Positions 1 through 60,198 of a DNA stretch of 60,198 nt are shown piece after piece (within the stretch, counting starts at the first letter, position 1; the number at the start of each line of letters is the position of its first letter). Origin of the DNA: a phage; the NCBI GenBank assembly GCA_018175315.1, contig GCA_018175315.1_4769.1. One strand, given 5' to 3'. The notes beneath the pieces were generated by a model. That model ran no database searches. It saw only the letters and a list, made by a program, of their open reading frames with translations, and had not been told where the DNA came from. The position numbers and the translations under genes were made by a program.

Positions 1-890
1 AAAAAACACTTCAAGCAATCAATGACGGTGTGCAAAAAGATCAGGGAGGGACTTACCGTAAATATCTTGGCGTAGTCATTCCCACAATTGAAGATGCATA
101 TCGCCCGGAAAGCGGTAACCGCAGCCACTTAGGCGCGTCCCTTATTGGACAATCCTGTGCGCGTAAACTTTTTTATGGATACCGTTGGGCTACAAGAAAA
201 GAGTTTGACGGACGTCAACTTCGCTTATTTAACCGCGGGCATTTGGAAGAAGCGCGTTTTATCGCTATGCTTCTCGCAGCAGGTATGCAGGTTTATCAGC
301 AGGATGAAAACGGACACCAGTTCCGTATCAGTGAAGCAGGTGGACATTTTGGCGGATCCTGTGATGGTGTGGTTATAGGTTGTCCGGACGTTCAACCTGG
401 AATGCCTGTGCTAACCGAAATGAAGACGCATAACGATAAGTCTTTTAGAAAGTTGAAAGATAAGGGTGTCAAAGAAGCTAAGCCTGAGCACTATGTGCAA
501 ATGAACGTATATATGCGAAAGCTTGGACTGGGAGCAGCTCTTTACCTTGCAGTAAACAAGAACGATGATGAAGTGTACGCAGAAATTATTCCTTTTGATC
601 CAGTTACTGCGGACATGTATATTGATCGTGGCGTTGTTATTGCGCTTGCACAGGATATTCCAGACCGCCCATTTAAAGACTCTACATTCTTTGAATGCAA
701 GTGGTGTGATCATTCCTCGTTATGCTGGCGTAAAACTATGCCGGAAGTAAACTGTCGCACCTGTCAATTCCTTGAGCCTAAAGAAGATGGAACATGGTAT
801 TGCAATTTCCATTCCAGTACAGTAGATACTCAAGGTCAGAAAGTTGGTTGCCAAAACTATCAAGTAGCTAATTATTACGGGAAAGATTAA
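1..890 (+). CDS. Cas4/RecB-like PD-(D/E)XK exonuclease with Fe-S cysteine cluster (5' end lies outside window start; continues in frame from 60180 if ends are joined)
   Basis: Frame is open to position 1; N-terminal Cys (GQSCARK) plus C-terminal C-x2-C-x5-C (CKWCDHSSLC) and CRTC; D/E-x-K-like residues (DGVV, LTEMK). Confidence 0.6.
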   Translation, partial: KTLQAINDGVQKDQGGTYRKYLGVVIPTIEDAYRPESGNRSHLGASLIGQSCARKLFYGYRWATRKEFDGRQLRLFNRGHLEEARFIAMLLAAGMQVYQQDENGHQFRISEAGGHFGGSCDGVVIGCPDVQPGMPVLTEMKTHNDKSFRKLKDKGVKEAKPEHYVQMNVYMRKLGLGAALYLAVNKNDDEVYAEIIPFDPVTADMYIDRGVVIALAQDIPDRPFKDSTFFECKWCDHSSLCWRKTMPEVNCRTCQFLEPKEDGTWYCNFHSSTVDTQGQKVGCQNYQVANYYGKD

Positions 891-892
891 TT

Positions 893-2869
893 ATGAATCT
901 CCGCGATTATCAACAGGAAGCAGTCTATAGCGTTTTTCGCTATTTTGACGCTGAAAAGGGTAACGCGGGGAACCCTTTAATCCTGTTACCGACAGGGACA
1001 GGAAAATCGCTCGTTATCGCGGGGTTCCTCGATCTGCTTTATAAATGGTATCCAAACCAACGCGTAATGATGCTAACTCATGTCAAAGAGCTGATTGCGC
1101 AAAACTACGATAAATTAATGAAAGTCTGGCCCGAAGCGCCAGCAGGTATTTACAGCGCGGGTTTGAAGCGTAAAGAAGTCTATAATCTTATTACCTTTGC
1201 AGGGATTGCGTCCGTTGCTAAGCATCCGAAAAAGTTCGGCAAAGTTGATCTTATTTTTGTGGACGAAGCGCATCTTATTAGTCCGCGTGATGCAACAATG
1301 TATAAGAAGTTCTTTGCAGCGTTGCGTGAAGTTAACCCTTACTTAAAAATCATCGGCCTTACTGCTACACCTTATCGACTGGGGTATGGTTCAATTGTCA
1401 AGGAAAACGAAGACGATGATGCGTTATTTGATAAGGTAACATTCGATGCAACTACTCCGGAAGCCTTCAACTGGTTCCTGGAGCAGGGTTATCTTCTTCC
1501 GGTTGTGCCAAAGCGTACTAAGATGGAACTGGACCTCAACGGGGTAGGTAAACGCGGCGGTGAGTTTATCCAGAGTGAGTTGCAAAGTGCGGTAAATCGC
1601 GATGACGCAACACTCCGCGCACTTGAGGAAGCGATTGAATGTGGTGAAGACCGTCAAAGCTGGCTTATATTTTGTTCTGGCATTGAACACGCTAAAGACG
1701 CGTGCGATATGCTGAACGATATGGGTATTAGCTGTGGATGTATTCACTCTAAGCTTGATGCAAAAGAACGTGACGAGATTATTGAAAAATTCAAGCGCGG
1801 TGAATTTCGAGCATTAACTAACAATAACGTCTTAACCACAGGTTTTGATCACCCAATGCTGGACTTAATTATCATGCTCCGCCCAACTGCGTCGGCGGTG
1901 CTATGGGTCCAGATGCTGGGTCGCGGTACGCGTCCGGTGTACGCGGAGGGCTTTGATCTTTCCACGCAGGAGGGGCGCTTACAAGCTATTGCGGCAAGCC
2001 CTAAGCAGAACTGCCTTGTACTGGATTTCAGCGGTAATACGCGGCGTTTAGGCCCTATTAACGACCCTGTTAAGCCCAAGCGCCCTGGCGAAAAAGGTGC
2101 TGGTACTGCTCCGGTTAAAGAATGCGATGTATGCGGGTCGTATAATCATGCATCCGCTCGTTATTGCGGTGGCTTCGCACCAATCCCAATGGACAGCGTT
2201 ACACAGGAACAAGTTCAACAATTATATCTGAAAGGATTTAGACTACGCGGGACGGATTACGTCAAAGAAGGCTTTTGCGGTCATGAGTTTAAGTTCCAGA
2301 CCAAACTCAAGAAAGCTGCAAGTACGGAAGCCCTGATCAAGCAGGATATTCCAATAGTTGAAGACTTTAAAGTTACGCATGTTACTTATGCGAAGCACAC
2401 TAAACGCAATGACAGCTCTAAACCTCCAACAATGAAGGTGACTTATTATTGCGGTAGTAAAATATTCAGCGAATGGGTAGCTCTACTTCACGGTGACTGG
2501 GCAGGTCGTAAAGCGGTTGCATGGTGGAAGAAAAGGACTCATCTTCCTTTACCACAAACTATTGAAGAAGCTCTTGATGTTGCTGCAATGCTCAAAACAC
2601 CGAAATACATCAAAGTTCATACCAATAAGAAATGGCCTGAGATATTGAACTATGATTATGATGGTACGTGTTTCGGTAAGTTTGAAGCACCACAGGACGA
2701 CGAAGCTATTCAGGTTAAAGTATACGGGCAGGATGGAACAACAGAAGGTCCAAGCTATAACGATGATGTGAGCTGGGATGATATTGTTTCACAGAATACG
2801 CAAGGTATAACAGTGAACAATGTGGTTAATCCTGTGCAAGTAGATGATCCGGATTACGTTCCGTTCTAA
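893..2869 (+). CDS. SF2 DEAH-box helicase
   Basis: Walker A LLPTGTGKS, DEAH box (FVDEAHLIS), helicase C-terminal motifs (MLGRGTRP); Cys cluster CDVCGSYNHASARYCGG; ATG 3 nt after upstream stop. Confidence 0.75.
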   Translation: MNLRDYQQEAVYSVFRYFDAEKGNAGNPLILLPTGTGKSLVIAGFLDLLYKWYPNQRVMMLTHVKELIAQNYDKLMKVWPEAPAGIYSAGLKRKEVYNLITFAGIASVAKHPKKFGKVDLIFVDEAHLISPRDATMYKKFFAALREVNPYLKIIGLTATPYRLGYGSIVKENEDDDALFDKVTFDATTPEAFNWFLEQGYLLPVVPKRTKMELDLNGVGKRGGEFIQSELQSAVNRDDATLRALEEAIECGEDRQSWLIFCSGIEHAKDACDMLNDMGISCGCIHSKLDAKERDEIIEKFKRGEFRALTNNNVLTTGFDHPMLDLIIMLRPTASAVLWVQMLGRGTRPVYAEGFDLSTQEGRLQAIAASPKQNCLVLDFSGNTRRLGPINDPVKPKRPGEKGAGTAPVKECDVCGSYNHASARYCGGFAPIPMDSVTQEQVQQLYLKGFRLRGTDYVKEGFCGHEFKFQTKLKKAASTEALIKQDIPIVEDFKVTHVTYAKHTKRNDSSKPPTMKVTYYCGSKIFSEWVALLHGDWAGRKAVAWWKKRTHLPLPQTIEEALDVAAMLKTPKYIKVHTNKKWPEILNYDYDGTCFGKFEAPQDDEAIQVKVYGQDGTTEGPSYNDDVSWDDIVSQNTQGITVNNVVNPVQVDDPDYVPF

Positions 2870-2898
2870 TTGACTTCAACATCTAATGCCCCTACTAT
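2870..2898 (+). promoter_or_regulatory. sigma70-like promoter candidate TTGACT-N17-TACTAT overlapping a hairpin (AATGCCCC/GGGGCATT)
   Basis: Hexamers read directly at 2870-2875 and 2893-2898; lies between helicase stop and next ORF. Confidence 0.3.
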
Positions 2899-2928
2899 TG
2901 GGGCATTACTTATTTATAGGGGATTGCA

Positions 2929-3423
2929 ATGTACGTCCTAATTGATACAGATAAATTTGAACTCTTGGCAAAGCATCCCAATTGGTTGACATTACACCAA
3001 CTTGGAATTATCTGTTGTCCAGAGTCAACACTGGTAACACCAGTAAACGATTTAAAAGATCTTGAAGATGTTGATCTTCAACTGCTTTATATTAACCTGA
3101 CAGAAAACTTAGGAGCTGCACCATATGAACGGGAAATCGTTGAGCGCATTTTGTCTGATTACTTTACGCAACTTCCAGAAACGATCCTGGATCACGCCCA
3201 AATCAGCGCACAAGCCGAATTCTGTGTGGAATACGATATCCAAGGCTTTTGCTCACCTCAAATTGGGCAATACGTTCCGTCAATGGATGAAGGACTTTGG
3301 AAACCTGCCCGTGTCAAATACGATGCTGAACGGGAGGGTGGTATTATTTCCGGTGCCAGGGTCATTTGTGAGCAACCCGCATTGCAAGAAGCATGGACAC
3401 CGGGCAGAGGTGCGAAGAGCTAA
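2929..3423 (+). CDS. hypothetical protein
   Basis: 164-aa ORF with AGGGGA-type RBS; no recognisable motifs. Confidence 0.5.
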   Translation: MYVLIDTDKFELLAKHPNWLTLHQLGIICCPESTLVTPVNDLKDLEDVDLQLLYINLTENLGAAPYEREIVERILSDYFTQLPETILDHAQISAQAEFCVEYDIQGFCSPQIGQYVPSMDEGLWKPARVKYDAEREGGIISGARVICEQPALQEAWTPGRGAKS

Positions 3424-3550
3424 TAAGTTCTAACCCTGATCAAAAATATTTTTAAAAATGTTTATGTAAGGGGTTGCGTGTCACAAAATCCTTTGGTACA
3501 TTTAACCCCGTTGGTAACAAACGAACCCATAATAATTCGGAGTGAAGAAA

Positions 3551-4354
3551 ATGAGTAATATTGAAGATAAGAAAGCCGCTGCTGCCGCAGCCGCTGCTGC
3601 CGCTGCAAAATCTGCTAAGCCTGCAAAGAAAGAAGCTACTGCTAACGACGCAGAAGCTAAAAAAGCCGCTGCCGCTGAAGCTGCACGCGTAGCGAAAGAG
3701 AAAAAAGAAGCAGAGAAAAAAGCTGCCGCTGAAAAGAAACAAGCTGAAATTCGTACTGAAGCGGAAAATAAATTTACCGCTCTTTCCCAGGCAGTTGAAA
3801 CCGTGAAGTTTGCTTTATCCGGTATTACCGATGAAAGCACTGTTGAACAGATTACGGAAGCAGAATCTAAGGGTTCTGAACAGCTGAAGCATTTAAAGAA
3901 TGCTCTGAAAGATCTGAAAGCAGTTGTTAAAAAATCCAAAGGTGAAGATCTGTCCGGTGCAGTAACTGCTGCTCAGAGCATGGTCGACGAACTGGATTCG
4001 TCTATCAAAGGCTTCAAAGACAAGATCCGCGCTGCTAAACAGGCTGAAAAGGCTGCTGAAAAAGCCCGCGAAAAAGCTGAACGTGAAAAAGCGAAAGAAG
4101 CGAACCGTATGCCTGAACAGAATGGTGTTCGTCGTCCGCAACCGGAAACTTCCTGCGGTCGTGCCTGGGCTCTGATGGACCAGATTAGCGCTACGCTGGG
4201 TCAGCCTGCTCCGATCTCTTATGTTCTGAATCTGGCAGGTCGTCACGGTCTGAACGAAGATACTGTTAAAACTCAGTATGCACGTTGGAAGAAGTTTAAT
4301 GGTGTGACTGGTCGCGTACCTATGCCAGTACCGGAAGCCCTGAACGGCTTGTAA
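3551..4354 (+). CDS. Ala/Lys-rich low-complexity protein (histone H1-like composition) with globular C-terminal domain
   Basis: GGAG RBS 8 nt before ATG 3551 (ORF track begins at GTG 3542); poly-Ala run and KKEAEKKAAAEKK-type repeats. Confidence 0.55.
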   Translation: MSNIEDKKAAAAAAAAAAAKSAKPAKKEATANDAEAKKAAAAEAARVAKEKKEAEKKAAAEKKQAEIRTEAENKFTALSQAVETVKFALSGITDESTVEQITEAESKGSEQLKHLKNALKDLKAVVKKSKGEDLSGAVTAAQSMVDELDSSIKGFKDKIRAAKQAEKAAEKAREKAEREKAKEANRMPEQNGVRRPQPETSCGRAWALMDQISATLGQPAPISYVLNLAGRHGLNEDTVKTQYARWKKFNGVTGRVPMPVPEALNGL

Positions 4355-4378
4355 TATCAAAACATATCACGTTATAAT
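4349..4378 (+). promoter_or_regulatory. promoter candidate TTGTAA-N18-TATAAT immediately upstream of terminator hairpin
   Basis: Perfect -10 TATAAT at 4373-4378; -35-like TTGTAA overlaps the stop codon of the upstream gene. Confidence 0.3.
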
Positions 4379-4379
4379 G

Positions 4380-4408
4380 AAAGCGCCCAATGAGGCGCTT
4401 TCTTTTTC
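4380..4408 (+). terminator. rho-independent terminator
   Basis: Stem AAGCGCC / GGCGCTT with loop CAATGA followed by TCTTTTT. Confidence 0.6.
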
Positions 4409-4423
4409 ACTAGAGGATTTAAG

Positions 4424-5131
4424 ATGAATATTAATCAACAAGCTCCCGAGTCCCGTTCTAAAGAAAACGATATGTATTTAGACGTGCATTCGGTATTCTC
4501 TACCATTCAGGGTGAAGGTCCATTCTGCGGCCAACCTGCTGTATTTGTGCGTCTTGCTGGGTGCAACCTGCAATGTCCTGGCTGTGATACGGATTATACT
4601 GTTGGTCGTAGTCTTTATCATATTGTCGATATTATGCGTTTAATCGAAAGCCGTAAGCTGGAATCGGGCAATAGCACCTCACTTGTGGTTATCACTGGGG
4701 GTGAACCGTTCCGTCAGCAAATTAACCCGTTTATTGAACAACTGTTATCGCGCGGCTATTTGGTGCAAATTGAAACTAATGGGTCTATGCCTTTACCTAA
4801 GAACTTTTCCCAGTTACCTGTAATTGTATGTAGTCCCAAGACCTCAAAGATTCATCCTTCTGTGCTGCGCCGCGCTAATGCATTTAAATATGTACTTAAA
4901 GCGTGCTGTGTAAACGTGGAAGATGGTTTACCTCTTCAAGCATTAGATCATCAAGCTACGCCATTTATCGCTAGACCTCCGAAGGGTTTCAAGGGTAAGA
5001 TATATTTACAGCCAATGGACGAGCAGGATGAAGACCTTAACCACAGTAATATCCAAGCCGTTGTCCAAAGCTGTATGAAACACGGTTACACGTTGCAGCT
5101 TCAGGTTCACAAATATATCGGAGTGGAATAA
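4424..5131 (+). CDS. queE: 7-carboxy-7-deazaguanine synthase QueE (radical SAM)
   Basis: Radical-SAM CxxxCxxC motif (CNLQCPGC) near N-terminus; GAGG RBS; sits in operon with queC/queD/folE. Confidence 0.85.
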   Translation: MNINQQAPESRSKENDMYLDVHSVFSTIQGEGPFCGQPAVFVRLAGCNLQCPGCDTDYTVGRSLYHIVDIMRLIESRKLESGNSTSLVVITGGEPFRQQINPFIEQLLSRGYLVQIETNGSMPLPKNFSQLPVIVCSPKTSKIHPSVLRRANAFKYVLKACCVNVEDGLPLQALDHQATPFIARPPKGFKGKIYLQPMDEQDEDLNHSNIQAVVQSCMKHGYTLQLQVHKYIGVE

Positions 5132-5385
5132 TGCGTGTGTTAAGCCAGGTTGTGCATACTAAAGATGTTAATTTTTGTGGTGTCACTTTAACCGTTCCAA
5201 GTCGAGTGGATTATCTGGCAGCCGACAAGGATGGGAATGTTTGGGGATATGAAGCAATTCCTCCAGAACTTAGCCATCGCTTTGATAGATGGTTGCCAGC
5301 AGATCCGGAAGCTTGCGAGTACGATGAAATAGCTGATGTAGATCTTGAAGGCTTAGACTGGACTCAAACATTAACGGAGGTTTAA
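5131..5385 (+). CDS. hypothetical protein (inside deazaguanine operon)
   Basis: 84-aa ORF, GGAG RBS, ATG overlaps queE stop (translational coupling). Confidence 0.5.
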   Translation: MRVLSQVVHTKDVNFCGVTLTVPSRVDYLAADKDGNVWGYEAIPPELSHRFDRWLPADPEACEYDEIADVDLEGLDWTQTLTEV

Positions 5386-5598
5386 ATGATCACTTTGGAA
5401 GAAGCGAAACAGCATCAGGAAATGATCACTGAACTGGTAGAAAAACTTAATTCTTCAATTGCCCACGCTACTATGCAGGGCGTGCATGTAGAATTAGATA
5501 TTAATTACGTTAGCACAATTGGAGCGCGCAATCACCCAATTGTGATGTCAAACGTAACAATTAACCCTTGTGATATTAAAGGTGAAGTAAATGAATAA
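5386..5598 (+). CDS. hypothetical protein (inside deazaguanine operon)
   Basis: 70-aa ORF with GGAGG RBS immediately after upstream stop. Confidence 0.45.
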   Translation: MITLEEAKQHQEMITELVEKLNSSIAHATMQGVHVELDINYVSTIGARNHPIVMSNVTINPCDIKGEVNE

Positions 5599-6313
5599 AT
5601 TAGATAAAATGGTATTCCCTGTAAAAAATCATAACTCCGCCGTTGTCGTCCTGTCTGGCGGCCAGGACAGTGTGACCTGTTTGGGTCTTGCACTTAATAA
5701 CTATGACAAAGTCTACGCTATTGGTTTTGCATACGGTCAACGTCATAACATTGAGCTGGCTTGTGCTAATCAAATCTGTAAAGAGCACGATGTCCCGTTT
5801 GTTGTCTTTGAATTACCTGCTTTGAAACAGATTGGTAATAGTGCTTTAATCGGGAACGAAGGGGATGTTAACGAACATCACGAACAGCACAACAACCTTC
5901 CGGCAAGCTTTGTACCAAACCGTAATGCTCTTTTCCTGACTACCGCGCACGCCTACGCGCAGAAGGTTGGAGCCCGATATGTGGTTACAGGCGTTTGTGA
6001 AACAGACTATAGCGGTTATCCGGATTGCCGCCGGCAGTTTGTAGACATGCTTGAAGCTACATTAAACGTTGCATATGAAACAGATATTTATTTCGTTACC
6101 CCGCTTATGCGTTTAAATAAAGCAGAAACGTTTGAGCTGGCGGATAAGGTTGGTTTCTTAACCACAGTGATTGAACAGTCCCATACTTGCTATAATGGCG
6201 TCCGTCGCACTCTGCATGACTGGGGATATGGTTGCGGTGAATGTCCTGCGTGCAAACTGCGTGCTAAAGGGTACAGCGAATTTATGGATAACGCTTACAG
6301 CAAACACGTTTGA
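5591..6313 (+). CDS. queC: 7-cyano-7-deazaguanine (preQ0) synthase QueC
   Basis: PP-loop SGGQDS; C-terminal Zn-binding cysteines (CYNG...CGECPAC). Confidence 0.85.
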   Translation: MNKLDKMVFPVKNHNSAVVVLSGGQDSVTCLGLALNNYDKVYAIGFAYGQRHNIELACANQICKEHDVPFVVFELPALKQIGNSALIGNEGDVNEHHEQHNNLPASFVPNRNALFLTTAHAYAQKVGARYVVTGVCETDYSGYPDCRRQFVDMLEATLNVAYETDIYFVTPLMRLNKAETFELADKVGFLTTVIEQSHTCYNGVRRTLHDWGYGCGECPACKLRAKGYSEFMDNAYSKHV

Positions 6314-6433
6314 TCTTACCGCGAAAACCGCACCGCTAGCGCATTGTTTAGGGTGCGGGAACCCAACTATACTACTAAAGCTTTTAAACCCAACAACCAG
6401 CGAATAACGCTGTTAAAACTGGAGAACAAAAGT

Positions 6434-6913
6434 ATGAAATTTATCGTTGCTTATCTGGCTGCAATCACATTCGTAAATCTGGGCTTTTCCTACCTTCCAA
6501 TGCTTAACACGCCTCTTGGCGTAGTCCCCATGATGGCTTTCTTTGTAGGTATTATCTTTGTTCTGCGTGATTACGCACAGCGTAACGCTGGCAAAGGCGT
6601 TATCCCTGCAATGATTGTGGGTTGCATCCTTAGCTGGGTATTTGGGGATCCTGCTGTTGTAGTTGCATCCGTTGCATCCTTTGCTCTTAGCGAGTTTGCG
6701 GACTATGCGGTATACACGATTACTAAGAAGCCTTTCCATCAACGAGTATTTATCAGCTCTTTGGTAGCTGTACCGATTGACTCCATTGTGTTCTTAAGTA
6801 TTATAGGTATTGTTAATCCGGGATCAATGGTAGCAATGAGCTTAAGTAAGTTCACAGCATCCGCTATCCTTTGGGTTGTTTACGAAGTTCATTCACGTAC
6901 AGCAAGAGCGTAA
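6434..6913 (+). CDS. small polytopic membrane protein, possible queuosine-precursor transporter (YhhQ/QueT-like) by context
   Basis: GGAG RBS before ATG 6434; about 5 hydrophobic segments; embedded between queC and queD. Function is inferred from context only. Confidence 0.4.
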   Translation: MKFIVAYLAAITFVNLGFSYLPMLNTPLGVVPMMAFFVGIIFVLRDYAQRNAGKGVIPAMIVGCILSWVFGDPAVVVASVASFALSEFADYAVYTITKKPFHQRVFISSLVAVPIDSIVFLSIIGIVNPGSMVAMSLSKFTASAILWVVYEVHSRTARA

Positions 6914-6915
6914 AA

Positions 6916-7473
6916 ATGAAAGATAATTTGAATAAAATTTGGCACCAACACGACGGTAAAGGAATGCCTATTTTTCTTCGTAATGAGAAGTTTGAAGTTC
7001 TTTTGCGCAACGGCACACACGTTAAGAATCTATTACATGGATGGGATTGGGCTATAGAAGGGCGTTCGGCTATGGATGAGAATAGCCCTTATAAAGTTCA
7101 AGATATTATAGCCTGGAGATATATTGTTGCGGATGATTACGTCAAACAATCTATTGAAGCAAATTTGCCCGACTGGAGAATTGATAAAACCGCAATTTTT
7201 ACGAAATATGAACCATCTAAAATTCCCATGAATAAATATCAGAAAGTTATTTATGGTAAAGATGAAAACGGCAATGTTGTAAAATGCATCGTGGACGTGT
7301 ATGATGTCTTGGAAGCTTGGAAAACAACTAACCCAGCTTTGCAGCATTTGATTAAAAAAGCGTTGCAGCCTGGCGAACGGGGTCATAAACATCTGGTAGA
7401 AGATTTGAAAGACATTATTGCGTCGGCGCAGCGTGCGTTAGAAATTGAACAGTCTAAAGAGGTATTAAAATGA
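6916..7473 (+). CDS. hypothetical protein (inside deazaguanine operon)
   Basis: 185-aa ORF from ATG 6916, tightly packed between the membrane protein and queD (ATGA overlap with queD); no recognisable catalytic motif. Confidence 0.5.
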   Translation: MKDNLNKIWHQHDGKGMPIFLRNEKFEVLLRNGTHVKNLLHGWDWAIEGRSAMDENSPYKVQDIIAWRYIVADDYVKQSIEANLPDWRIDKTAIFTKYEPSKIPMNKYQKVIYGKDENGNVVKCIVDVYDVLEAWKTTNPALQHLIKKALQPGERGHKHLVEDLKDIIASAQRALEIEQSKEVLK

Positions 7474-7991
7474 GTTATACAGTAATTCGTTCACATGAAA
7501 TTTGCGCTGGACATCGTGTTGTAGGGCATGAAAGCAAGTGTCGCCACCTTCATGGTCACAACTATAAGTTTCACTTTAAGGTTGCGCCGAAAGGTTGTAC
7601 GGACGTTAAAGTTATTCGCTGTGGCACACTTCGCGAAAAAGGTGGGCTGGACGACGTGGGACGCGTGATCGATTTTAGTGTGGTTAAAACTACGCTGTGT
7701 CAGTGGCTGGAAGATAACTGGGACCATAAGTTCCTGCACTGGGAGCATGATCCGCTCATTGAGAGCTTAAATAAATTTGTAGATACGACAACTATGGACA
7801 ATATGTCGCATCGGGATCAAATGGATTATTTAGGTTCGCTGGTGTCACTTCCATTCAACCCGACCGCTGAAAACTTAGCTGCGTACATGGTTGAAGTAAT
7901 TGGACCACAGCTGCTTGACGAACATGGTGTTCAACTTGTAGAATGCACCATCGAAGAAACTTCGAAATGTCACGTAAACTATAGCCTGTAA
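7470..7991 (+). CDS. queD: 6-carboxy-5,6,7,8-tetrahydropterin synthase QueD
   Basis: Cys/His Zn-binding signature CAGHRVVGHESKCRHLHGHNYKF typical of the QueD/PTPS family. Confidence 0.8.
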   Translation: MSYTVIRSHEICAGHRVVGHESKCRHLHGHNYKFHFKVAPKGCTDVKVIRCGTLREKGGLDDVGRVIDFSVVKTTLCQWLEDNWDHKFLHWEHDPLIESLNKFVDTTTMDNMSHRDQMDYLGSLVSLPFNPTAENLAAYMVEVIGPQLLDEHGVQLVECTIEETSKCHVNYSL

Positions 7992-7992
7992 T

Positions 7993-8652
7993 ATGACCAC
8001 ATTAACAACAAGGAAACTGCAAACCATGCCAAAATTTACTATTGATAATGAAGGTACTCAATTCCGTATTGCTCGCGCGGTGCGTACTTTACTAACTCAG
8101 ATTGAAGATTGCACTGAATTACGTCCAGGATTAGCAGAGACACCAGACCGTGTCGCTAAAGCTTATGCTACATGGTTTAGCGGTTACGATGTAGATATTG
8201 CTGGTCTGTTTAAAACCTTTGAGGATGGGGCGGAAAACACCAATGAAATGGTCATTGTCCGTGATATTCCTGTTTACAGTCATTGTGAACACCATATGGC
8301 CCCTATTATCGGTCGCGCTGTCGTGGGGTATGTTCCTAACGGTCGCATCGTGGGGCTCAGTAAGCTGTCTCGCGTTGTGGATGCTTTTAGTCGTCGACTG
8401 CAAGTTCAGGAACGTCTTACTAACCAGATTGCAGACGCTATTCAGGAGCATTTAAACCCGAAAGCTGTATGTGTTTATATTGACGCCAAGCATATGTGCA
8501 TGGAGGCAAGAGGAATCAAGCAGGTTTGTGGCTCGAGCACTATTACGAAAGCTTTCCGTGGAGCTACAGAGCTGGAACATGGTAGTGATATTGGTAAACA
8601 ATGGCGCCAAGAATTTTTAGAATCTGCTACTAATTATCAACGGATTCGTTAA
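7993..8652 (+). CDS. folE: GTP cyclohydrolase I FolE (alternative start at ATG 8026)
   Basis: Conserved CEHH and GLSK motifs (YSHCEHHMAPIIG...GRIVGLSKLSRVV...RLQVQERLT). Confidence 0.85.
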   Translation: MTTLTTRKLQTMPKFTIDNEGTQFRIARAVRTLLTQIEDCTELRPGLAETPDRVAKAYATWFSGYDVDIAGLFKTFEDGAENTNEMVIVRDIPVYSHCEHHMAPIIGRAVVGYVPNGRIVGLSKLSRVVDAFSRRLQVQERLTNQIADAIQEHLNPKAVCVYIDAKHMCMEARGIKQVCGSSTITKAFRGATELEHGSDIGKQWRQEFLESATNYQRIR

Positions 8653-8653
8653 T

Positions 8654-9112
8654 ATGCCAAGGGTCTATACTAAAAAGCCGATGTCCGAAAGACTAAGCAA
8701 ATACGTTATAGACCCTTCTACTGGTTGCTGGAACTGGACTGGTAGTAAGGATAAAGACGGTTACGGTAGAATGATTAGTGGTTCCAAAGGTGAACGAATT
8801 TTTAGTTTTGCGCATCGCGAGAGCTATAAACTGTACAAAGGAGAAATTGGTTTACCTGATTCCGCTACAGGGTGCGTTCTGCATACATGTGATAATCCGT
8901 CTTGCATTAACCCAGATCATTTATATTTAGGAGATCAAAAACAAAACGGGTTGGATAAGAAAGTTAGAGGGAGGGCAAGGACACGTCCACGGTTTGGGAA
9001 AGATAACCCAATGTATCAAAAATATGGTGAACTGAATCCAATGTACGGGAAACATCATACAGAGGAAACCAAACGTAAAATTAGCGAAACTAAGAAAGCT
9101 AATTTTAAATAA
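8654..9112 (+). CDS. HNH homing endonuclease
   Basis: HNH_3-type pattern (GCWNWTGSKDKDGYGRM ... HRESYKLYKG ... CDNPSCINPDHLYLGDQKQN); inserted between folE and dpdA. Confidence 0.7.
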   Translation: MPRVYTKKPMSERLSKYVIDPSTGCWNWTGSKDKDGYGRMISGSKGERIFSFAHRESYKLYKGEIGLPDSATGCVLHTCDNPSCINPDHLYLGDQKQNGLDKKVRGRARTRPRFGKDNPMYQKYGELNPMYGKHHTEETKRKISETKKANFK

Positions 9113-9130
9113 TAGATAGCTTTACAGATC

Positions 9131-9166
9131 AAGCCCATATCGGTCATAATACTGGTATGGGCTTTT
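9131..9166 (+). terminator. terminator-like hairpin with T-run (weak)
   Basis: AAGCCCATA ... TATGGGCTT with 16-nt loop followed by TTTTT, between HNH and dpdA. Confidence 0.3.
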
Positions 9167-9191
9167 TAGTCATTGGAGGTTTATTTAAGAT

Positions 9192-10112
9192 ATGAATGTA
9201 TTCATGGCGGCTGTGTATACTAACGGCTATATGCCTGGCCAGCAGCGTTATGAAAAGCTGTCTGAGCATGAGAAAAATATCACGCGCAATCTGCCCCATA
9301 TTTTGGAATCATACCACTACGTTGGGCGTCAGAAGTATGTTGATCAGATGCGTGCGGACGGGGCTAAAGTGTTTCTCGACTCCGGTGCATTCTCCGCGCA
9401 CTCGTTAGGTGCTCACATTGATATTGTTGAATACTGCGAATACATTAAGCGTAACAAAGACATCCTTCGCGTAGAAGATGGTGCGGTGATGGCATCGGTG
9501 CTCGATGGTATCGGTGATCCGCTACAAACCTACCGTAACCAGCTTGAAATGGAAGCACGCGGTGCTAAACCGTTACCTTGCTTTCACTTTGGGGAGGACT
9601 TCCGCTATCTTGAATACTACATGAAGAACTACGAATATATCACCATTGGGGGTATGGTAGGGCGTTCCACGGACACGCTTAAGACTTGGCTTGACCGCAT
9701 GTGGGACAAATATATTTGCGACGGTAGCGGACGTGCTAAGATTAAACTTCATGCGTTTGGTATTACGTCCACAACCATTATGGAGCGTTATCCGTGGTAT
9801 AGCTGCGACTCATCCTCCTGGATACAAGCGGCAGCGTTTGGAAGTGTGGTTACTCCTCCGTGGGGCCCAATGCGCGTATCCGATAAGTCACCGGACCGCC
9901 ATCATTTTGGTAAGCATGTTTCAACGTTAACTGAAATTGAACAAGACGCTGTCCTTAAATACCTTGAGCAAAACGGTTTCACTTACGAACGTTTATCAAC
10001 AATTTATGAATCACGTGCTGCCTTCAATTTATGGGCTTATGGTGTAATTGCTGCAAACATTAACGCTACCCATGACGGCACATTCCGTGATCGTGTAATG
10101 GAGTTGTTCTGA
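9192..10112 (+). CDS. dpdA: DpdA-like 7-deazaguanine DNA transglycosylase (TGT superfamily)
   Basis: TGT-like motifs (FLDSGAFS, LHAFG, YSCDSSSW); adjacent to the preQ0 biosynthesis genes. Confidence 0.8.
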   Translation: MNVFMAAVYTNGYMPGQQRYEKLSEHEKNITRNLPHILESYHYVGRQKYVDQMRADGAKVFLDSGAFSAHSLGAHIDIVEYCEYIKRNKDILRVEDGAVMASVLDGIGDPLQTYRNQLEMEARGAKPLPCFHFGEDFRYLEYYMKNYEYITIGGMVGRSTDTLKTWLDRMWDKYICDGSGRAKIKLHAFGITSTTIMERYPWYSCDSSSWIQAAAFGSVVTPPWGPMRVSDKSPDRHHFGKHVSTLTEIEQDAVLKYLEQNGFTYERLSTIYESRAAFNLWAYGVIAANINATHDGTFRDRVMELF

Positions 10113-10339
10113 TGGCTAACTTAAGAAGACCAAAAGGTAAACGTAAATATACTCACACAGGCGTAAGAATTAATTATTACGGTGAAAACAGAGTAGTATT
10201 TCTCCACAAGACACCTAAGCAGTGGCAGGATCCGTCAGGTACATGGTTTAATGCACAAGGAAAACAAATGGGACTTTATGGATACCCTCCAACCTGTGAA
10301 TTAGATTTAACCACAATTAGAGCAATCGAGGATCGCTAA
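10112..10339 (+). CDS. hypothetical basic protein
   Basis: 75-aa ORF, ATG overlaps dpdA stop. Confidence 0.45.
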   Translation: MANLRRPKGKRKYTHTGVRINYYGENRVVFLHKTPKQWQDPSGTWFNAQGKQMGLYGYPPTCELDLTTIRAIEDR

Positions 10340-11292
10340 TGTTAGACGCTCTTAAATTTGTTCAAGGCTCCGTCGCTAAAAAGGAACTGGTAGAAGGGCT
10401 TACCAGCTTTCTTATCCGTGATGGACAGGTACAGGGCTTTAACGGTGTTATTGCACTGGGTAGTCCTATTGAGCTGGATATTGATTGCAAGCCCGAAGCT
10501 GGGCCTATGATTAAAGCTATTTCAAACTGTGACGAAACCGTACAGTTAACAATGATGGCTAACGGTAAACTTAATATCAAGTCCGGGCCGTTTCGTGTTG
10601 CTATACGCTGCATTGATAAAGAAACGCCGCACGTATTCCCTGAAGGTGATTTATACGAAATAGACGGTGCTCGCTTCGTACACGGTGTGAAGTCCGTTGC
10701 TCCGTTTGTAGGCTCAGATGCATCCCGCCCGTGGGCTTGCGGTATTCTGATTAATAACGGTAGCCTGTTTGCTACAAATAACGTCACCATTGCGGAATAT
10801 TGGTTTGGTAATCAATTCCCTATTGACTGCATAATACCGTCTGTTGCTATTAAAGAAATACTGCGCATTAAAGCTAACCCGACGCATATTCAGGTTAGCA
10901 AGAATAACGTAACGTTTCATTATCCGGAAGGTCGCTGGTTGCGGACACAGCTTATTGATGCGGAATGGCCCGATATACGTCGTATTTTAAATGTTCAATG
11001 CAATGCACATCCTGTTGATCCAGGTCTTTTTGAAGGCTTGCATAAAATTAAACCGTTCGCAGAAGACCGACCGCGTGTATATATTGAAAACGGTCTAGCC
11101 CGTACTCACTATGATGATGCAGAAGGTGCAAGCTTCGTATTACAGGACCGCACAATAACGGGAGTGTACAATATTGACATCCTGCTATTGCTTGAAAATG
11201 TGGTTAAGACGGCGGACTTTAGTTTATATCCGCAACCTTGCGCATTCTTTGGGGAAAATCTTCGCGGTGTATTAATTGGAGAACGTGTCTAA
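10339..11292 (+). CDS. DNA polymerase sliding clamp (DnaN/beta-clamp-like)
   Basis: QLIDAEWPDIRRIL resembles the beta-clamp KLVDGRFPDYRRVLP motif; N-terminus beta-clamp-like; directly upstream of the polymerase. Confidence 0.55.
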   Translation: MLDALKFVQGSVAKKELVEGLTSFLIRDGQVQGFNGVIALGSPIELDIDCKPEAGPMIKAISNCDETVQLTMMANGKLNIKSGPFRVAIRCIDKETPHVFPEGDLYEIDGARFVHGVKSVAPFVGSDASRPWACGILINNGSLFATNNVTIAEYWFGNQFPIDCIIPSVAIKEILRIKANPTHIQVSKNNVTFHYPEGRWLRTQLIDAEWPDIRRILNVQCNAHPVDPGLFEGLHKIKPFAEDRPRVYIENGLARTHYDDAEGASFVLQDRTITGVYNIDILLLLENVVKTADFSLYPQPCAFFGENLRGVLIGERV

Positions 11293-13277
11293 TGCGGACA
11301 GATGCTATTGGTTTCTTTTGGCAGGACTTACCGCCTGAGCCAAAAGCAAAGAAAGAAAAAGTTAAACGTTTACCGCCGGAGCGCACTTGGGAGCGCCCGG
11401 ATTATCTACCTAACCTTGAGGAAGCGCGGAACTTCCAATACAACCTGTATACGCAGGATGAACTTATTCAAGCATGGATTAACCGCGAACCGCTTGTATA
11501 CGATATCGAATGTTATCCAAACTATTTCTTAATTGCATTTCGCGGAGTACGAACTAAGAAAGTTGTCTACTTCGAGATGTATCACGGTTGTAGTTTGAAT
11601 TGCTTGTTACTTAACTGGGTAATGACAAACTTCCTTATCGTAAGCTTTAACGGTAACGGGTACGATATGCCCATTGCTACGCTTGCGCTTAACGGCTGCT
11701 CTAATGCTCAGCTTAAAGATGCAACCGATAAGATAATCGTGGAAGACTGGCGTCCTTCCGATGTGTTAAAGAGTTACCGTCTTAAGCGTATGCAGAACGT
11801 TAACCACATTGATATTATGGAAGTGTTGCCTGGGTCCGGTGGTTTGAAACAATACGGCGGACGTATGCATACTCGCCGTATGCAGGATTTACCGTTCAAG
11901 CCTAATACAATGTTGACGCAAGACCAGATGCTTATTGTGCGATGGTACTGTATTAACGACCTTGTACAGACGGAAGAATGTTTTATTGCATTACAAGAAC
12001 CTTTGCACCTTCGTGAAATTATGTCGCAAGAATACGGTGTGGACCTGCGTTCGCGCTCCGATGCACAAATTGTAGAAGACGTAATTAAGCACGAAATCCA
12101 AGCGTTAACGGGCGTGCGCCCACAGCGTCCGCAAGTTTATCCTGGAACAAAGTATGCATACAACATACCGGACTTTATTCGTTTTCAAACGCCTTTAATG
12201 AATAGTGTTTTGGATATTGTTCGGGACTGTCGCTTTATTGTTAGCGATAACGGTGGTGTTAGCTTACCACCTGCATTAACAGGTCTTGAGATCAAGATTG
12301 CGGACGGTGTCTACCGTATGGGTATTGGTGGTTTGCATAGCTCCGAAGAGTGTGCTGGCCACGGTAAAGAGCCTGGTATCAAAAAGCGGGACATTGACGT
12401 AACGTCTTATTATCCTTCAATCATTCTTAATCAGGGCTTATATCCAGAACAGTTGGGACCAGCGTTCCTTCGTGTTTATAAGAGTATTGTAGATCGTCGT
12501 ATTGCAGCTAAGCACGCAGGGGACAAGAACACAGCCAACACGCTGAAGATCGTCATTAACGGATCGTTCGGTAAGTTGGGGTCCATGTGGTCTGTACTGT
12601 ACGCTCCGCAATTATTGATACAAGTTACATTAACCGGACAGCTTTCACTGTTGATGCTTATTGAAGCATTTGAGTTAAATGGTGTTAAAGTAATTTCGGC
12701 TAACACGGATGGCATTGTGGTTAAGTATCCAGACCACATGCAGGACTTCGTTGATAATATGATCAAGTGGTGGGAGTCTGTGACAGGTTTTGAAATGGAA
12801 TCCACTTATTATGACAAGCTATACAGTGCAAACGTTAACAACTATGTAGCTGTCAAGGAACCTGATGCAGAAGGTAACATTGAAGTCAAGCGTAAAGGTT
12901 GGTTTGCCAAGACAGGTCTTCAAAAGAACTGTACTGGCGAAATCATTATGGAAGCTGTATGTGAATGTTTGGCCCACGGTACGCCTGTTTCTCGTACTAT
13001 ACGCAATTGCAACGATATTAGAAAATTCATTATCCTACGTGCAGTAAAAGGCGGCGCGGTATGGAATGGCGAATTTTTGGGTAAGGTTGTACGCTGGTAT
13101 TTAAGCACCAATGAAGAAACCCCTGAAATAATCTATGCTAACTCAGGCAACCGTGTAGCTGGTAGCTCGGGTGGTGTCCCGATCATGACGCTACCGGATA
13201 AAGTACCGGACGACATAGATTACGACGCTTATATAGCTAAGGCTGAAAAATATCTCGAAGACATGGGATACGCCTAA
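11292..13277 (+). CDS. DNA polymerase with 3'-5' exonuclease domain (family-B-type motifs)
   Basis: Exo motifs YDIECYP and SFNGNGYDMP; polymerase motifs DVTSYYPSII (A), KIVINGSFGKLG (B), ANTDGI (C). ATG 11292 overlaps upstream stop (TAATG); ORF track begins earlier. Confidence 0.75.
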   Translation: MRTDAIGFFWQDLPPEPKAKKEKVKRLPPERTWERPDYLPNLEEARNFQYNLYTQDELIQAWINREPLVYDIECYPNYFLIAFRGVRTKKVVYFEMYHGCSLNCLLLNWVMTNFLIVSFNGNGYDMPIATLALNGCSNAQLKDATDKIIVEDWRPSDVLKSYRLKRMQNVNHIDIMEVLPGSGGLKQYGGRMHTRRMQDLPFKPNTMLTQDQMLIVRWYCINDLVQTEECFIALQEPLHLREIMSQEYGVDLRSRSDAQIVEDVIKHEIQALTGVRPQRPQVYPGTKYAYNIPDFIRFQTPLMNSVLDIVRDCRFIVSDNGGVSLPPALTGLEIKIADGVYRMGIGGLHSSEECAGHGKEPGIKKRDIDVTSYYPSIILNQGLYPEQLGPAFLRVYKSIVDRRIAAKHAGDKNTANTLKIVINGSFGKLGSMWSVLYAPQLLIQVTLTGQLSLLMLIEAFELNGVKVISANTDGIVVKYPDHMQDFVDNMIKWWESVTGFEMESTYYDKLYSANVNNYVAVKEPDAEGNIEVKRKGWFAKTGLQKNCTGEIIMEAVCECLAHGTPVSRTIRNCNDIRKFIILRAVKGGAVWNGEFLGKVVRWYLSTNEETPEIIYANSGNRVAGSSGGVPIMTLPDKVPDDIDYDAYIAKAEKYLEDMGYA

Positions 13278-13287
13278 ATTCTACTTG

Positions 13288-13312
13288 CAGACCCTTCGCG
13301 GGTCTGTTTTAA
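13288..13312 (+). terminator. rho-independent terminator after polymerase gene
   Basis: Stem CAGACCC / GGGTCTG, loop TTCGC, then TTTTAAT. Confidence 0.6.
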
Positions 13313-13341
13313 TATGTACATACAGTAAGAGGAGATACAAA

Positions 13342-13626
13342 ATGAGTTTAGTAGACGATTACAATAAAGGTAAAATCGACGTGGTGGAGCTTAACCGTCA
13401 GCTTAATAAACAAAATGAAGAACGCAAACAAGGTAAATACCTTACAATGATTGTTGCGCTTATCTTCACTGTTATTGGGGGATGTGTTTACGGCTACATT
13501 AACCACACTGTTGAAGTTGGCAACGAATGTCGCGCTAAATATCCAATTCACGTTGGGGTAACTCCACAGGAAGACATTGATGCGCTTCTGGAACTTCAAG
13601 CCTTATGTCGTAAAGGGAAAGCATAA
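13342..13626 (+). CDS. hypothetical membrane protein
   Basis: GAGGAG RBS before ATG 13342; one hydrophobic segment (LTMIVALIFTVIGGCVYGYI). Confidence 0.45.
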   Translation: MSLVDDYNKGKIDVVELNRQLNKQNEERKQGKYLTMIVALIFTVIGGCVYGYINHTVEVGNECRAKYPIHVGVTPQEDIDALLELQALCRKGKA

Positions 13627-13919
13627 TGAAACGTTTATTACTCGTAACGTTGCTGATAGCGCCTGGTGTCCAAGCTGTGGATTTAAAGGATGCAGCAAAG
13701 AAACTATGCCAAGACCATCCTATTAAGTTACAATGTGAAGAGCTTGTATCCAGCATGTTAACCCATTCTTACGTGATGGGACAAACGCAGCTTGGATGTG
13801 AGTTAGGTATTATTGATGCGTGCAAAGCAGCGCGTACCAATAAACATTTTGAAAAGAACGCACGTTGGCTGGAGCAGCGCATTAGAACCCTTGATCATAG
13901 GGGTACTTTTGGGGGCTAG
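13626..13919 (+). CDS. secreted/periplasmic protein with signal peptide
   Basis: N-terminus MKRLLLVTLLIAPGVQA is signal-peptide-like; Cys-containing mature part. Confidence 0.5.
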   Translation: MKRLLLVTLLIAPGVQAVDLKDAAKKLCQDHPIKLQCEELVSSMLTHSYVMGQTQLGCELGIIDACKAARTNKHFEKNARWLEQRIRTLDHRGTFGG

Positions 13920-13951
13920 CCGCGTGTAAAACCTTAAAGGGGTACATTAGC

Positions 13952-14158
13952 ATGGCTGGTAAAGAAAAGAGCGTAGCAAGCGATTTAGCTGCGGATGTAG
14001 TAAGTCGCGAACCGTGGCAACATGGTGACAAACCAGTAGTTTACATTCACGTCTATTACTGGAATAATATGACAGCGGAGCAACAAGAAGCGTTAAAAGT
14101 TTTAGCTGACGTTATTGTTGTTCCTGATGAACCATCACCAGAAACACCGGAAGCGTAA
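13952..14158 (+). CDS. hypothetical protein
   Basis: 68-aa acidic ORF. Confidence 0.4.
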   Translation: MAGKEKSVASDLAADVVSREPWQHGDKPVVYIHVYYWNNMTAEQQEALKVLADVIVVPDEPSPETPEA

Positions 14159-14164
14159 TAAAGA

Positions 14165-14190
14165 AATACCCGCGTTCGCGCGGGTATTTA
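14165..14190 (+). terminator. stable hairpin with UUCG-type loop, weak U-tract
   Basis: AATACCCGCG-TTCG-CGCGGGTATT followed by TAAGG. Confidence 0.35.
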
Positions 14191-14194
14191 AGGA

Positions 14195-14389
14195 GTGAGC
14201 ATGGCTAAAGCTGCAAAAGGTTATCGACGGACTTTTAAATTGATAGGCGGACCGTGGGACGGACAAAAGGTGCAACTATATAGCGCTGGAACGCTGGAGT
14301 TTTCAGTGAAAAGCTTCGATCCACGTCCAGGGCGCTATGTACCAGCGGGAAATAATTATAATCTGATTTGGGAGTTTACCGATGCATGA
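14195..14389 (+). CDS. hypothetical protein
   Basis: 64-aa ORF with AAGGAG RBS. Confidence 0.45.
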   Translation: MSMAKAAKGYRRTFKLIGGPWDGQKVQLYSAGTLEFSVKSFDPRPGRYVPAGNNYNLIWEFTDA

Positions 14390-14588
14390 ATATGTGGTTA
14401 TGTATTTTGTAATTGGCGCAATTATTGCGGCAATGACTTATTTCTTTTGTTGGAATAACTATGATTATGCGCTAGCCCATAAGAAACGTTGGGAGAAGAT
14501 TGTAAGTCTTCTATGTATACTCGCTTGCTGGCCAGTCACTATTATTGCGACCGCATATGATCAATACATGTACAGGAGACGCAAATGA
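14382..14588 (+). CDS. small membrane protein
   Basis: 68 aa, two hydrophobic segments; overlaps neighbours. Confidence 0.4.
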   Translation: MHEYVVMYFVIGAIIAAMTYFFCWNNYDYALAHKKRWEKIVSLLCILACWPVTIIATAYDQYMYRRRK

Positions 14589-14866
14589 TGGAATATCTAT
14601 TAGTTGTCGTTTCGCTATTTCTGATCATTGTTGTTATAATGACCGGAGATAGTAATGAGAAGGGCTTTACAGCAATGAGCAGGGCGTTATTACGCGCCCT
14701 TGCTGTAGCACTGCTTGGGACCAGCTTTGCTATGGCGTTTGGGATTGTAGACATCCCTAGCACCTATTATGGCTTTGTTAAAGTTCAACACCAACTCACT
14801 TATGCTACCGTCGTCGGATTGGGTGCTGTAACACTTGCAATCATGTCAGCTTTTCATAAGCGTTAA
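14585..14866 (+). CDS. small membrane protein
   Basis: 93 aa, hydrophobic segments; ATGA overlap with upstream gene. Confidence 0.45.
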   Translation: MMEYLLVVVSLFLIIVVIMTGDSNEKGFTAMSRALLRALAVALLGTSFAMAFGIVDIPSTYYGFVKVQHQLTYATVVGLGAVTLAIMSAFHKR

Positions 14867-14897
14867 AGAAAGGGGGCGTTTGCCCCCTTTTCTCTTC
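14867..14897. terminator. bidirectional rho-independent terminator between convergent blocks
   Basis: AAAGGGGGC-GTTT-GCCCCCTTT flanked by T-rich sequence on both strands. Confidence 0.6.
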
Positions 14898-15101
14898 TTA
14901 GAATATACGAAAGAAAGCACCGTATGGGTATACGCCAAAAGTATTGAAAACAGGCGGTGCAAAAGCATTCACAAACACAGGAGTTGGCGCTACTGGTTGA
15001 AAAGTTTTGCAATTACACGCTGCTTGAGCCAATTGCCCCTGAAGTATACCTGCTTGTGTTGCAGGACTGCCTAGACAGCAACGGTTAGTATTACCACACA
15101 T
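14898..15101 (-). CDS. small Cys-rich protein of unknown function
   Basis: AGGAGG RBS 6 nt before ATG; 67 aa, MCGNTNRCC N-terminus, aromatic/Pro-rich C-terminus. Confidence 0.5.
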   Translation of the reverse strand: MCGNTNRCCLGSPATQAGILQGQLAQAACNCKTFQPVAPTPVFVNAFAPPVFNTFGVYPYGAFFRIF

Positions 15102-15112
15102 AGTAGACCTCC

Positions 15113-15397
15113 TTAAAGGTCGCTTTCGTTATCCTGCTTGGAACTGGGTTTTTCAGCTTCAATCATCCCAAGTACCGCAATAACTTTAACAGCAATACGC
15201 TGAGCTAGACTGATTTGCTGCTGGGTTAATTTTCCGGTCGAAACCACAGTCATTAACCCGCTTAAGTTTCCAAGAGACTTAAAATCGCTGAATGCAGATT
15301 TCATAATTGTAAGTTGATCATGACCTTCGTCTGCTATAACATGAGCACGAATAGAAAGTCCTTCAACGACTTTATCAATACCTTCATTCTTCGTCAT
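15113..15397 (-). CDS. hypothetical protein
   Basis: 94-aa ORF in the accessory module. Confidence 0.5.
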   Translation of the reverse strand: MTKNEGIDKVVEGLSIRAHVIADEGHDQLTIMKSAFSDFKSLGNLSGLMTVVSTGKLTQQQISLAQRIAVKVIAVLGMIEAEKPSSKQDNESDL

Positions 15398-15914
15398 TTG
15401 GTTTCACCTTCTGCTCCGGTTTCTGAGGGACCGTTTGAGCGGTCTTTGGTTGCAGCACTTCCTGATCAATCATGGGTGGCCACGGGCTAATATGCTCGCG
15501 TGCTTCTACAGGCTGCTCCGGTTGCATACCAAGAAACTTACTAATAAAATCCCCTGCGAAGTCTGTACCATCGCTGACGTAAACATGCATACGATCAAGA
15601 TCTGATTGACTAATGGAGTTTGGAGCAATTGTAATCTTGAACTGGTGGAAGCCGACATACATCACATTCACGGGTCGTTCGATAGTGCCCGGCGTAGGAG
15701 GTATCACTCCCATAATCCAACAGTAATGAACCCTTCCATCACCCATAGGTTCACATCCAGCATTAAGCCAGCTCACCTTCTGGTGTGGGAACATGGTAGT
15801 TGAATCGGTAGCGTCCCGACGTAACGTCCAATCAACACCGCCCATGTTGATGGAGTTTTTCGGTTTCATCCCGTTGAACTGGGTTACGCCCATTCCTGCG
15901 TTTACGTTTTGCAT
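15384..15914 (-). CDS. hypothetical protein
   Basis: 176-aa ORF, no recognisable motif. Confidence 0.5.
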   Translation of the reverse strand: MQNVNAGMGVTQFNGMKPKNSINMGGVDWTLRRDATDSTTMFPHQKVSWLNAGCEPMGDGRVHYCWIMGVIPPTPGTIERPVNVMYVGFHQFKITIAPNSISQSDLDRMHVYVSDGTDFAGDFISKFLGMQPEQPVEAREHISPWPPMIDQEVLQPKTAQTVPQKPEQKVKPNDEE

Positions 15915-15929
15915 GTCGGCTTCCTATTC

Positions 15930-16298
15930 TTACATATCTTTCATTTTTTGAAGAGCGCAAGTACAAGCTGCGGCAAGATCAGTCAACTCTTTCATGATCC
16001 CTGCGCGGTCGCCTTCTTTCTTACACTCCATTAATTCGCGGTATTCCATTTCAACGATGGACATCATACCGCCGGGCTTGTCGTGGTACGCCGCCCACGT
16101 ATGCGGAGGTTCTTCCATCCGGTCAAGAACATTTGACATAGCTGCCATATGTTCATGATCTCGAGCATAAGAGTGAGCATGTTTATATTCCTCTTTCTCA
16201 TGTTCATGGTGGTGCTCACCTACGCTAATGCGAGGTAAAGCAACCTTAGGCAATTTGACCCGTGGCATTCCCATCGTTGCAATTTTAATGTGACTCAT
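15930..16298 (-). CDS. His-rich protein of unknown function
   Basis: AGAGGT RBS; His/Glu cluster VGEHHHEHEKEEYKHAHSYARDHEH. Confidence 0.5.
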   Translation of the reverse strand: MSHIKIATMGMPRVKLPKVALPRISVGEHHHEHEKEEYKHAHSYARDHEHMAAMSNVLDRMEEPPHTWAAYHDKPGGMMSIVEMEYRELMECKKEGDRAGIMKELTDLAAACTCALQKMKDM

Positions 16299-16369
16299 GA
16301 TAGTACCTCTGTTAAAAGCGCCCCAAGCGGAGGAGCGAAAGGCGCTTTAGTTTAACCACACTTCAACGA

Positions 16370-17077
16370 TTAGCAGCAGCCCGTCGGAGGAGTCGGAGGA
16401 GTTGGCAGTTTAAAGTTAACTAACTGCTCAACCTGATTGATCTTACAGGTAAGACCAGCCGTCTGCGCCAACTGAGAGTTTGCAAAGCGAGCTTCCTGCA
16501 ACTGGGACTTCAGGTCACAGATCAGAACTGCTTGCGCCTGTGCGTGCTGGTCACGGATCAGCGCACGGGTAGCTTCAGCTTGACGCTCGATGTTCAGGTT
16601 GGTTTCGCAGCAACACTTCTGAGCTTCTAACTGAGCCTGGAAGGAGCGGGTAATGTTAGCTGCTTCGTTGTTACACAGAGCCGCGAGCACTTGGCTTGTG
16701 CCGCTCTGGATCTGCGTGTTCAGACCAGCAAAACCCTGAACGGAAGCCAGCATGTTTTGAGTGTTCTGCTGAGTAATACCGTTATAAGTAGAAGCAGCGG
16801 AGCGCTCAACAGTCAGGTTAGTACCGTTCTGCCCCTGAATGGTCTGAAGAGTACCGTTGTTGATAGCTTGCAGAATTGCGTTGGTGTCAACAGAAGCCTG
16901 CACTTCCACCGGACCAGCGAAGTTACCGCGACCACCCCAACCACCATTGCCGCCCCAACCATTACCGATCCAGGAACCAATTAAGCCACCGATCGCGCCG
17001 CCGATACCAGCCGCACCAGCTTCACCACCGAAACCGTCGCCACCAAGATTAGTAGGTAAAAGAGTCATGTCAGACAT
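16370..17077 (-). CDS. Gly-rich protein (Gly-rich N-terminus, Q/N/T-rich middle, Cys-rich C-terminus)
   Basis: GGAG RBS before ATG at 17077 (ORF track begins at an upstream alternative start 17206); GGDGFGGEAGAAGIGGAIGG...GNGWGGNGGWGG; ends PTPPTPPTGCC. Confidence 0.55.
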   Translation of the reverse strand: MSDMTLLPTNLGGDGFGGEAGAAGIGGAIGGLIGSWIGNGWGGNGGWGGRGNFAGPVEVQASVDTNAILQAINNGTLQTIQGQNGTNLTVERSAASTYNGITQQNTQNMLASVQGFAGLNTQIQSGTSQVLAALCNNEAANITRSFQAQLEAQKCCCETNLNIERQAEATRALIRDQHAQAQAVLICDLKSQLQEARFANSQLAQTAGLTCKINQVEQLVNFKLPTPPTPPTGCC

Positions 17078-17206
17078 AGGAAAATCTCCATATATGGATT
17101 TGTTAAGCGGATGTAACCAACTGGTTACGAAGTAAAGCATACCCCTTAACATGCTTTTTACAATGATCCAAATGTAAAGATTTTGTAAATTGGGATTGAC
17201 AGTCAA

Positions 17207-17235
17207 TAAAAAGCGCGCCCGAAGACGCGCTTGAA
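17207..17235 (-). terminator. rho-independent terminator downstream of tail-fibre gene
   Basis: Minus strand stem AAGCGCG / CGCGCTT followed by TTTTT; adjacent perfect palindrome ATTGACAGTCAAT at 17195-17207. Confidence 0.5.
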
Positions 17236-17246
17236 GTTAGATGTGG

Positions 17247-19013
17247 TTATGGAAGATCTGCAGTCTGTGAATTGTTTAGATTAGAAATGAGTTCTTTTAG
17301 TTTCTTATTATCTTCTTCCAAAGATTCAATCCGTTTTATAAGTTCTTGCACCACATGCATCGTATCCAAAAGCATAGGTGTTGTGTCAAGTTCCTTTTGT
17401 TCAACAATCTCTCCTGGATTACTGCCAACATATTTACGCGTCTTAACATATAAAGGCTCAACAACCTCTGCTTGCTGTGCAATCACGCCATGCCGAACTC
17501 GATTTTGTTCGTCATTGTCATAAATGAACTCTACAAATTCCAGACCTTGGATATTAGAGTATGACTTTTCAACTCCAACAGGGGCGATGCCGTGTTTTAC
17601 ACGTGAGTCAGAAGTACCATTTTTTGTATAACTAAAGTTCCCGTAATCAGTTGAACAATTTATTTGCCCATCAATGTCAAAAAAGTAACGGCAGAATTTT
17701 CCAGCGTCTCCACCGATAACTACACAGGCTTTGCCAAATGCGTTATTACCTGGAATATACATGTGATATCCAACCTTTGTTGGATATCCATTAGGTCTGA
17801 TGCCGCCGATAGAATAGCCGCGCACCAGCGTATCTGATCCACTCTCGATTGCCACCCTGTCCATTCCGTTAGTGGTCAAGTTAGGCCCGTCGGCATCCGT
17901 TATCCCGTTCCACGTACCAATAGGCGTATACATGCGGAATGGGTTGACCTTCCCTGACTGTCGAAAGTCTACCGTACCATCATCATAAAACTTGTAGGAG
18001 TGTTTAGCGGAGCCTTCAGATTCTATAACAGCCGCAGTATAAGAACCCCAGGTAGTATCAGAGTATAGACGAGCAAACCGCTTACCTGCTGGGTTGGAGT
18101 ATTCCGATACTACTTTACCACCACGAACGGAGGTATTCTGCGGAGGTGTGCTACTATCTGCATTCTTAACACTCCACGAGGTATTCGCAGCTACGAACCC
18201 ACCAGAAGCACGAATTACCCACACACCGACAAAGTTTCGTGTAAGAATCTCATCTGTTGATGCTCCGTAAATTTGACTTGAACGTGAGGCGTCAAAATTT
18301 AGCGTGTTACAACGGCCAGTAAGCGGTGTCTTACCTGCGGGGATGACATCCCCATCCCCGTTAGGAAAAAGCATATTATCAGAAAAGAATGCACCTCTAG
18401 CAGCAGAACCGAATACCTGAGCATACGTACCTCCTGAGTAACTAGGAACAGCACCAGTAATATTAGGTGCAGCAGATTCAAATAGCTGACCATTTGCATT
18501 ACTATTCCCGCCATCACCACGACCATAAAGAGCGCGTATTGATCCCTCCTGCACCCCATTCTTGTCTGGAACACGAAAAGTTGTTGTTCCATTTCCTGAT
18601 GAGTATTTACCACGCTGGAATTTATCAGCTAACCAAACTGAATCATCTATAGCCCCAACCATTTGTGCATACGCCCAGAGTTCAGGCCAATCCGCTCGAT
18701 TCAATAACTGTCCATCAGAAACGACTTCATACGGTTGAATATATGCACGACTGTCGCGTAAGTGGAAGTCACCAACACCATAATTCATGACGCCATTCAT
18801 AGTGGGTCCAACTATACCAGTATTAATCTTATTTTCTACCCAACGTTTGGTTGCAGCATCATAGTCCATAACAGGATCCCCAGCAAGCGGAGTAGATCCA
18901 ATAGGTCGCACGTTTAACCACGCTGCTGCGCGGTCCGCTAAGTCGCTCAGGTTTGCACTCTTTTTAAGAGAGTTCTTGATGTCAGCCGGAATATTTGTTA
19001 CTTGCTTAGTCAT
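17247..19013 (-). CDS. tail fibre protein with C-terminal intramolecular-chaperone-like domain
   Basis: GGGAG RBS before ATG 19013; Gly/Ser/Asn-rich beta-type composition; C-terminal SDSRVKHG resembles the S-D-x-R-x-K self-cleavage site of fibre chaperone domains, followed by coiled-coil tail. Confidence 0.65.
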   Translation of the reverse strand: MTKQVTNIPADIKNSLKKSANLSDLADRAAAWLNVRPIGSTPLAGDPVMDYDAATKRWVENKINTGIVGPTMNGVMNYGVGDFHLRDSRAYIQPYEVVSDGQLLNRADWPELWAYAQMVGAIDDSVWLADKFQRGKYSSGNGTTTFRVPDKNGVQEGSIRALYGRGDGGNSNANGQLFESAAPNITGAVPSYSGGTYAQVFGSAARGAFFSDNMLFPNGDGDVIPAGKTPLTGRCNTLNFDASRSSQIYGASTDEILTRNFVGVWVIRASGGFVAANTSWSVKNADSSTPPQNTSVRGGKVVSEYSNPAGKRFARLYSDTTWGSYTAAVIESEGSAKHSYKFYDDGTVDFRQSGKVNPFRMYTPIGTWNGITDADGPNLTTNGMDRVAIESGSDTLVRGYSIGGIRPNGYPTKVGYHMYIPGNNAFGKACVVIGGDAGKFCRYFFDIDGQINCSTDYGNFSYTKNGTSDSRVKHGIAPVGVEKSYSNIQGLEFVEFIYDNDEQNRVRHGVIAQQAEVVEPLYVKTRKYVGSNPGEIVEQKELDTTPMLLDTMHVVQELIKRIESLEEDNKKLKELISNLNNSQTADLP

Positions 19014-19015
19014 AA

Positions 19016-19291
19016 TTACGCCCACTCCCTTAAAGGTTGCTCAAGAATAACACTGTGGTTACTGTACTGGGTAAAATCAAACGAGTCATCAATAACCCTT
19101 ACGTTCACATAATACCCTTCATTTTGAATATATGTTGGTTCGTCTGATAAACTTTCAACTTCTGTAAAGGTGTATCCTATTACATCAAGCATTATTTGGT
19201 TTTGCAAAGTTTCATTGCCTTCCCAATCAATGACCACAAGAAAATCTTCAAACGCCTTCTTGTCCTTAAATTTCATAGTTAAGTCTTTCAT
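19016..19291 (-). CDS. hypothetical protein between tail-fibre genes (possible fibre assembly factor)
   Basis: 91 aa with GGAG RBS; start overlaps upstream stop. Confidence 0.45.
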   Translation of the reverse strand: MKDLTMKFKDKKAFEDFLVVIDWEGNETLQNQIMLDVIGYTFTEVESLSDEPTYIQNEGYYVNVRVIDDSFDFTQYSNHSVILEQPLREWA

Positions 19292-21417
19292 ACAGACTCC
19301 TTCAATTCACGGTCAGTCAATGCTTTATGCCATACTCGAAGATTTCTGACATGCCCGAATAAATGGCGCTGCCCCGTTGTTGTCTGACCGCCAATACGAA
19401 TGGTTGCAGAGCTTTGAATATAGGACCATGTGGCTTTCTTTTCGCTGGATATACGCCCGTTACTTACTGCACATGTCATCTGATCTTCCTTCACACGCAT
19501 CCCCATAACCATTTTTTCAAGCGATGCGTTTTCGTTTACCCGTCTGTTAGCTCCTCCAATATCGCAATAAGGAAATCCGTCGTAATCTGCTGAAGAACCG
19601 AAGCCAAGAATAATAGCCGCTCCGGTTTGATGACCGCCGGTATCAAAAACACGCGGCGCTGCATTTGGCGTTTTATACCAGTTCTTATGTACCTCACAAA
19701 GAACCGTAAAAGGAAGATTATAAAGATTATTCTTAATTGGAACTGTAACTATATCGCTTGCGCGGGTCGCCGCCGTCGCTCCTGATATAATAAAAGATGA
19801 TACACAAGGCCCATCTTCTACTTGTGGGGTGGCCAGATAAATATAGTCACCAGATACGGTTGCCCCGCTCTGCTTAGGAGAATACTGTATCTGAGAGCCT
19901 ATTTTTAACTCCCCATCAATTGCCTGAATTGTTGCCTCTGCAAAAATCCATCCGGTAGCTTCGTCCTTTCTGACTCTCGCTGTAATCCTTGAGGCAGCAC
20001 CGCCTGTCATATTAATTTCAAGCGTTTGTGTATCAATATACGCATCACCAAGAAAAGTTGTTGCGCTACCGTCATATTTATCAAACCGGATACGCAACCT
20101 TACCTGCAGTTCTGTTTTAAAACGACATGAGGTTGTCACGTATTTATTATAGCCTGAGACATCAACTGACTTTGTTGCAGCAATTGATGCCATATTAATG
20201 GCTGAGGTTTGCCCAATCAGAGAATCGTTACAGACGAACTTTCCATAGGTAAAACCAAAACTATCCTTCCCGGTTTCGGGAACATCCATATTTGACGATC
20301 GCCCCCAACTGGCAGGGTTTTCCGAATTGAGCATGTAGTTTGTTCTTTGCCCCTCAATAAGCAGGCCATCACGTTCAAATCGTGGCTCGTCAACTTCAGC
20401 AACGGTTAATACTCCTGATTTATTAATGTATGTTGCACCTGACGCCCGTTTGAAATCCACAACCTTATCGGACGGCATTTTAATAACATCATCACCTACA
20501 GTTATTTGCTTATAGCCTGGTGCAAACCCCGCTAACATATCCAGTGAGTCGTTGAAAGGAATCCATACATCAGGGAAAGGTTGAATTTCTGGAGCATTGT
20601 TAGCAGCAGATTCCGCACGGTCTGCTTCCGTCTTTGCGCGGTCTGCGTCGTTTTTAGCTGCGGTTGCGCTTGTACCTGCGTTACCTGCTTGTTGTCCCGC
20701 TTCGGTAGCGCTATTACTTGCTTGTGCAGCAGACGCGGCAGCGGCGTCTTTTAGCGCGGTAGTTTCGGACACAGCAGCGTCCTTAATTGCTTGCGTCTCG
20801 CTTATTGCGCTATTCTTAATAGTCTGTGTATCCGACTTTAATTTTTCAACATCCTTTTTGAGATTTGTTATTGTGGTTACAGCTTGGGTTGCAGTGTTAG
20901 CAGAGCCCGCAGCACTGGACTGGGCTTGTTTAGCTGCATCCGCGTTAGTTTTAGAATCATTCTTATATGTAAGCGCTTCACTTGCAGAAGAAGCAGCCGC
21001 CGCTTTACTATTACGTGCGTCGGTAGCATCTGAGTTTGCTGCGGCAGCAGAGCGTCCAGCTTGCAGAGCATATTCTTCAGAGTTAGCCACAAGTTGCTGG
21101 ACTTGTTTGATAACATCTGGAGTTAATTCTTCTGGAGCCCAGTTAATTAAATATCCGTTCAGCGAACCTTCAGGACTGTCACCATAAATAACAATCTCCC
21201 CAGCTTTATAAGGCTCAACACCTTGAGGTCCGATGATTACTTTATAACGACCAGTCTGGACAGTTACATTATACGCACCGGATCCGTCAGTGCGGAATAT
21301 AGCCTCACTACCATTAAGAACGGTAATTGTGTTCCCTTTAGCAATAAGAGCAACTGTAGCGTTGATGATTGGTTTATTTAAACCATCCATCAGAATACCA
21401 TGTAGACGAGTTGCCAT
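19288..21417 (-). CDS. tail fibre / receptor-binding protein with C-terminal lectin (LamG)-like domain
   Basis: AGAGGT RBS before ATG 21417; beta-rich N-terminal domain, Ala/Ser-rich coiled middle, C-terminal region lectin-like by composition. Confidence 0.6.
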   Translation of the reverse strand: MATRLHGILMDGLNKPIINATVALIAKGNTITVLNGSEAIFRTDGSGAYNVTVQTGRYKVIIGPQGVEPYKAGEIVIYGDSPEGSLNGYLINWAPEELTPDVIKQVQQLVANSEEYALQAGRSAAAANSDATDARNSKAAAASSASEALTYKNDSKTNADAAKQAQSSAAGSANTATQAVTTITNLKKDVEKLKSDTQTIKNSAISETQAIKDAAVSETTALKDAAAASAAQASNSATEAGQQAGNAGTSATAAKNDADRAKTEADRAESAANNAPEIQPFPDVWIPFNDSLDMLAGFAPGYKQITVGDDVIKMPSDKVVDFKRASGATYINKSGVLTVAEVDEPRFERDGLLIEGQRTNYMLNSENPASWGRSSNMDVPETGKDSFGFTYGKFVCNDSLIGQTSAINMASIAATKSVDVSGYNKYVTTSCRFKTELQVRLRIRFDKYDGSATTFLGDAYIDTQTLEINMTGGAASRITARVRKDEATGWIFAEATIQAIDGELKIGSQIQYSPKQSGATVSGDYIYLATPQVEDGPCVSSFIISGATAATRASDIVTVPIKNNLYNLPFTVLCEVHKNWYKTPNAAPRVFDTGGHQTGAAIILGFGSSADYDGFPYCDIGGANRRVNENASLEKMVMGMRVKEDQMTCAVSNGRISSEKKATWSYIQSSATIRIGGQTTTGQRHLFGHVRNLRVWHKALTDRELKESV

Positions 21418-21541
21418 TTTTACCTCTTGTTTCGCAGAGTTGATCAATTAATGGATGCACTATGGCATATAAATATGGTAAATTAAATTAGAATATAAAA
21501 CAATATTGTCTATCATCTTTAACCACATTGTTGGAGTAATT

Positions 21542-22507
21542 ATGCCAGAGGGTATTTATATAAACTACAATGACGGTAGACCTGCAATGCAAATAACATC
21601 AGGTTTACGGGCCTTGTCCTTTTGCGCTAAATTTGATCAGCGCTGTCAATCCGATCAAACGTTAGTGATTAATACCCCTCTCACTAACGGGTCTGAGATT
21701 TTTGTAATTCCAACAAGGCCAGTTGAAATTATTGAAGTTTACGATCAAGGTTTAGTTGTCGCATCACCTTTCTATATATCCTCTATTTCCAGGAACGGTA
21801 ATTCTGGAGTTGTCTTAAGGGGTGGTAATCCTTTTGGGTATACCGGAAAACTACCGCAATGGGCGGGTTCAATTATGGAGGTATTACCTGCCGCCAATTA
21901 TAATACAGGTCTATATGTATCTAACTCTACGGATTTTACAGCAATCTCTAATAATGCAAAGCTAATGACTTGTCAATACGCTGGTACGGTTACAGTCAAT
22001 GGCAGTCTGCAACTACCTGTATCCGGTATCCCGTTTGCAAGATGGAGCGATCCAAACGTTTCTGTTGGCTTTGATGGTTCTAACATTATAGTCCGCAACA
22101 TTGCGTATACGGGTCGAGACGACGTTGCTGGTAGCGTTACAATGGAGCTGGTAATCTTTAATAATACTCCACCGTCACCTGGCGACGGTATTACAATGAC
22201 AAACAATATTGGGCAAGTCACATTTTCTACAGTGAGAAAACCATTCTTATTCGACAGGACTTTAATTTTATCGGGAAGTAACCAAGACATAGGTAACAGG
22301 TTAATTCAGCTTGCTTTTTACGGTATGCGCAACGTCTATAATGGCGGGTATGACCATGTTCGTTATAATGGCGTTTATATGTATAATAATCAGGTAAGAG
22401 CTGAAAGAAATAAAGTGATTGGTAACTTCTATTCCCCTTCTTTAAGACCACCAGAAAGAAATATTATCATCCCTACTCCAGCTATCGCTATACCAAATAT
22501 GTATTAA
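21542..22507 (+). CDS. hypothetical protein encoded antisense to the tail module
   Basis: GGAG RBS 5 nt before ATG 21542; 321 aa rich in N/G/S/T/Y; AT-rich upstream region and hairpin terminator downstream; no large competing ORF on the minus strand. Confidence 0.55.
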   Translation: MPEGIYINYNDGRPAMQITSGLRALSFCAKFDQRCQSDQTLVINTPLTNGSEIFVIPTRPVEIIEVYDQGLVVASPFYISSISRNGNSGVVLRGGNPFGYTGKLPQWAGSIMEVLPAANYNTGLYVSNSTDFTAISNNAKLMTCQYAGTVTVNGSLQLPVSGIPFARWSDPNVSVGFDGSNIIVRNIAYTGRDDVAGSVTMELVIFNNTPPSPGDGITMTNNIGQVTFSTVRKPFLFDRTLILSGSNQDIGNRLIQLAFYGMRNVYNGGYDHVRYNGVYMYNNQVRAERNKVIGNFYSPSLRPPERNIIIPTPAIAIPNMY

Positions 22508-22508
22508 T

Positions 22509-22530
22509 AAACGGGGCATGTGCCCCGTTT
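22509..22530. terminator. bidirectional hairpin terminator
   Basis: Palindrome AAACGGGGCA-TG-TGCCCCGTTT between convergent genes. Confidence 0.5.
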
Positions 22531-22540
22531 AAATATTTCA

Positions 22541-25180
22541 TTACCATCGTCCCACTATGACAACACCACCACCTGATAGCGGAACACGAATACCGTTACT
22601 ATCAATTGTAATACCTCCATTTCCATTGAAACCAAATTGACCAGCGTTAGCAACAACGGTCCCTCTGACGGTCACGTTATTAAATACGCAATAACCGTCT
22701 TTTGTGATTGCCCAACCTTGATCGTTACCATTCCAGTTATTGGACTGGATAACATTACCAATCTTAGCGTTAGTAATCGATCCGTTTTCAATAAACGCTT
22801 CTCGCAAGAAACTTTGACCGTTTTTAATAGCGAATGCAAGCTGTGCTGCTCCTGCTACAGGATTATAAATAGCAAAGTTATCCGCGCTCACCATAAAGTA
22901 AGACTGGAATTGTCCTCCGCTACCTTCAATACCTAACTGCATACCTGCAACATATTTGTTACCATTATTGTCTATTTGAACCTTTTGTCCCCATTGAGCA
23001 GAAAGTTTACCATTAAGATCTGCTAGTGCTTGCGATTGCTCTTGCACGGTAACAACAACATCACCCACACTACTCTGAACCGATTCAATTTTTGTAGCTT
23101 GTCCTTCAACTACTTTGGACAATTCCGTTACACCGTCATCAACCTTTTGCACAGTCTCCATGAGGTTTTTGAAAGTTTCAGTTTCTTGAAACTCTTTATC
23201 CATAATTTCTATGATCTGTGCAGTTTCTGCCCATACACGAGCTTCAACTTCCACAAACGCGGACGACCCAAAGGCATTGATAGTTCTTACATACCAGTAA
23301 TAAGTGTGGTCATTGAGTAAGTTATTTTTCTGCCATATAGTTCCCATACCTTCACGGGTCGCATCGCGCTCAACAACATCTGTATTAACAGACGGCAGTT
23401 TTGTTTCACCAGACGTCCAGAAATCAAATTGTGTGCTAACACTAGTGAGCTCTGCAATCTTTGGTATAAGAGTTAAAGAAAAATAACCGTTCTGTATTTC
23501 GACAGATGAAGGCGGCGGTGGGGCTTGAATATTAAACTCCAGATAAGCTTCCGGTGATATTGCGCCACTGTGCGATACAGCTTGAACGTGCGCAGTATAT
23601 GCCCCACGCAGCAACCCAGTAACACGAACGCTTTGGCCAGGGACTTGTGCGGTCCAAATAGTAACGCCTCCCTGTCGCACAGCTACGCGGTTGTATGCAA
23701 CTTGCCCCATGTTGGTCCAGGATAATACCCCCTGTACCACATCGCTAATCTGCAATATCTGGTATTGGAGATTTTGAGGTTGAGCAACACCACCACTTGG
23801 CAAGTCTACAAGATCCGGTCGGTCCATAGGCTTACCGATCGCATCGTCCCACATTTCCAGGAAATCTTGACGTAGTGTAAGGTTAACACCACCTTTAGGG
23901 TTAAAAGACCATTTAGTAACGCGCATTTCAACATTCTTCATGCCAATCTGCGTAATGGTGACTTTTACATACATTCCTGGACGAAATTTATAACCCTTCA
24001 TGTTACAAGGAATTTCAATTGTGCGGCCAACACGTTTACGACGTAGAATAATATTAGACAAACGTTGGGCTTGATATTCGCTTGTTACAAATCGGAAATC
24101 CATGTCTTGCGTTATTTCACCGCCGTCCTTTTCCACCCATTCCTTAACCACAACTGGAGGAAAGTCCGCTTCAACATAGTTTTGCTTTGGATCAATAAAT
24201 GTCCCTGTGATGGTGTTGGTGCGCTCCTTATAAGAAGTTTCTGGAACAATTTTAATATCCCCAGCAATACAACTTTCGTCCAGCGTCATTGTTGCTGGAC
24301 CGTAATATGCGCCAACCAGAAGACCGTGTTTACCCGCTACATACGTTAGCTCGCCGCCACAAGCTTGCAACATAGCATCCAGAATTTTGGATGGGGCTTC
24401 ATCTACTTCAAATTCACCGTTGATTTTATAACGGCGCTCTGTAGAACCATCAGCGTTATTGACGTATTCATCACAGATGTTAGCCGCTTCTTTGAATTGG
24501 TCCCAGTTAATATCTTCATCTTTGCGCTTTAAATACGTGCGGAAGTAATCAAGTATCACCAACGCTGCATTATCGCTGAATATGGTATAACCAGAACGAG
24601 GATCATATACACGGCGACCTCTTTTAAGAAGCTTAATGTTTGGCAAACCAGACGGGAATTTTTCCGCATTAAATTTAAAGCTAATACGAAGCCATGCAAT
24701 CCCTTTCCCGATCATATCCTCTTTCCAGGAAGGGCAATTGCTTAACATGAATGGATCTACAGTCTGACGGTCGTTATGGAATTCCCAAGTGACATACTGT
24801 TCGAAAGTCTGTACAAGGTCATCCCCAAGCCAAATATCACCAATTCCCTCCAATGGATGTGAAGCTACAACAAGAGCCATATGCAGGAGTTCGTCTTCGT
24901 CCTGATCTCCAGGCTGCTCCTCGGCAAACGTCATAACACCGGAAGCAACCGTTGTACCATACACTACTGTTCGAGATGCTGCGGCTGCTCGTAAAACCTG
25001 TTTACGCTCTTGTTGACCTTTATAAGCATTAAAGTTCATATTAGGTGTCTTAGTTAAAAGAGCACCCGCCGCAGTTGCAGCCATACCAATAGCCAAAGCT
25101 ACGCCAGTAGCAATCCACCCCGCCGCAGCGGCAGCGGAAGCACCTAAAGCTATTGCTGCTCCAATTATTGCTGGTGGCAT
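22541..25180 (-). CDS. lambda J-like tail tip / central fibre protein (host specificity)
   Basis: GGAGGG RBS before ATG 25180; FN3-like segment YYWYVRTINAFGSSAFVEV resembles lambda J YYFYIRSVNTVGKSAFVEA; first about 47 aa are an Ala/Gly-rich hydrophobic segment. Confidence 0.7.
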   Translation of the reverse strand: MPPAIIGAAIALGASAAAAAGWIATGVALAIGMAATAAGALLTKTPNMNFNAYKGQQERKQVLRAAAASRTVVYGTTVASGVMTFAEEQPGDQDEDELLHMALVVASHPLEGIGDIWLGDDLVQTFEQYVTWEFHNDRQTVDPFMLSNCPSWKEDMIGKGIAWLRISFKFNAEKFPSGLPNIKLLKRGRRVYDPRSGYTIFSDNAALVILDYFRTYLKRKDEDINWDQFKEAANICDEYVNNADGSTERRYKINGEFEVDEAPSKILDAMLQACGGELTYVAGKHGLLVGAYYGPATMTLDESCIAGDIKIVPETSYKERTNTITGTFIDPKQNYVEADFPPVVVKEWVEKDGGEITQDMDFRFVTSEYQAQRLSNIILRRKRVGRTIEIPCNMKGYKFRPGMYVKVTITQIGMKNVEMRVTKWSFNPKGGVNLTLRQDFLEMWDDAIGKPMDRPDLVDLPSGGVAQPQNLQYQILQISDVVQGVLSWTNMGQVAYNRVAVRQGGVTIWTAQVPGQSVRVTGLLRGAYTAHVQAVSHSGAISPEAYLEFNIQAPPPPSSVEIQNGYFSLTLIPKIAELTSVSTQFDFWTSGETKLPSVNTDVVERDATREGMGTIWQKNNLLNDHTYYWYVRTINAFGSSAFVEVEARVWAETAQIIEIMDKEFQETETFKNLMETVQKVDDGVTELSKVVEGQATKIESVQSSVGDVVVTVQEQSQALADLNGKLSAQWGQKVQIDNNGNKYVAGMQLGIEGSGGQFQSYFMVSADNFAIYNPVAGAAQLAFAIKNGQSFLREAFIENGSITNAKIGNVIQSNNWNGNDQGWAITKDGYCVFNNVTVRGTVVANAGQFGFNGNGGITIDSNGIRVPLSGGGVVIVGRW

Positions 25181-25596
25181 TAGACCCTCCAAATATCCGT
25201 GATTTTGATCTTATTAAGCGGGAATGTTTCCACACCGTTCGGGCCCATAGCCCATACATATCCCGTCCATAATATGCCAGCGGTTAAGCCCAATGCTCCC
25301 TCAAATGTAACCACATCTCCTCTTTGCGCAAAGTTCTTATCAACGCGCTCACTTAGGTAAGCATCCAGCAAGGTTGGAAGGTAAGCTGTTCCAACCTTTT
25401 CAATTGAGAACCGTTTGCTTCCAAGCTCTGTGCTGTATTTACCCGCTATCTGATTATAAATATTTGTGTTGTATTGTGCATCAACACATTTAGCAGCAAA
25501 CGTACAGCAATCGTTTTCACCCCAAGAAAAAGGAGTCGATGACAACTCCTTTACTGTGGTTAATAAACGTGTCTGCCATCCTGGCATTTTACTCAT
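25180..25596 (-). CDS. minor tail / tail assembly protein (lambda K/I position)
   Basis: Start chosen at ATG 25596 overlapping upstream stop (ORF track's longer ORF overlaps previous gene by 176 nt); contains ENDCCTF Cys motif. Confidence 0.4.
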   Translation of the reverse strand: MSKMPGWQTRLLTTVKELSSTPFSWGENDCCTFAAKCVDAQYNTNIYNQIAGKYSTELGSKRFSIEKVGTAYLPTLLDAYLSERVDKNFAQRGDVVTFEGALGLTAGILWTGYVWAMGPNGVETFPLNKIKITDIWRV

Positions 25597-26173
25597 ACGT
25601 GAATCCTGGCGCATCTTTTTTACTCCCCCAAAAGATCGAACGTTCAGCCATTTGTGCGACATATCTAAAGAACCGATCGCCTGGATGTAAACGTTGTTGA
25701 CTTTCATCCGTATAGCGATCCGGTAAACCTTGTGACCAACGCTCAAAGACATTGGCAATGACATAGCTCAAAGCATTTTGTTGTCCTGCTTGTAAAGCTG
25801 TATCTGTAATAAACCCTTCAAATAATACGTTTGCACCAGTGACAACGCCTTGATCGTTCATAACCGCAAGATAGCAAATAACATTGCGGCCAATAACTTC
25901 TTCGTTTAACGTCTCCCCTACAAGACTCATATCCAGACCGCTAAGTGCCATGGACATAGTGCTTGAGCTTGTGCTGTTTTCTTCTGTGACCGATCCAACA
26001 TCCCCTAGAGTACCTACACCAAGAAAAGTCTGACCATTGATAATAACAGTTCCTGTTCCGGTATGCACGCGGGTGATACCGGAAGGGAAGTCTATTTCCG
26101 CTGCCAACACTAGCGCGACGTTTGGTTGCTCCATTGCGCTAAGAAGGCTATCGCTAAACGGACTGAATAACAT
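25589..26173 (-). CDS. minor tail protein (lambda L position)
   Basis: 194-aa ORF, ATGA overlap with upstream gene, between tape measure and J-like gene. Confidence 0.5.
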   Translation of the reverse strand: MLFSPFSDSLLSAMEQPNVALVLAAEIDFPSGITRVHTGTGTVIINGQTFLGVGTLGDVGSVTEENSTSSSTMSMALSGLDMSLVGETLNEEVIGRNVICYLAVMNDQGVVTGANVLFEGFITDTALQAGQQNALSYVIANVFERWSQGLPDRYTDESQQRLHPGDRFFRYVAQMAERSIFWGSKKDAPGFTYE

Positions 26174-26757
26174 TAGAACGCCTCCGAGAATTTTAAAGTA
26201 AAGGAGTTATTAAATGCAGGTTGACGTTTAACTCCATTTGTGTTTTCGGCTAAACGGAAAGATCCTTGGGGTTTCTGAGTTTCAATCTTCGCACCGTTTG
26301 GAGGGATGCTTCTTAACATTGGGGCAATGTTTAAAATCACGTTACCAGAAGAATCACTCCAAGCATCTTCTGTTATCAATTTTAATTCATTGTTTACTGC
26401 GATATAGTCCCCTTCCCATAATACCTTACGGTCAGGAGTCCAACCCTTAGTTGATAAAGTTGTCCCAGTGTTATTTGCGCCATTAACCACAGGTGATCCC
26501 ATTGGAGGTCGACCCCAGCGACCAAAATCCTGAAGCATAATCCGACCAGCTTTACCATCAAGTTTGGCTAACGTTGATTCAAGCTTTCTAGACTGCCAAT
26601 CATTTAAATTGCTGAATGTTAGCGTAGCTTCCCATCGCGATCCAGGATAAGACACAGTTTGGGAAGCCCCATTGAAGGGGCTTGTAAATTCTACAGCGTT
26701 TGAGACTAGATACCATTCCATTTCCGATGGTCTAAGCTCTTCGGGCCAAGTGAGCAT
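26173..26757 (-). CDS. minor tail protein (lambda M / distal tail position)
   Basis: 194-aa ORF immediately downstream of tape measure gene. Confidence 0.5.
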   Translation of the reverse strand: MLTWPEELRPSEMEWYLVSNAVEFTSPFNGASQTVSYPGSRWEATLTFSNLNDWQSRKLESTLAKLDGKAGRIMLQDFGRWGRPPMGSPVVNGANNTGTTLSTKGWTPDRKVLWEGDYIAVNNELKLITEDAWSDSSGNVILNIAPMLRSIPPNGAKIETQKPQGSFRLAENTNGVKRQPAFNNSFTLKFSEAF

Positions 26758-26760
26758 ATA

Positions 26761-29700
26761 TTACCCCATTGCAGTTCTACGAATTGTTCCTCGGGATGCA
26801 AAGTCTGTAAGAACTTTATTATATCCCTGCTCCGCACCATCACGAGCCGCTTGCTGCATGGCTTGCGTGAGTGCAGCATCGCCATTTCCTTGCACCGTGA
26901 TATACTGGACAATGCTAACACCACCGGACATATTCACGCCACCTTGTTGTGAAGCTTGACTATCCAGGAAGCGATTTAACTTGTCATTAGACGGAGCATT
27001 GAGTACACGTTCACCCTTATCCAGCAACCATGTACCTTCACGAGGAACGTTATCGATACCGTCGTGAGCCATACCAGCAATTGCTAAGCCCCCCACAGTA
27101 GCGGCGGACGCATAACCCATAGCTTTCACTATACCAGCCATAGCTGCACCCATTGTAGCACCGCCTTGCTGTGTACCCCATGCAAGCGCTGCGGATGCTG
27201 CCGTTTCCGTGTTGGCAAGGATTGACGGGATTTGCATTGCTTTCTGTGCGGCAAACATTGCCTTATAAATAAAGTTCTGTTTACTAACACCTTCTTCCAG
27301 CCCTGACAAAATAATACCCAATGATTCCTGAGAAAAGGATATCATTCGGTTCATAAGAACTTTATCCAGGTTTTCCCTTTCCATGCTTGCTTTTTTCAGC
27401 ACTTGGGTTTTAGCATCTTCGTAAAGCTGATAGTAAGCTAAATCATCCGCTCGCTGTTTAGCAGTAAGCTCAGCAATCTTCGTATTTTGCTCGTACGCGA
27501 TTTTTTCATAGTCCGTCATACCTTCATCTAACAGACCCTGAGCAAACTTACGATTCTTCTTACGCTCGTCCAGTTTCTTTTGAGCTTCTTCTGCATCGTA
27601 AATTGCAGCGGCAAGACTAACGACTTCTGCTTTTTCCGCAGCCGTTGCGGACGCATTTAACTTATTGAGTGCCACAGCTTGCGCTTTAGCTTTAGCGTTT
27701 TCCTTAACCCCTGTGGTTACTTCGTTAAGCTTGTTGCGTAAATCGTCAATAACTTTGGCGTTCTGTTGTTCTGCTTTAATACCGTCTTTTGTCGCTTTAG
27801 TTCGGTTCCTCTCCGCTTCCTCGAGATCGTAGTTTTTGCCAAGAGCTTGCGCTAAATCTTGAGCATATTTAACAAGCTCTTTAGCGGATTCGCTTGTTGC
27901 CTCTGAGCTAACGTCCTGACCCATAGCTACTTTGCGAATAAGACTTCCGTATGTATCCGCATCCTTGCCCAGCGTCTGATACAGTCCACTAAGGATTGCA
28001 GCTTGGCGAGCATTGCCAGCACCCTTAACCGTGTTAACATCAATCTCACGGTTGACATCACCTAGCTGACCTTTAAAACGGTCAAGGACTTTCTCGTCAA
28101 TAAGTGGACCGGATTTGATGTTAAGAACGGCCTTCATATCAGCAGCAAGCTGACGAGCTAACGGAATTATCTTCTCGATAGCAGGGCTTGTCATTTCTAA
28201 GACATTGTTGTAACGGCGTTGAGCTTCTTCAGCACGTTCAGCAGCTAGCTTGACGTTATCCGTAGCAATCTGTAAGTTCTTTTCCGCACTAGCAGTATCT
28301 CGACCGGATGCAGCTCGACGTTTTAATTGTGCTTCGTAGAACTTTTGCGTTTCTGTTGCAGATTTTAGAGCGGTCTGTTCCCGCTTCATTTGCTCTTCAA
28401 GTTCAGGAAGTATTGCGCGAGCTTTGACAGCGTTAGCTGCCAGCTGAGCTTCCGTCATCTGCATTAGTTTTTCGCGTACACTATCAACACTATCTGCAAA
28501 CTGATTGTTTTCCGCACGACCAGCTTCCAGCGACGCTTTATAGGAGTAAATTGCACCCGCTGCCAGCATTGCTACACCAACAGGACCACCAATTAACCCC
28601 ATAGCACCGCGCAGCACGCTCATTGCTGTAGCGGCTCGGCTTGCGGCTGGTACGGTTGCATTGAGCGCAGCATTGAGCGCTTGCCGCGCTTGTACGTCCG
28701 CCATAATTGCCGCAGAATGCGCACGGGTAGCGTTAATAAGAGCAAGACGTGCGCCTGCTTCCGCTGCCGTACCTTTAGCAACTGCTAATGCACCGCGTGC
28801 CACCTGCAACGATGCAAGCGAAGCAGCACGATCCGCAGCCGCTTTCTGTGCGGTAACGCCAATAGAGCTTTGCATCACCGCCGTAGTTGCCGCCGTTTGT
28901 GCAGCTTCCATCCGTGATGCTTTTGCAGCAGCTATAGACGCTTTAGTCTTAGCAAGCATTGCCGTAATGATACGGGCGGTAATCACTGTGGCTAAAGCTG
29001 AACCAACCGTTACAACCGTTCCTAAGTTTTCGGATAATGCAACAAACGTCTGTCCCAATGCAGCAACCGCACCTTGAGTCTTTTGGGATTCACCCATAAA
29101 CTTAGTCAGGTTGTTTGTTGCAACTGTCCATTGCCGGTTGAACGTTGGCATAGTGCGGCTAAATTCTTTATCAATTGTATCCGCAGCACCAGACAACGAT
29201 TTGATAACCACATCTGATGTTAACTTTCCGCTGTACGCCAGCTCACGCAATTGTCCAATGGTAACGCCTAACGAATCGGACATGATTTGAGTTAAGCGCG
29301 GTGCCTGTTCTGCAACAGATCGGAATTCATCCCCGCGCAAAACACCGGATGCCATCGCTTGCGAAAACTGAATAAGAGCAGCACTTGCTTCATGGGATGT
29401 TGCACCGGAAACAATCATTGCTTTGTTAATTGTTTCCGTGATACGTCCAAGCTCCATACCAGTCATACCAGTATTCTTCATCGCACGCTGGAGACGGGAG
29501 TACAGAGTTGCAGTCGCTTCCAAGCTTGTACGTGACCGCTGGGCAATATCAAACACGCGTTGCTGCGCATCCGCAACGGTTTCATTACCCGTACGAGCCA
29601 GTTCAAGTTTGTTGGTGAGGATAGTCCAGGAGTCCGATAGCGAAATAACACGGCTAATAGTGTCAACGCTAATCATTCCTACAATTGCAGCATCCAAACG

Positions 29701-29877
29701 ACTTGTGACAGTTGCAAGTTCGTTAGATGTGTTAGACAATGTTTTATAGCTGGAGGTAACACGTTGAGCAGACCGCTCCGCTGTGTCACCTGTACGCGCT
29801 AAGTTCCGCAACATGGAGTCCGCGGTACTAATCCCTCTCGCGTCAACTCTGATTACTAGCGAAGCGGTTTCGGCCAT
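26761..29877 (-). CDS. tail tape measure protein
   Basis: 1038 aa, long Ala-rich alpha-helical/coiled-coil protein; AGGAGAAG RBS; ATG overlaps stop of chaperone extension frame (TAATG). Confidence 0.85.
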   Translation of the reverse strand: MAETASLVIRVDARGISTADSMLRNLARTGDTAERSAQRVTSSYKTLSNTSNELATVTSRLDAAIVGMISVDTISRVISLSDSWTILTNKLELARTGNETVADAQQRVFDIAQRSRTSLEATATLYSRLQRAMKNTGMTGMELGRITETINKAMIVSGATSHEASAALIQFSQAMASGVLRGDEFRSVAEQAPRLTQIMSDSLGVTIGQLRELAYSGKLTSDVVIKSLSGAADTIDKEFSRTMPTFNRQWTVATNNLTKFMGESQKTQGAVAALGQTFVALSENLGTVVTVGSALATVITARIITAMLAKTKASIAAAKASRMEAAQTAATTAVMQSSIGVTAQKAAADRAASLASLQVARGALAVAKGTAAEAGARLALINATRAHSAAIMADVQARQALNAALNATVPAASRAATAMSVLRGAMGLIGGPVGVAMLAAGAIYSYKASLEAGRAENNQFADSVDSVREKLMQMTEAQLAANAVKARAILPELEEQMKREQTALKSATETQKFYEAQLKRRAASGRDTASAEKNLQIATDNVKLAAERAEEAQRRYNNVLEMTSPAIEKIIPLARQLAADMKAVLNIKSGPLIDEKVLDRFKGQLGDVNREIDVNTVKGAGNARQAAILSGLYQTLGKDADTYGSLIRKVAMGQDVSSEATSESAKELVKYAQDLAQALGKNYDLEEAERNRTKATKDGIKAEQQNAKVIDDLRNKLNEVTTGVKENAKAKAQAVALNKLNASATAAEKAEVVSLAAAIYDAEEAQKKLDERKKNRKFAQGLLDEGMTDYEKIAYEQNTKIAELTAKQRADDLAYYQLYEDAKTQVLKKASMERENLDKVLMNRMISFSQESLGIILSGLEEGVSKQNFIYKAMFAAQKAMQIPSILANTETAASAALAWGTQQGGATMGAAMAGIVKAMGYASAATVGGLAIAGMAHDGIDNVPREGTWLLDKGERVLNAPSNDKLNRFLDSQASQQGGVNMSGGVSIVQYITVQGNGDAALTQAMQQAARDGAEQGYNKVLTDFASRGTIRRTAMG

Positions 29878-30682
29878 TATCTTCTCCTTTTTCTTCTACC
29901 TTTATTTTGATTTTGCATTTGACTTTCCATGAGTTTAGCATTTTGTTCAGCTTCTGACACGCGCTTTTCAAGCCATAGCTGCCGCAGTATTTCGCATTCG
30001 TACGGTTGAAGACGTAAGCCCATTGTCACTTGATAGCTGTGCAATTCTGTATAACTAAAATCTCCTCCAGTGTAGATATCATCAAATAAAGTAGATAGAT
30101 ATTCGAAGCAAAGCGGTATTTCCTTTTCCCGATATTCTTTAAGCTTAGGTGGCGTCTTACCAGACTGTTCCTCAACCTTTTGCAGTTGCGATAATAAAGA
30201 AGATCCCCCGCCGGGGACTTTGCTATTTAGTTCCCATTGGAGGATCTTCTTATCAATTAACTGTCTGCGCGCTTTTAGAAAAAATTACTATCTTTAGCGG
30301 CAAATACGTTAAGGTCTTCTCGGACAGTTGGGTTCTCCGTTAAGAACTCAAACACGTTATCAACAGTCGGTGGCTCGTCAAAAGTCCAACCTGCTACAAG
30401 GTTACACAGTGAACGGGTAAGGATATCTTCCTTCATAGCATCCGTTACTTCACCGTCTTTACCCTGCATAAGCGCCAACAGTTGACGCTGTGCTTTCAAT
30501 TCTGCGTCACGATACTCTGTGCAGTAGCGGCTACGAATGTAGAGTTTTTCGCCCGTGTCGCCTACACCAGGAATAACCACATTCATTGGCTTAGTGTTTG
30601 CCGGGTCATTTGCCCGGCTCACAGTTTTAAAATCACGGAAGCTTTTAGCTACTGCAACTTTGGCTTTTTTGGTGTCGGTCAT
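29877..30682 (-). CDS. tail assembly chaperone, -1 frameshift-extended form (lambda GT-like)
   Basis: Hand translation of the -1 frame from the slippery site (30278-30284) stays open for about 130 codons and stops at TAA 29877-29879, overlapping the tape measure ATG. Confidence 0.55.
30275..30682 (-). CDS. tail assembly chaperone (lambda G-like, short form)
   Basis: 135-aa ORF between major tail and tape measure genes; ends ...AATTTTTTCTAA, which contains slippery heptamer T_TTT_TTC. Confidence 0.65.
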   Translation of the reverse strand: MTDTKKAKVAVAKSFRDFKTVSRANDPANTKPMNVVIPGVGDTGEKLYIRSRYCTEYRDAELKAQRQLLALMQGKDGEVTDAMKEDILTRSLCNLVAGWTFDEPPTVDNVFEFLTENPTVREDLNVFAAKDSNFF

Positions 30683-30691
30683 TTCTTATCC

Positions 30692-31615
30692 TTATGCTGC
30701 CGCTAAAACGCGGGTAATTTTGATGGAACTTGCGGTTGTTGGGTCCAGCAATCCGCGGTAGCCCATATTAAGCATGATATCGCCTTCACCGTCAATAGGA
30801 CGCGGAGCCTCTGTGAATTTCACGCGAGGGATTTCCACGGTGTATTTTTGTTGCGGATTGCTTGGGTCAATCAGATCAAACTTGATTGAAGTTTCCACTT
30901 CATCCAGATACTTCTTACGCAGCTTGTTATCCAGGAAGTACACGTTAGCTGTACCAGTTACCGCACGGCGACCAGCGGACGGTTCAATGGAGAACTTAGA
31001 ACCAACAACAAAGCGTGGTGCAATATCGTTTTCAACGGTAAGACCGATTTCCGTAATAACGCTGATTTCTTCGTTGTTTTCCAGCAAGCGACCGGAGAAA
31101 CCATCCATCGGTGAAGTAGTTGTACGGTCTTTGATAGTTGCACCAGATGGGAGCGATTCCGCAATTTCCATCGAGCGACCGACAATGCCAAATTCCACTG
31201 TGGTCATGTTTTCCGCAGACAATGAGAAAGTCATGCTATTAACTTCGCAACCGCGATAAATTGTATATTTACCTGACGGCAGATCTGCGTTATAGTCTAC
31301 GAAAGTAAATGACTGGCGAACAATACCACCTTTAAGGACGTTCTCCTGCCATTCACCGCGCAGCGCTGCCGCAATGAGGTCGTCAAACGTACCGAAGGAC
31401 ATTTCGCCCGTTACCGTACCTTCAACGCTTCGAGCGCCAAGACGGAAGTCTGCGGTTTCTGCGTCATCACGCAGTTCTTCAGACTCCAGCGTCGCGATGT
31501 TAATATCCAGACCGGAACTCGTCACACGAAACGGGGTAAACTTTGCGTTCGCTGGAGTTGTGTTGCTCACATCTTCTTTGACGTAATAACACGAATAACG
31601 TGAACCTGTAGCCAT
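30692..31615 (-). CDS. major tail protein
   Basis: 307 aa, GAGG RBS; position directly upstream of chaperone pair. Confidence 0.65.
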   Translation of the reverse strand: MATGSRYSCYYVKEDVSNTTPANAKFTPFRVTSSGLDINIATLESEELRDDAETADFRLGARSVEGTVTGEMSFGTFDDLIAAALRGEWQENVLKGGIVRQSFTFVDYNADLPSGKYTIYRGCEVNSMTFSLSAENMTTVEFGIVGRSMEIAESLPSGATIKDRTTTSPMDGFSGRLLENNEEISVITEIGLTVENDIAPRFVVGSKFSIEPSAGRRAVTGTANVYFLDNKLRKKYLDEVETSIKFDLIDPSNPQQKYTVEIPRVKFTEAPRPIDGEGDIMLNMGYRGLLDPTTASSIKITRVLAAA

Positions 31616-31629
31616 ATTTAGATCCTCAC

Positions 31630-32079
31630 TTACCTCGGCTCACGAGCCGACCAATAGATTGTAATAAAGTTAACGTCCCAGTTGTCTTCAACCCCGCCTT
31701 TGGTAAAATCATTCAGCGAAGTTTGTCCACCCTGCGAAAAGTCTAAGCTGACAATTCGTATCGTGTGGTCATCCGGGCACGGGATACGCAAGCCCAGTTT
31801 AAACTTTTTCCGAATGGAATCCAAGATTTGATTCTGTTTAGACGTTCCAGTGTTTAACGGACTGTACACTGTGACTTGATAGAACCCTGGAATTTCATTC
31901 AGACCGTTGTCACCTAGCGTTGCCGCGTATGTGGATGCAGGTGCATTGATTGCCTTTAACCACATCTGATTTGCTTTGGGTGTAAACTTCTTGTTCTTCC
32001 AAGCTATACCGATATCCGGTCCAACGGCTTCGCGTAGCATCTTATTGAATGCGTCATTGATAAAATCGTATCCCAGCAT
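31630..32079 (-). CDS. tail terminator / tail completion protein (by position)
   Basis: 149 aa between neck genes and major tail gene. Confidence 0.4.
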   Translation of the reverse strand: MLGYDFINDAFNKMLREAVGPDIGIAWKNKKFTPKANQMWLKAINAPASTYAATLGDNGLNEIPGFYQVTVYSPLNTGTSKQNQILDSIRKKFKLGLRIPCPDDHTIRIVSLDFSQGGQTSLNDFTKGGVEDNWDVNFITIYWSAREPR

Positions 32080-32486
32080 TATAGTTTTCCTTCTACAATA
32101 GCTTGGCGTATCAACATTGGAAGCTTCGCTACGTTAATACGCACCATGCCATTTGGCGCTTGCTGCGACCAACCAAGATATTCAAGTTTCGGAGCATACG
32201 GGGTTAAGTTGCTAAAGTAGAAAGTCCAGTCTTTATCATCTGGCAACTGTCTTACGATAACCCTAGCTTCCGCTTTAGCTAACTCCCCAGTAGGATCGAG
32301 GCGGATTGTTTCCGTCGCATATGGTGCACCAATGGATGAACGCCAACCGCCTTTTGTACGTCCGGTCTTAACAGGAGTATCCTGAATCACATTCTCCGTG
32401 AACTTGACAACAACCTTTTTGGCTTGCTCCCCAGTCTGGACAAGCACCTTTTGACTTGCACGTCGTATATCCGCCCCGAATCCCAT
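32079..32486 (-). CDS. neck protein (HK97 gp10-like, by position)
   Basis: 135 aa; ATGA overlaps with neighbours. Confidence 0.4.
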   Translation of the reverse strand: MGFGADIRRASQKVLVQTGEQAKKVVVKFTENVIQDTPVKTGRTKGGWRSSIGAPYATETIRLDPTGELAKAEARVIVRQLPDDKDWTFYFSNLTPYAPKLEYLGWSQQAPNGMVRINVAKLPMLIRQAIVEGKL

Positions 32487-32866
32487 TATCGCGTCACCTT
32501 GAAAGTATAAAGAACAGAAACATTAGCAGGTCTTGTATCAACGAACTCGTTAATTGTCCATACTTCCAACTCACCATCAGGAGACATACGCTCAATGCGT
32601 GCAGTCATTGCTTTATCTCGTGTCAATGGTGGAGTCATTGGATAGGTTAGGACTTTCAATTCGCCAGCAGCAACAAGACTCCCACCGATCATTTTTTCCT
32701 TCGGAGAAAGGAAAGCTCCGATAAATGGGTATCGTTTTTCAACGCTCGGATCGTCCCATTCATCTTGACCTTCCCCTTGTTCCATAACCACAAGGGTACA
32801 GTTAACACCAGCATCGTTGATCATTTGCTTTGCAGCTTCAACTAGCTGCTCGTAAGGAAAGCTCAT
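32486..32866 (-). CDS. head closure / head-tail joining protein (by position)
   Basis: 126 aa, tightly packed in head-tail connector block. Confidence 0.4.
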   Translation of the reverse strand: MSFPYEQLVEAAKQMINDAGVNCTLVVMEQGEGQDEWDDPSVEKRYPFIGAFLSPKEKMIGGSLVAAGELKVLTYPMTPPLTRDKAMTARIERMSPDGELEVWTINEFVDTRPANVSVLYTFKVTR

Positions 32867-32869
32867 AAA

Positions 32870-33376
32870 TCACCGTATTAATCTGTTACCCATTTGATAA
32901 CCCAGCAAAGGTGATAAAAACGTCATAGCTTTATCATATGTTTTTGCTGGACCTGACTGCGCTGTGCTACCAGTTGCATATTCAATCTCAAGACCTTCTA
33001 CTTTAGTTCTTTTGACTGCATATGCAGTAGTTTTCCCATTAAGGGGACCGCCAGTAGCTGAGTCCGCTGTAAGCTGGCAAACCGCGTTTATAAGCGCCTT
33101 TGGTAAAGGGCTTTGGGGTAGCTCGAACCCATCCACAAACACCCCGTAGCGTGGCCAATTTAGCGGTTGCTGTGGGTCCATTTTGTAACCCTTAAACCGT
33201 TGACCGTATCCTTCCACAAAATCCATAGCGTCGAAGATCTTTGTCTTTAGATCTTCATCTTCACTTGGAAGTACAATACCTCGCATTGCGGCATACATGC
33301 GGACTTGTTCAATGGTCACATAACTGTTGGCATCCGGTACACCAGTACCATCTTCAACTATCAGTGGAATCTTCAT
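32870..33376 (-). CDS. head-tail adaptor protein (by position)
   Basis: 168 aa; first gene of neck block. Confidence 0.4.
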   Translation of the reverse strand: MKIPLIVEDGTGVPDANSYVTIEQVRMYAAMRGIVLPSEDEDLKTKIFDAMDFVEGYGQRFKGYKMDPQQPLNWPRYGVFVDGFELPQSPLPKALINAVCQLTADSATGGPLNGKTTAYAVKRTKVEGLEIEYATGSTAQSGPAKTYDKAMTFLSPLLGYQMGNRLIR

Positions 33377-33514
33377 CTTTCTTCCTCATTGCGATGGTTG
33401 TAGGGATAAGTGGCGGGAGCTCTTCTTCAGGAACAGAAACGACGTCTTCTTGACGCCGTTTTCTATTACGTCGGAGGAGCCACAACACATATTGTCTATG
33501 GCTCATTTCCATGG

Positions 33515-34168
33515 TTAACCTCGACGCATCATATTACGTGCAACCATACGGGCAACCGGATCGTCAATAGGGTTCTGGAAGCGATGGTCAGAAAGCATGT
33601 CTTCAGGTTTACGTTTTTTCTGCGCTTCAAGATACATCTGAGTTGCAGTAAGACCGGACTTAGGACGACGACGCTCCTGCTCAACGATAATCTTATCCAG
33701 ATCCGATTGAACGTCTGCAATAGCAAGCTCCAGCGCGTGCTTGGTGTCAGCAATCTCTTTAACCACATTGCTGAGCTTTTCGCTCTTCACTTTTAGCTCT
33801 TCATCGCTTAGGCTGGAAGTGTCACCGATTTTTTCCGGCTCCAGAAGAGCACGCAGTGCTTCGCTAATCTTAACTTCGATTTGCATCGTTGCAACCGCGA
33901 CTTTCTTTTCTTCTTCATGAGCTTTCTCCTGTTTGACAGCTTCATGTAAAACTGGATCAGCGGATTTAACAGGTTCCACTGGCTCTGGCTCTTCCAGCAC
34001 GCGGTTATCGCGGGTGAACAGCGGAGCAGCAGTTGTAATATCGTCGCGGGTTAAAGACGGGTTAGCGGTAGCGAAACGCAGAGCGTCAACTTTAGGTAAG
34101 CCATCGCTGGTCCAATGATTCGGGTTTTCCGGATCAAGTTCTAATAGTGCTTCAATTAATGTCTTCAT
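33515..34168 (-). CDS. hypothetical acidic coiled-coil protein
   Basis: 217 aa, Glu/Lys-rich central helix. Confidence 0.4.
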   Translation of the reverse strand: MKTLIEALLELDPENPNHWTSDGLPKVDALRFATANPSLTRDDITTAAPLFTRDNRVLEEPEPVEPVKSADPVLHEAVKQEKAHEEEKKVAVATMQIEVKISEALRALLEPEKIGDTSSLSDEELKVKSEKLSNVVKEIADTKHALELAIADVQSDLDKIIVEQERRRPKSGLTATQMYLEAQKKRKPEDMLSDHRFQNPIDDPVARMVARNMMRRG

Positions 34169-34185
34169 TGTTTAATCCTTATTTT

Positions 34186-34509
34186 TTAGGTCACATTAAT
34201 AACGCATGTACCAGTAACACTATCCTTTGCCTTGGACTTCACTGTCAAGTTTGAAGTACCACTGCTTGCAGTTGTGGTCACGGTAATTGTACCGTCCCCG
34301 TTGTCTTTAATTGTAGCAGAGGAACCGTCAACTGACGCGCTATACGCTTTGTTTGTAGTTCCGCCTGGGACAAAGTTTATTTTAACAGTAACCGTTTTTA
34401 CTTCTGAAGTTGTGGTGTCAATCGTAGCAGGATCGAGAGTAATCGAAATTGGCTCCACCTGCAACGATTTTTCCATCAAGTCATGTCGTTCATAACGTTG
34501 ATAACGCAT
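34186..34509 (-). CDS. Ig-like domain protein (probable head decoration)
   Basis: AGGAGAA RBS; Thr/Ser/Val-rich beta pattern (TVTVKINFVPGG...TITVTTTASSGTSNLTVKSKA); directly downstream of major capsid gene. Confidence 0.5.
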   Translation of the reverse strand: MRYQRYERHDLMEKSLQVEPISITLDPATIDTTTSEVKTVTVKINFVPGGTTNKAYSASVDGSSATIKDNGDGTITVTTTASSGTSNLTVKSKAKDSVTGTCVINVT

Positions 34510-34520
34510 GGTTGTTCTCC

Positions 34521-34555
34521 TAAAAAAGAGGGGACATAAATGTCCCCAAAATACT
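34521..34555 (-). terminator. rho-independent terminator after major capsid gene
   Basis: Perfect palindrome GGGGACAT-AA-ATGTCCCC; minus strand reads hairpin then CTCTTTTTT. Confidence 0.6.
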
Positions 34556-34578
34556 ACAGCGCGGCGTTGAGTGAAGCC

Positions 34579-35640
34579 TTAGGAACCCTGATACTCACGA
34601 GTAATCAGGCGAGCAACTTTAAGCTGCTTGCGCTCAGGGAACGCACGACGCCAGGAATCTGCATGGGCCAGGTTGTTAGTAGTTGCAGCGTTAGACGGAC
34701 CACCTTTAGCAGTTTGAGCAGCAGCCCAAGCATGACCGACTGGATGCAGAATCCATTCAACACGGTTGTGAAGAACTTCTTCACCAGCGCCATTGTTAGC
34801 AGCTTCGTCACGAACAACCGCAGTCGGTACTTTCGGTGAACCAGCACCCATTGCAGTTGCGCCCGGACCGAACAGCCAGCTTTCAAACACACCAGTAGTC
34901 GGATCGTGCGGCATGGAGTCGTCTTCAATAATACGCAGACCCTGATAATACTCAAACTGAGTTTCACCGCGAGCATCTGGAATGAAGTCGATCAGGTTCA
35001 ACTGACGCATACGGTTACGAACGGTAGAGTGTACCATAATCATAGTCAGATTGCGGGCAGCATCACCCATCGTTGCAGTTGCGTTGATGAAGTTAGACGC
35101 GGTAAAGTTGGTCTGGTTATTTACAAAAGAAGAACCAGAGATGTCGAAAGTTAAATCGTCGTTATGAGATTTCTTCGCATTAGCAAATACACCTTTCCAG
35201 GTTGCGATGTATGCAGCTTGCAGACGGCGAACCCACCACGCAGACACGCGGTTGCCGATAGCGGTCATTGGGTCGTTACCGATCAAAGCTGATACCAGAT
35301 CCGCAGAACCCCAGGATTTCGAACGGCTCATACGAACCTGAACTTCAGATCCGGTAGTGATGTTTGACGGTTTGGACGGATTACCTTTATCGACCGCGAT
35401 ATCTTCGTCTTCATCTTTCAGGTCGTTATAGAACGGCTCGTTAAAAGTCAGACCTGCACCAGCAAGGTTAGCAGATAAACGCTCGTCCATTACAACCGCA
35501 CCGGATTGGATCAGAGCAGAAAGTTCAGCGGTCTGCGTCTGCACATAACCAGTGAAGATCTCAGGGACAATGACATCCTTCAAACGAGTCAGGTCAGTTT
35601 CACCACGACCAAATGGTAGAATAATTTTAGATTTAGACAT
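34579..35640 (-). CDS. major capsid protein
   Basis: 353 aa, strong RBS, followed by strong terminator; position after scaffold gene. Confidence 0.75.
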   Translation of the reverse strand: MSKSKIILPFGRGETDLTRLKDVIVPEIFTGYVQTQTAELSALIQSGAVVMDERLSANLAGAGLTFNEPFYNDLKDEDEDIAVDKGNPSKPSNITTGSEVQVRMSRSKSWGSADLVSALIGNDPMTAIGNRVSAWWVRRLQAAYIATWKGVFANAKKSHNDDLTFDISGSSFVNNQTNFTASNFINATATMGDAARNLTMIMVHSTVRNRMRQLNLIDFIPDARGETQFEYYQGLRIIEDDSMPHDPTTGVFESWLFGPGATAMGAGSPKVPTAVVRDEAANNGAGEEVLHNRVEWILHPVGHAWAAAQTAKGGPSNAATTNNLAHADSWRRAFPERKQLKVARLITREYQGS

Positions 35641-35762
35641 ACTTGTCTCCAGGAAAAGGATTGATTTGTTTACTGTTGGTAGCCTTTCCCCGTGGAAGGC
35701 TGTTTAGGAACCCGTGTCCCTGATGTGTTGAAACTTAACATCAGGGACGTCGGGATGTCAAC

Positions 35763-36635
35763 TTATTTCTTAGCAGGACGTACAGGCTTCAGCGGATCTA
35801 CGCCATTCTTTTCAGCTAAGCGTTTAGCTAAAGATTGATTAGTTTTCCAGAGATTCATTTGCTTAGAAATGTTCCAGCCGTCGTGACTGTATGGGTCTTC
35901 ACCGTGATGGCCACCAGCGCCCGGACCAGATGCACCGCCACCAGCAGATCCTTCAACCCAGTGCGGACGCTTCGGAAGGATTTCGTTCAGCCAGTCCGCC
36001 GGAGTCAGGTAAGGAGTTACACCAGCCCCATCTTTCGTAACCACATTACCGTTCTCATCGACGGTCATTTGCAACTGTGCATAAGTTACAGCGTCTTCAA
36101 TAGCAGACGGACGCAATTTAGCACCAGAAGCAGCGGCAATAACTGCATCTTTAATCTTCGCTTTAGTTTCGCGAGCGCGGTAGCCTTCAATTTCCTGCTT
36201 AACCGTGTCACGCTCGGTGATAACAGTTTGCAATTGGCGCTCAAGCGGAGCAAGACGGGCTTTGACCATCTTCTCAATGTCTTCCGGATTGCCTTTACCG
36301 CTAGCAGCAGCTTCCAGCTCAGGAATACGATCCAAATCCGCCAGGACTTCTTCAACCGGACGCCCCAGTGCGCTAATTTGTTGTTTCACCTGACGATGAT
36401 CGTTACGCTCTTTTGCTAACGCACTTTCCAGACGACGAACGCTATCAGCAGGTGCTACACCTTTGACTTTTGCAAGAACGTATTTACCACCCTGCTCTGC
36501 GTAAAGAGTTGCAAATTCCGCCGGGATTTCTTCCGCAGATGCATACTCGTATTGCAATTCCACATCACCTTCACCGCGAGCGCGTGGATTAATTAGAGCA
36601 AGACCAACACTAATAGCTACAGAACTCTTTTGCAT
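35763..36635 (-). CDS. scaffolding protein
   Basis: 290 aa, long charged coiled-coil region; located between portal and major capsid genes. Confidence 0.5.
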   Translation of the reverse strand: MQKSSVAISVGLALINPRARGEGDVELQYEYASAEEIPAEFATLYAEQGGKYVLAKVKGVAPADSVRRLESALAKERNDHRQVKQQISALGRPVEEVLADLDRIPELEAAASGKGNPEDIEKMVKARLAPLERQLQTVITERDTVKQEIEGYRARETKAKIKDAVIAAASGAKLRPSAIEDAVTYAQLQMTVDENGNVVTKDGAGVTPYLTPADWLNEILPKRPHWVEGSAGGGASGPGAGGHHGEDPYSHDGWNISKQMNLWKTNQSLAKRLAEKNGVDPLKPVRPAKK

Positions 36636-36730
36636 TTCTTATCTCCGTTGTCACCCGTGTGACGTTTTTGGGGCTGAGCCGTCCCAGCCCCGTGTTCGTT
36701 AATATAAACCAATCAATTTGGAAGTTGCAA

Positions 36731-38227
36731 CTATTCTTTATCGGAAGCGTCGTCTTCCTTAGGATCTTTGTTTACTTGCTGCTCTGCGTTTAAATCAGCC
36801 TTAGCATCATCGGGCAGAGGCCACTTCTTAAGCTCTTCCTCAAGAATTGCCATTTCTTCTTCAAAGCTCAATGTGGTTAAACCCTGATCCACAAGCCAGC
36901 CATGAATAGACTGCAAGCTGATCGGAGCCTTAAGGTTGCGTGCAGTAATAATTTGAACAAAGTCCTGACCGTTAAACATGCTCTTGGTAAATTCAAGATT
37001 AGGCTTAACCACAACTTTCTCTGGATCAGCACCCATCCATTTAGCGCAAACCTTCAGCAAGTTTTCCAAACCTGCCGCACCAGTATACGCAATTCGAATC
37101 AGGCTAGCTGTACGCGCAGCAATACGCGTTTTCATAGCTTCGCCTGATTCCTGCGTGCTCTTGGTGTTGTTTACCATTTGCCCGGCTTTAATCTGGGCTT
37201 CTTGCTTATCCGCTGCTAGTGCAAGACGTTGCTCGGACAAACCGTCACCGCTAACGCCTACATATTTAGCGTCACCCCCAATAGCAACGTTAATGACCGC
37301 TCCAGGACCGATGCGCTGAGGGGCTTTATCTCCATTCTCCCCCGTGCCACCAACAACAACTAATGTGTCCTGACCCTGCATATGCAGGCTCTGACGGTAA
37401 TCAGCGTCACTTCGGTACATGCTTAGGCAGATGTTAGCTAGCCCCAACAATGGAGGCGCTTCCGGTGCTGGGGTGATATCTGTTGTATTAACAAACTGGA
37501 AAGGTATTTCGTCCAGTTTGTTACCTTTATAATAAGGAGCAATCATTTGCCCTTCATCATAATTGGTATTGTTGATAAATAAATGCTGGGAGTAGACCGC
37601 CCCACCTGCAACTTCATCTGTGTCCATCGGACCTAATTGCAAGACACGATAACGCTTCTCTTCTTTCCAGTCAAACTGATTGACACGTACAGGCCCGCTT
37701 TCATCCAGAACAACCATGTTCAAGTTGATATTGCCTAATTCATCTTTACCATCATCCCAGTTGATAATGGATAAAGCATCATAAACGCTAATATACGGTC
37801 TGTTATTTACATCCTCACCTTTTGGCAAGTCCAGCAGCAGACCCAAACGTCCATTTTTTAACTGCATTTCGTTGATGCGACGTAGCAGAGCAATAATGTC
37901 TTCACCATCCGCAGTACACAGCTCCCGCATGTACTCCATTTCAGGAGGAAGCTGGATTGTAGGCGGCTTCTGGTGCAACAGACCTAAATTATTTGTGACA
38001 GCACTTGAATAATCGTCAGGGAAGTTAGCACGCAGACGATAAGCGAGCCAACGTTGAAAGCCTAAATCATTAGGATTATTCATCCCATCAATAATCATGG
38101 AAGCTAAAGGTGGTAGATATTTAACACCTTCTTCCTTAATTTTATCTTCACCCTCATAGCAGTCGTTGCACTTAACCCATGCATCCTTCCACTTGTCATA
38201 TAGCGGGTGAGTTGCATCAATACCCAT
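36731..38227 (-). CDS. portal protein
   Basis: 498 aa immediately downstream of terminase large subunit. Confidence 0.7.
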   Translation of the reverse strand: MGIDATHPLYDKWKDAWVKCNDCYEGEDKIKEEGVKYLPPLASMIIDGMNNPNDLGFQRWLAYRLRANFPDDYSSAVTNNLGLLHQKPPTIQLPPEMEYMRELCTADGEDIIALLRRINEMQLKNGRLGLLLDLPKGEDVNNRPYISVYDALSIINWDDGKDELGNINLNMVVLDESGPVRVNQFDWKEEKRYRVLQLGPMDTDEVAGGAVYSQHLFINNTNYDEGQMIAPYYKGNKLDEIPFQFVNTTDITPAPEAPPLLGLANICLSMYRSDADYRQSLHMQGQDTLVVVGGTGENGDKAPQRIGPGAVINVAIGGDAKYVGVSGDGLSEQRLALAADKQEAQIKAGQMVNNTKSTQESGEAMKTRIAARTASLIRIAYTGAAGLENLLKVCAKWMGADPEKVVVKPNLEFTKSMFNGQDFVQIITARNLKAPISLQSIHGWLVDQGLTTLSFEEEMAILEEELKKWPLPDDAKADLNAEQQVNKDPKEDDASDKE

Positions 38228-38238
38228 ATACCCTCCAG

Positions 38239-39798
38239 TTAAATACCGATAGTTTTACCGACACCTGTATAAACAGCTTGATCCAGAACCATATAACGTA
38301 CTTCATCGCCCATATGGTCTTCACATTCCGTATCAACGTCGTCCTGATCTACTTCATCGCGCGGAAGACTTGGAACAAGTTCAAAGAAATAATTGCAGTT
38401 ATCAAAAACATACATTGCTGGATTTTCACGTGGTCCCGGCAAAGGTTTACCGTTTGCATCTTCCCGCAATGCAGCTTTAAGAAACTCACGCATTTTCTGC
38501 CATCCGCGTTTACGCGACCCAGCAGATTTATCACTTCTCTTCCAATGGATACCGTTATACAGCTTGCCGTTAAGACGAATTTTCTTCGCCATTGTTGCAG
38601 CGGTGGAGTTATTGTTCTCCAGATCCCAAATGGAGTTATCCGCAGGACCAGGAACTACACGATCGTGTATACCCCAGGCTAATTCCCGCTCCAGTATACC
38701 GCTTGCAATTTCTGAGTCCAGCAAATGTAGACCTTCGTTTGTTTTACCGTTGGTCCCATACCATTCGTTAATCCTAAACAGGTCACCTCGGACCGTGGAG
38801 AATGTAGTGCCATCTTCACGCACAACATCCGAACCATCACTAATAGCCCACCAACCGACAGAGAACGGTTTTGAAGAACCCCAGTCGAAAGAACGTGTAA
38901 TCTTCCAACTCGCTGGAATCGGGAATGGTCGTACTTTGTGAACAGTGCTACGCCACAGGTCATCGAACATACCACCGGATGTAATATCCCAGCTCCCGCC
39001 CAACCATGCAGCACGCTTGTTCGGGTCTGTGATAGACATAAGTTCTGCAATATATTTTGGACTTAGGTTTTTGTTTTCACGGTACGAACCAAAGATATGG
39101 CATTGCGTCGTAACCACATCTTCGTCTTTCTGCGTCCTCGGGTTAAACACTCGCGTAGTCTTCCTGAGTATTTTACCCATCGGTGCAGCGTCAATGAAGC
39201 GTTTCTTAACCCAGTTATGCCCCGCACCAAACGGGTTACTGGTAGCAAACACTTCAAGAGGGATATCCGGTAAATATGTGACCGTACCATCTGGATTAAT
39301 AATTGGGTTATCTTCTGGTAAGAAAGATGAACGGTTACAGGACATCATAGCTTCAAACAAACGCCCGTCCGGATATTTTGTTAATTCGTTCCATCCGATA
39401 AATGGGTATTCGTGACCGTGATAAGACCAGTAATCCTTTTCTTTACAAGCAACGCGGAACAGTAGCTCTTCACCAGTAGGCCAAACCCATTTATAATCAG
39501 ACTTAGAGCTAAGGAATTTAGCCCCGTCTTTAAATTCAGGAAACCAACGCTGGGATTTAGTTACAAGGTCATCAAGGTTTTTATATTCACGGTCGAATAT
39601 AATACCCTTCCAAAATTTACCGTACCCTACACCAACATTCTTACGGAAACGCATAAGCTGGCAGTCCGTTTTTCCAGGACCGCGAGTTCCATGGTATAAG
39701 ATAATATCAGCGGGGCAGGATAGAGCGAGTGTCTGTGAACCTGGATGTGGTTTCCAGACGACTCGCGGCATGTTATCAGGTTGTCGGTTTAGCTCCAT
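38239..39798 (-). CDS. terL: terminase large subunit
   Basis: Walker A HGTRGPGKT near N-terminus; 519 aa; C-terminal nuclease-type acidic residues. Confidence 0.85.
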   Translation of the reverse strand: MELNRQPDNMPRVVWKPHPGSQTLALSCPADIILYHGTRGPGKTDCQLMRFRKNVGVGYGKFWKGIIFDREYKNLDDLVTKSQRWFPEFKDGAKFLSSKSDYKWVWPTGEELLFRVACKEKDYWSYHGHEYPFIGWNELTKYPDGRLFEAMMSCNRSSFLPEDNPIINPDGTVTYLPDIPLEVFATSNPFGAGHNWVKKRFIDAAPMGKILRKTTRVFNPRTQKDEDVVTTQCHIFGSYRENKNLSPKYIAELMSITDPNKRAAWLGGSWDITSGGMFDDLWRSTVHKVRPFPIPASWKITRSFDWGSSKPFSVGWWAISDGSDVVREDGTTFSTVRGDLFRINEWYGTNGKTNEGLHLLDSEIASGILERELAWGIHDRVVPGPADNSIWDLENNNSTAATMAKKIRLNGKLYNGIHWKRSDKSAGSRKRGWQKMREFLKAALREDANGKPLPGPRENPAMYVFDNCNYFFELVPSLPRDEVDQDDVDTECEDHMGDEVRYMVLDQAVYTGVGKTIGI

Positions 39799-40333
39799 CT
39801 TCAGTCTCTTTAACTAGTCGTTGTTGAGACTCGGATGCAGTTTTTTCCCATTCGTCAATATTTGCTACAGCAGGGACTATCATTACGCCGCCTCTGTTAG
39901 TAACATCAATCTTAGCCTTCTTGGGAGCATCCAAATCATAAATTTGTGCAAGCTTGCCCAATGCGGCGACTCTAGCAGCTTGAGAAGATCCCGGTCCTGT
40001 ATAATGAGCTTCACGTTTTAATGCTTCAATGATATGCTGACGCTCAAGGTCTGCTTCAATGTTAGCTTGCTCAGAAGTACGTTGAACACGGGATCTTTCA
40101 ATCTCCTTGAGCTTCCATCGAACATAACAGTCCGTGGCAAAGCGTTGGCCCAGCTCCTGTGCAAACATAGCATTGAACCCGCATCTCATGCAAGCGTTAG
40201 TCCAATTGTAGTCGAACATGTACTCAGCAACAACTTTGTCACGTATTGCCATCTCTTCAGCGGACAAGCTATTTGCATACTGGATGTAATTCGTCCAGTC
40301 ACGATCATATTGCTCTTGACTTGCCCCGTTCAT
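39776..40333 (-). CDS. terS: terminase small subunit (putative)
   Basis: 185 aa directly upstream of and overlapping terL. Confidence 0.5.
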   Translation of the reverse strand: MNGASQEQYDRDWTNYIQYANSLSAEEMAIRDKVVAEYMFDYNWTNACMRCGFNAMFAQELGQRFATDCYVRWKLKEIERSRVQRTSEQANIEADLERQHIIEALKREAHYTGPGSSQAARVAALGKLAQIYDLDAPKKAKIDVTNRGGVMIVPAVANIDEWEKTASESQQRLVKETEDGAKPTT

Positions 40334-40353
40334 GGAAGCCCCCTTTCTTATTG

Positions 40354-40659
40354 CTATTTAGGCTGAATATAATTGCTTGATCCTACAAAATCAAGCGAAA
40401 CATTTTCAGCTTCATAGCGTATGATTTCCTTAACCCTCAGTTTACATTCAGTCAGAGCTGTTTCTGTATCCTGCAAACGTTGGATAATGTCCCTTGTATA
40501 AACCAAAGGATATTTATCAACTTCCCGACATTCTACCAACAGATGGGCCGGAAGTTTTATCTTCACTATCTGCGGCGGTGGTGGAGGTTGTATCTCCGTC
40601 GAGCAGCCTGCGCAAATCATCAGGAACACGCTCATTAAGATAAGCTTTGACGTCGGCAT
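40354..40659 (-). CDS. o-spanin (Rz1-like outer-membrane lipoprotein)
   Basis: GGAG RBS; signal/lipobox-like LMICAGCS followed by Pro-rich PPPPPQ; gene starts inside the i-spanin gene in another frame. Confidence 0.7.
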   Translation of the reverse strand: MPTSKLILMSVFLMICAGCSTEIQPPPPPQIVKIKLPAHLLVECREVDKYPLVYTRDIIQRLQDTETALTECKLRVKEIIRYEAENVSLDFVGSSNYIQPK

Positions 40660-40993
40660 TGCTTTTCTCCAGTGCTTTTAATTTGTCCTGAAGCAACCTG
40701 TGGTTATGTTGCTCACTTTCAATCGCTGAAGCCAATTTTCGATAGGATTCAGTATCCTTCTCCCGTTGGGATGCAAGAAATACAACAGCTTCGCCCAGCT
40801 TTGCATTGTCCCGTTCTACAACGGTTAGCCTTTGCTCAGCATGATTTAAATTAGTTTTGCTGAGCTCGTTCTGTGACCACAAGTATGCAGACACCCCACA
40901 TAAAAACACAACCGCGCCGATCATCAAATACTCGATAAACAGACGCGGTTTAGTTTTTATAAAACCGAAGAAGTTATTTAGAATCGTTTTCAT
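40517..40993 (-). CDS. i-spanin (Rz-like inner-membrane protein)
   Basis: N-terminal transmembrane segment then coiled coil; overlapped by the o-spanin gene. Confidence 0.7.
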   Translation of the reverse strand: MKTILNNFFGFIKTKPRLFIEYLMIGAVVFLCGVSAYLWSQNELSKTNLNHAEQRLTVVERDNAKLGEAVVFLASQREKDTESYRKLASAIESEQHNHRLLQDKLKALEKSNADVKAYLNERVPDDLRRLLDGDTTSTTAADSEDKTSGPSVGRMSGS

Positions 40994-41318
40994 GTTTGCA
41001 GTCCCCTGAATCGAGTTTGATCCCTGTCCGTGAAGCTATAAGCGACGTTAGGGCTTTTAGCGTAGCACGTGAACCTGCCCAAGCAAATAGGCCAGCAAGG
41101 CCAAAAGCGAACCAAAGGCTGATGTTAAACTCCCTGTAGATCGCATACATTATAACGCCAAAGAAAGCGGCAGATAAGCCTTCAAGAAATGCAATGCTTG
41201 CCCGTACTTTCTTACCAGCGTCTATTGTACGCATGACATAACCGAGAGCTCCCCCAATGAGAGAGATAAACGCAAACCCCGCTAGAACTGCCCAATGTTC
41301 GTTGGGTGAATTGAACAT
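40974..41318 (-). CDS. holin (putative)
   Basis: 114 aa with 3 hydrophobic segments and charged C-terminus; adjacent to spanins. Confidence 0.55.
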   Translation of the reverse strand: MFNSPNEHWAVLAGFAFISLIGGALGYVMRTIDAGKKVRASIAFLEGLSAAFFGVIMYAIYREFNISLWFAFGLAGLFAWAGSRATLKALTSLIASRTGIKLDSGDCKHENDSK

Positions 41319-41354
41319 GTTCCCTCCAAATAAAAGGGGCTAACGCCCCGTCAG

Positions 41355-41792
41355 TTAAAGTACCATTGCAATAGCGCGGTTAATTACGTCGTCGGTATAG
41401 GGCATCATGCCATTTTCATGACGAATGATTGCTTTCACCAATCCTGACATAATTGCCTTGTCGAAGACATTAATTGGATCGTTAGGTTGAACACCAATTG
41501 CTTTGGCAACAGAGCGAATATACGCTTCCGTATCGTTTTCGTTAGGCGGAGCCCAGCGAGCGATAATTTCACGTACAGTGTCGATGTTTTTCTTACCCAC
41601 ATTGGGCAAGCCTTCACGTTTGGTGTAGTTTGTCAGGATTTTCGCTAGTGCACGAATGCCGTAAATCGGTTGCGTAAATTGAGCAAAAGATTTATCGGTT
41701 CTCTTATCAGCAGGAACTAAGCCCTGCCAATTATCACCCCAGCGAATATTGCCTGGATTGTTATTACGAATACCACGAGGTTGAAGTGCCAT
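41355..41792 (-). CDS. putative endolysin (by lysis-cassette position)
   Basis: GGAGGAGG RBS before ATG 41792 (ORF track's longer ORF lacks an RBS); motif RGIRNNNPGNIRWG; immediately upstream of holin. Confidence 0.4.
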   Translation of the reverse strand: MALQPRGIRNNNPGNIRWGDNWQGLVPADKRTDKSFAQFTQPIYGIRALAKILTNYTKREGLPNVGKKNIDTVREIIARWAPPNENDTEAYIRSVAKAIGVQPNDPINVFDKAIMSGLVKAIIRHENGMMPYTDDVINRAIAMVL

Positions 41793-41877
41793 GCTTAAAG
41801 CCTCCTCCGCTTGACATGAACATATGAAGGGTAGCAGAGAAGGCTGATACGGCGCAAGGAGAATTGATCTAAGGAGA

Positions 41878-42138
41878 TTACCCGTCAAACCAGTCGTTAA
41901 TGTAGAAAGCAACAAGACTTTTTCCACCTTTATCGACCCCGTAGCTGGAGTAAAAAGTGAAGTTATCTGGTTCGTGTTGCAGGATAACCATAAAGTCATG
42001 CTGAGCGCTGTCAATAATTGCAATGGCGATTTCCTCGTTATCTGTGATAAAGATTTCGCCACCAATTACAACATGCGTCCCGTGGTCAACTACCTTACTA
42101 TGATAAGCAGGTGGGATCAGGTGACTGAATGTAGTCAT
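41878..42138 (-). CDS. hypothetical protein
   Basis: 86 aa, GAGGG RBS. Confidence 0.45.
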   Translation of the reverse strand: MTTFSHLIPPAYHSKVVDHGTHVVIGGEIFITDNEEIAIAIIDSAQHDFMVILQHEPDNFTFYSSYGVDKGGKSLVAFYINDWFDG

Positions 42139-42603
42139 TTAAAAACCCTCAAATGATATTGTATCAACTCCCAGGAATGCACATGTGGTGTGTTTAATTG
42201 CTAACTCAATAGCTTCGCTCGCACTTGCACCAGCAGCTAACGCGCCAGCAGCAAACACACAACCGCTACCCTCAGATCCCCATCCATCCAGCATGGGTTC
42301 ACTCAAAGTACCATCATTATAAATAAAATGGCAAGTACCTTCCGGAGTGACAGCAAGACCGCAAGTTTGCCCGTAATCATCATCTTTACTGTAAAGTTTA
42401 ATATCAGGGAACTTAACAGGTTCCGCGCTATTAAAATAACGCAACACCTGATCGGTAAATGCTGTAAGGCCGCACAAGCCCAGTAAAAACCGTCCACGAT
42501 GTCCATTTACGCTATGAACTTTCTTATAAGCAGTCACAGCTTCCCCGCGCATAACTCCACGGTCCGCAGCTAATACTTTTCCATCGAACGCAATTGTGGT
42601 CAT
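42139..42603 (-). CDS. HslV-like / proteasome beta-type Ntn-hydrolase peptidase
   Basis: N-terminus MTTIAFDGKVLAADRG (Thr directly after Met) and GSEGSGCVFAAGALAAGASASEAIELAI parallel E. coli HslV; AAGGAAAG RBS. Confidence 0.55.
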   Translation of the reverse strand: MTTIAFDGKVLAADRGVMRGEAVTAYKKVHSVNGHRGRFLLGLCGLTAFTDQVLRYFNSAEPVKFPDIKLYSKDDDYGQTCGLAVTPEGTCHFIYNDGTLSEPMLDGWGSEGSGCVFAAGALAAGASASEAIELAIKHTTCAFLGVDTISFEGF

Positions 42604-42785
42604 TTAACTTTCCTTTGGTCTTGGATAATAACAATACATAAAACAAATAGAATAAGACAGATGCAAAGCCCTGTACTTGCAAAGATTCGGATAACCGTGG
42701 AAGGTTGTTCGACTACTGTATAGGTATAAAGCCCAGCGAACATTAACGTCGCAAATAAAAACAATCCGGCGTATAGTTTGGTCAT
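42600..42785 (-). CDS. small membrane protein
   Basis: 61 aa, two hydrophobic segments, AGAGGGG RBS. Confidence 0.4.
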   Translation of the reverse strand: MTKLYAGLFLFATLMFAGLYTYTVVEQPSTVIRIFASTGLCICLILFVLCIVIIQDQRKVK

Positions 42786-42847
42786 TGTGTACCCCTCTTA
42801 TTCGATGGGTACACAATACAATGAAGGGTTATGTGATAGCAAGAAAA

Positions 42848-43270
42848 TTAATAAGGCAGGATTTCAACGTCTTTGACCCAAGTGTGAATGATAAAAGCTC
42901 CAGGCTCTTCAGGATCTTGATCCGGACCAACATAGAACTTTTTACCTTCCCATCCTTTAATTGGATCATGCACAATAAACTTGTGATCTGTCATATCAAT
43001 CACAATCTGGTGCAATGCGCCAGGAATATTAAGACTTGGCACCGTGCACAGGAACAGACCTCCCATATGCAAAGTTTCACGCCCACCACCTTCTGAACAA
43101 TGATGCTGGACGCCGTTTTTAGTCAAATATTCGCTGATAGTAATTTCCCAGTTGTTATAATAACGACTATGAAATTCCTCAATCACCTTTTCAACAGGTT
43201 TATTAAGGATCATTGCTAGACACGCAGAAACGCATGTATTCAATGTTGGTTGCTTGACGTGTTTAATCAT
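42848..43270 (-). CDS. papain-like cysteine peptidase (C39-like domain)
   Basis: Q-x5-C-x2-A-x-LAMIL pattern (QPTLNTCVSACLAMIL) with downstream His (IVHDP); GAGG RBS. Confidence 0.5.
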   Translation of the reverse strand: MIKHVKQPTLNTCVSACLAMILNKPVEKVIEEFHSRYYNNWEITISEYLTKNGVQHHCSEGGGRETLHMGGLFLCTVPSLNIPGALHQIVIDMTDHKFIVHDPIKGWEGKKFYVGPDQDPEEPGAFIIHTWVKDVEILPY

Positions 43271-43271
43271 C

Positions 43272-43742
43272 TTATGCCTCGTATATGATTTCCGGCTCGT
43301 TATTATAAGGACGCAGCAGCAAACGCGCTACCAGCGCCGTACGCTCGCTTAACCCTTGCGGATGTACAAACCCAACGAACTGGTAATGACAACCGCGCAG
43401 GTGGTGTAGGCTCTTAGCACAATGGCACGCTTCCAAACGCAGTGTCTCGCCCGACTGCCATTTAACCACAATGGTAGAGCTCGCAGTCATGTTAATTTCT
43501 ACATCACCGATTTCAACCTGAAGACGCAGAACATCTTCTACAACATTACGGACATAGACAAGGATCTGCGATGTAGGCATAACAATGAGCCCATTCCAAT
43601 CCTTCCCGCGACCCAATCCGCAATAACGCGCAAAGTTGGCTATCAACTGCGTCTCTGTAACCTGTTTTACTTCAAACGACTTCTTCAGTTGGCAGTCTTT
43701 GGATTCGTCCATTACATCAACAATAGTTTTAACGTCAACCAT
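43272..43742 (-). CDS. hypothetical protein
   Basis: 156 aa from ATG 43742 with GGTGGAG RBS. Confidence 0.45.
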   Translation of the reverse strand: MVDVKTIVDVMDESKDCQLKKSFEVKQVTETQLIANFARYCGLGRGKDWNGLIVMPTSQILVYVRNVVEDVLRLQVEIGDVEINMTASSTIVVKWQSGETLRLEACHCAKSLHHLRGCHYQFVGFVHPQGLSERTALVARLLLRPYNNEPEIIYEA

Positions 43743-43744
43743 TA

Positions 43745-43966
43745 TTATCTCCACCTGTTACGGTCATCGCATTTATATTCATACTCAGTAATAACCTGAG
43801 GATACATTGACATAAAATTACCTTTCGCATCGTAGACATTGTTCCAAACAATATATTCCCGGCTGTTACCAGTACGTTGACAGTTTTGCCGCTCCATTTC
43901 TTTGGAGTCTACGATTGCAAATACAACAAAGGCAAGTATAACGCCTAGTATGATGACTATTTTCAT
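43745..43966 (-). CDS. small membrane/secreted protein
   Basis: 73 aa, hydrophobic N-terminus MKIVIILGVILAFVVFAIV. Confidence 0.45.
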   Translation of the reverse strand: MKIVIILGVILAFVVFAIVDSKEMERQNCQRTGNSREYIVWNNVYDAKGNFMSMYPQVITEYEYKCDDRNRWR

Positions 43967-44265
43967 GGGTTAATCCGATATTCTTTAATGTCCCTTAGCG
44001 TATCGCGCCAATCACTACCTTCAAGGTCAACTTCACCGCAATAGCGAACATGCAAACCGTATACTCCAAGCATCCATTGCTTACCAGATTCATAGCAAGA
44101 AGGTTTGGCGTCATAACAATGTACTTTACCGTCTGCGTCTACAGCGATAAAGTTAGCCCAGGGCTCAACAGGGACAGCAGACCCGTAATAGTCGGTAAAT
44201 ACTTGCGTCTCCTTGTTAACGGAACGAATCGCGTGTCCAGTTTCGTCCATTCCTAAATACAGCAT
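43963..44265 (-). CDS. hypothetical protein
   Basis: 100-aa ORF in tight array. Confidence 0.45.
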   Translation of the reverse strand: MLYLGMDETGHAIRSVNKETQVFTDYYGSAVPVEPWANFIAVDADGKVHCYDAKPSCYESGKQWMLGVYGLHVRYCGEVDLEGSDWRDTLRDIKEYRINP

Positions 44266-44316
44266 AACAGCCTCCAGATAATTAAGGGCTCCGTAGAGCC
44301 CATTATAGATTGATAA

Positions 44317-44682
44317 TTATACTTGTCCTATATTTTTCTGCCATTCACGAACAGTTTCTAGCATAGATTTATAATCGTCATCCCAATCATAATTCTCAAC
44401 ATCCTTTTGAAGTTTGGCAATCATTTCTTCAAAGCTGTTAGCTGGTAAGTAACTTTCACCAAATTCAGCAAGACGTTTCTGATAATCGGGACTTTCCTCA
44501 TCATCCCAGCCAAATTCAGCTTGAAATGAATCGCAACCAGAGCATGATCCATAAGACCCTTCGCAAACTCCCAATACACCATCTTTTCTTATCAGGGCAA
44601 GCCATTCACCCTGATAACAACCAAACTCAACAAAATCTAATACTTCGCATCCAGCAGCTTCTAATGCTAATTGGTAAGACAT
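44317..44682 (-). CDS. hypothetical Cys-containing acidic protein
   Basis: 121 aa with GSYGSCSGCDSF. Confidence 0.45.
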   Translation of the reverse strand: MSYQLALEAAGCEVLDFVEFGCYQGEWLALIRKDGVLGVCEGSYGSCSGCDSFQAEFGWDDEESPDYQKRLAEFGESYLPANSFEEMIAKLQKDVENYDWDDDYKSMLETVREWQKNIGQV

Positions 44683-44924
44683 TCTTCCTGCTCCTCTACA
44701 TATTTAGTGACACATTTTTGAAAATTAAGAACGATATTTTTCTCTTTTACGGAGTGAAATTTAACACGTTCCGGACAAATAATCCAGCCTTCAAAACGTT
44801 GAGTAGCGTCATTCCATGCTGCCCGACCATAATACCCGCGATAGGGGCCTAATCGCATTGCATTTACCTCTGTAACCACATTGTTGGAGGTGCTGGGTGT
44901 AGCGCTTACACTGGAGTCGCACAT
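44667..44924 (-). CDS. hypothetical protein (first gene of minus-strand block)
   Basis: AGGAGG RBS before ATG 44924. Confidence 0.5.
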   Translation of the reverse strand: MCDSSVSATPSTSNNVVTEVNAMRLGPYRGYYGRAAWNDATQRFEGWIICPERVKFHSVKEKNIVLNFQKCVTKYVEEQEECLTN

Positions 44925-45096
44925 AAATACCTCCTTGATGCTCTAAAAACAGGTGTGAATTGATAGAAATTGGTTGCATCCGCTTAAAGATGATAGCTAT
45001 GGAGCAGCTACAAGACGAATTATACGTTGACGACTCAGAATTTACTACCAAAATCCATATATTCAGAAAGGATGAGCGCAATATATTCAAAAAGAA

Positions 45097-45230
45097 GGTA
45101 GGTGGGGTCATGGATGTAGGTGGATAGGCTATGTGACAGGTGAGATTTAGGCGTGGACTTACTATCAGGATGGATAAGGCGCCCTCGGGTGATTATTAGT
45201 ACCCTGATGATCCTAGGTGGGGTCTATGAG
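45097..45230. repeat. direct repeats TAGGTGGGGTC(A/T)ATG (2 copies) plus variant GTAGGTGGATAGG in non-coding leader
   Basis: Copies read at 45099-45109 and 45214-45224; variant at 45116-45128. Confidence 0.45.
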
Positions 45231-45632
45231 TCGGCTCATTGGACCGGTCTGTGACTGTAAGATCTGTTATTCTTCCAAACGAATCTATTTCATTCGTCAT
45301 TATACTGATGTATATCGTGAGCTGCCTATATACATGGCGTGCATATAGCAGAGCAGGCCGTACGCGTTAACGTACAGCCTGTGAGCATTGAAATTAGCGC
45401 CGCTTTGTGGGGTACAGCGTGCTCGTTGTGTGTTGGTAATGCATTACCATTACCTTTGTGCATTAGCTCGCTGTGGTGCTGCTGTGTGCGTTATCCTTGC
45501 GAGCGCATGTCCGCATATATGCTTTTACCGCGCATCATGGCACTATGCCAGCCATGAACTGCATATTCTGCGCGCATTGCTGCAATTAATAACGCGTGCT
45601 GTGCGCGTGTAAGCGTGTATTTGCGTGACATA

Positions 45633-45818
45633 TTAGTACACCTCTACCAGTTTAACGATGGCGCTAAAATCGGCGATTCCAAGTTGCATCTCTGTACGGA
45701 CGAAATCTTCTGCCACGATACGACTGGGAGCTGTAACGTCTCCGATATATTCGCCATAGTACATAACTTTAAATGTTCTGTTGCTATTATTTACAGACTT
45801 CACAATGTTCGTAGACAT
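45633..45818 (-). CDS. hypothetical protein
   Basis: 61 aa with GAGGTG RBS. Confidence 0.5.
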   Translation of the reverse strand: MSTNIVKSVNNSNRTFKVMYYGEYIGDVTAPSRIVAEDFVRTEMQLGIADFSAIVKLVEVY

Positions 45819-45886
45819 AATACACCTCGTTATAATTAGTTAGCTTATTAATGAGCACTGTATTAATGCTCATTGTATAAGTTAGC

Positions 45887-46090
45887 TTAGTTAAATTCGA
45901 AGACAGCAATAGTTTTCATTGTATCAGAACTATAGATGTAGATATCTCCGCGGTCTTCTACTACTGCACGCCATTCCTCTTCACCTTTAATAATGCAACG
46001 AGTTTTAAGATCCATTTTATACTCTGCGCCTTCTACGAAACCGAAATTATTGTTTGCAACCATTACGCAGATAACGTTACGAATAGACAT
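45887..46090 (-). CDS. hypothetical protein
   Basis: 67 aa with AAAGGGG RBS. Confidence 0.5.
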   Translation of the reverse strand: MSIRNVICVMVANNNFGFVEGAEYKMDLKTRCIIKGEEEWRAVVEDRGDIYIYSSDTMKTIAVFEFN

Positions 46091-46296
46091 GATGTAAACC
46101 CCTTTAAGTTAATTTGTAGTACCCTTGCGGTATGTGTATATAGTAGTGCTAGACTGATCATATGTCTACACCTTTTTGCATCTTTTTATAAAAATATTTT
46201 GGCAGCTTTATATGTATGTGCACGCCCGCGCGAATACTCCAGATAATGTGATGTTAGTTAGGCCATTAGTGCTAAACATGCAGGGCAAGCGTATTT

Positions 46297-46324
46297 TTCA
46301 CTAGATGCAAAACAATTCTAAAAT
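46297..46324 (+). promoter_or_regulatory. promoter candidate TTCACT-N16-TAAAAT in divergent intergenic region
   Basis: Hexamers read by eye; upstream of plus-strand gene block. Confidence 0.25.
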
Positions 46325-46416
46325 AGCACTTTTGGCCTATTCAATATCACGATGCATCGCTATTATGTACCCATAGCAACACGATACTACTTCTTAACCA
46401 CACTTGGAGGCGCGTT

Positions 46417-46584
46417 ATGTCCAGCTCATACTTCACTATCATGTACTTCGGTCGCAGTTATTGCATCGACAACAAATACCGCCACCTTACCCGCGCTCAG
46501 CTGGAGTGGGCAATCAGCTTATATAAGCAGGAAGAATTTTATTTCCTTGAAGTCGCACTGGATTATGTAAGCGAAAATAGTTGA
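46417..46584 (+). CDS. small hypothetical protein (55 aa)
   Basis: GGAGG RBS 6 nt before ATG; below the 60-aa cutoff of the ORF track. Confidence 0.4.
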   Translation: MSSSYFTIMYFGRSYCIDNKYRHLTRAQLEWAISLYKQEEFYFLEVALDYVSENS

Positions 46585-46652
46585 TTTATATCTTGCCTAG
46601 TTGATCTGGCTGGGCAATAATAAGTCAACTTAAACAAAAAGAGGATTACATT

Positions 46653-46901
46653 ATGGCTACTTCTATCATCACCAAATTTTTGGCACCAACTAACACCAAA
46701 GGCGCACGCATTGTAGTTAAAGGTTTTGGCAAGCGCAAAGTCTATAGCTGGGTCTATGCTATCGACGTAACGCTTAACCATAAAGCGGCAGTACAGCAGT
46801 TCCTCAAAGCGTTTAACGCCGAAAACGACACCGACTATAGCATCGTTGCTTTCGCAAGCATGGATATCGCAACCGTCGATTACGTAGCAATCGTCGCATA
46901 A
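46653..46901 (+). CDS. hypothetical protein
   Basis: 82 aa with AAGAGGA RBS. Confidence 0.55.
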   Translation: MATSIITKFLAPTNTKGARIVVKGFGKRKVYSWVYAIDVTLNHKAAVQQFLKAFNAENDTDYSIVAFASMDIATVDYVAIVA

Positions 46902-46974
46902 GTTTTCTTATACACTGCTCATCATTACGGTGGGCAGTAATAAGCAAACTAACATTAACGAAAGGAGCTATACC

Positions 46975-47586
46975 ATGTCTAAAGTAACTCACCGCGAACA
47001 GGACAAAATGCGTTACACCATGAAAACGAATGCACGCCGCGCCCTTAAGACCCGTTGGGGCCAGGTTGCACGCGATGCACACGAGCAGTTAATCCATCAG
47101 GACGAGATCGGTTTTTACATCGTCGAGAAGGAAGTCCTTCAGGTACTGCGCGACCATAAAAAAGCGCAACAACCGGAGCAGAAAGTCCCGGCACCAACCG
47201 CCGCGCCAGCTGCCAGCGTCTCGGTACTGCGCCCGATGGTAAATCCGGAAATCGTCAAAAGCTGCCTCGAAGCTTTGGAGCAGGAGGAAGAGAAAGATAT
47301 GAAACACGCAAAAGCTGCCACGCAGGTTTCTGAAATCAAAATTGAAGAGCCAAAAGCTGCCGCGCCAAAACAGGATGCAAAAGCTGCTCGCTGTGATTTC
47401 AAAAATGGCGCTCGCAAGCCTCTGAAAGGAAAAACTGCCGAAGTGTGGGCAATGGGCGACAAACTTTTAGCCGAACTGGGCCGCACGCCGGAGCTGAAAG
47501 AGATGAAAGCTGCAATGCCTTCTTACAACGGGACAACGGTTGCCATTCAGTTCTACGCTTGGAGAACTTATCATGGACTTAAATAA
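46975..47586 (+). CDS. hypothetical protein
   Basis: AAAGGAG RBS before ATG 46975; 203 aa, charged and Ala/Pro-rich. Confidence 0.55.
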   Translation: MSKVTHREQDKMRYTMKTNARRALKTRWGQVARDAHEQLIHQDEIGFYIVEKEVLQVLRDHKKAQQPEQKVPAPTAAPAASVSVLRPMVNPEIVKSCLEALEQEEEKDMKHAKAATQVSEIKIEEPKAAAPKQDAKAARCDFKNGARKPLKGKTAEVWAMGDKLLAELGRTPELKEMKAAMPSYNGTTVAIQFYAWRTYHGLK

Positions 47587-48055
47587 TATCTTCAGCTATC
47601 AAAACGGAGAATTATTTTGGAAAATAAGACCAGCTAAACAGATTTCTATCGGTAGTAAAGCTGGTGCACCAAATAAGCGCGGATACATCCTGATAGGATA
47701 CAAGGGAAAACTATATCGTCGTTCAAGGTTAGTATGGGAGTTGCATAAAGGCCCGATACCGGAAGGACATCAAATAGACCATATTAACCATTGTACATGG
47801 GACGACCGCATAGAGAATTTGCGCTTAGTGTTGCCAAGCGATAATAGTAAAAATCTTAGCAGGGCAATAAATAACTCTACCGGAGTAACAGGAGTTTACT
47901 TTAATAAAAAGGCATGTAAATTTCAGGCTTACATTCAAATAAACGGATTGAAAAAGTATCTAGGTTTATATGATACTATAGAGGACGCAAAACAGGCCCG
48001 TAAACAAGCGGAAGAGCATTACAAATTTCACGCCAACCACGGACTGGACGCATGA
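47573..48055 (+). CDS. HNH homing endonuclease with AP2-type DNA-binding domain
   Basis: HNH core (GYKGKLYRRSRLVWELHKG ... IDHINHCTWDDRIENLRLV) and AP2-like segment (VTGVYFNKKACKFQAYIQINGLKKYLGLYDTIEDAKQA); GGAG RBS. Confidence 0.7.
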   Translation: MDLNNIFSYQNGELFWKIRPAKQISIGSKAGAPNKRGYILIGYKGKLYRRSRLVWELHKGPIPEGHQIDHINHCTWDDRIENLRLVLPSDNSKNLSRAINNSTGVTGVYFNKKACKFQAYIQINGLKKYLGLYDTIEDAKQARKQAEEHYKFHANHGLDA

Positions 48056-48092
48056 TCTATAACCACATCAACCAACGGGCTTCTGCGGGAGC

Positions 48093-48422
48093 CTATTTCA
48101 AATAAAGATTTTCAATCATGTCGTTCTTCGGGTCGTTGATATACTTCCCGAAGACCGCACCTTTACCCTGTGGGCCGTGGAACATTTCATAAACGACTCG
48201 AGCTCTTAAGACTTTACGGTTTTCACCTTGGCAAATAGGTGCTAAGCAAATTTTACAATGAAGATGCGGAGCACAAACATCTTTAACTTCGTCACCTTTG
48301 GATATGCCGTATTTCTTAAAGTCCTTCTTCCAGAATAAATCTCCATCCTTATACTCAAAATATTTATTCCATTTTGGCTCTTTCTTCCACCAGTGTTTTT
48401 TATAATCCCATTCAAGACTCAT
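48093..48422 (-). CDS. HNH endonuclease (putative)
   Basis: GGAGTG RBS before ATG 48422; INDPKNDMIENLYL resembles the HNH_3 H-x-D...N...NL core. Confidence 0.55.
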   Translation of the reverse strand: MSLEWDYKKHWWKKEPKWNKYFEYKDGDLFWKKDFKKYGISKGDEVKDVCAPHLHCKICLAPICQGENRKVLRARVVYEMFHGPQGKGAVFGKYINDPKNDMIENLYLK

Positions 48423-48582
48423 ATTCACTCCAAACAATAGTTTAATTTTGCGCGCTACGTAAGACAGCCTCCTATAGACTTGCTATTGCTGTGGAGGCTG
48501 CCCGTGTTACCGGACCTCTGCAATAACTCCTCTCTGCCTTAATGCAGATTATAGCTTGATATACCTTCCGATCACAATAGTT

Positions 48583-49250
48583 CAATAATTTATTCCATTA
48601 TTCCAATTATTCCGGAATCTGGAATAATACTGTATATCCATACACCATATTCCATTAACAATCCTGTCACGAATTGTATTCTTTCACTTTTTGTGAGTTT
48701 TGTGATTTTTTGTAGCAGACCTTGCGAACGTCAACTAATACCAATAGGTACTATATACATTACTAATAAAACCTTATTTTATATATATTTATGGTATTAA
48801 TTATTAACTTTTAGTTTCTATCCATTTTTAGTCTGTTGACTGAAAGTTTTAGGTTTTTGCGCTCCAGAGTACCGATTCCATTATTCCATCAAGTAGGAAT
48901 AATTTATTCCACTTCCATCATTTGGATTTTTACCCATTCCATTCACTATTCATTTAGTATCTATCCTATTGATTTATATACGTTTTTTACTAACAGTCGG
49001 GATTTGGGTGTTAGGGTAAAAAATGCGTTTTACCCCAAAACGCAAAAACTTACTGCACCAACTTATTGTTTTTATTAAAGTTTTTAGCAACAGTGGCACC
49101 ACAAAACTTCGCAAAACTTCGCAAAACTCACAAAACTTTCCGTCACATTGTGCAAACTGCGGAGCACCAACTATTCCTACCCAAAACTTTCCATCACATG
49201 TGGTTATATATTAACAATCCGCTCACATCATAACTTCAGGTGGAATAATT
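48583..49250. repeat. iteron-like repeat region (GGAATAAT / ATTATTCC family; CAAAACTT tandem repeats; AT-rich core)
   Basis: TTATTCC at 48590, 48598, 48607, 48881, 48904; GGAATAAT at 48621, 48896, 49242; CAAAACT at 49102, 49112, 49122, 49131, 49182; AT-rich 48741-48830; no ORF with RBS. Confidence 0.5.
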
Positions 49251-49297
49251 GTGGCTGGCTTACTATGGATTGTGTATAGTGCTGTTAGGAGGTAGGT

Positions 49298-49513
49298 ATG
49301 GACTGTCAAAAAGAATTTGATCTTAAATACATAACCACATCAGAAATTGAAAACCGCTTCGGTCTTAGCCGTCGCAAATTATGTTCGCTTCGCGGTAAGC
49401 TGCCGGGCGAAGTTAAGATTGCTAACGTGTATGTCTATGTTCGTGCAGTTGCAGAGCCTGTCTTAATGTTGCACGCTGGCCGGGTTGTGCCGGAGGTTGG
49501 TCGTGGGTCGTAA
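49298..49513 (+). CDS. small HTH-type DNA-binding protein (putative)
   Basis: AGGAGG RBS; ITTSEIENRFGLSRRKLCSLR resembles a helix-turn-helix. Confidence 0.45.
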   Translation: MDCQKEFDLKYITTSEIENRFGLSRRKLCSLRGKLPGEVKIANVYVYVRAVAEPVLMLHAGRVVPEVGRGS

Positions 49514-49790
49514 GTGCAGAACTGTCCCGGGCAGCAATTTCAAAGGCCGTGGGCTCGCACGCCGAAAGCCCCGAGTGCCGCGGGAAAATGTGAGCGGGCG
49601 TGAGGGCGTTACTTTCGATTACAAAACTGGTAAATGGCTCGCCCGATTAACATGGGTAGATGCGAGCGGGGAAACAAGGCGAACTTTCCTTGGACTGTAC
49701 GACAGCATGAAAGACGCTTGCGAAGTATATGATGCAAATAATTCAGCATATGAAGAATGGCGGAGGAAACAGATCTATGGCTACAATTGA
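49503..49790 (+). CDS. AP2-type DNA-binding domain protein (start uncertain; GTG 49503 proposed)
   Basis: GVTFDYKTGKWLARLTWVDASGETRRTFLGLYDSMKDACEVY parallels the AP2-like segment of the HNH at 47573; GGAGG precedes GTG 49503. Confidence 0.4.
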   Translation: MGRKCRTVPGSNFKGRGLARRKPRVPRENVSGREGVTFDYKTGKWLARLTWVDASGETRRTFLGLYDSMKDACEVYDANNSAYEEWRRKQIYGYN

Positions 49791-50022
49791 TCCTTTCATG
49801 AAACAGGTTAATTCAAAATCTTCATGTTGCTATTTTGGCAAGTCTTTAGACATCAACGGTTATGTTGTTGAACATGTGGAAGGTGAAGGCTATCGCTTAT
49901 ACGTTAAAGTTTTGGATAGCGTGGAATATGTTAACACATTTGCGTCCAAGCGAGAAGCTCGGGACACAGTTGATAATATTAAGGCGGCAATTATATCCAT
50001 GTTAAAACTAGCTTCTAATTAA
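49777..50022 (+). CDS. hypothetical protein
   Basis: GGAGGAAA RBS before ATG 49777; 81 aa. Confidence 0.5.
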   Translation: MATIDPFMKQVNSKSSCCYFGKSLDINGYVVEHVEGEGYRLYVKVLDSVEYVNTFASKREARDTVDNIKAAIISMLKLASN

Positions 50023-50031
50023 GGACAAGCA

Positions 50032-52368
50032 ATGGAACTGTTTCCCGCTGAAATTAAAGCTTTCCCACAATGGGCGGTCGCCGATGCGGATAAAAAGCCG
50101 CTCGTATGGGATAACGATATTGGACGTTTGATGGCGGCGGACGTTACCGATCCGGATATGCTTATGACGTTTGAAGCTGCCAAAGGTTGCGCTGCTCATT
50201 TCAATAAACCTTATATTGGATTTGTGCTTACTGCCCAAGACCCGTTCACCTGCATCGATCTGGATGTGAAGAATGCAACCAATGAACCAGACCCCAAGAA
50301 GCACACGACGCCGGAACAGTTGCGCCGCTTCGAACAGATCATGACTGCGTTCGATACTTACACCGAAGTGAGTCGCTCAGGCTTGGGTGTTCACCTGTGG
50401 TTAAGAGGTAACATCGGTAAAGGTCGTCGACGTGATGGTGTCGAGGTTTATAGTCAGGAGCGTTTTATTATCTGCACGGGCAATCCCGTCTACAACAAAC
50501 CAGTTGCAGAACGTGATCATTACCTTACTATGCTTGTGAATGAAATTGATCTTCAGCGCAAGACATATGAAATTGAACTGGTAGAAAAAGATCCGGTAGA
50601 AGATGATGCAACTATTCATCAGCGTGCGCTTGAAGCAGATAACGGCGATAAGTATGCACGGTTATTTAACGGTGAATGGGTTGAAATGGGATTCCCCTCC
50701 CAGTCTGAAGCAGACCTTGCCCTTATTTCCATGTATGCATTCTACACGGAAAGTAATGAGCAATGTCGTCGTCTGTTTCGTTATAGTGCACTGGGAAAAC
50801 GTGAGAAGGCTAATAAGAACAATGTTCATATTGACCGTTGCTTGCGTATGTGTCGAGGTCGCATGGAGCGTGAGCGCATTGCCCAGGAAAACGTAGCGGC
50901 GCTGGCGCGGGATTACGCTGCCCGTATGCAAGCTGCACACAGCACAATGCAGCAGGTAGCGGAAATGCCTGTAACCACAGTCAGCCCGTCTGGTGAAATA
51001 GTAGTTGCAGAAAGTACGTCCATTGATGCAACCGCTATTGAGTGGCCTCCGGGGCTTGCTGGGGAGCTTGCGAAGTACATCTACAAAGCATCGCAACGTC
51101 CCGTGAAAGAAATTGCAATCACCGCATCGTTAGCATTTCTGTCTGGTGTGTGCGGTAAAGTATGGAATACTATCACCAACACAGGGCTGAACGGTTATTT
51201 TGTGCTTATTGCTCGATCTGGTGTGGGTAAAGAGATGCTTCACGCCGGACCCAGCTATATTTGCAAGCAAGTAGGGGAGCAATTACCGCAAGTTCATGAA
51301 TTTGTAGACATGACTAACTATGCGTCCGGTCCTGCATTGCGTAAAAGTTTTGCGGATCATAGTTCGTTTGTGAACATTAACGGAGAGTTTGGCAAAACCA
51401 TCAAAGGTATGGCAACAGCTCAGCCCGGTACTGCAAACTATACTCTGAAGCAAACTATCACAGATGTATATCAAAAATCTGGCGCAATGGATGTTGTTGG
51501 CGGTATTGGATATTCTGATAAGGCTAATAATACCAAAACAATGGAAGGGGTGGCGTTCAGCGTGCTGGGAGAAACAACACCGGACACGTTCTTTGAAGCA
51601 TTAACCCGTGAAATGATGGAAGACGGTTTCTTGTCCCGTTTCCACATTGTGCAATATGAAGGAGATCGAGTTCCTGCAAACGAAAACCCTGAGATTATAA
51701 TGCCCCAGCAGTTGAAGGACATGGTGTGCCATCTTGTTAACCACACCTTAGTAACAATGGCGAAGTTTCAAACGGTCACAGTTCAGTTAAGTCCTGAAGC
51801 TGAAAGGATTGAACGGGAGTTTAACCTGTTATGTGACGAACACATTAACGCAACCAAAGACGAAGCTATCCGTCAGCCGTGGAACCGTGCGCACCTTAAA
51901 GCTCTGCGCCTTGCGTCCCTGCTAGCGGTAGGGGAAAACTGGATCAACCCTGTCGTTCAGCCAAATCACATGCAATGGGCGGTAGATTTTGTTACGCATG
52001 GACAGGACATCATGATCAACGCATGGGAAAAAGGTACTATTGGCGGTGATGATGAAACGCGCGTGAAGGCTATTTGCCAGGTCTGCAAAGACTATCTTGG
52101 CGGTAAGATTGCATGTGATCGTAAGGAGCTGCGCGTTGACGGTATCATCCCGAAGGCAACTATCACACGCAGGACATACGGTCTGGCAGCATTCAAGAAC
52201 CACCGGATGGGGGCAGGTACTGCGACAGACCTGACTATCAAACAACTTGTAGACATGGGCGCGCTCGTTCCAGTCACGCGTGAAGATGCGTTGAAGCGTA
52301 ATTTCAGGGGATTGGGTTGGTATATAGACGAGTCCATTGAGAGTGTTTTCAAGGACTTAAGCAAATAA
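50032..52368 (+). CDS. DNA primase (prim-pol/AEP-type N-terminus with C-terminal ATPase/helicase-like region)
   Basis: AEP motifs FTCIDLDVKN (DxD) and SRSGLGVHLWL (SxH); Walker A-like ARSGVGKE; 778 aa. Confidence 0.65.
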   Translation: MELFPAEIKAFPQWAVADADKKPLVWDNDIGRLMAADVTDPDMLMTFEAAKGCAAHFNKPYIGFVLTAQDPFTCIDLDVKNATNEPDPKKHTTPEQLRRFEQIMTAFDTYTEVSRSGLGVHLWLRGNIGKGRRRDGVEVYSQERFIICTGNPVYNKPVAERDHYLTMLVNEIDLQRKTYEIELVEKDPVEDDATIHQRALEADNGDKYARLFNGEWVEMGFPSQSEADLALISMYAFYTESNEQCRRLFRYSALGKREKANKNNVHIDRCLRMCRGRMERERIAQENVAALARDYAARMQAAHSTMQQVAEMPVTTVSPSGEIVVAESTSIDATAIEWPPGLAGELAKYIYKASQRPVKEIAITASLAFLSGVCGKVWNTITNTGLNGYFVLIARSGVGKEMLHAGPSYICKQVGEQLPQVHEFVDMTNYASGPALRKSFADHSSFVNINGEFGKTIKGMATAQPGTANYTLKQTITDVYQKSGAMDVVGGIGYSDKANNTKTMEGVAFSVLGETTPDTFFEALTREMMEDGFLSRFHIVQYEGDRVPANENPEIIMPQQLKDMVCHLVNHTLVTMAKFQTVTVQLSPEAERIEREFNLLCDEHINATKDEAIRQPWNRAHLKALRLASLLAVGENWINPVVQPNHMQWAVDFVTHGQDIMINAWEKGTIGGDDETRVKAICQVCKDYLGGKIACDRKELRVDGIIPKATITRRTYGLAAFKNHRMGAGTATDLTIKQLVDMGALVPVTREDALKRNFRGLGWYIDESIESVFKDLSK

Positions 52369-52370
52369 AT

Positions 52371-52390
52371 AAAGGGCCGAAAGGCCCTTT
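52371..52390. terminator. bidirectional terminator between primase and a convergent minus-strand gene
   Basis: AAAGGGCC-GAAA-GGCCCTTT. Confidence 0.55.
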
Positions 52391-52394
52391 ATTG

Positions 52395-52619
52395 TTAGTT
52401 GAAATAGTAATCATCGACGTCGTACCTTGCCATAATTTCGGATGCTTCTGCCGCACTTTCCGCTTCTTCATAAGCTTGCTCAGCGTCATCATAAGTACCG
52501 TAATACATCCAACCTTCACCCATTGGACGGAGATATGCTTCAAATTTACCAGTACGCGGGTGACGTACAACTTTATAATCTGCGCCCATTGTGCTATATA
52601 CTTTATTCAGCATGACCAT
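52395..52619 (-). CDS. hypothetical acidic protein
   Basis: GGAGGATT RBS before ATG 52619; 74 aa; convergent with primase. Confidence 0.55.
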   Translation of the reverse strand: MVMLNKVYSTMGADYKVVRHPRTGKFEAYLRPMGEGWMYYGTYDDAEQAYEEAESAAEASEIMARYDVDDYYFN

Positions 52620-52777
52620 TTTGTAATCCTCCGTTCTGTTTATGAGTTAATAGTACAGCTAGACGGATCAAAGGTAAAGGCAAATCGTGCTATTTTATAG
52701 ATGCATTTCAAGTCTAAAGTTGTTGCATACATCGCAAGTCCTGCTATACTTACAGCATAAAGTTAACGGAGGGAACA

Positions 52778-52852
52778 ATGTTCGAGCTTTTAAAATTATT
52801 TGCGGGTGCTATTTTCGTAGCTGGTTATTTTTGGTTTATGTACATTCTGTGA
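52778..52852 (+). CDS. candidate 24-aa hydrophobic peptide (MFELLKLFAGAIFVAGYFWFMYIL)
   Basis: GGAGGGAA RBS 3 nt before ATG; single predicted transmembrane helix; stop overlaps RBS of next gene. Confidence 0.35.
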   Translation: MFELLKLFAGAIFVAGYFWFMYIL

Positions 52853-52860
52853 GGTATAAA

Positions 52861-53118
52861 ATGAACATTGAAGATTTTCCTGTGTGGCCTGCCTTCATAC
52901 CGCCTCAGTCTACTACTGGGTCTTATTTTAGAATTGGGTTTGTCATAGAGTATCAATTAAATCTTTTGTCATATTTAAGAAAAGAATTAGACAAACTGAA
53001 TATTAATAATATTGGTCAATTGCGAAAAAGGCTCAAAATTAAACGGCGTATCACGGAATTAGATAAGGTTGTTACACAACTTCTTAGATACCAGAGAGTA
53101 GTTAATTTTAAGTTGTAA
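52861..53118 (+). CDS. hypothetical protein
   Basis: GAGG RBS before ATG 52861 (ORF track's longer ORF begins upstream). Confidence 0.45.
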   Translation: MNIEDFPVWPAFIPPQSTTGSYFRIGFVIEYQLNLLSYLRKELDKLNINNIGQLRKRLKIKRRITELDKVVTQLLRYQRVVNFKL

Positions 53119-53137
53119 CTTTTGTGAGGGTGATAAG

Positions 53138-53464
53138 ATGACCAATAACGTTCTAAGATTATTTGCTTACGGTCTGGCAAGTAAATTTGGCTTTGGTGAT
53201 GGTGATATTCTCGAATATTTTTGTGAAGACAATGATATTGATTTACAAGGACGAGATGAACATGACGTTTTAATTAAGCTGGTAAGAACTTATCTTTTAC
53301 CTCTTATTCCTCATGTTCAAGTGTATGAAATTGGATCGCTTCATAATCCAATCCGCTGTGAGGATGAGTTTATAAAAGAGCTTGAGCAGAGCGAGATTTA
53401 CGTTGATGTAAGTATTGATCAACTTGTACAATGTATTAACGAAACAGAAAAGGCGGACTGGTGA
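53138..53464 (+). CDS. hypothetical protein
   Basis: 108-aa acidic ORF with GAGGG RBS. Confidence 0.5.
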   Translation: MTNNVLRLFAYGLASKFGFGDGDILEYFCEDNDIDLQGRDEHDVLIKLVRTYLLPLIPHVQVYEIGSLHNPIRCEDEFIKELEQSEIYVDVSIDQLVQCINETEKADW

Positions 53465-53778
53465 TGGGAATTGTAAATACTATCTGTGAAGCAATTTATG
53501 CGGAGCTTATCCGTATTGAAACTAATCTGCATAAAGAAGGACGAAAAGAAATCAAAAGAATTCTTGTAGACTTCCCGACAGCAATGGATATTCGAAGAGA
53601 TGGGCATTTATACTATTGGGGTAATGAATACATCGATGAATGTGACGGAGGGCATTGTATCCACATGGCTATTATGAATTACCCTATTGTTCCAACAGAT
53701 CAAGTAACGGGTTTTGAGTTGATGTTAAATGATGGTACTTTAGCACCAAAAGCGGCAAAGGGAACCGCGCAAAATTGA
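53461..53778 (+). CDS. hypothetical protein
   Basis: 105 aa, ATGA overlap with upstream gene. Confidence 0.5.
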   Translation: MMGIVNTICEAIYAELIRIETNLHKEGRKEIKRILVDFPTAMDIRRDGHLYYWGNEYIDECDGGHCIHMAIMNYPIVPTDQVTGFELMLNDGTLAPKAAKGTAQN

Positions 53779-54090
53779 AGCTTGCCATTCAAGACTGCAT
53801 CCTTTAAGATAACCACAGTTAACGAGGTTTAACAATTTAACAACATTAACTTAGTGAACGATGCTTAACTCAAGCCCTTGAAAGCGGTAGCTGTACCTCC
53901 TTACAGCAACTACTTTCGCTGGGCTTCCTGGAGCGGACAGGGTAAACCCGCAACTTACTGAACGATGTGAACGATGTTTAACGCGACGGCGCCAGATGTA
54001 CCAAACCGTCACCAGCCTTTGGCGAGGCTGTACAAGTAGGCCAGGATAGACGAAGACGGCAGTCAAAGTAAGCTATCCGACAATCAAGAG

Positions 54091-54122
54091 AGCCCAGGAA
54101 TCCTTATGCCTGGGCTTTTTTG
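54091..54122 (+). terminator. rho-independent terminator
   Basis: AGCCCAGG ... CCTGGGCT followed by TTTTTT. Confidence 0.65.
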
Positions 54123-54195
54123 TTCCTTGCGATCAACATAACTTCAATATAAAATTCTTTATGAAGTGTTTTACATTAAAGTTATGGAGACAAAC

Positions 54196-54663
54196 ATGGC
54201 AGTAAATATTCGCGCTAAAGGTCAACGCGGTGAGCGGGAAGTATGTGATTTCTTTAATGCAATTTATGCCGAAATTTACGCAGAGCTGGGGATGCAGTTA
54301 CCGGAAAAACCTATTGCTCAGCGTAACCAGAATCAAAGTGCGGTCGGTGGTTGCGACATTAGCAATACATGCCACCATGCGGTTGAAGTAAAAAACCACG
54401 CTACGCCACAAGTAAACACATGGTGGAAGCAGACTGTCCAATCTGCTAAAGAGCTTGGCAGATATCCAGTTCTGATGTATAAAATAGAACGTAAAGGATG
54501 GAAGGTCGTTCTACCGCTTAATCCGGTTGTCTTCAGTAATGGGGAATGGCAGTGGTATGAAGTTAAAGATTCCATCCGCGCGGAAATTAGTCTTAATGAC
54601 TACCGCATTATTTTTAAAGCGCACGCGAAACAATGGTTAATTGATCGCGGCTCAATCCAATAA
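54196..54663 (+). CDS. PD-(D/E)XK-type nuclease (possible Holliday-junction resolvase)
   Basis: GGAG RBS before ATG 54196; GQRGEREV then GGCDIS...HAVEVKN gives a D...E-x-K arrangement. Confidence 0.45.
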   Translation: MAVNIRAKGQRGEREVCDFFNAIYAEIYAELGMQLPEKPIAQRNQNQSAVGGCDISNTCHHAVEVKNHATPQVNTWWKQTVQSAKELGRYPVLMYKIERKGWKVVLPLNPVVFSNGEWQWYEVKDSIRAEISLNDYRIIFKAHAKQWLIDRGSIQ

Positions 54664-54672
54664 GGTGAAATT

Positions 54673-55329
54673 ATGACTGACGTATTAAATAACATGCACA
54701 CTATTTCTATAACTAATTCTAGCGTAACTGCTGCATCCTTTGCACCAACTCTTCTCGGGGTGAAACGCTTAACGGACACCGCAATCCTGCCATCGTTTGC
54801 CAGTGCGGGGGCAGCTTGCTTTGACCTGCACGCGGACCTTAAAAGTGAAGAAGGTTGCGAACAAATCATTTTCTCTTACGAGCACATATTCCGCACAGGG
54901 TTAGCGTTTGATATTCCTGAAGGTTACGCGCTTATGGTGTATTCCCGTAGCGGACACGGATTCAAAAACGACGTGCGTCTGGCAAACTGCGTGGGCGTCA
55001 TTGATAGCGACTACACTGGGGAACTTAAGGTTAAGATTACTATTGATAACGATGGTAGTTTTACTGTCAATCATGGTGATCGCATTGCGCAAGCTATGCT
55101 TATTAAGCTGCCCAGCGTGCAACTGGTAGAAGTGGACGAGCTTAAGAGCACTGAGCGCGGTGCCAATGGCTTTGGGTCCACTGGCACGGGCGAACTTAAA
55201 AAGGGTAACGGCAAAGGGTGGAAACTTGGAGACGAGCAGTCCAACAACTTTGTACCTGCCACCAATGTGGTTACATCTGAGGAAGAAGTGTCTTTGCATC
55301 CAATTATGACTTCCCGCTATTTGAAATAG
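54673..55329 (+). CDS. dut: dUTP diphosphatase (dUTPase)
   Basis: Canonical dUTPase motifs: AGAACFDL, RSGHGFKNDVRLANCVGVIDSDYTGEL, GDRIAQ, RGANGFGSTG. Confidence 0.85.
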   Translation: MTDVLNNMHTISITNSSVTAASFAPTLLGVKRLTDTAILPSFASAGAACFDLHADLKSEEGCEQIIFSYEHIFRTGLAFDIPEGYALMVYSRSGHGFKNDVRLANCVGVIDSDYTGELKVKITIDNDGSFTVNHGDRIAQAMLIKLPSVQLVEVDELKSTERGANGFGSTGTGELKKGNGKGWKLGDEQSNNFVPATNVVTSEEEVSLHPIMTSRYLK

Positions 55330-55336
55330 GCTATTT

Positions 55337-55507
55337 ATGGGTAAACGGAAGAAAAAGTTATCAAAGCAAGTAATATCTGACATGGAACCCTATATACCTT
55401 GTCCGATACCTGAAGCGTATAAGCCTTCACCATTAATGGAGGATGCTGAATGGAGGAAGGTTGCTAGATTACTAATCCGTTTAAAAAGATTAATTGATAC
55501 AAATTGA
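55337..55507 (+). CDS. candidate small basic protein (56 aa)
   Basis: ORF read by hand (MGKRKKKLSKQ...); weak RBS; below ORF-track cutoff. Confidence 0.25.
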   Translation: MGKRKKKLSKQVISDMEPYIPCPIPEAYKPSPLMEDAEWRKVARLLIRLKRLIDTN

Positions 55508-55510
55508 GTC

Positions 55511-55538
55511 TTGCCTAAGCACATGGATGTGCTACTAT
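55511..55538 (+). promoter_or_regulatory. promoter candidate TTGCCT-N16-TACTAT with embedded palindrome GCACATGGATGTGC
   Basis: Hexamers at 55511-55516 and 55533-55538; perfect 6-2-6 inverted repeat 55519-55532 in the spacer. Confidence 0.3.
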
Positions 55539-55570
55539 ACATACATCGAAACACAACAGAGGACAGAAAA

Positions 55571-55981
55571 ATGTTCGACGCAGATAAAGCAGTACAAGCA
55601 ACAGAAGCAGATGTAATCGAGTGGTATAAAACTAAAGCGGAATTGCAGAAACTGCAAGATCGTGAGCGAGCACTCCGTGATAAGATTATTAAGTCCTATT
55701 TCCCTGCTCCATCGGAAGGGACTAATAAAGTTGAAATTACTGGCGGGGTTATGAAAATGACTCACAAGATTGATCGCAAGATTGATCTTCCAAGCCTTAA
55801 CGGAATCCTGGGCGATCTGATTAAAGTTGGTGTTAACGTTGATCAGCTTGTGGAAAATAAACCTGTGTTGAAAGTTGCGGCTTGGCGTAAACTTACAGCG
55901 GAGCAAGCCGCAGTCTTTAACCAGTGCGTTGAATCGAAAGTTGGTTCCGCGTCTCTGGAAATTGTGCCGAATAAAGCCTAA
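55571..55981 (+). CDS. hypothetical protein
   Basis: AGAGGA RBS before ATG 55571; 136 aa. Confidence 0.5.
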   Translation: MFDADKAVQATEADVIEWYKTKAELQKLQDRERALRDKIIKSYFPAPSEGTNKVEITGGVMKMTHKIDRKIDLPSLNGILGDLIKVGVNVDQLVENKPVLKVAAWRKLTAEQAAVFNQCVESKVGSASLEIVPNKA

Positions 55982-56022
55982 CCACATTAACGGGCGGTCG
56001 ATCCGCCCAAGAGGAAACTAAA

Positions 56023-56814
56023 ATGCGTAAAGAATTTCAGAAAGCTTATCATGCTCTGTTAAAAGGCGTTGTAACTGTCAAAGTTAAGTTTGAAGCAGGT
56101 GGTCGCCTTTATACCTACCGTGCTCTGGAAAGTGACGAATTGCAGCCGGGCGATACAGTTGTTATTCAATATAACGGCAAGTTCTTTACTACGGAAGTAG
56201 TAGAAGTAGATCAGTATCCGGACTTCAGCAAGGATGTTGAATATAAATGGATTGTGTGCAAAGTAGACGAAGAGCGCTATGCTCACTTCCTGGAACAGGA
56301 ACACATGTTCGAACAACAGATGTTGGCTTTGTCCGCAAACAAAGAAGCAGAAGCAACCAAGAAAGAACTGATCGAGTTGTACGGTGAAGAAAACGTCGGT
56401 TATTTGGCAGGCATTGCCCAGGGCAAAGTGACGGTTCCAACATTGAATGATGTTATTGAAACTATGCTACACAACTTTGCGGATGGTGCAGATCTTAACG
56501 GTAGTGTTGTTGAGTTTAAAACCGGACCTTATAATGGTGAATCTGTACAACGTCAGAAAGATCTGTATGTACAGGTGCTTGGTCGCGGTTTGCGCAAGAT
56601 GGAAGGTCCGCGTGTGGACTGGGAAAGTCGTTACAATAAACACATTGCAAACATGCATACTTTGAACGGTTTCACGTGGCGTGATTTTATGGCTCCTGGC
56701 GCAAATAAGGAGAATAAAGAAGACGTAACCGCAGCTAAAATCTTGTTTGATCGTTTCAAGCGTAAGCAGTATCCGATTGAGCAATATATCGAAGAGTTCA
56801 AAAACAAACTGTAA
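56023..56814 (+). CDS. hypothetical protein
   Basis: 263-aa ORF between dUTPase and RNase H. Confidence 0.5.
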   Translation: MRKEFQKAYHALLKGVVTVKVKFEAGGRLYTYRALESDELQPGDTVVIQYNGKFFTTEVVEVDQYPDFSKDVEYKWIVCKVDEERYAHFLEQEHMFEQQMLALSANKEAEATKKELIELYGEENVGYLAGIAQGKVTVPTLNDVIETMLHNFADGADLNGSVVEFKTGPYNGESVQRQKDLYVQVLGRGLRKMEGPRVDWESRYNKHIANMHTLNGFTWRDFMAPGANKENKEDVTAAKILFDRFKRKQYPIEQYIEEFKNKL

Positions 56815-56857
56815 TAAACTAAAGGGGTCAGTAGACACCTTTTTAACAGGAGTCATT

Positions 56858-57511
56858 ATGCGAGTAACAATTATATCCGATGCAAGTTTTTGTCCAAATA
56901 CAAAAGCCGCGGGATACGGTGGCTGGGTAGTGTGTAACCGTGGAAATAATGCTAACGGTGGACCGTTACGTGGAGCTCCTGATAATAATGCAGCTGAAAC
57001 AATGGCAATCTGTAATGTTATTTGGGAGGGAATGAAGGCTAAATTAATCCATCCAGGCGATCATTTAATTGTGCAAACAGATTGTTCAACAGCTATTAAA
57101 GTGTATAAAGAAGCAAGCTGGAAAAGTGAACAGGAAGGTGTAGCTTTCAAATGGTTGAACGATCAATTGCGTAAATATAATCTAACTATTGAGTTCCGCC
57201 ACGTTAAAGGTCATACAAGTACGCAAGACCAACGTAGTAAAGCACAAAGATTCTGCGATGAACGTGCGCGTTCTGCTATGCGATTGGAAAGAAGCAAAAT
57301 CCGTTTGAAGGAATGCAAAGAGCTTATTTCCGAAGCAAAGAAAAAGGAAAATAGACCTAAAAAGGGTAGCGGGCATTTACGTCGCAATACTCGTATGAAA
57401 GAGAAAGCTCAAAAAGCTGCAACCGTTTGGCGGCGTTCTATGGGTAAAGGTATGGGCGTAAATTCAATTACAACTCGCTCAGACTGGTCAGACTTTGACT
57501 ATGAAATGTAA
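56858..57511 (+). CDS. ribonuclease H (RNase H1-like)
   Basis: AGGAG RBS before ATG 56858; RNase H-like Asp/Glu/His pattern (ISDASF...AETMAI...VQTDCSTAI...KGHTSTQDQ); basic C-terminal tail. Confidence 0.7.
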   Translation: MRVTIISDASFCPNTKAAGYGGWVVCNRGNNANGGPLRGAPDNNAAETMAICNVIWEGMKAKLIHPGDHLIVQTDCSTAIKVYKEASWKSEQEGVAFKWLNDQLRKYNLTIEFRHVKGHTSTQDQRSKAQRFCDERARSAMRLERSKIRLKECKELISEAKKKENRPKKGSGHLRRNTRMKEKAQKAATVWRRSMGKGMGVNSITTRSDWSDFDYEM

Positions 57512-57520
57512 GGAGGGTAT

Positions 57521-58435
57521 ATGGCATTCAAGCCACATTTAGCGACTGACGCGGTTGAAGAAAAGATTAAGTTTCCGTGCTGTATACTGCCTAAAATCGA
57601 CGGTGTACGCGGTTTAAATCCAGACGGGCAGATAGTAGGGCGAAGCTTAAAGCTGTTTAAAAACCGCCATACAAGCGCAATTTTCAGCGGTCCCCAGTAC
57701 ATGGGCTATGACGGTGAACTTGCAGCAGGGTTGGAAACAGATCCAGACCTGTGTCGTAAAACAACCAGTGCGGTAAATACAATTGAAGGTAAACCGTTCC
57801 TGAAATGGCACATCTTTGATCTGTGCGCTGAGAGTGTTGCAGAGCTGGGCTATGAAGCCCGCTACAACATGATGAAAGATTTTATAACCACACAGCACGC
57901 GAAAGGTGAATTGCTCGACTTGCAAGTTGTGCCAATGTATGTGGTTAAGTCTTTAGAAGAGTTGCTCTACTGGGAAAACATCTGGCTTGATATGGGTTAT
58001 GAAGGTATTATTATCCGTGATCCTGACAAGCCTTATAAACATGGGCGCGGCACAGTTCGTGAAGGTGGATATCTTCGTATTAAACGCTTTATTCAGGAAG
58101 ACGCTATTGTCCTTGATATTATTGAGGGCGAAACTAACCTTAATGAAGCTACTGTTAACGAGCTGGGCAGGACTACACGATCTTCGCATCAGGAAAATAA
58201 AGTTCCTAACGGTATGATCGGGACGTTGGTTTGTAAAGACATTAAGACGGGCAATACAATCAACGTTAGTCCTGGTAAACTAACGCAAGAGGATAAGATT
58301 TATTATTGGAATAACCCTGACAAAATTAAAGGTCGGACTATTTCATATAAACACTTCCCTCATGGCGTGAAAGATAAACCGCGTTTTGCAAACTTTATGC
58401 ATTTCCGCGATGAAAGTGATCAGGCTTTAGATTAA
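57521..58435 (+). CDS. ATP-dependent DNA ligase
   Basis: Adenylation motif I KIDGVRG (KxDG); 304 aa like small phage ligases; AAGGAGGG RBS. Confidence 0.8.
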   Translation: MAFKPHLATDAVEEKIKFPCCILPKIDGVRGLNPDGQIVGRSLKLFKNRHTSAIFSGPQYMGYDGELAAGLETDPDLCRKTTSAVNTIEGKPFLKWHIFDLCAESVAELGYEARYNMMKDFITTQHAKGELLDLQVVPMYVVKSLEELLYWENIWLDMGYEGIIIRDPDKPYKHGRGTVREGGYLRIKRFIQEDAIVLDIIEGETNLNEATVNELGRTTRSSHQENKVPNGMIGTLVCKDIKTGNTINVSPGKLTQEDKIYYWNNPDKIKGRTISYKHFPHGVKDKPRFANFMHFRDESDQALD

Positions 58436-58500
58436 AAAGTAATTGAGGGTTCAAAGTATATTACGTTACAATGAGCGCGAACTTAAAAGAGAGGCGTTAA

Positions 58501-59229
58501 ATGGCCATTGAAATTAAAATGTCTTCGCAAGTTGTGCAGGACACAGGTGTTAAAATTCTGGTTTACGGTGAAGCGGGTATGGGTAAAACCAGCCTTGTAG
58601 CCACATTGCCTAAACCAATTTTAATCAGCGCAGAATCCGGTCTGTTGTCTATTGCAGCGGAAAACCTTAACCGTGTTTATGGTAACATGGGTTTGCCCAT
58701 CGTTTACGATATTCCGGTAATTGAAGTGAAATGTCTGGAAGACGTTGAAGCGGCTTATCAGTGGTGCGTAACTCCAGCTAACCAGCAGTATTTCGATTCT
58801 ATTGCGCTTGACAGCTTGAGCGAAATTGCTGAACAATGTTTAAACAACGCGAAAAAGGGAACGAAAGATCCTCGTCAAGCTTATGGTACTTTGCTTGAAA
58901 AGATGCAAGATCTGATCCGTAAATTTCGCGATATTCCTGGCAAACATGTTTATATGTCTGCTAAAATGGGTAAAGACAAAGATGAAGTCTCCGGTGTTAC
59001 CGCGTATGCTCCATCTATGCCTGGATCCAAATTGGGGCAAATGCTCCCTTACTTCTTCGACGAAGTATTTCGTCTGAATGTAAATAAGGATCAGCAAGGT
59101 AACTCGTATCGTTACTTGCAAACTCAACCGGACTTTAATACAATCGCTAAGGATCGTTCGGGACGTTTAGATGCGGTTGAAGTCCCACACTTAGGTTCTG
59201 TTATCAACAAAATGAAAGGTATCAACTAA
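58501..59229 (+). CDS. Sak4-like RecA-fold ATPase (recombination/annealing)
   Basis: Walker A YGEAGMGKTS about 20 aa from N-terminus; 242 aa; followed by SSB-like gene. Confidence 0.55.
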   Translation: MAIEIKMSSQVVQDTGVKILVYGEAGMGKTSLVATLPKPILISAESGLLSIAAENLNRVYGNMGLPIVYDIPVIEVKCLEDVEAAYQWCVTPANQQYFDSIALDSLSEIAEQCLNNAKKGTKDPRQAYGTLLEKMQDLIRKFRDIPGKHVYMSAKMGKDKDEVSGVTAYAPSMPGSKLGQMLPYFFDEVFRLNVNKDQQGNSYRYLQTQPDFNTIAKDRSGRLDAVEVPHLGSVINKMKGIN

Positions 59230-60116
59230 TGACTATGCCAACTAATTTCCACTTTGACGCGAGCAGCTATCAAGCACCTTCTTACGGCGCATTGCCGAAA
59301 GGTTGGTATAAAGCAGTAATTGAAGCATCTGAATTTAAACCGACCAAAAATGGCGGTATGGCGATCCAGGTAACGTTTAGCATCATTGACGGTTTTGCTA
59401 AAGGTCGTAAAATCTTCGCTCGTTACAACGTTATCAACGACAACGAAGACACTGTGCGTATCGCATACGAGCAACTGGGCGCGCTTTCCCATGCGGTTGG
59501 CGTAATTCGCTGGGATACTCCTGCTCAACTGCATAACATTCCGCTGAACCTGCGTCTGAAAGTTCGTTCTCAGGAAGGTTATGAAGACAGCAACGAGCCT
59601 AACGGTTATGCTAACATCAACGATCCGGTTAAGTATGCAGAAAAAGAAGCAGGTACTCCAGCAATGGGTGCTCAAGCGGCAGTAGCTAACCCGTTCGGTG
59701 CAGGTGCGCCAGCACAGCAGCCAGCTTTCCCGGGCGCAGCACCTCAGCAACCAGCAGCTAACCCGTTTGCACAGCAACAGCAAGCGCCTGTACAGCAGCA
59801 AGCTCCGGCGCAGCAGCCGCAAGTTCAGCAGCCTGTGCAGCAGCAACCAGCACCGCAGCAGGGCGCCGCAGCACAACCGTGGCAGAATGCAGCACCGCAA
59901 CCGTGGGATAACCCTGCTCAAAATGCAGCACCGCAGCAGCCAGTTCAACAGGCTCCGGTAGAGCAACCAGCAGCACCGCAACAAGCTGTTCAGCAGCCGT
60001 GGGCGCAGCAGGTAGCACAGCCTGGTCAGGCAGCAGCGCCAGCGCAGCAAGCGCAACCACAGCAGCAAGCTGAACCGCATCCAGCACAATCCGCAGTTCC
60101 GCCGTGGCAGCAGTAA
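59229..60116 (+). CDS. putative ssDNA-binding protein with Q/P/A-rich low-complexity C-terminal half
   Basis: Globular N-terminal approx 150 aa then approx 140 aa of PQQ/AQQ repeats; TAATG coupling with upstream ATPase; function inferred from context. Confidence 0.4.
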   Translation: MTMPTNFHFDASSYQAPSYGALPKGWYKAVIEASEFKPTKNGGMAIQVTFSIIDGFAKGRKIFARYNVINDNEDTVRIAYEQLGALSHAVGVIRWDTPAQLHNIPLNLRLKVRSQEGYEDSNEPNGYANINDPVKYAEKEAGTPAMGAQAAVANPFGAGAPAQQPAFPGAAPQQPAANPFAQQQQAPVQQQAPAQQPQVQQPVQQQPAPQQGAAAQPWQNAAPQPWDNPAQNAAPQQPVQQAPVEQPAAPQQAVQQPWAQQVAQPGQAAAPAQQAQPQQQAEPHPAQSAVPPWQQ

Positions 60117-60141
60117 GATAACCCTCCTTTGTAGCATTCAT

Positions 60142-60168
60142 AAGCCGTCGAAAGACGGCTTATTTTCT
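60142..60168 (+). terminator. rho-independent terminator
   Basis: AAGCCGTC-GAAA-GACGGCTT followed by ATTTTCT. Confidence 0.6.
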
Positions 60169-60198
60169 AAGGTACTCCAATGGCTATTTACATTGCAG

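Follow-up and report, generated by a model that had tools for sequence, protein, structure and literature searches.

Identity of the region

The plus-strand region 4424–10112 of the window (the whole analysed stretch of phage DNA, 60,198 nt) is very probably the 7-deazaguanine DNA-modification module of Seuratvirus (Queuovirinae), a system that phage CAjan also has. The module is already known and is well studied in E. coli Seuratvirus phages, with CAjan as the type example. The region encoded QueE, two small ORFs, QueC, a VUT/YhhQ-like protein, a 185-aa ORF, QueD, FolE, an HNH/NUMOD3 protein, and DpdA (Table 1). An ORF check found every gene named in a preliminary description of this DNA in its place on the plus strand. 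The window represented an entire Seuratvirus genome in circularly permuted form and was collinear with CAjan, and the closest database records were Seuratvirus phages with 92–95% identity. The window was a mosaic, and its alleles occurred scattered among different Seuratvirus isolates.

Table 1. Features of the 7-deazaguanine module and its flanks (positions in the window).
Feature	Position	Strand	Assignment	Evidence
Upstream hairpin	4379..4402	+	Terminator-like, 9-bp G+C-rich stem then T-run, in the upstream gene/queE gap	Folding
queE	4424..5131	+	Radical-SAM 7-carboxy-7-deazaguanine synthase	NCBIfam, PHROG, identity to CAjan gp45
orf84	5131..5385	+	Variable within genus	phrog_1972 (unknown function), 2e-21
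orf70	5386..5598	+	Homologue of CAjan gp44	92.9% identity
queC	5591..6313	+	7-cyano-7-deazaguanine (preQ0) synthase, stand-alone, without Gat domain	Pfam, NCBIfam
Membrane protein	6434..6913	+	VUT/DUF165 (YhhQ-like), putative preQ0 importer	Vut_1, hhalign, CAjan gp41
orf185	6916..7473	+	Variable N-terminal half, widely conserved C-terminal domain of ~80 aa	phrog_23361, 5e-107
queD	7470..7991	+	6-carboxy-tetrahydropterin synthase	Pfam PTPS, PHROG
folE	7993..8652	+	GTP cyclohydrolase I	Pfam, NCBIfam, motifs
HNH gene	8654..9112	+	Free-standing HNH/NUMOD3 homing endonuclease	NUMOD3, PHROG endonuclease
Downstream hairpin	9131..9164	+	Terminator-like, 14-bp stem then T-run, conserved	Folding vs shuffles
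dpdA	9192..10112	+	preQ0-inserting DNA guanine transglycosylase (phage DpdA1 type)	Identity to CAjan gp35, PHROG 887
orf75	10112..10339	+	Homologue of CAjan gp34	100% identity; phrog_38388 (unknown function), 8e-58

The CAjan cluster comprises gp34–gp45 (Hutinet et al. 2019, PMC6884629; Kot et al. 2020, PMC7544227). Relative to the genes for DNA polymerase and the clamp, the two phages shared gene order and orientation. Gene content and protein identities were read directly from the window: amino-acid identity to CAjan was 100% for DpdA, QueE, and the gp34 homologue, 98.7% for the membrane protein (gp41), 96.7% for QueC (gp42), and 92.9% for the gp44 homologue, whereas FolE (gp37, 88%), QueD (gp38, 78.6%), and orf185 (gp40, 54%) were more diverged. 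CAjan gp36, gp39, and gp43 were missing from the window, and orf84 and the HNH homing endonuclease of the window were missing from CAjan.

Among the SLUR/BASEL Seuratvirus isolates (PMC5758909, PMC8594841), slur01 matched the cluster best at the nucleotide level, with 94.7% identity across 99% of the query. It carried orf84 and the HNH gene (100% amino-acid identity) at the equal place, but its QueD was just 76% identical. In slur01, WildeMaa, and CAjan, the orf70 homologue and queC are separated by an additional ORF of 62 aa, which is missing from the window. Annotations of the BASEL phages name a dPreQ0 synthase QueC, a preQ0 transporter YhhQ, and DpdA.

Enzymes of preQ0 synthesis

Judged by sequence comparison, the family assignments were far beyond chance because of their E-values. 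QueC scored 250 bits against Pfam QueC over residues 17–231 of 240, passed the equivalog cut-off of TIGR00364 (241.6 vs 150.3 bits), and contained the SGGQDS PP-loop. FolE scored 214 bits against Pfam GTP_cyclohydroI and 193.9 bits against TIGR00063 (cut-off 181.6), with CEHH and GLSK motifs. QueD matched Pfam PTPS (78.5 bits) and the PHROG QueD-like family (1e-54); its score for TIGR03367 QueD, 57.7 bits, was under the model cut-off. The top NCBIfam matches of QueE were QueE models (E 6e-28 to 2e-20), every one under its curated cut-off. QueE also matched a QueE-like PHROG (6e-69) and carried the radical-SAM motif CxxxCxxC as CNLQCPGC. [quoted passage not shown]

The most likely start of the membrane protein was the ATG at 6434 (159 aa), compared with the listed ORF 6344–6913. 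Its Pfam Vut_1 score, 25.5 bits, was slightly under the cut-off of 27.2, and Vut_1 was matched by 15 of the 15 members of its family. Comparison by hhalign gave 99.5% probability over 155 columns with a cellular group JGI-named 'queuosine precursor transporter'; similarity to E. coli YhhQ was very weak (9.5 bits only). The profile matches identify the protein as a distant VUT-family member. It had been put forward as a possible additional component; the family identity is now assigned, but CAjan yhhQ is dispensable for modification (PMC7544227). The protein would probably import external preQ0 as a salvage route that is not required.

The DNA transglycosylase

DpdA kept all the residues named in PMC7544227: D63, S64, F67, D105, H132, G153, G154, F189, and D206. 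It matched PHROG 887 'queuine tRNA-ribosyltransferase' at 8e-96. The three-dimensional model was of moderate quality (pLDDT 65); its best Foldseek match was arcTGT (1J2B_A, E 2.8e-3, probability 0.99), only marginally ahead of generic TIM barrels. Sequence searches with DpdA gave no match to Pfam TGT or to any PDB TGT, and the NCBIfam bacterial DpdA model gave only 16.9 bits (cut-off 200).

The original annotation of these phages was 'queuosine biosynthesis', and many database records keep this name and 'queuine tRNA-ribosyltransferase'. These names, and a nearest solved fold that is the tRNA enzyme arcTGT, would fit a cluster that feeds preQ0 to queuosine- or archaeosine-like tRNA modification, with a transglycosylase acting on tRNA and not on DNA. 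This is highly improbable. Without the identical DpdA, CAjan DNA has no dPreQ0 and is no longer resistant to restriction (PMC6884629). No tRNA is encoded in the window, the TGT models were not matched by sequence, and DpdA has 306 aa, compared with 576 aa in the arcTGT chain, and no C-terminal tRNA-binding domains. The preliminary description had proposed a DpdA-type enzyme inserting the base into DNA and had set a canonical tRNA-TGT against it; identity to the experimentally tested CAjan protein favoured the phage DpdA.

The bacterial Dpd system (DpdA/DpdB/DpdC, Salmonella Montevideo) and archaeal arcTGT likewise insert preQ0 by TGT-superfamily base exchange. In contrast to the bacterial system, neither a DpdB or DpdC partner nor a dADG step was found in the window. 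Unlike arcTGT, the window DpdA would, by analogy with CAjan, have DNA and not tRNA as substrate, and the arcTGT C-terminal domains are missing. In the proposed mechanism, the phage DpdA, a TIM-barrel relative of archaeosine tRNA-guanine transglycosylase, would flip out guanines in GA and GGC after replication. Cleavage of the glycosidic bond would pass through a covalent intermediate at Asp206, with Asp63 acting as the base, and preQ0 would be inserted.

Expected base and extent of modification

LC-MS/MS of CAjan virion DNA showed 70,628 dPreQ0 per 10^6 nt (~32% of G); dPreQ0 was the sole 7-deazaguanine (PMC6884629), with dADG below 6 per 10^6 nt. Deletion of dpdA gave zero dPreQ0 and fully restrictable DNA (PMC6884629). 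HaeIII and EcoRV are among the enzymes blocked in CAjan. The modification was mapped to GA and GGC motifs by nanopore sequencing, and wild-type levels needed folE, queC, and dpdA (PMC7544227); the CAjan genetics did not include single knockouts of queE or queD. BASEL Seuratvirus phages are resistant in vivo to type I and type II restriction-modification systems (PMC8594841). These findings on the base, the need for dpdA, the motifs, and restriction protection come from the literature on identical or near-identical proteins. We infer the base and its level from the close relative CAjan, and the present phage would modify its DNA as CAjan does.

The whole window yielded no gene for Gat, ArcS, or QueF; therefore, dPreQ0 is the expected base. 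A six-frame search of the window with E. coli QueF gave no match. The Gat half of the phage 9g protein also gave no match in the window, and 9g Gat-QueC aligned only via its QueC half (aa 241–457). ORFs in window segments missing from CAjan matched no GATase, QueF, or ArcS family, and QueC, at 240 aa, was too short for a Gat domain. The earlier preference for preQ0 over preQ1 or archaeosine was thus borne out by the whole genome and by CAjan, which carries dPreQ0 alone.

Phage 9g (Nonagvirus, archaeosine/dG+ cluster) belongs to the same subfamily, and its cluster likewise adjoins clamp and polymerase genes, with 69% identity for DpdA, 78% for FolE, 71% for QueD, and 64% for QueE. However, its 471-aa Gat-QueC fusion yields dG+, whereas the window QueC is stand-alone and 27% identical to the QueC half. 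No YhhQ-like gene is annotated in the 9g cluster.

GA/GGC contexts held 28.6% of the G in the window, compared with 28.1% in CAjan. Replacement of guanine by a 7-deazaguanine, as described earlier, was upheld, but as a partial replacement: ~30% of G would become dPreQ0, at GA and GGC motifs and not at G generally. The modified DNA would withstand numerous restriction enzymes of types I and II; in E. coli Seuratvirus phages, the preQ0 swap of about one third of the guanines serves as an escape from such enzymes.

Small ORFs

The three ORFs described earlier without function (orf84, orf70, and orf185) were present and still had no assignment after profile searches. orf84 had neither a Pfam nor an NCBIfam match; it occurred in slur01 (97.6%) and WildeMaa (96.4%) and was missing from CAjan. 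The label of phrog_26258 for orf70, 'radical SAM domain-containing protein', was given no weight: the product has 70 aa and no Pfam or NCBIfam radical-SAM match. The PHROG match of orf185 began at the ATG at 6916, compared with 6871–7473 in the ORF list. The majority of its 972 homologues shared the C-terminal domain alone, and it was 49% identical to the C-terminus of 9g gp07. Pfam, PDB, and fold searches gave no match to orf185, and its conserved domain adjoined ERF/YqaJ/SSB genes in unrelated phages, with no deazaguanine genes near. orf75 is a further cluster gene just beyond the region described earlier. Its start overlapped the dpdA stop, both of its junctions were start/stop overlaps of the ATGA type (gap −1), and the CAjan authors include gp34 in their 12-gene cluster.

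Four cluster ORFs without assigned function could leave room for another 7-deazaguanine (dG+, dPreQ1, dADG, or dCDG), formed by an unrecognised tailoring activity of orf84, orf70, orf185, or orf75 or by altered QueC chemistry. orf84 is missing from CAjan, and therefore CAjan chemistry does not cover it; unexpected derivatives from phage pathways are also on record (PMC10516641). Such a product is nevertheless improbable. None of the four ORFs matched a catalytic family, whether GATase, ArcS, QueF, methyltransferase, or any other, and orf84 (84 aa) and orf70 are small for enzymes. The orf185 domain lies away from deazaguanine genes in unrelated phages, and QueC, above its equivalog cut-off, closely resembles the dPreQ0-yielding CAjan protein.

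HNH gene and hairpins

The HNH product scored 33.8 bits against NUMOD3 (cut-off 20.4) and matched a PHROG endonuclease at 4.5e-40; HNH_3 and zf-His_Me_endon were under their cut-offs. The gene was not found in CAjan or WildeMaa, where a small ORF occupies a different place in the folE–dpdA gap. It is an insertion polymorphism outside the pathway, and would be a selfish homing endonuclease.

The insertion between folE and dpdA, a folE 3' end that differed from CAjan and WildeMaa at the junction, and the missing CAjan small ORFs gp36, gp39, and gp43 would be expected of a decaying, inactive remnant with unmodified DNA. This is the least credible alternative, since the five enzyme ORFs were complete and undisrupted, motifs included, and the FolE Pfam domain (residues 26–195) lay upstream of the altered tail. 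The viable isolate slur01 has the identical HNH arrangement, and small ORFs of the gp36/gp39/gp43 type vary across the genus.

The genes had been described as an operon. They were clustered on the same strand, but one single operon was not established because the strong hairpin at 9131–9164 separates folE and the HNH gene from dpdA. The segment 9113–9191 folded at −25.9 kcal/mol (z = −4.8), and none of 200 shuffles folded as well. In CAjan and WildeMaa, the hairpin sequence sits directly 3' of folE. A promoter-like TTTACA-N18-CATAAT at 9121–9150 overlapped this hairpin. The hairpin upstream of queE folded at −16.6 kcal/mol (z = −3.7 vs shuffles).

Gene Content of the Modification Cluster

An ORF list was compiled over window positions 3000–12500, and the products were searched against Pfam, NCBIfam, and PHROGs. 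Plus-strand genes run through this region without interruption. Window proteins were also compared by tblastn with those of Escherichia phage CAjan (gpNN), the type example of the genus Seuratvirus, and CAjan proteins with the window. The genes are listed in the table, in which orf84, orf70, orf185, and orf75 are named by their length in amino acids.

Genes of the preQ0 DNA-modification cluster, their profile matches, and identity to CAjan proteins
Gene	Position	Strand	Basis of assignment	Identity to CAjan
queE	4424–5131	+	Five QueE models as best NCBIfam matches (E 6e-28 to 2e-20, below cut-offs); PHROG QueE-like (6e-69); CxxxCxxC motif	100%
orf84	5131–5385	+	No match to a family of known function	
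orf70 (gp44)	5386–5598	+	No match to a family of known function	92.9%
queC	5591–6313	+	Pfam, 250 bits; TIGR00364, 241.6 bits (above cut-off of 150.3)	96.7%
Membrane protein (YhhQ-like)	6434–6913	+	Weak Vut_1 and TIGR00697 matches	98.7%
orf185 (gp40)	6916–7473	+	No match to a family of known function	54%
queD	7470–7991	+	Pfam PTPS, 78.5 bits (passes)	78.6%
folE	7993–8652	+	Pfam, 214 bits; TIGR00063 above cut-off	88%
HNH/NUMOD3 endonuclease	8654–9112	+	NUMOD3 above cut-off; PHROG endonuclease	
dpdA	9192–10112	+	PHROG 887 'queuine tRNA-ribosyltransferase' (8e-96); weak NCBIfam DpdA match	100%
orf75 (gp34)	10112–10339	+	Start overlaps dpdA stop; in cluster as published	100%

The start of the membrane-protein gene was moved from a TTG at 6344 because the PHROG match began at residue 28, and that of orf185 was corrected from 6871. 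The profile searches recovered every gene named in the preliminary description, namely FolE, QueD, QueE, QueC, and a DpdA-like protein. Among the preQ0 pathway enzymes, FolE and QueC passed NCBIfam equivalog cut-offs and QueD passed Pfam PTPS. The motifs described earlier were readable in the translations: CEHH and GLSK in FolE; the Cys-His signature in QueD; and the SGGQDS PP-loop in QueC.

Directly upstream of queE, at 3542–4354, lies a gene for a 270-aa protein matching phrog_11298. This protein has an 11-alanine run, and its N-terminal half is long, of low complexity, and rich in Ala, Lys, and Glu. Over the C-terminal 201 aa it is 100% identical to CAjan gp46, a protein annotated as 'FtrA domain'.

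Genome Identity and Relatives

Megablast of the cluster region returned 44 phage records, nearly all of Escherichia Seuratvirus phages, with slur01 as the top record (94.7% identity, 99% query coverage). A second query of 24.7 kb again returned Seuratvirus phages at 92–95% identity, and identity to any deposited phage did not exceed about 95% in the searched regions. In blastn, the full CAjan genome was collinear with the window in reverse orientation: window position 1 aligned with CAjan 38930, and the CAjan genome ends (1/59670) aligned with window 40333/40334. From this end-to-end correspondence, the 60,198 bp of the window make up an entire Seuratvirus genome in circularly permuted form. 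Its alleles form a mosaic of those found in CAjan and in two other Seuratvirus phages, slur01 and WildeMaa.

The segments absent from CAjan hold chiefly loci for tail fibres and receptor binding, along with a few small ORFs. The lateral tail-fibre genes at 17247–21447 (−) differ from those of CAjan and encode a 592-aa product with a Peptidase_S74 chaperone domain and a 719-aa product with a phage_tail_N domain; the difference fits host-range variation among members of the genus. At 21506–22507 (+), in a segment that CAjan lacks, a 333-aa ORF matching DUF6453 (E 1.5e-120) lies between gpJ-like and tail-fibre genes and runs in the opposite direction to the tail genes around it. It probably represents the variable locus for receptor-binding proteins reported in Seuratvirus phages. 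A small ORF at 49485–49790 (+), also in a segment absent from CAjan, gave an AP2-domain match of 20.9 bits, below the cut-off of 33.3, and could be part of another homing-endonuclease-type insertion.

DpdA and the Tested System of CAjan

The preliminary description had read the dpdA product as a DpdA-like transglycosylase, with a canonical tRNA-TGT as the alternative to be checked. The question is settled in favor of phage DpdA by its 100% identity to the genetically validated CAjan protein. Deletion of dpdA in CAjan removed the modification and left the DNA fully digestible (PMC6884629), and its loss upon dpdA deletion was also reported in a second study (PMC7544227). In a homology model of CAjan DpdA, Asp206 is the nucleophile and Asp63 the base, and the pocket is formed by Ser64, Phe67, Asp105, His132, Gly153, Gly154, and Phe189 (PMC7544227). 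Sequence identity means that the window protein has every one of them (D63, S64, F67, D105, H132, G153, G154, F189, and D206), and none of the nine varied among 46 aligned family members.

Matches to TGT itself were weak or lacking. Pfam TGT did not match DpdA at E ≤ 0.01, and no TGT was found among PDB sequences by phmmer or by a profile of the 46 DpdA sequences, a shallow alignment with members about 70% identical. The DpdA family is too diverged from TGT for these sequence tools; phage DpdA shares 15% identity with arcTGT (Kot et al., PMC7544227). The NCBIfam model of bacterial DpdA, NF041059, matched over one local stretch with 16.9 bits (E 0.002) against a cut-off of 200. CAjan DpdA belongs to the DpdA1 subfamily, as does the DpdA of Nonagvirus 9g (PMC10516641), and the window protein is likewise classified by sequence as a phage DpdA1 and not as an orthologue of bacterial DpdA. 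For an AF2 model of the protein (pLDDT 65, pTM 0.65), the top Foldseek match was the arcTGT of P. horikoshii, 1J2B_A (E 2.8e-3, probability 0.99, TMq 0.42), with generic TIM barrels close behind and other TGTs at ranks 29, 35, and 49. The predicted fold is consistent with the published homology model but would not be strong evidence alone.

The chemistry of the CAjan system has been measured. LC-MS/MS gave 70,628 dPreQ0 per 10^6 nt, about 32% of G, and fewer than 6 per 10^6 of each of the other 7-deazaguanines (PMC6884629). By nanopore sequencing and digests, the modified sites were GA and GGC motifs, and the nanopore modification signal was lost upon deletion of folE or queC (PMC7544227). Deletion of queC lowered dPreQ0 about 12-fold, the residue being attributed to host preQ0 (PMC7544227). 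The system is already known as a signature feature of the genus Seuratvirus (PMC8594841, PMC5758909). The window confirms this picture as another Seuratvirus genome with the 7-deazaguanine module, in which the key enzyme is identical to the experimentally tested one, and no new picture emerges from it. Such hypermodification is an established anti-restriction strategy in Queuovirinae phages. The phage DNA is expected to resist enzymes with GA- or GGC-containing sites, such as EcoRV and HaeIII, and nanopore signal artefacts should occur at these motifs. The phage should largely evade type I and type II restriction-modification systems of the host.

Expected Identity of the Inserted Base

Insertion of preQ0, and not preQ1 or archaeosine, had been proposed earlier from the apparent lack of tailoring genes, and the searches agreed with this. 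The archaeosine (dG+) cluster of phage 9g encodes a Gat-QueC fusion of 471 aa. This fusion matched the window through residues 241–457 only, at 27% identity, and its Gat half had no match anywhere in the window; the window QueC has 240 aa, with the Pfam domain at residues 17–231. E. coli QueF gave no six-frame match in the window (best E-value 4.3). The ten ORFs in the segments lacking from CAjan matched none of the GATase, QueF, or ArcS families, and CAjan, with which the rest of the window genome is collinear, was reported to have no amidotransferase (PMC6884629).

Sub-threshold matches of Pfam QueF and TIGR03139 (24–30 bits) fell on FolE and raised the question of a hidden QueF. QueF and FolE share the tunnelling fold. 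This shared fold is most likely the source of the matches; E. coli QueF itself had no match in the window. No enzyme converting preQ0 further (Gat-QueC, ArcS, QueF, or QueF-L) was found with Gat-QueC and QueF as sequence queries against the window, with family searches of the ten ORFs, and by collinearity with CAjan elsewhere, and dPreQ0 would be the expected product in this phage.

The preliminary description had further implied that guanine in the phage DNA is replaced by a 7-deazaguanine base. This stands as far as the window carries the same preQ0 system as CAjan, but the replacement would be partial and motif-specific, confined to GA and GGC contexts, since these hold 28.6% of all G in the window (28.1% in CAjan).

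A Probable Membrane Protein of the VUT Family

The homologues of the membrane protein were phage proteins of about 160 aa, many with a precomputed PF02592 assignment, and, more distantly, cellular proteins of about 190 aa with the JGI name 'queuosine precursor transporter'. The window protein scored 25.5 bits against Vut_1, just under the cut-off of 27.2, and 20.5 bits against TIGR00697 (cut-off 50.95), and all 15 of the 15 aligned family members matched Vut_1. Alignment of the phage group with the cellular group by hhalign gave 99.5% probability over 155 columns. Homology to the VUT family is thus well supported at the family level. Similarity to E. coli YhhQ, a transporter of preQ0 or preQ1, was very weak, with no tblastn match and 9.5 bits with the phage-family profile, and the phage protein is shorter (159 vs 221 aa). 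Taken together, the family-wide Vut_1 matches, the hhalign result, and the marginal YhhQ similarity suggest a distant, shortened VUT-family member, with preQ0 as its putative substrate. A role in transport, among those considered earlier for this small membrane protein, is putative. Deletion of yhhQ in CAjan had no effect and left full modification, which shows that the gene is dispensable for it (PMC7544227).

Transcription of the Cluster

The cluster had been described as an operon. Junctions between neighboring genes are mostly −8 to +2 nt, which fits co-transcription, but two strong hairpins argue against assuming a single transcript. One hairpin with a U-run lies upstream of queE at 4379–4402 (z = −3.7). 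The other, also with a U-run, lies between the HNH gene and dpdA at 9131–9164; it has a 14-bp stem (z = −4.8), 0 of 200 shuffles folded as well, and its sequence recurs immediately behind folE in CAjan and WildeMaa. A promoter-like TTTACA-N18-CATAAT, a sigma-70-like match at 9121–9150, overlaps it. This element may be a terminator/promoter boundary inside the 'operon'. Given the hairpins and the overlapping promoter-like match, the stretch from queE to folE may be transcribed apart from a unit made up of dpdA, orf75, and the genes for clamp and polymerase. A scan for promoter and terminator consensus was at background level and spoke neither for nor against one operon. In 4200–10500, including the 120-nt gap between queC and yhhQ, neither an Rfam RNA nor a preQ1 riboswitch was found; the sole match was a sub-threshold sraL (E 0.77).

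HNH Gene and Unassigned ORFs

The HNH gene matched PHROG endonuclease and HNH families at 4.5e-40 to 1e-17, and its HNH_3 and zf-His_Me_endon matches were below their cut-offs. It is bordered on one side by a remodelled folE 3' end and on the other by the conserved intergenic hairpin element. slur01 carries a 100% identical copy; CAjan and WildeMaa lack the gene and have conserved flanks. The gene is predicted to encode a free-standing homing endonuclease. CAjan and WildeMaa, which have no HNH gene here, carry an unrelated small ORF (gp36 and bas23_0038, respectively) between the hairpin element and dpdA.

The CAjan cluster comprises gp34–gp45, of which gp36, gp39, and gp43 had no counterpart in the window by tblastn. 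Their absence makes it unlikely that they are needed for the pathway. orf84 is present in slur01 and WildeMaa and absent from CAjan. Judged by their variable presence, orf84 and these three CAjan genes are unlikely to be essential parts of the pathway. The conserved unexplained cluster genes are narrowed to gp34, gp40, and gp44 (orf75, orf185, and orf70).

PHROG 26258 and public annotations call orf70/gp44 a 'radical SAM domain-containing protein'. No radical-SAM signal was found in this 70-aa protein with Pfam or NCBIfam, and the label is regarded as an annotation artefact, probably carried over from the neighboring queE.

In orf185 the N-terminal half is variable, and some 80 aa at the C-terminus form a strongly conserved domain with the consensus NKYQ...VDVYDVL.AW.VTNPALQHLIKKALQPGERGHK..DL.DIIASA.RA.ELE. 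A homologue search returned 972 proteins, most with the C-terminal domain only. No Pfam family matched orf185, a profile search of PDB sequences was empty, and an AF2 model of mediocre confidence (pLDDT 68) gave nothing at E ≤ 0.001 in Foldseek against the PDB. Two distant homologues are encoded among the ERF/YqaJ/SSB early genes of recombination/replication modules in unrelated phages, with no deazaguanine genes nearby. This location argues against a dedicated pathway role, and orf185 was dropped as a candidate pathway enzyme.

The three conserved ORFs accompany the cluster throughout Seuratvirus and partly also in 9g. It is very improbable that one of them (orf75/gp34, orf185/gp40, or orf70/gp44) is a DpdA accessory factor. 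Its function might be to add the second target motif, GGC, one not shared by the DpdA of Pseudomonas phage iggy, or alternatively to couple modification to replication. As for orf185, its C-terminal domain is highly conserved and very widespread among phages, with further occurrences at L007 6001–6693 and L009 2002–2706.

Follow-up and report, generated by a model that had tools for sequence, protein, structure and literature searches.

Stand-alone homing endonucleases are known from the T-even phages and include MobE, encoded between nrdA and nrdB, and SegF and SegG. These stand-alone nuclease genes are wedged between conserved genes of one pathway, are patchily distributed and show co-conversion of flanking markers. 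Among intron-encoded enzymes, I-HmuI is a nickase with an extra C-terminal helix-turn-helix domain. Its DNA-binding elements are NUMOD3-type helices.

The gene analysed here (8654-9112, + strand) lies between folE and dpdA in a 60,198-nt stretch of phage DNA (contig GCA_018175315.1_4769.1; the whole stretch is referred to as the window). It has in common with the T-even genes that it stands alone, is placed between genes of the same pathway and is patchily distributed; the sequence pattern here would fit co-conversion, and also general mosaic recombination. The T-even enzymes belong to a different sequence family and to different phages. In contrast to the T-even genes, the putative homing cassette of the window lies inside the last codons of its target gene, to which it gives a different C-terminal end, and it makes use of the former stop codon of that gene.

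The closest described counterpart is gp76 of phage slur01 (YP_009201619.1, NC_028831), annotated as 'endonuclease', with a 100% identical protein at the same position and with the same flanks. Elsewhere, the slur01 genome is approximately 5% diverged and mosaic, and it carries an extra HNH gene (gp89) which is absent from the window. The gene had already been annotated in the slur01 record, and it is probably an ordinary phage homing endonuclease. No discussion of the HNH gene was found in the literature on Seuratvirus, slur01 and phage dpdA/folE; it is not mentioned in the Seuratvirus comparative-genomics paper (PMC5758909) or the BASEL collection paper.

Gene context and predicted product

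The ORF starts with ATG at 8654, ends with TAA at 9110-9112 and encodes 152 aa on the + strand; the coordinates were as given in an earlier note on this DNA. The start codon is placed 1 nt past the folE stop codon (8650-8652), and the ORF ends 79 nt short of the dpdA ATG at 9192. A megablast search with 7400-10400 retrieved 36 records of Seuratvirus phages of the E. coli type (Queuovirinae, among them CAjan, Seurat and slur01), with identities of approximately 80-96%. In size (60.2 kb) and gene order, the window corresponds to a Seuratvirus genome, and folE and dpdA are part of its 7-deazaguanine DNA-modification cluster. On the + strand, queC (5591-6313), a yhhQ-like transporter gene (6344-6913), a 200-aa ORF with no assigned function (6871-7473), queD (7470-7991) and folE (7993-8652) are followed by the HNH-NUMOD3 endonuclease ORF, dpdA (9192-10112), the sliding clamp gene (10339-11292) and the DNA polymerase gene (11238-13277). 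The folE product, GTP cyclohydrolase I of 219 aa, matched PF01227 (GTP_cyclohydroI, 1.1e-63) and is annotated as FolE in all relatives; its gene received the insertion at its 3' end. The 306-aa product of dpdA, a 7-deazaguanine DNA transglycosylase, matched phrog_887 (8e-96) and no Pfam family, and is annotated in relatives as DpdA or queuine tRNA-ribosyltransferase. The DpdA protein is 100% identical in the window, CAjan, SA80RD and slur01.

The 8654-9112 protein matched phrog_1872 ('endonuclease', 4.5e-40) and several PHROGs named 'HNH endonuclease'. In Pfam, NUMOD3 (PF07460) scored 33.8 bits (3.1e-8), above its cut-off of 20.4. HNH_3 (PF13392) scored 19.3 bits (E=9e-4), below its gathering cut-off of 24.8, and zf-His_Me_endon scored 22.8 bits over residues 75-99, below its cut-off of 27. 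A precomputed PF13392 match was present in 11 of the 19 closest clade proteins (P0001-P0019, see below). A large protein search recovered 242 homologues at E<=1e-5. By the phrog_1872 match, the NUMOD3 score and these homologues, a chance ORF was ruled out in favour of a real gene.

In an alignment of 78 homologues, C25, Y37, H77, C79, D80, C84, P87, H89, L90 and N98 were invariant, and W26, W28, H54, R55, N81, N86, D101 and R107 nearly so (N81 and N86 at 90% or more). The conserved residues correspond to the His-Me finger motif CxLHxCDNPxCINPxHLxxG...N. From this alignment and the structural model, the catalytic core was placed at residues 74-100 (CVLHTCDNPSCINPDHLYLGDQKQNGL, 8873-8953). Two NUMOD3 repeats (NPMYQK at residue 118, NPMYGK at residue 128) and a C-terminal helix follow at 8990-9094, as delimited by PF07460 and the model. 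The AlphaFold model (mean pLDDT 88) has strands at residues 74-77 and 90-93, then a helix at 95-104, and a C-terminal helix at 137-151. It contains a beta-beta-alpha motif with catalytic His, structural Asn and metal-ligand Asn/His (H77, N86, N98).

For structural comparison, the model was searched against the PDB with Foldseek. The sole credible matches, which made up the top five, were I-HmuI (prob 1.00, E=2e-3) and I-PpoI (prob 0.89-0.98), with TM at approximately 0.4, no match at E<=1e-3, the next match at prob 0.06 and everything beyond the top five at prob of about 0.25 or lower. A single-sequence search of PDB chains gave nothing at E<=1, and a profile search gave weak matches to I-HmuI (E=0.14) and I-PpoI (0.8). 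I-HmuI (Bacillus phage SPO1, PDB 1U3E) was thereby the best structural and profile match, at a sequence identity of approximately 20% and with statistically weak support (E=2e-3 and 0.14). Both proteins consist of an N-terminal His-Me finger followed by DNA-binding elements. Unlike I-HmuI, the window protein is free-standing and, at 152 aa, ends after two NUMOD3 repeats and one helix. I-PpoI (His-Cys box) shares a Cys/His-rich His-Me finger with the window protein; it differs in being eukaryotic, intron-encoded and dimeric, and the zf-His_Me_endon score of the window protein is below cut-off.

NCBIfam gave one sub-threshold match to 'group I intron endonuclease', located on the NUMOD3 region. 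An Rfam scan of 7400-10200 found no family and hence no group I intron. Since folE reads to its own stop codon and no Rfam intron is present in 7400-10200, the HNH gene is free-standing. The product of 8654-9112 is a His-Me-finger (HNH_3-like) protein with predicted nuclease activity and two NUMOD3 DNA-binding repeats. The assignment as an HNH_3-type endonuclease in the earlier note was borne out by phrog_1872, NUMOD3 and the motif residues, though HNH_3 itself scored below cut-off. That note had also listed two further HNH genes. One of these (start at 47540 or 47573, end at 48055, + strand) matched HNH_3 at 6.8e-16, but the second (48093-48437, minus strand) is weakly HNH-like, with a match to phrog_99 at 8.5e-6 and no Pfam match.

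Cassette structure at the 3' end of folE

In all HNH-less relatives, folE ends with ...TGGCGCCGGGAGTTCCTTGAAGCT TGT AAA TAA (GAA GCT TGT AAA TAA), directly followed by TAGATAGCTTTACAG and a hairpin. The window reads ...GAA TCT GCT, then the insert (ACT AAT TAT CAA CGG ATT CGT TAA T ATG ... GCT AAT TTT), then AAA TAA TAGATAGC... Compared with HNH-less alleles, a cassette of net 478 nt is inserted at 8629-9106, which holds a new FolE tail, the folE stop codon and an HNH ORF that lacks its own stop. The last codon and stop of the ancestral folE (AAA TAA, 9107-9112), the same as the end of folE in HNH-less phages, are reused as the end of the HNH ORF. FolE accordingly ends with ...EFLEACK in HNH-less phages and with ...EFLESATNYQRIR in the window. 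The stretch that encodes the replacement tail SATNYQRIR and its stop codon (8623-8652) includes the translation-initiation region of the HNH gene.

Homologous extended FolE tails were found in HNH-bearing contigs (AANNLERVG, ARDNTQRRA and ARSSTSQRG before the stop; EFLQAANNLERVG, EFLQFARDNTQRRA and EFLQLARSSTSQRG, each running to its stop codon). In these contigs, GGAG(G/A) lies within the tail codons, shortly before the start of the HNH gene. The window has a weaker Shine-Dalgarno sequence there (ACGGAT, versus GGAGG in contigs L017 and L021). The FolE tail appears to be the ribosome-binding region of the cassette, read in the folE frame.

Upstream of the cassette, a folE segment (8505-8628) carries substitutions specific to HNH-bearing genomes, most of them synonymous. 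The left half of a putative homing site is part of this segment (8602-8628, TGGCGCCAAGAATTTTTAGAATCTGCT). When 8609-8625 is aligned with the HNH-less sequence CGGGAGTTCCTTGAAGCT, 7 of 17 positions are substituted in the window, which has 3 inserted nt in addition.

A clean insertion between adjacent folE and dpdA genes was considered and rejected, because most relatives carry another ORF past the terminator and the insert lies within the last codons of folE. The gene had been described as sitting exactly between folE and dpdA; its neighbours were correctly named, but the insertion is inside the last codons of folE.

The HNH gene is followed by a conserved intergenic block of 77 bp (9103-9179, + strand) with a promoter-like sequence (9121-9150), a hairpin with T run (9131-9164 and following) and GGAGG (9175-9179). 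The hairpin has a 14-bp stem (9131-9144/9151-9164) and the loop CATAAT. Folding of 9100-9195 gave -29.6 kcal/mol (z = -4.96). The stem, the T run and this z-score agree with the terminator-like hairpin reported previously. The hairpin at 9131-9164 was absent from the output of a consensus terminator scan, and folding was used instead; we infer that it was missed because extension of the stem to 14 pairs uses up two T's of the tail. The promoter-like sequence TTTACA-N18-CATAAT (equivalent to TTACAG-N17-CATAAT) matches 10 of 12 positions and overlaps the hairpin. Promoter-like matches in the region were not above chance (17 found, 19.6 expected in shuffled sequence).

In all 32 HNH-less relatives, the block is 97-100% identical and directly 3' of folE. 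The depositors of SA80RD annotated it as both a terminator and a promoter, those of Seurat as a terminator. From this conservation it follows that the block is ancestral and not cargo of the insertion, and arrival of the terminator together with the HNH gene was rejected. The argument for a functional block is likewise its conservation, not the motif match. The suggestion that dpdA may need its own promoter on account of the insertion holds in part: the candidate motif is present, but it is no commoner than chance, and any need of dpdA for a promoter is older than the HNH gene, since the block directly follows folE in HNH-less relatives.

Past the terminator, most relatives carry an ORF of 68-77 aa (phrog_20065). 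KS_A3, ECP2304 and STP-SP5 carry there a 185-aa ORF matching phrog_1035 ('endonuclease VII', 2e-16). By eye, a classic C-terminal HNH motif (EVDHIIPL...GLH...NLQ...N..K) was recognised in the latter.

SA80RD, slur01 and the window have no ORF after the terminator. Adjacency of folE and dpdA in phages without the HNH gene, as proposed for alignment with relatives, was found in SA80RD (folE-terminator-dpdA) and in no other relative; most carry the additional ORF. With nothing after its terminator, SA80RD comes closest to an 'empty site' on the right. Simple recombination between the two GGAGG sites was rejected as the cause of the loss of the small ORF, because the sequence past GGAGG differs (TTTATTTAAGAT versus ACCATTCCAAAA) and because HNH-less SA80RD shows the same arrangement. 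The gap between folE and dpdA is a hot spot able to hold two unrelated HNH genes.

Distribution, exchange and decay of the gene

For analysis of distribution, 50,697 phage records were searched with tblastn. A close copy was found in slur01 only (100% identical), and the next best match was below 48%. In a blastn search with 8600-9200, slur01 was 100% identical throughout and 32 other distinct phages matched 9103-9179 only. The gene is thus absent from 32 of 33 cultured Seuratvirus-like phages. These 32 phages keep queC, queD, folE and dpdA, and phages K4PH164 and K9PH25C2 are also without the HNH gene. As it is absent where the pathway is kept, the gene is not a core component of 7-deazaguanine clusters. 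A gene carried by all relatives would have spoken against the mobile insertion proposed in the earlier note; with 32 relatives lacking it and slur01 having it, that proposal stands.

A second, independent presence/absence pair was found in another Queuovirinae lineage, between a metagenomic contig (L016, with HNH gene) and the cultured Klebsiella phage K4PH164 (without). The junction is as in the Seuratviruses; identity is 97-98% in the flanks and 86% in folE. K4PH164 has no equivalent of the final 130 nt of folE and of the HNH gene of L016. Over its final 18 nt, the HNH ORF of L016 (...KACK and stop) agrees with the end of K4PH164 folE at 17 of 18 positions.

The large protein search delimited a tight group of 19 proteins (P0001-P0019; E<=1e-41, 54-99% identity, 136-163 aa), beyond which E-values dropped to approximately 1e-24. 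Nine clade proteins were looked up in metagenome assemblies (P0001, P0002, P0003, P0004, P0005, P0008, P0010, P0016 and the truncated P0027), and all nine were encoded directly 3' of folE and upstream of dpdA. These contigs encode a dpdA homologue of 307-318 aa, and stop and start codons abut or overlap. In IMG/VR, 6 of 6 loci at 51% identity or more were flanked by folE and dpdA (one of them, L037, being the slur01 genome itself), compared with 0 of 74 at 48% or less. Two proteins just outside the clade were encoded beside a terminase and beside an SNF2 helicase. In total, all 15 clade members examined (at least 51% identity) were located at the folE 3' end, compared with 0 of 76 homologues of lower similarity. 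In L025 and L041, the HNH gene is tightly packed against or overlaps both neighbours, and there is no terminator. By these sequence comparisons, the nucleases form a discrete clade confined to the last codons of folE in phage 7-deazaguanine clusters.

Pairwise identities of the HNH protein were incongruent with those of FolE and DpdA. L017 and L022 are 99% identical in HNH, 86% in FolE and 90% in DpdA, and for L020 and L022 the corresponding values are 81%, 91% and 90%. Values of 69%, 72% and 93% were obtained for L016 and L039, and of 79%, 77% and 70% for the window and L039. Across lineages, HNH identity (58-76%) is equal to or above that of FolE and DpdA.

Over 5600-13500, divergence between the window and slur01 is approximately 4-7%, and some blocks within queD are much more divergent. 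Within 8359-9340 (+ strand), a single difference was found in 982 nt, at 8487 (Poisson P<=5e-12 even at a background rate of 3%). This near-identity tract was read as a putative co-conversion tract. Left of approximately 8360, the near-identical sequence is not that of slur01 but that of at least one of Dru_SM1, KurtStettler and SLUR63; from approximately 8370 onward it is that of slur01. Compared with 13 HNH-less relatives, identity decreases stepwise from ~100% (8370-8470) to ~85%, then ~70%, and to 48-80% near the junction, and identity to slur01 remains at 100%. The last ~150 nt of folE hold substitutions unique to HNH-bearing genomes, mostly synonymous and denser toward the junction. Examples, from HNH-less to HNH-bearing, are GGCAGCTCT to GGCTCGAGC, and CGG GAG TTC CTT GAA GCT to CAA GAA TTT TTA GAA TCT. 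The right end of the tract was rejected as a conversion boundary; it is uninformative, as dpdA is 96-100% identical in all relatives. Seuratvirus genomes are generally mosaic, as in the queD blocks, and ordinary recombination could have moved the 8359-9340 tract.

The HNH gene of the window is intact, with all catalytic-motif residues conserved. Between the window and the allele of contigs L030 and L031, 10 of 459 nt are different. Of these differences, nine are at third codon positions, which points to purifying selection on the ORF, and one changes P112 to S. Two frameshifted alleles were found, both resting on few contigs that possibly come from the same samples. One (L028/L029) is identical to the window over 8300-9394 except for a deleted A at 8786 (A3 run), and in the other (L022) a 1-nt deletion removes the NUMOD3 part.

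Explanations and significance

The gene at 8654-9112 is probably a free-standing homing endonuclease gene, of a clade specialised for the last codons of folE and with a narrow target. Patchy presence, a fixed site and the incongruence with flanking genes support what the earlier note had proposed, a free-standing mobile homing endonuclease in a conserved operon. The HNH gene would be co-transcribed with folE, and transcription would stop at the pre-existing hairpin. Low-level translation may occur by termination-reinitiation at TAA-T-ATG. When an HNH-less relative infects the same cell, the nuclease domain and the NUMOD3 repeats would bind the intact 3' end of folE at approximately TGGCGCCGGGAGTTCCTTGAAGCTTGTAAATAA, and the bound nuclease would nick or cut nearby. 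The phage's own genome would be spared, because the insert splits the target and the left half carries 7 substitutions. Recombinational repair from the HNH-bearing genome would then copy the cassette together with flanking folE and dpdA sequence. Copies would decay by frameshift and subsequently be lost, which would leave a patchy distribution.

The target is likely TGGCG(C/G)CG(G/C)GAGTTCCTTGAAGC(T/C)TGTAAAT(A/G)A. This candidate was derived from its conservation in HNH-less Seuratviruses and K4PH164, where folE just upstream is hypervariable, from its division by the insert and from the substitutions in the left half in HNH-bearing genomes.

The main rival explanation is a domesticated accessory of the 7-deazaguanine module, not a selfish element. 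It could, for example, cut unmodified host or competitor DNA, with the phage's own dPreQ0-modified DNA protected, or nick DNA to aid base exchange by DpdA. The restriction of the clade to the position between folE and dpdA agrees with it, as do the close packing without terminator in L025 and L041, the HNH identity that equals or exceeds that of FolE and DpdA, and the third-position bias indicative of purifying selection. Conservation of the HNH protein across lineages, about that of FolE and DpdA, would also fit long vertical retention under a role beneficial to the phage. Strict site association, however, is what a homing endonuclease yields, the pathway is kept in the 32 of 33 cultured Seuratvirus-like phages that do without the gene, frameshifted alleles persist, and the HNH tree is incongruent with the flanks. 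According to a preprint (bioRxiv 10.1101/2021.03.08.434280, citing Hutinet et al.), approximately a third of the guanines of HNH-less CAjan carry dPreQ0, which also speaks against such a role. Domestication is therefore considered unlikely. A somewhat less improbable alternative, which we still regard as doubtful, is a stranded remnant, that is, a former homing endonuclease that is inactive or has no target left and is carried along by ordinary recombination. The weak Shine-Dalgarno sequence of the window, the rarity of the gene among relatives and the frameshifted alleles in near-identical backgrounds would be expected of such a remnant, and general mosaicism could explain the tract common to slur01. 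Against it stand the intact ORF with all invariant motif residues, the predominance of third-position differences in the L030 allele (9 of 10) and the abundance of intact putative targets in co-circulating HNH-less Seuratviruses.

Small HNH packaging helpers are common in siphoviruses, and the gene encodes a small phage HNH protein. A packaging-associated function in assisting the terminase (HK97 gp74-like) has, even so, almost no probability. The locus is part of the early region for replication and DNA modification, and its neighbours are folE, dpdA and the DNA polymerase genes, not terminase or portal genes; the HNH_3/NUMOD3 type is typical of homing enzymes, and 32 relatives dispense with the gene. 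By location and dispensability, this function was rejected. A more speculative and unlikely proposal, prompted by the confinement of the clade to 7-deazaguanine clusters and by its conservation on a par with FolE and DpdA, is that it is more than a site-specific folE parasite and reads the modification state of DNA for discrimination of self and non-self. It would then cut DNA of competitors or hosts at the end of folE where this DNA is unmodified or modified in another way. If true, it would be an inter-phage weapon with a genetic link to the modification module, and its cassette would in addition alter the C-terminus of FolE.

Under the preferred explanation as a homing endonuclease gene, several aspects are new. 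These are the putative folE-dedicated clade, and a cassette that appears to bring a substitute FolE tail holding its ribosome-binding site while borrowing the displaced folE stop codon. The hot spot between folE and dpdA is new as well. The candidate target site is defined, and it belongs to a predicted homing enzyme that must act on hypermodified DNA. The gene may serve as a marker for recombination between Queuovirinae. For annotation, it is a warning that FolE C-termini and apparent operon structure differ between genomes with and without the HNH gene.

Sequence flanking the HNH gene

The HNH-NUMOD3 nuclease gene (8654-9112, + strand) lies between folE and dpdA, and directly upstream of its insertion site folE contains a hypervariable stretch (8560-8610, codons ~190-206). 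Here, relatives without the HNH gene carry many substitutions and indels of 6-12 nt; conservation is strong over the next ~30 nt. The hypervariable stretch may hold scars from repeated cutting and repair, or it may encode a tolerant surface loop. A promoter-like TAAACA-N17-TAGAAT site (8595-8623, 9/12 matches), located ~30 nt before the HNH gene begins, arises from substitutions specific to the HNH haplotype, and TAGAAT is absent from the alleles of HNH-less phages at this position. Promoter-like matches of 9/12 strength occur in the region at chance level.

On the 3' side, a 77-bp intergenic block (9103-9179) is 97-100% identical in 32+ phages and more conserved than the surrounding coding sequence (~80-95%). 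The loop of its 14-bp terminator hairpin (9131-9164) is exactly CATAAT, the -10-like hexamer of the promoter-like site at 9121-9150. An analogous arrangement of TATAAT, GC-rich hairpin and T run was found at the same place in diverged lineages (contigs L016, L017 and L020). The dpdA leader and first ~50 nt of the gene (9165-9241) represent a distinct variant, which the window has in common only with slur01 (the sole cultured relative with the HNH gene), SA80RD and the contig L028, with ~80% identity to the majority type. In the latter, dpdA overlaps a small upstream ORF. Upstream of folE, queD is sharply mosaic (7570-7900), with blocks that reach 94-100% identity to Dru_SM1, KurtStettler and SLUR63 but no more than 38-88% to slur01 and most relatives.

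HNH genes elsewhere and frameshifted alleles

A clear HNH_3 gene is present at 47540-48055 on the + strand (HNH_3, 6.8e-16; phrog_99, 7.7e-64). It was found in CAjan, KS_A3 and KS_S4, and is missing from many relatives. The weakly HNH-like gene at 48093-48437 on the - strand (phrog_99, 8.5e-6) had no match in Pfam and may be a degenerate HNH copy, because a Tyr seems to occupy the expected catalytic His position of its product. In slur01, the HNH gene gp89 (610-1116 of locus L004; phrog_99, 1.8e-52) is placed between a Cas4-like exonuclease and a helicase. It has no counterpart in the window (compared at ~897-905) and is a further presence/absence polymorphism.

Frameshifted alleles of the HNH gene between folE and dpdA were found in three contigs. 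Two of them, L028 (4001-4276) and L029 (436-711), lack a single A at window position 8786 and otherwise equal the window throughout 8300-9394. In L022 (4001-4444), the NUMOD3 region is lost through a 1-nt deletion, as comparison with the L017 copy (99% identity) shows. Sequencing error or duplicated samples may underlie these alleles.

A second nuclease-like gene between folE and dpdA

In some phages, the slot after the terminator is occupied by an unrelated second nuclease-like gene. This is a 185-aa ORF in KS_A3 (L006, 2237-2794), ECP2304 (L007, 2252-2809) and STP-SP5 (L008, 2329-2886), and a 162-aa ORF in contigs L020 (1187-1675) and L021 (1606-2094), both of which also carry the NUMOD3-type HNH gene. 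The 185-aa protein matched phrog_1035 'endonuclease VII' (2e-16), had no match in Pfam, and by eye displays a classic DH...N...N HNH motif; the N-terminus of the 162-aa product is, likewise by eye, similar to the 185-aa protein. The interval between folE and dpdA appears to be a hot spot of mobile nuclease genes.

What the first reader, a model, noticed from the sequence alone, without database searches (positions are those of the whole stretch)
10339..13277. Bacterial-type beta-clamp-like protein paired with a family-B-type DNA polymerase
The 317-aa protein upstream of the polymerase carries QLIDAEWPDIRRIL, closely resembling the DnaN motif KLVDGRFPDYRRVLP. The polymerase shows family-B motifs (DVTSYYPSII, KIVINGSFGKLG, NTDG) rather than family-A ones. 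A phage encoding its own beta-type clamp alongside a B-family polymerase is an uncommon replisome combination.
Basis: partly seen in the sequence, partly recalled or inferred. Interest (0 to 1): 0.45.

Follow-up and report, generated by a model that had tools for sequence, protein, structure and literature searches.

The report
Phage sliding clamp with family-B polymerase
This coliphage carries its own bacterial-type DNA sliding clamp next to a family-B DNA polymerase, a pair already annotated in close relatives, and conserved end-peptides suggest the clamp holds both the polymerase and the neighbouring DNA-modifying enzyme DpdA.

Summary
Window 10339-11292 encodes a 317-aa protein whose AlphaFold model (pLDDT 93) matches only bacterial DnaN beta clamps. 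Window 11292-13277 encodes a 661-aa polymerase whose model and profile match only family-B polymerases.

The window is a Seuratvirus (CAjan-like coliphage, about 95% nt identity). GenBank, PHROGs and the Vid5 paper already call this pair "DNA polymerase B" plus "beta subunit/processivity factor". The pairing is therefore known and common in metagenomes, though I found no biochemical study.

- **Polymerase tether (inferred).** There is no C-terminal clamp-binding motif. An invariant, predicted-disordered N-terminal peptide (R-x-D-x-x-G-[FLM]-F-W-x-D) with a basic linker is present instead. It is absent from the clampless sister clade and recurs on unrelated family-A polymerases that sit beside the same clamp. 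Basal relatives carry a canonical C-terminal QxxLF instead.
- **Clamp loader.** None is detected. The clamp is acidic, so loading by the host is inferred.
- **DpdA.** The upstream gene, translationally coupled, ends in a canonical clamp-binding peptide (…QELF-COOH; here VMELF). DpdA genes lie beside beta-clamp genes across very diverse phages.

As stated, the finding is ordinary. The clamp-as-hub reading is the interesting and untested part.

The parts
9192..10112 (+). DpdA (DNA 7-deazaguanine transglycosylase), 306 aa. It is the first gene of the translationally coupled run DpdA|orf75|clamp|pol.
   Evidence: PHROG 887, E 8e-96. 100% identical to CAjan DpdA. The stop overlaps the next start as TGATG.
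10095..10109 (+). DpdA extreme C-terminus V-M-E-L-F-COOH, a candidate canonical beta-clamp-binding peptide.
   Evidence: 46 of 59 unique homologues from clamp-bearing loci end in [LMF]F-COOH, against 0.54% of background ORFs. Positions -4 and -3 are Q (29/46) and E (33/46), after a low-information linker.
10112..10339 (+). 75-aa ORF of unknown function between DpdA and the clamp. It is not a conserved part of the module.
   Evidence: PHROG 38388 only. Homologue found in 2 of 78 clamp loci.
10339..11292 (+). Beta-type (DnaN-like) sliding-clamp protomer, 317 aa, three domains, acidic (pI 5.56).
   Evidence: AF2 pLDDT 93.3. Foldseek top 50 hits are all DnaN clamps, E to 6e-21, TM 0.77-0.85. PHROG 947 "processivity factor", E 5e-82. 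pI.
10948..10989 (+). W210 and P211 are invariant. It aligns to E. coli beta FPDYRRVL (P242, R246, V247 of the peptide-binding pocket).
11292..13277 (+). Family-B DNA polymerase with 3'-5' exonuclease domain, 661 aa. The ATG overlaps the clamp stop (TAATG).
   Evidence: AF2 pLDDT 90.2. Foldseek top 50 hits are all family-B polymerases. Profile against PDB hits only PolBs. PHROG 1252, E 2e-228.
11295..11327 (+). Polymerase N-terminal peptide RTDAIGFFWQD (aa 2-12), the candidate clamp tether. Family pattern: R-x-D-x-x-G-[FLM]-F-W-x-D.
   Evidence: R2, D4, G7 and W10 are 50/50, F9 is 49/50, D12 is 47/50. pLDDT is below 50 for residues 1-13. Unique in the window. Absent from the clampless clade. 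Present on family-A polymerases beside the same clamp.
11328..11426 (+). Basic/proline-rich linker and conserved W-x-R-P-D-Y-L-P segment (aa 13-45), joining the N-terminal peptide to the exonuclease domain.
   Evidence: pLDDT rises from 58 to 87 across this stretch. A similar W..P.YLP.L segment occurs in family-A relatives.
11499..11516 (+). ExoI motif YDIECY (D71 and E73 invariant). ExoII SFNGNGYD is at 11643-11666. ExoIII YCINDL is at 11946-11963.
12396..12425 (+). Polymerase motif A, DVTSYYPSII (D369, S372, Y374, P375 invariant).
12546..12581 (+). Polymerase motif B, KIVINGSFGKLG (K419, N423, G424, G427, K428 invariant).
12696..12713 (+). Polymerase motif C, SANTDG. The first Asp of the canonical DTD is Asn, invariant across the family.
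   Evidence: Context on motif C variants from PMC7544198.

Best explanation
Window 10339-13277 is the replicase core of a Seuratvirus (Queuovirinae) coliphage. It comprises a phage-encoded three-domain beta-type sliding clamp and a proofreading family-B DNA polymerase. Both genes are translated from one coupled message that begins with DpdA.

Shown: both folds, the gene order and overlaps, the conservation of the pair, and the absence of any recognisable clamp loader in the genome.

Inferred: (a) The clamp forms a DnaN-like head-to-tail dimer ring that encircles DNA and makes the polymerase processive. (b) The polymerase is tethered by its invariant, disordered N-terminal peptide R-x-D-x-x-G-[FLM]-F-W-x-D on a basic linker, not by a C-terminal motif. 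The peptide would bind the hydrophobic pocket between clamp domains II and III, whose E. coli counterparts (R152, Y154, T172, P242, R246, V247) map to conserved R130, W132, T146, P211, R215, I216. (c) The clamp is acidic like loader-dependent rings, so it is most likely loaded by the host gamma-complex clamp loader. (d) DpdA ends in a canonical clamp-binding peptide and probably uses the same clamp, which would couple 7-deazaguanine insertion to newly replicated DNA.
For: Clamp fold: the AF2 model has pLDDT 93.3 and pTM 0.87, with six main helices in a three-fold repeat. The Foldseek top 50 hits are all DnaN clamps at E 6e-21 to 2e-18 and TM 0.77-0.85 over about 360 columns. The family profile hits DnaN chains. 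TIGR00663 scores E 2e-8.

Polymerase fold.

Known relatives: 35 phage genomes share 94-96% nt identity and are annotated polymerase B plus beta subunit.

Synteny: 73 of 80 loci retrieved with the polymerase carry the clamp upstream on the same strand, usually immediately. The clamp stop and polymerase start lie within 5 nt in 40 of 73.

N-terminal peptide: it is invariant and predicted disordered. Among 130 unique PolBs with enough flank, the counts are extension plus clamp 69, neither 57, and discordant 4. Independent replication comes from family-A polymerases. VpKK5 (Pfam DNA_pol_A, E 4e-68) and Variovorax VPv64 carry MSRFDAIGMFWED / RFDAIGMFWED next to the same clamp; PSASB_03 has the same N-terminus on a polymerase whose family I did not check. 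Five further PolA lineages do the same.

Motif position swap: basal clamp-associated PolBs that lack the canonical N-terminal peptide end in canonical motifs, namely KQIGLF, KQLKFF and EQITFF.

Pocket residues are conserved.

No loader: the Walker-A scan finds only the large terminase and Sak4. Pfam and PHROGs on the rest of the replication module find none.

Acidic clamp: pI 5.56 here and 4.8-6.8 in 73 relatives. Kazlauskas & Venclovas associate acidic pI with ring clamps that need loaders (PMC3201878).

DpdA.
Against: Within PolB, the link between clamp and N-terminal extension reduces to about two evolutionary events on an NJ tree, so the Fisher p of 5e-32 greatly overstates independence. 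The peptide departs from the QL[SD]LF consensus: it has no Gln, an extra invariant Trp, and flanking Arg/Asp. It could bind another partner. One locus (L066) has an extension but no clamp within 6 kb. Host loading is pure inference. Both proteins score far below the curated cut-offs of the cellular families. CAjan with dpdA deleted is viable (PMC6884629), so any DpdA-clamp link is not needed for replication.
Confidence: 0.78

Rival explanations
1. The clamp is chiefly a platform for DpdA and DNA hypermodification rather than a polymerase processivity factor. The polymerase would work without it, as its clampless sister clade does.
For: DpdA lies directly upstream of the clamp in 68 of 78 clamp loci and in 0 of 82 clampless loci. 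DpdA ends in a canonical clamp-binding peptide. In a broad DpdA sample, 61 of 71 loci hold a beta clamp within 10 kb, whichever polymerase family is present. Clampless PolBs of 42-58% identity evidently replicate genomes of similar size.
Against: Clamp plus polymerase occurs without DpdA in Rosemountvirus SPLA9, Sphingomonas phage Kimi and Erwinia phage RF1. The clamp and polymerase genes overlap. The polymerase carries its own clamp-correlated terminal motifs. CAjan without dpdA is viable.
Confidence: 0.1
2. The N-terminal polymerase peptide binds a different replisome partner (primase-helicase, SSB, or DNA through the basic linker), and the polymerase contacts the clamp elsewhere or not at all.
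For: The peptide is not a consensus QL[SD]LF motif. Its correlation with the clamp within PolB is mostly a single clade split. The clamp-bearing phages sampled share a conserved primase, SF2 helicase, Sak4 and DUF669 module, which could equally co-vary with the peptide.
Against: The same peptide is found on unrelated family-A polymerases exactly where the same clamp is adjacent. Basal PolBs swap it for a canonical C-terminal QxxLF. Divergent clamps go with divergent short aromatic N-termini such as MSFLFD, MFFDDE and MLFSDF.
Confidence: 0.15
3. The 317-aa protein is a non-ring processivity factor that binds DNA directly, like herpesvirus UL42/UL44, which would explain the missing clamp loader.
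For: No loader is detected. This solution has been proposed for loaderless viral clamps (PMC3201878). The protomer is about 50 aa shorter than DnaN.
Against: The clamps are uniformly acidic (pI 4.8-6.8, none basic), which is the signature of ring clamps in that same analysis. The full three-domain half-ring geometry is retained (TM 0.83 to E. coli beta).
Confidence: 0.08
4. The clamp is a host-takeover device: a decoy that sequesters the host clamp loader or clamp-binding proteins to shut down host replication.
For: The peptide-binding pocket is conserved. There is no phage loader, so the host loader would be engaged anyway.
Against: Tight translational coupling and co-inheritance with the phage's own polymerase point to a replicative role. 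Nothing specific supports a decoy role.
Confidence: 0.03

Closest known systems
CAjan gp33/gp32, phage 9g and Pantoea phage Vid5 ORF30/ORF29 (Queuovirinae beta subunit plus PolB)
   Same: The same genes. The region is 94-96% nt identical to Seuratvirus genomes, with the same order DpdA-clamp-PolB. For Vid5 the clamp was assigned to DnaN by HHpred (100% probability, 3T0P; PMC6266253).
   Different: Nothing substantive. Those reports stop at annotation. The papers I could search describe no tether motif, no loader question and no link to DpdA.
E. coli DNA polymerase II with the beta clamp (DnaN)
   Same: A family-B polymerase working with a beta-type dimeric clamp through a short terminal peptide in the domain II/III pocket (established knowledge; Pol II structures hit). 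Basal relatives of this phage polymerase end in QIGLF, close to Pol II's QLGLF.
   Different: Pol II is a cellular repair polymerase whose motif is C-terminal, and its clamp is loaded by a cognate gamma complex. Here the polymerase is the phage replicase, the candidate motif is N-terminal and non-canonical, and the clamp is only 15-17% identical to DnaN, 50 aa shorter and without a cognate loader.
T4/RB69 gp43 polymerase, gp45 clamp and gp44/62 loader
   Same: A phage family-B replicase tethered to its own sliding clamp by a terminal peptide.
   Different: gp45 is a two-domain, PCNA-like trimer with a dedicated loader. Here the clamp is a three-domain DnaN-like protomer and no loader is present.
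Other phage-encoded DnaN homologues (Streptococcus phage Dp-1 gp10 with DnaX/HolA; Ma-LMM01 and RSL1 with PolA plus a gamma homologue; Bacillus phage 0305phi8-36)
   Same: Beta-type clamps encoded by phages (PMC3201878; Dp-1 annotation).
   Different: Those are paired with family-A or family-C polymerases, and mostly with phage loader subunits. Where no loader is present, the clamp is basic and predicted not to form a ring. The clamp here is acidic, loaderless and paired with PolB.
Eukaryotic DNMT1-PCNA (PIP-box) coupling of DNA modification to replication. This is an analogy for the DpdA reading only.
   Same: A DNA-modifying enzyme carrying a short clamp-binding peptide so that modification follows the fork (my own knowledge).
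   Different: The clamp family, enzyme chemistry (base exchange versus methylation) and domain of life all differ. The DpdA-clamp contact is untested.

Membership tests
Beta-type (DnaN/Pol III beta) sliding-clamp superfamily | Three tandem clamp domains forming a half-ring protomer | tested here: met
   AF2 pLDDT 93.3 with a three-fold repeat of secondary structure. Foldseek TM 0.77-0.85 over about 360 aligned columns to DnaN chains. No other fold appears among the top 50 hits.
Beta-type (DnaN/Pol III beta) sliding-clamp superfamily | Detectable sequence homology to DnaN | tested here: met
   Profile against PDB: DnaN from three species at E 5e-5 to 2e-3. hhalign to E. coli beta gives 84% probability. 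TIGR00663 scores E 2e-8.
Beta-type (DnaN/Pol III beta) sliding-clamp superfamily | Head-to-tail homodimer closing a ring around DNA | not testable with these tools
   No multimer prediction was available. The acidic pI is indirect support only.
Beta-type (DnaN/Pol III beta) sliding-clamp superfamily | Hydrophobic peptide-binding pocket between domains II and III | tested here: inconclusive
   Counterparts of R152, Y154, T172, P242, R246 and V247 are conserved as R130, W132, T146, P211, R215 and I216. The mapping rests on a low-identity alignment. The C-terminal strand (GxR) was not aligned.
Cellular DnaN orthologue (NCBIfam TIGR00663 equivalog; Pfam DNA_pol3_beta_1/2/3) | Score above the curated family cut-off | tested here: not met
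   TIGR00663 scores 33.6 bits against a cut-off of 137.65. Pfam DNA_pol3_beta_2 scores 22.3 bits against 27, and no other beta domains are detected. The protein is a distant phage-specific branch (PHROG 947), not a DnaN orthologue.
Family-B DNA polymerases (RNA/DNA-primed) | PolB fold: exonuclease, palm, fingers and thumb | tested here: met
   AF2 pLDDT 90.2. Foldseek top 50 hits are all family-B polymerases at E 1e-15 to 6e-13. TM is about 0.45, reflecting domain-orientation differences.
Family-B DNA polymerases (RNA/DNA-primed) | Exo I/II/III and polymerase motifs A, B, C | tested here: met
   D71/E73; N120/D125; Y219/D223; D369xxSYYP; K419xxxNGSFG; and NTD473G, all invariant in 40 homologues. 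Motif C has Asn in place of the first Asp. That substitution is tolerated in other active PolBs (PMC7544198).
Family-B DNA polymerases (RNA/DNA-primed) | Not family A | tested here: met
   No family-A hit in Pfam, NCBIfam, PDB sequence search or fold search. By contrast, the VpKK5 enzyme hits Pfam DNA_pol_A at E 4e-68.
Family-B DNA polymerases (RNA/DNA-primed) | Pfam DNA_pol_B (PF00136) membership | tested here: not met
   No PF00136 hit at E <= 0.1. Only PF10108 appears, below threshold. The homologues listed carry no precomputed Pfam domain. The family is too divergent for the Pfam model.
Clamp-binding-motif clients of the beta clamp (QL[SD]LF / QxxLF class) | Short, terminal or disordered, conserved hydrophobic peptide | tested here: met
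   Polymerase aa 2-12 are invariant and have pLDDT below 50. DpdA's last four residues are highly conserved after a variable linker.
Clamp-binding-motif clients of the beta clamp (QL[SD]LF / QxxLF class) | Match to the consensus Q-L-x-L-F | tested here: inconclusive
   The DpdA family (QELF, QMGLF, QLGLF) fits, as do the basal PolB C-termini (QIGLF, QLKFF). The window's DpdA has M in place of Q (VMELF). The polymerase N-terminal AIGFFW fits only the x-[LI]-G-Φ-F core.
Clamp-binding-motif clients of the beta clamp (QL[SD]LF / QxxLF class) | Physical binding to the clamp pocket | not testable with these tools
   Needs a multimer model, ITC, pull-down or a co-structure.
Complete clamp/loader/polymerase replicase | Cognate AAA+ clamp loader encoded alongside | tested here: not met
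   The only Walker-A ORFs are the large terminase and Sak4/AAA_24. PHROGs and Pfam on the remaining replication-module ORFs find no loader. The CAjan annotation lists none.

The most novel reading that the evidence does not exclude
The phage beta clamp is a private hub shared by two clients encoded on either side of it. One is the replicase, held by a non-canonical N-terminal peptide that moves between family-B and family-A polymerases. The other is the DNA transglycosylase DpdA, held by a canonical C-terminal QxLF peptide. 7-Deazaguanine (dPreQ0) insertion would then be physically coupled to the replication fork. This would be a bacterial-virus counterpart of DNMT1-PCNA. It would also give a function to the DnaN homologues that sit next to DpdA in many phages, possibly including clamps with no polymerase detected nearby.
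Probability: 0.45. Interest if true: 0.72.

Novelty: already known. Interest (0 to 1): 0.38.

Why it matters
As stated, the finding adds nothing new. A beta-type clamp next to a PolB is the annotated replicase of the Seuratvirus/Queuovirinae phages, and the window is a near-identical member.

The follow-up makes three points directly testable in a tractable coliphage, since CAjan is genetically editable.

- **Loading.** How does a ring-type clamp with no cognate loader get onto DNA?
- **Tether.** Can a polymerase be tethered through an N-terminal peptide that is portable between family-A and family-B enzymes?
- **Modification.** Does the DNA-hypermodifying enzyme DpdA ride on the sliding clamp? 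This would explain how roughly a third of guanines are exchanged post-replicatively without the DpdB ATPase used in the bacterial Dpd system (my own knowledge). It would also explain why DpdA and DnaN-like genes are neighbours across very diverse phages.

Tried and rejected
1. **C-terminal motif on the window's polymerase.** The end (…AEKYLEDMGYA) has no such motif. The family consensus there is DYDxYIxEAEKxLxDxGY, which is also conserved in the clampless clade.

2. **Internal GQLSLLML (aa 449-456).** It looks like QLSLF but lies within a long, high-confidence helix (aa 439-462). It is conserved as GQLALLML in clampless polymerases too. I rejected it as a tether.

3. **Primase-helicase N-terminus MELF.** It echoes DpdA's C-terminal MELF but is not conserved in BcepGomr, VpKK5 or RHEph06. 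I treat it as chance.

4. **The 75-aa ORF between DpdA and the clamp.** I considered it as a module component or loader. It occurs in only 2 of 78 loci.

5. **Phage clamp loader.** None was found by the Walker-A scan, Pfam or PHROGs. VpKK5 has an AAA ATPase (orf18). I ran no homology search with it, but the scans above found no comparable ATPase in the window.

6. **Fisher test on clamp versus N-terminal extension (p = 5e-32).** I down-weighted it after an NJ tree showed only two state changes. Independent support came from family-A polymerases instead.

7. **An alternative processivity factor upstream of clampless polymerases.** Their neighbours are heterogeneous and include an SSB-like protein, a Cas4-like nuclease and a dCMP-deaminase-like protein (my reading of the sequences). 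None is consistent.

8. **Curated cellular models.** Pfam and NCBIfam do not reach threshold for either protein. Structure and profile searches were needed.

9. **Placing the polymerase in the Kazlauskas 2020 PolB groups.** The main text does not name this group, and I did not consult the supplements.


Full report
**1. What the window is**

Megablast of 10100-13300 finds 35 phage genomes, all covering the full query. Thirty-four are 90-96% identical and one falls in the 80-90% band. They include SLUR75, Dru_SM1 and CAjan. CAjan is a Seuratvirus of the Queuovirinae, about 60 kb. The 60,198-base window is therefore probably close to a complete genome of this genus.

The region of interest lies at the end of the early/replication strand. 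The gene order is QueD, FolE, an HNH endonuclease, DpdA (9192-10112), a 75-aa ORF (10112-10339), the clamp-like ORF (10339-11292) and the polymerase (11292-13277). The last four genes overlap by TGATG or TAATG, which indicates translational coupling.

**2. Checking the observation**

The stated coordinates are exact for the clamp ORF and for the polymerase stop. The longest polymerase frame starts at TTG 11238. The conserved start is ATG 11292, as annotated in CAjan and as the alignment of 40 homologues shows.

**3. The 317-aa protein is a beta-type clamp**

- **Curated libraries barely see it.** Pfam DNA_pol3_beta_2 scores 22.3 bits against a cut-off of 27. TIGR00663 scores 33.6 bits against 137.65.
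- **PHROG 947** ("DNA polymerase processivity factor") matches end to end at E 5e-82.
- **Sequence against PDB.** phmmer aligns residues 155-224 to E. coli beta 183-255. A 40-sequence profile hits DnaN from three species.
- **Structure.** The AlphaFold2 model has pLDDT 93.3 and pTM 0.87, with three repeats of the clamp domain. In Foldseek against PDB the 50 best hits are all DnaN clamps, at E 6e-21 to 2e-18 and TM 0.77-0.85 over about 360 columns, with 12-17% identity.

The protein is a distant phage branch and not a DnaN orthologue.

That stretch holds P242, R246 and V247 of the peptide-binding pocket (pocket residues are my own knowledge). Other pocket residues map to conserved positions R130, W132 and T146. 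This mapping carries 84% hhalign probability.

**4. The polymerase is family B**

- phmmer and profile searches of PDB return only family-B enzymes: S. solfataricus PolB1 at 7e-8, E. coli Pol II at 1e-5, and Pol alpha.
- NCBIfam gives only PolB models, all far below cut-off.
- The AF2 model has pLDDT 90.2. Its Foldseek top 50 are all family-B polymerases.
- Exo I-III and motifs A, B and C are invariant in the family.
- Motif C reads SANTDG. The first Asp of DTD is Asn. Kazlauskas et al. note that primer-independent PolBs lack the first Asp yet polymerise efficiently (PMC7544198).
- Pfam's DNA_pol_B model misses the family entirely.

The genome also encodes an AEP-type primase fused to a DUF3987 domain (annotated DNA primase/helicase in PHROGs), an SF2 helicase, RNase H and a ligase. 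This fits RNA-primed replication.

**5. Is the combination unusual?**

In 2011 only twelve phages were known to carry Pol III beta homologues (PMC3201878). That is no longer the picture.

- The clamp profile finds 2971 50%-identity clusters at E <= 1e-3 and 862 at E <= 1e-30.
- The polymerase has at least 7955 90%-identity clusters.
- GenBank records for CAjan, the SLUR phages, slur01 (whose annotation cites phage 9g), BcepGomr and RHEph06 already name the pair.
- The Vid5 paper reports polB followed by a beta subunit, with HHpred probability 100% to 3T0P (PMC6266253).
- A beta clamp serving a family-B polymerase also has a cellular precedent in E. coli Pol II (my own knowledge).

The pairing is real and under-studied. 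It is neither new nor rare.

**6. How the polymerase may be tethered**

There is none (…AEKYLEDMGYA).

The first 12 residues are the most conserved short stretch outside the catalytic motifs. In 50 unique homologues R2, D4, G7 and W10 are invariant. Position 8 is F, L or M in 49 of 50. F9 is 49 of 50 and D12 is 47 of 50. Residues 1-13 are predicted disordered, with pLDDT below 50. A Lys/Pro-rich linker follows. The core x-I-G-F-F resembles the Pol II motif Q-L-G-L-F.

Four comparisons bear on its function.

- **(a) Sister clade.** Of 130 unique PolB homologues with enough flanking DNA, 69 have both the extension and an upstream clamp and 57 have neither. One has the extension only. Three have a clamp with a different N-terminus. 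An NJ tree shows that this is essentially one clade split, with two state changes. It counts as roughly one event.
- **(b) Independent replication in family A.** Vibrio phage VpKK5, also a Queuovirinae member, has DpdA, the same clamp (E 1e-128) and a family-A polymerase (Pfam DNA_pol_A, E 4e-68). That polymerase starts MSRFDAIGMFWED. Variovorax VPv64 and five metagenomic PolA lineages do the same. PSASB_03 has the same N-terminus on a polymerase whose family I did not check.
- **(c) Divergent clamps.** Rosemountvirus SPLA9, Sphingomonas phage Kimi and Erwinia phage RF1 have divergent clamps. Their PolAs begin MSFLFD, MFFDDE and (M)LFSDF, each followed by a basic linker.
- **(d) Motif swap.** The basal clamp-associated PolBs that lack the canonical N-terminus end instead in canonical motifs after a short basic linker: …KPKQIGLF, …TEKQLKFF and …KKPEQITFF.

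Taken together, these make a clamp tether the best reading of the N-terminal peptide. No physical test was possible.

**7. The missing loader**

The only Walker-A ORFs are the large terminase and Sak4. Pfam and PHROGs on the remaining replication-module ORFs, and the CAjan annotation, show no AAA+ loader.

The clamp is acidic: pI 5.56 here, and 4.8-6.8 in 73 relatives with none basic. Kazlauskas and Venclovas associate acidic pI with closed rings that need loaders, and basic pI with loader-independent DNA binders.

I therefore infer loading by the host gamma complex. This would be consistent with the retained pocket, which is where the delta subunit binds beta (my own knowledge). It is the weakest step in the model.

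**8. Noticed on the way: DpdA**

DpdA inserts preQ0 into DNA. In CAjan it is required for replacement of about 32% of G residues, yet it is dispensable for growth (PMC6884629). In the window it ends …RDRVMELF-COOH.

*Within the PolB-derived loci:*
- A DpdA homologue is present in 68 of 78 clamp-bearing loci, almost always directly upstream of the clamp. It is present in 0 of 82 clampless loci.
- 46 of 59 unique DpdAs end exactly in [LMF]F, against 0.54% of 2573 background ORFs.
- The typical ending is [IV]-Q-E-L-F. Variants include QMGLF and QLGLF, the latter identical to the Pol II motif.
- The last four residues carry the highest information, after a variable linker.

*In a broader sample* of 71 unique DpdAs from IMG/VR, with 26-99% identity to the Dp-1 enzyme:
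- 61 have a beta-clamp gene within 10 kb. Of these, 33 are with PolA, 20 with PolB, and 8 have no polymerase in view.
- 51 have a clamp-binding-like C-terminus, against 3.4% of background ORFs.

*Individual phages:*
- Dp-1's DpdA ends QRRLF, and its DnaN gene lies two genes away.
- The mycobacteriophage DpdAs of Arbiter and Nadezda sit by the terminase and lack the motif. I did not search their full genomes for a clamp.

Clamp plus polymerase also exists without DpdA, as in Rosemountvirus. The clamp is therefore first a polymerase partner, and DpdA looks like a second client.

I found no paper linking DpdA to a sliding clamp. One paper notes only that the deazaguanine genes lie next to the polymerase genes in Queuovirinae, and states that DpdA acts post-replication (PMC10484667).

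**9. Verdict**

The finding as written is ordinary.

The added value is inferential and has three parts: a portable N-terminal tether, a loaderless acidic ring, and DpdA as a probable clamp client. The last of these is the most novel reading. I put it at a little under even odds pending a binding test.

Noticed in passing
window 9192-10112 (C-terminus at 10095-10109); loci L002-L081 and L178-L257: DpdA ends in a canonical beta-clamp-binding peptide (…QELF-COOH in the family, VMELF here). DpdA genes sit next to beta-clamp genes in 68 of 78 PolB-clamp loci and in 61 of 71 loci of a very diverse DpdA sample. I found no paper linking DpdA to a sliding clamp.
   Followed up: yes
L164:21883-23919 (Vibrio phage VpKK5); also L171, L213, L229, L246, L253, L256: In some relatives (VpKK5 is itself a Queuovirinae member) the PolB is replaced by a family-A polymerase. 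It keeps the same N-terminal RxDxxG[FLM]FWx[DE] peptide, a basic linker and a W..P.YLP.L segment, next to the same clamp. The N-terminal module therefore appears portable between polymerase families.
   Followed up: partly
L051, L064, L078 (polymerase C-termini); L077: Basal clamp-associated PolBs lack the canonical N-terminal peptide. They carry canonical C-terminal clamp-binding motifs instead (KQLKFF, KQIGLF, EQITFF; possibly GPLFA in L077).
   Followed up: partly
window 12696-12713: Polymerase motif C is SANTDG. The first Asp of the canonical DTD is Asn, invariant across 40 homologues, including the clampless clade.
   Followed up: partly
window 8654-9112: An HNH/NUMOD3 homing-endonuclease ORF (152 aa) sits between FolE and DpdA. 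CAjan has only a 68-aa hypothetical gene at that position. A second HNH ORF lies at 47540-48055.
   Followed up: no
L170:7938-9932 (Pseudomonas phage M6); L169:7998-9863 (DSL-LC04): Clampless family-A relatives begin MSYLQPPLFTT… and …MSLFPTT…. These are QxxLF-like peptides at the N-terminus and might engage the host beta clamp.
   Followed up: no
L174 (Cellulophaga phage phi47:1): 11965-12618, 12628-13350, 15872-16954: The small DpdA type has no C-terminal motif. The ORF just upstream (gp53) ends NQVNLF-COOH. A DnaN homologue follows the Que cluster, and no polymerase is annotated in the 33 kb inspected.
   Followed up: no
L066:5908-7944: One PolB has an N-terminal extension (…LDLFWWEE…) but no clamp homologue within 6 kb on either side. 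It is the only such discordant locus.
   Followed up: no
window 50032-50043: The primase-helicase starts MELF, echoing DpdA's C-terminal MELF. This is not conserved in BcepGomr, VpKK5 or RHEph06 and is probably chance.
   Followed up: yes
window, whole (GC-skew sign changes near 15-16 kb and 50 kb): Cumulative GC skew reverses where gene orientation switches between the replication/modification strand and the structural/lysis strand. This matches the bidirectional genome layout described for Queuovirinae.
   Followed up: no

Follow-up and report, generated by a model that had tools for sequence, protein, structure and literature searches.

A probable lysis-timing cassette downstream of the lateral tail-fibre gene of a virulent Seuratvirus

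Results

Five genes between the tail fibre and a bidirectional terminator

The analysed window, a stretch of 60,198 nucleotides (contig GCA_018175315.1_4769.1 of GenBank assembly GCA_018175315.1), is the genome of a Seuratvirus, a coliphage of the CAjan/Seurat type that is 97–98% identical to SA80RD, CAjan and CSP1. Five co-oriented minus-strand genes, here called g1 to g5, follow its distal lateral tail-fibre gene (Table 1). An earlier note on this DNA had described them as genes with strong ribosome-binding sites, and this description holds: all five carry CDS annotations in CAjan, SA80RD, CSP1 and the BASEL phages, and a Shine-Dalgarno-like motif, read directly from the sequence, precedes each ORF. 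We took the conserved ATG (MSDM...) as the start of g1; the mechanical ORF begins further upstream, at a TTG. Each product matches its own PHROG, of unknown function, with E values of 1e-47 to 1e-130, and Pfam, NCBIfam and PADLOC scans of the five gave no match above threshold.

The DNA of the module is 96.6–98% identical to that of CSP1 and CAjan. In CSP1, the gene order (fibre gene of 3081 bp, followed by genes of 708, 369 and 531 bp) corresponds to CSP1_020 to CSP1_023 of the published study discussed below. The products of g1 (708 bp), g2 (369 bp) and g3 are identical to those of CSP1_021, CSP1_022 and CSP1_023 in 231/235, 121/122 and 174/176 residues, respectively, and those of g4 (94/94) and g5 (67/67) are identical throughout to their CSP1 counterparts. 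The DNA homology with CSP1 ends at the fibre stop codon. The S74 fibre gene directly upstream of g1 is here a different allele from CSP1_020, with an S74-domain similarity of only E = 1e-10: it encodes a fibre of 592 aa with 719-aa and 91-aa partners, as against a single 1026-aa fibre in CSP1. The holin gene lies 24 kb away from the module; the holin of CSP1C is 93% identical to that of CAjan.

Table 1. Features of the cassette, its flanks and the lysis genes, with positions in the window.
Feature	Position	Strand	Evidence or remarks
Convergent membrane protein, 93 aa	14585..14866	+	Three hydrophobic stretches by eye; phrog_15669, function unknown
Bidirectional terminator shared by the module and the convergent plus-strand genes	14868..14891		z = -4.3 and -3.1 on the two strands; annotated in SA80RD and Seurat
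g5, 67 aa, Cys-rich	14898..15101	-	phrog_25697
g4, 94 aa, last member of the conserved core	15113..15397	-	phrog_7239; after g3 in 40 loci
g3, 176 aa	15384..15914	-	Beta-rich core, residues 21-127; disordered Pro/Gln/Lys tail; CSP1_023 orthologue
g2, 122 aa, predicted cytoplasmic, His/Glu-rich	15930..16298	-	CSP1_022 orthologue; phrog_9157
Terminator/attenuator hairpin between g1 and g2	~16314..16348	-	Sequence; annotated in SA80RD and Sasha
g1, 235 aa, predicted single-pass membrane protein	16370..17077	-	CSP1_021 orthologue; phrog_9288
Conserved stem-loop GTAACC-AGTT-GGTTAC, predicted 5' end of g1 mRNA	17113..17128	-	Covariation
Putative g1 promoter	17136..17163	-	-35-like TTGTAA (17163-17158), 16-nt spacer, -10-like TATGCT (17141-17136); inferred from sequence
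6-1-6 palindrome ATTGACAGTCAAT	17195..17207		Present; chance-level, not conserved
Intrinsic terminator ending the lateral tail-fibre gene	17211..17232	-	Stem of 9 bp with 6 GC pairs, then a T run; folding z = -3.3 (-15.5 kcal/mol); also annotated in SA80RD
Distal protein of the lateral tail fibre; S74 intramolecular chaperone domain at the C-terminus	17247..19025	-	Peptidase_S74, E = 5e-8; phrog_6921
i-spanin-like gene	40520-40993		Beside holin
Holin, LydA/superfamily III type, proposed target	40977..41318	-	CAjan gp89 (99% identity); PF16083 in Pfam, E = 4.8e-10
Endolysin	41358-41792		Beside holin

Predicted products of the cassette

Residue counts agree with the compositions first noticed, that is, a Gly-rich start, Q/N-rich body and C-terminal cysteines in g1 (31 G, 25 Q, 21 N and 8 Cys, all the cysteines within the C-terminal 100 residues), a His/Glu-rich g2 (11 H, 14 E) and a Cys-rich g5 (5 Cys). 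The sole hydrophobic stretch of g1, residues 20–38, is Gly/Ala-rich and weakly hydrophobic (KD19 1.27, 68% G/A/S/T), and by its composition may resemble glycine-zipper or signal-anchor-release (SAR) segments. C-terminal to it, the family alignment shows invariant cysteines in CCC and ICD motifs, and a long Q/N-rich helix is modelled by AF2, with low confidence (pLDDT 54), as a single helix spanning residues 97–223. In distant family members, about 100 additional N-terminal residues, without a signal peptide, precede the membrane segment, and in phage KurtStettler a cytoplasmic fibre-chaperone domain is joined in frame to g1 residue 19. We infer that g1 is an N-in/C-out single-pass inner-membrane protein, whose long Cys-bearing helical domain would be periplasmic and probably joined by disulfides into an oligomer. 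The likeness of its Gly-rich N-terminus to colicins and microcins, suggested earlier, proved superficial, this segment being the weakly hydrophobic membrane segment; Pfam, NCBIfam and PHROG searches gave no match to colicins, microcins or any described antiholin family, and a PDB profile search gave chance-level matches only.

In g2, a variable His-rich tract forms the N-terminal half and a conserved helical domain (IVEMEYxELM ... KELTDLAAAC) the C-terminal one. Residues E85, E88, E104 and D107 are invariant and make up an E-x-x-E ... E-x-x-D pattern, read by eye, with the two parts 16 residues apart. This pattern and the helical domain are shared with the MazG/PRA-PH all-alpha NTP pyrophosphohydrolases, and g2 is annotated as 'putative pyrophosphatase' in the BASEL phages. 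However, g2 scores only 16 bits against Pfam PRA-PH (cut-off 21.3), and its conserved region, of about three helices, is shorter than the full four-helix domain; we therefore did not assign it to this family. Sub-threshold PRA-PH and MazG matches were found for 7 and 2 of 32 g2 members, respectively (best E = 0.0011), and a PDB profile search retrieved no MazG, the top hit being PA2G4 at chance level (E = 0.012). We describe the g2 product as a putative helical protein of the cytoplasm that bears an acidic motif like that of MazG.

For g3–g5 we could recognise neither a fold nor a family, and a PDB profile search with g3 gave no hit. The C-terminus of g3 does match a tail-fibre PHROG, because Seurat gp21 is a deletion fusion of the fibre with the last 63 residues of g3. 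The gene converging on g5 encodes a small membrane protein, whose Sasha homologue is annotated with 3 TMDs, N out and C in. Its homologues adjoin the cassette in loci L009, L012 and L013, which are otherwise unrelated in their surroundings; since the gene accompanies the cassette in Sasha-like phages, it might be a sixth member.

Transcription signals

Stem searches and folding z scores bear out the terminators that had been placed on both sides of the module. The 13-nt palindrome ATTGACAGTCAAT is indeed present upstream of g1, but it deserves no weight: the window contains 14 palindromes of the 6-1-6 type against 14.7 expected, and it is broken in close relatives (CSP1 and loci L014, L001 and L018 read ATTGGCTGTCAA), which rules it out as an operator or promoter.

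Closer to g1 there is a putative promoter followed by a stem-loop. A -10-like hexamer occurs at an equal distance from the hairpin in 18 diverse upstream regions. In an alignment of segments chosen by eye, the stem-loop shows covariation in its 5 pairs, with 98.9% of cells paired and 5/5 pairs changed on both sides, which was equalled by 0/500 shuffles. With a covariance model of the -10 plus hairpin element, 21/22 matches in 645 kb were the site upstream of g1; because these matches are mostly training sequences, this result shows site specificity and is no independent confirmation. A second GTAAC...GTTAC match in the window, at 59099-59115, appears to fall within a coding region, by coordinate mapping to CAjan, and was taken as chance. 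An Rfam scan of the RNA region gave no match above threshold.

A third terminator-like hairpin, missed in the earlier note, lies directly after the g1 stop codon. About 25 distinct cassettes, nearly all the enterobacterial ones, keep it as AAGCGCC-loop-GGCGCTTTT behind g1, although in the window its loop is long and the local fold unexceptional (z = -0.7). Its conservation indicates that transcription units comprise g1 alone and then g2–g5. Thus, the view of a separately regulated accessory module stands, whereas that of a single five-gene transcription unit does not. We propose that g1 has a promoter of its own, along with the 5' stem-loop and a leaky terminator, so that it would be made in excess over g2–g5, which would be read by run-through.

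Distribution of the cassette

Several phage groups carry g1-g2-g3-g4 in this fixed order, with about 40 loci in all and about 45 for g1–g3; g5 is confined to the Seuratvirus and Sasha-like lineages, with 10 loci only. The evolutionarily conserved core is thus g1–g4, and not five genes. In enterobacterial siphophages, an S74 lateral-fibre gene lies directly upstream of g1, as it does in 26 of the 37 closest loci, and a position after the fibre is also found in Drexlerviridae and T5-like genomes with different layouts. The cassette is away from fibre genes in remote loci, Sasha and PY100.

The g1 products are 70–87% identical across Seuratvirus, Nonagvirus, Sashavirus and Hanrivervirus. In contrast, the holins of Seuratvirus and Nonagvirus are only 38–39% identical, and a Seuratvirus-type holin was undetectable in the Sasha, Hanrivervirus, Yersinia and T5-like carriers of g1. 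Conservation of g1 while the holin varies or goes undetected is contrary to what would be predicted for a holin-specific binder, and g1 conservation does not track the holin family.

The cassette is lost or broken in Seurat, CSP1C and several BASEL phages; the natural cases, Seurat, GottfriedDienst and SeppeHuegi, support, by presence/absence comparison with relatives, the accessory status that had been suspected and show the genes to be dispensable. A prophage origin was rejected, with only 2 weak matches in 185,579 species genomes, in a scan with narrow patterns. Neither the paper on P400 nor the preprint on the phage of E. coli HS mentions the cassette genes.

Function of the orthologous genes in CSP1

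A function has already been published for the g1 and g2 orthologues, the delay of host lysis via the holin. Kim & Ryu (2025, J Microbiol) described in phage CSP1 a spontaneous 4,672-bp deletion that removes the fibre gene, 021, 022 and part of 023 (PMC13577005). The deletion variant forms clear plaques and lyses rapidly, with equal adsorption, latent period and burst (PMC13577005), in agreement with the earlier opinion that none of the products is a standard virion protein. Suppression was restored only by 020 (fibre), 021 (g1) and 022 (g2) together, so that the fibre gene is a required partner while 023 (g3) is not needed, and the suppression genes also suppressed lysis when co-expressed with holin and endolysin (PMC13577005). 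Extra holin or DNP overcame suppression and extra endolysin did not; CSP1_021, with one predicted membrane segment, gave a two-hybrid signal with the holin (PMC13577005). The effect occurs at low MOI, and infected cells remain intact but non-viable, elongate (7.7 vs 2.1 μm) and release progeny slowly (PMC13577005). The functional support comes from one study on a sister phage, by plasmid complementation and one bacterial two-hybrid signal, without single-gene knockouts.

Discussion

Our results indicate that the five-gene region is real, accessory and, through the CSP1 study, partly characterised before. We consider it probable that this virulent Seuratvirus uses it as an accessory cassette for the timing of lysis, in which g1, g2 and the adjacent tail-fibre product would together delay holin triggering, as in the near-identical CSP1. 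Both phages share orthologous g1 and g2 genes, the gene order, an S74 fibre upstream and a LydA-type (class I) holin elsewhere in the genome; they differ in the fibre allele, and the function is assigned here by orthology. Since near-identical copies of g1 and g2 delay lysis in CSP1, the cassette is very probably neither a toxin nor a part of the virion. None of the functions that had been offered (toxin-like, exclusion, host takeover or fibre accessory) is the published holin-directed suppression of lysis, host takeover being the closest. What is new with respect to the CSP1 paper is the conserved g1–g4 cassette, its spread and its independence from the holin family.

The RI antiholin of T4 is a small protein that spans the membrane once, through a weakly hydrophobic segment near its N-terminus, and has a periplasmic domain; it blocks holin triggering, and collapse of the membrane potential lifts the block. 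The g1/CSP1 system is alike in predicted topology, in the holin block and in its release on potential collapse, but g1 has no sequence similarity to RI, and its possible SAR behaviour is suggested by composition only. LIN of T4 requires superinfection, and RI acts alone, whereas the CSP1 effect takes place at low MOI and needs three genes, including that of the fibre. The holin of our phage belongs to the LydA family (PF16083) of phage P1; in P1, LydB is encoded next to lydA, while the module is far from the holin gene here and g1 is unlike any described antiholin family. The same LydB-LydA analogy was drawn by the CSP1 authors (PMC13577005). Like g1, i-spanins of the lambda Rz type have a membrane anchor at the N-terminus and a long coiled coil in the periplasm, and they also have conserved cysteines and a C-terminus rich in Pro; however, the phage's own spanin adjoins the holin, there is no lipobox gene in or next to g1 and no lipoprotein partner, and the block in CSP1 gives elongated, not spherical, cells and hence acts before the spanin step. 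We thus rejected g1 as an i-spanin.

Several other explanations deserve consideration. The products could be structural or assembly accessories of the lateral fibre, such as a chaperone, an anchor or a fibre-tip protein, because the cassette adjoins a fibre gene in 26/37 close loci, the KurtStettler fusion is labelled 'putative lateral tail fiber chaperone' in BASEL, and g3 matches a tail-fibre PHROG. Nevertheless, that match is due to the Seurat gp21 fusion, g1 is a predicted membrane protein, the cassette is away from fibre genes in Sasha and PY100, and the fibre has its own S74 intramolecular chaperone. Moreover, fibres of CSP1C were restored by 020 alone, and adsorption and burst were unchanged (PMC13577005), so g1–g3 are not fibre assembly factors; this explanation is already largely refuted and we regard it as highly improbable. 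We also find it very unlikely that the genes are toxin, bacteriocin or anti-defence cargo, with g1 as a Gly-rich, membrane-active toxin or microcin-like protein and g2 as a nucleotide pyrophosphatase of the MazG kind, which would clear away a nucleotide used in signalling or defence. The Gly-zipper-like segment of g1, the acidic pattern and sub-threshold matches of g2, and the accessory, deletion-prone nature of the genes would fit such cargo. Against this, no colicin, microcin, toxin or PADLOC family was matched; g1 has 235 aa and a coiled-coil body, with no exporter or immunity candidate among its neighbours g2–g5; g2 does not reach the Pfam threshold; and what the genes cause in CSP1 is late lysis rather than toxicity or a change in host range (PMC13577005).

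A rather unlikely explanation is that the target of the cassette is a conserved function of the host envelope or energy supply, such as membrane potential, cell division or the export of O-antigen/LPS, the delay in holin triggering being indirect; its primary role could then be exclusion or the guarding of progeny from re-adsorption. Receptor-blocking genes placed beside receptor-binding genes offer an analogy for such a role, and the siphophage cassette is directly after the lateral-fibre gene even in differing layouts. Also in favour are that g1 is far more conserved than the holin family and distributed independently of it, that the cassette moves among unrelated genome contexts, that suppression collapses with DNP, as expected if membrane potential is the variable, and that CSP1-infected cells elongate (PMC13577005). 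Conversely, the two-hybrid signal between CSP1_021 and the holin, and the ability of extra holin to overcome suppression, point to the holin itself (PMC13577005); the phenotype was seen on K-12, a strain without O-antigen; no host partner is known, and there was no family or fold match for a specific host target.

Several points count against the preferred reading, a holin-directed lysis-timing cassette. Among them are its basis in a single study on a sister phage, the variation of the holin under a conserved g1, the loci in which the cassette is away from a fibre gene, the different fibre allele and the poor model of g1. This reading also leaves unexplained why the fibre gene is needed for suppression, and why g3 and g4 are conserved if only g1 and g2 are required. 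Being conserved with g1 and g2, g3 and g4 probably act in the same process. As a speculation that we hold to be quite unlikely, g1–g4 might be a widespread, horizontally mobile system by which virulent enterobacterial phages link the time of lysis to the maturation of the tail fibre. The C-terminal S74 chaperone fragment released at trimerisation would be a cytoplasmic signal read by g2 and the invariant N-terminus of g1, and the periplasmic Cys-rich coiled coil of g1 would be directed at a conserved envelope or energy target of the host, and not at a particular holin. If this were true, the in-frame chaperone-g1 fusion of KurtStettler would be a natural 'Rosetta stone' for the contact.

The time of lysis determines how fit a phage is and how therapeutic phages behave; in culture, a phage with turbid plaques and slow release differs greatly from its deletion variant with clear plaques. 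The cassette is common in the phages of E. coli, Salmonella, Shigella and Yersinia found in collections and cocktails. Growth on laboratory hosts readily leads to its loss, of which Seurat, CSP1C and several BASEL phages are examples. Recognition of the cassette would explain differences in plaques and lysis among near-identical isolates, and it represents an unusual antiholin-like system that requires a tail-fibre gene.

Genomic setting and transcription signals of the module

The earlier note had described five minus-strand genes, here g1 to g5, behind the tail fibre gene; all five ORFs were borne out, as were the compositions given for their products (residue counts), and each matches its own function-unknown PHROG (E 1e-47 to 1e-130). 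The true start of g1 is the ATG at 17077 (MSDMTLLPT...), with GGAG just upstream, and it is the same in all aligned homologues. Both terminators proposed to bound the module are strong by folding and annotated in relatives. A perfect 13-nt palindrome to which attention had been drawn did not hold up: the window has 14 palindromes of this 6-1-6 form where 14.7 are expected, and this one is broken in phage CSP1 and other close relatives.

In nucleotide comparisons, 73 phage records match 14700-17400, the best being Seuratvirus (Queuovirinae) coliphages with 96-98% identity (SA80RD, CAjan, slur01, Greed, SeppeHuegi and CSP1); CAjan gp21-gp25 are the counterparts of the five ORFs. The module lies between late tail genes and convergent replication and deazaguanine genes, 24 kb from the lysis cassette. 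CAjan and CSP1 encode a single fibre of ~1030 aa, whereas the window has three fibre genes, an organization shared with the relative KurtStettler.

Features of the module and of related loci in the window
Feature	Coordinates	Strand	Remarks
Convergent membrane protein	14585-14866	+	93 aa; phrog_15669, function unknown; Sasha homologue annotated with 3 TMDs
Distal terminator	14868-14891
g5	14898-15101	-
g4	15113-15397	-
g3	15384-15914	-
g2	15930-16298	-
Terminator-type hairpin	~16314-16348	-	directly 3' of g1 stop, between g1 and g2
g1	16370-17077	-
Stem-loop	17113-17128	-	downstream of -10-like TATGCT (17141-17136)
Proximal terminator	17211-17232
Lateral-fibre locus	17247-21447	-	proximal 719 aa, 91 aa (phrog_1361), distal 592 aa with S74 domain
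i-spanin-like gene	40520-40993
Holin	40977-41318	-	LydA / holin superfamily III; PF16083
Endolysin	41358-41792

From its flanking signals, g1 looks like a transcription unit of its own. The hairpin that follows it (AAGCGCC-loop-GGCGCTTTT) recurs in some 25 distinct cassettes, and the SA80RD and Sasha annotations include it; in the window it has a long loop, and by itself the local fold does not stand out (z = -0.7). Because there is no promoter room before the g2 ribosome-binding site, g2-g5 would be reached by read-through only, and the conserved hairpin implies an excess of the g1 product over theirs.

Good support also exists for a conserved stem-loop where the g1 mRNA is predicted to begin. 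Across 18 diverse upstream regions, a 5-bp stem-loop comes 6-8 nt after a -10-like hexamer, and its stem varies in sequence with complementarity kept (GTAAC/GTTAC, GTAGC/GCTAC, GTGGC/GCCAC, GTAGTC/GACTAC), including AU-to-GC compensatory changes at two stem positions across very different phages. In an alignment of segments picked by eye, 98.9% of cells pair, both-side changes occur at all five pairs, and none of the shuffles or slid registers approaches this. A covariance model searched against 645 kb matched the g1-upstream site and almost nothing else, these matches being mostly training sequences and so not independent. No Rfam family matches the stem-loop, whose simplest reading would be a 5'-terminal hairpin stabilising or regulating the g1 mRNA. 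GTAAC-N-GTTAC has one other match in the window (59099-59115, plus strand), which is probably due to chance and appears, by coordinate mapping to CAjan, to lie within a coding region.

Lysis suppression by near-identical orthologues

The proteins of the sister phage CSP1 are identical to those of g1-g5 at, respectively, 231/235, 121/122, 174/176, 94/94 and 67/67 residues, and its gene sizes and order agree with the fibre gene CSP1_020 and the g1-g3 orthologues CSP1_021-023 of Kim & Ryu (J Microbiol 2025, PMC13577005). These authors described a spontaneous 4,672-bp deletion, spanning 021, 022 and the larger part of both the fibre gene and 023, that changed plaques from turbid to clear and led to prompt culture lysis, with adsorption, latent period and burst the same as in the wild type; in wild-type infections, cells stay unlysed, elongated and non-viable, and chloroform frees the progeny (PMC13577005). 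Suppression in trans needs 020, 021 and 022 jointly, no lesser set sufficing; it acts on lysis by co-expressed holin and endolysin, and is overcome by extra holin or DNP but not by extra endolysin (PMC13577005). In addition, 021 has a single predicted TM segment and gives a two-hybrid signal with the holin (PMC13577005). On these findings, lysis suppression directed at the holin is the function assigned to g1 and g2. The CSP1 data, in which 020 alone restores the fibre in electron microscopy (PMC13577005), also rule out that g1-g3 act in fibre assembly or as structural proteins.

The earlier note was largely right: the genes are real, and its general idea of an accessory, non-structural and independently regulated module stands, although not its toxin or microcin flavour. 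For the first two genes, a function is already on record from near-identical orthologues.

Protein features

The sole hydrophobic stretch of g1, residues 20-38 (AGAAGIGGAIGGLIGSWIG; KD19 1.27), is 68% Gly/Ala/Ser/Thr with repeated G-x-x-x-G spacing. With SAR domains and glycine zippers as a guide, such a make-up would point to a segment that is weakly anchored and oligomerises. An N-in/C-out topology is supported because distant homologues are extended at the N-terminus by ~100 aa that include no signal peptide, because the conserved cysteines (CCC 155-157, C187) come after the hydrophobic segment, and because KurtStettler joins a cytoplasmic S74 domain, the intramolecular chaperone of the lateral tail fibre, in frame to g1. 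AF2 predicts, with low confidence, a single long helix (97-223), which fits an oligomeric coiled coil.

In alignments, the N-terminal half of g2 is His-rich and variable and its C-terminal domain helical and invariant, and the protein keeps an E-x-x-E ... E-x-x-D pattern; its 'pyrophosphatase' label in phages of the BASEL coliphage collection rests on similarity below threshold here. The confident fold prediction for g3 is a small beta-rich domain, and structure searches found no neighbour beyond its own orthologues. Neither g4 nor g5 matches any function-assigned family, each hitting its own function-unknown PHROG only.

Distribution and linkage to fibre genes

Homologues of g1 occur in 177 phage records, from Seuratvirus, Nonagvirus, Sashavirus, Drexlerviridae (Hanrivervirus and others), Yersinia PY100 and P400, Edwardsiella eiAU and T5-like Epseptimavirus, and in 59 IMG/VR loci; they form 125 clusters at 50% identity among 1.84 billion representative proteins, and species-representative bacterial genomes yielded two weak matches only. 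We scanned 68 loci with iterated HMMs on six-frame ORFs: g1-g2-g3-g4 keep order and strand in about 40, and g1-g3 in about 45, including relatives of ~30% identity, and g5 appears in only 10, all Seuratvirus or Sasha-like. What is conserved as a unit is, therefore, a cassette of four genes. The convergent membrane protein accompanies it in Seuratvirus and in Sasha-like phages; in the latter it also stands directly behind the cassette, although the surrounding genome is unrelated, and it may belong to the module.

An S74-domain gene lies immediately upstream of g1 in 26 of the 37 closest loci, and no S74 ORF turned up in any locus other than as the immediate upstream neighbour of g1. This adjacency spans differing layouts, such as Hanrivervirus, with the fibre after a primase gene, and the T5-like polluks. 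Sasha carries the cassette between terL and portal, and PY100 among early genes; no S74 neighbour was found in the remote loci. The linkage is, hence, frequent but not obligatory. In T5-like Epseptimavirus, g1 has a homologue without the rest of the cassette, located right behind an S74-domain fibre protein of 661 aa; in polluks (Salmonella; 3752-4342) this homologue reads as two ORFs of 123 and 67 aa, and in several other records the match covers two annotated hypothetical proteins.

The linkage could be functional, as favoured by the CSP1 requirement for the fibre gene (PMC13577005) and by KurtStettler (Bas22), where a 510-aa ORF (5670-7202), annotated as 'putative lateral tail fiber chaperone', joins an S74 fibre C-terminus in frame to g1 residue 19 and all that follows it; lost in the deletion were g1 codons 1-18 together with the terminator and the promoter. 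Alternatively, recombination may account for the linkage, as conserved flanks would let fibres be swapped. As for the target of g1, the holin family PF16083 (94 records) tracks the Queuovirinae lineage and Pseudomonas NP1-like phages rather than the spread of the cassette, and was not detected in Sasha, Hanrivervirus, Yersinia or T5-like carriers; moreover, Seuratvirus and Nonagvirus holins are 38-39% identical, against ~80% for g1. A conserved host or general membrane target would explain this spread and conservation at least as well as specific holin contact. Mainly because g1 conservation does not track the holin, our confidence in the published holin-directed mechanism is moderate, and the real target may instead be the host envelope.

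Natural losses

The type phage, Seurat, has lost g1, g2, most of g3 and the C-terminal part of the fibre by deletion, like the clear-plaque CSP1 mutant CSP1C, and in its gp21 (3811-5619, 'tail fiber protein') the N-terminus of the fibre runs into the final 63 residues of g3, which accounts for the tail-fibre PHROG match of the g3 C-terminus. Several BASEL Seuratviruses carry damaged copies: GottfriedDienst (5146-6307) has a fragmented fibre and lacks g1 but retains g2-g5, and SeppeHuegi (7670-8506) has g1 split into two ORFs. VogelGryff matches g1 residues 1-182 only. The module can clearly be dispensed with and is prone to deletion. Isolation hosts on record for the BASEL phages are K-12.
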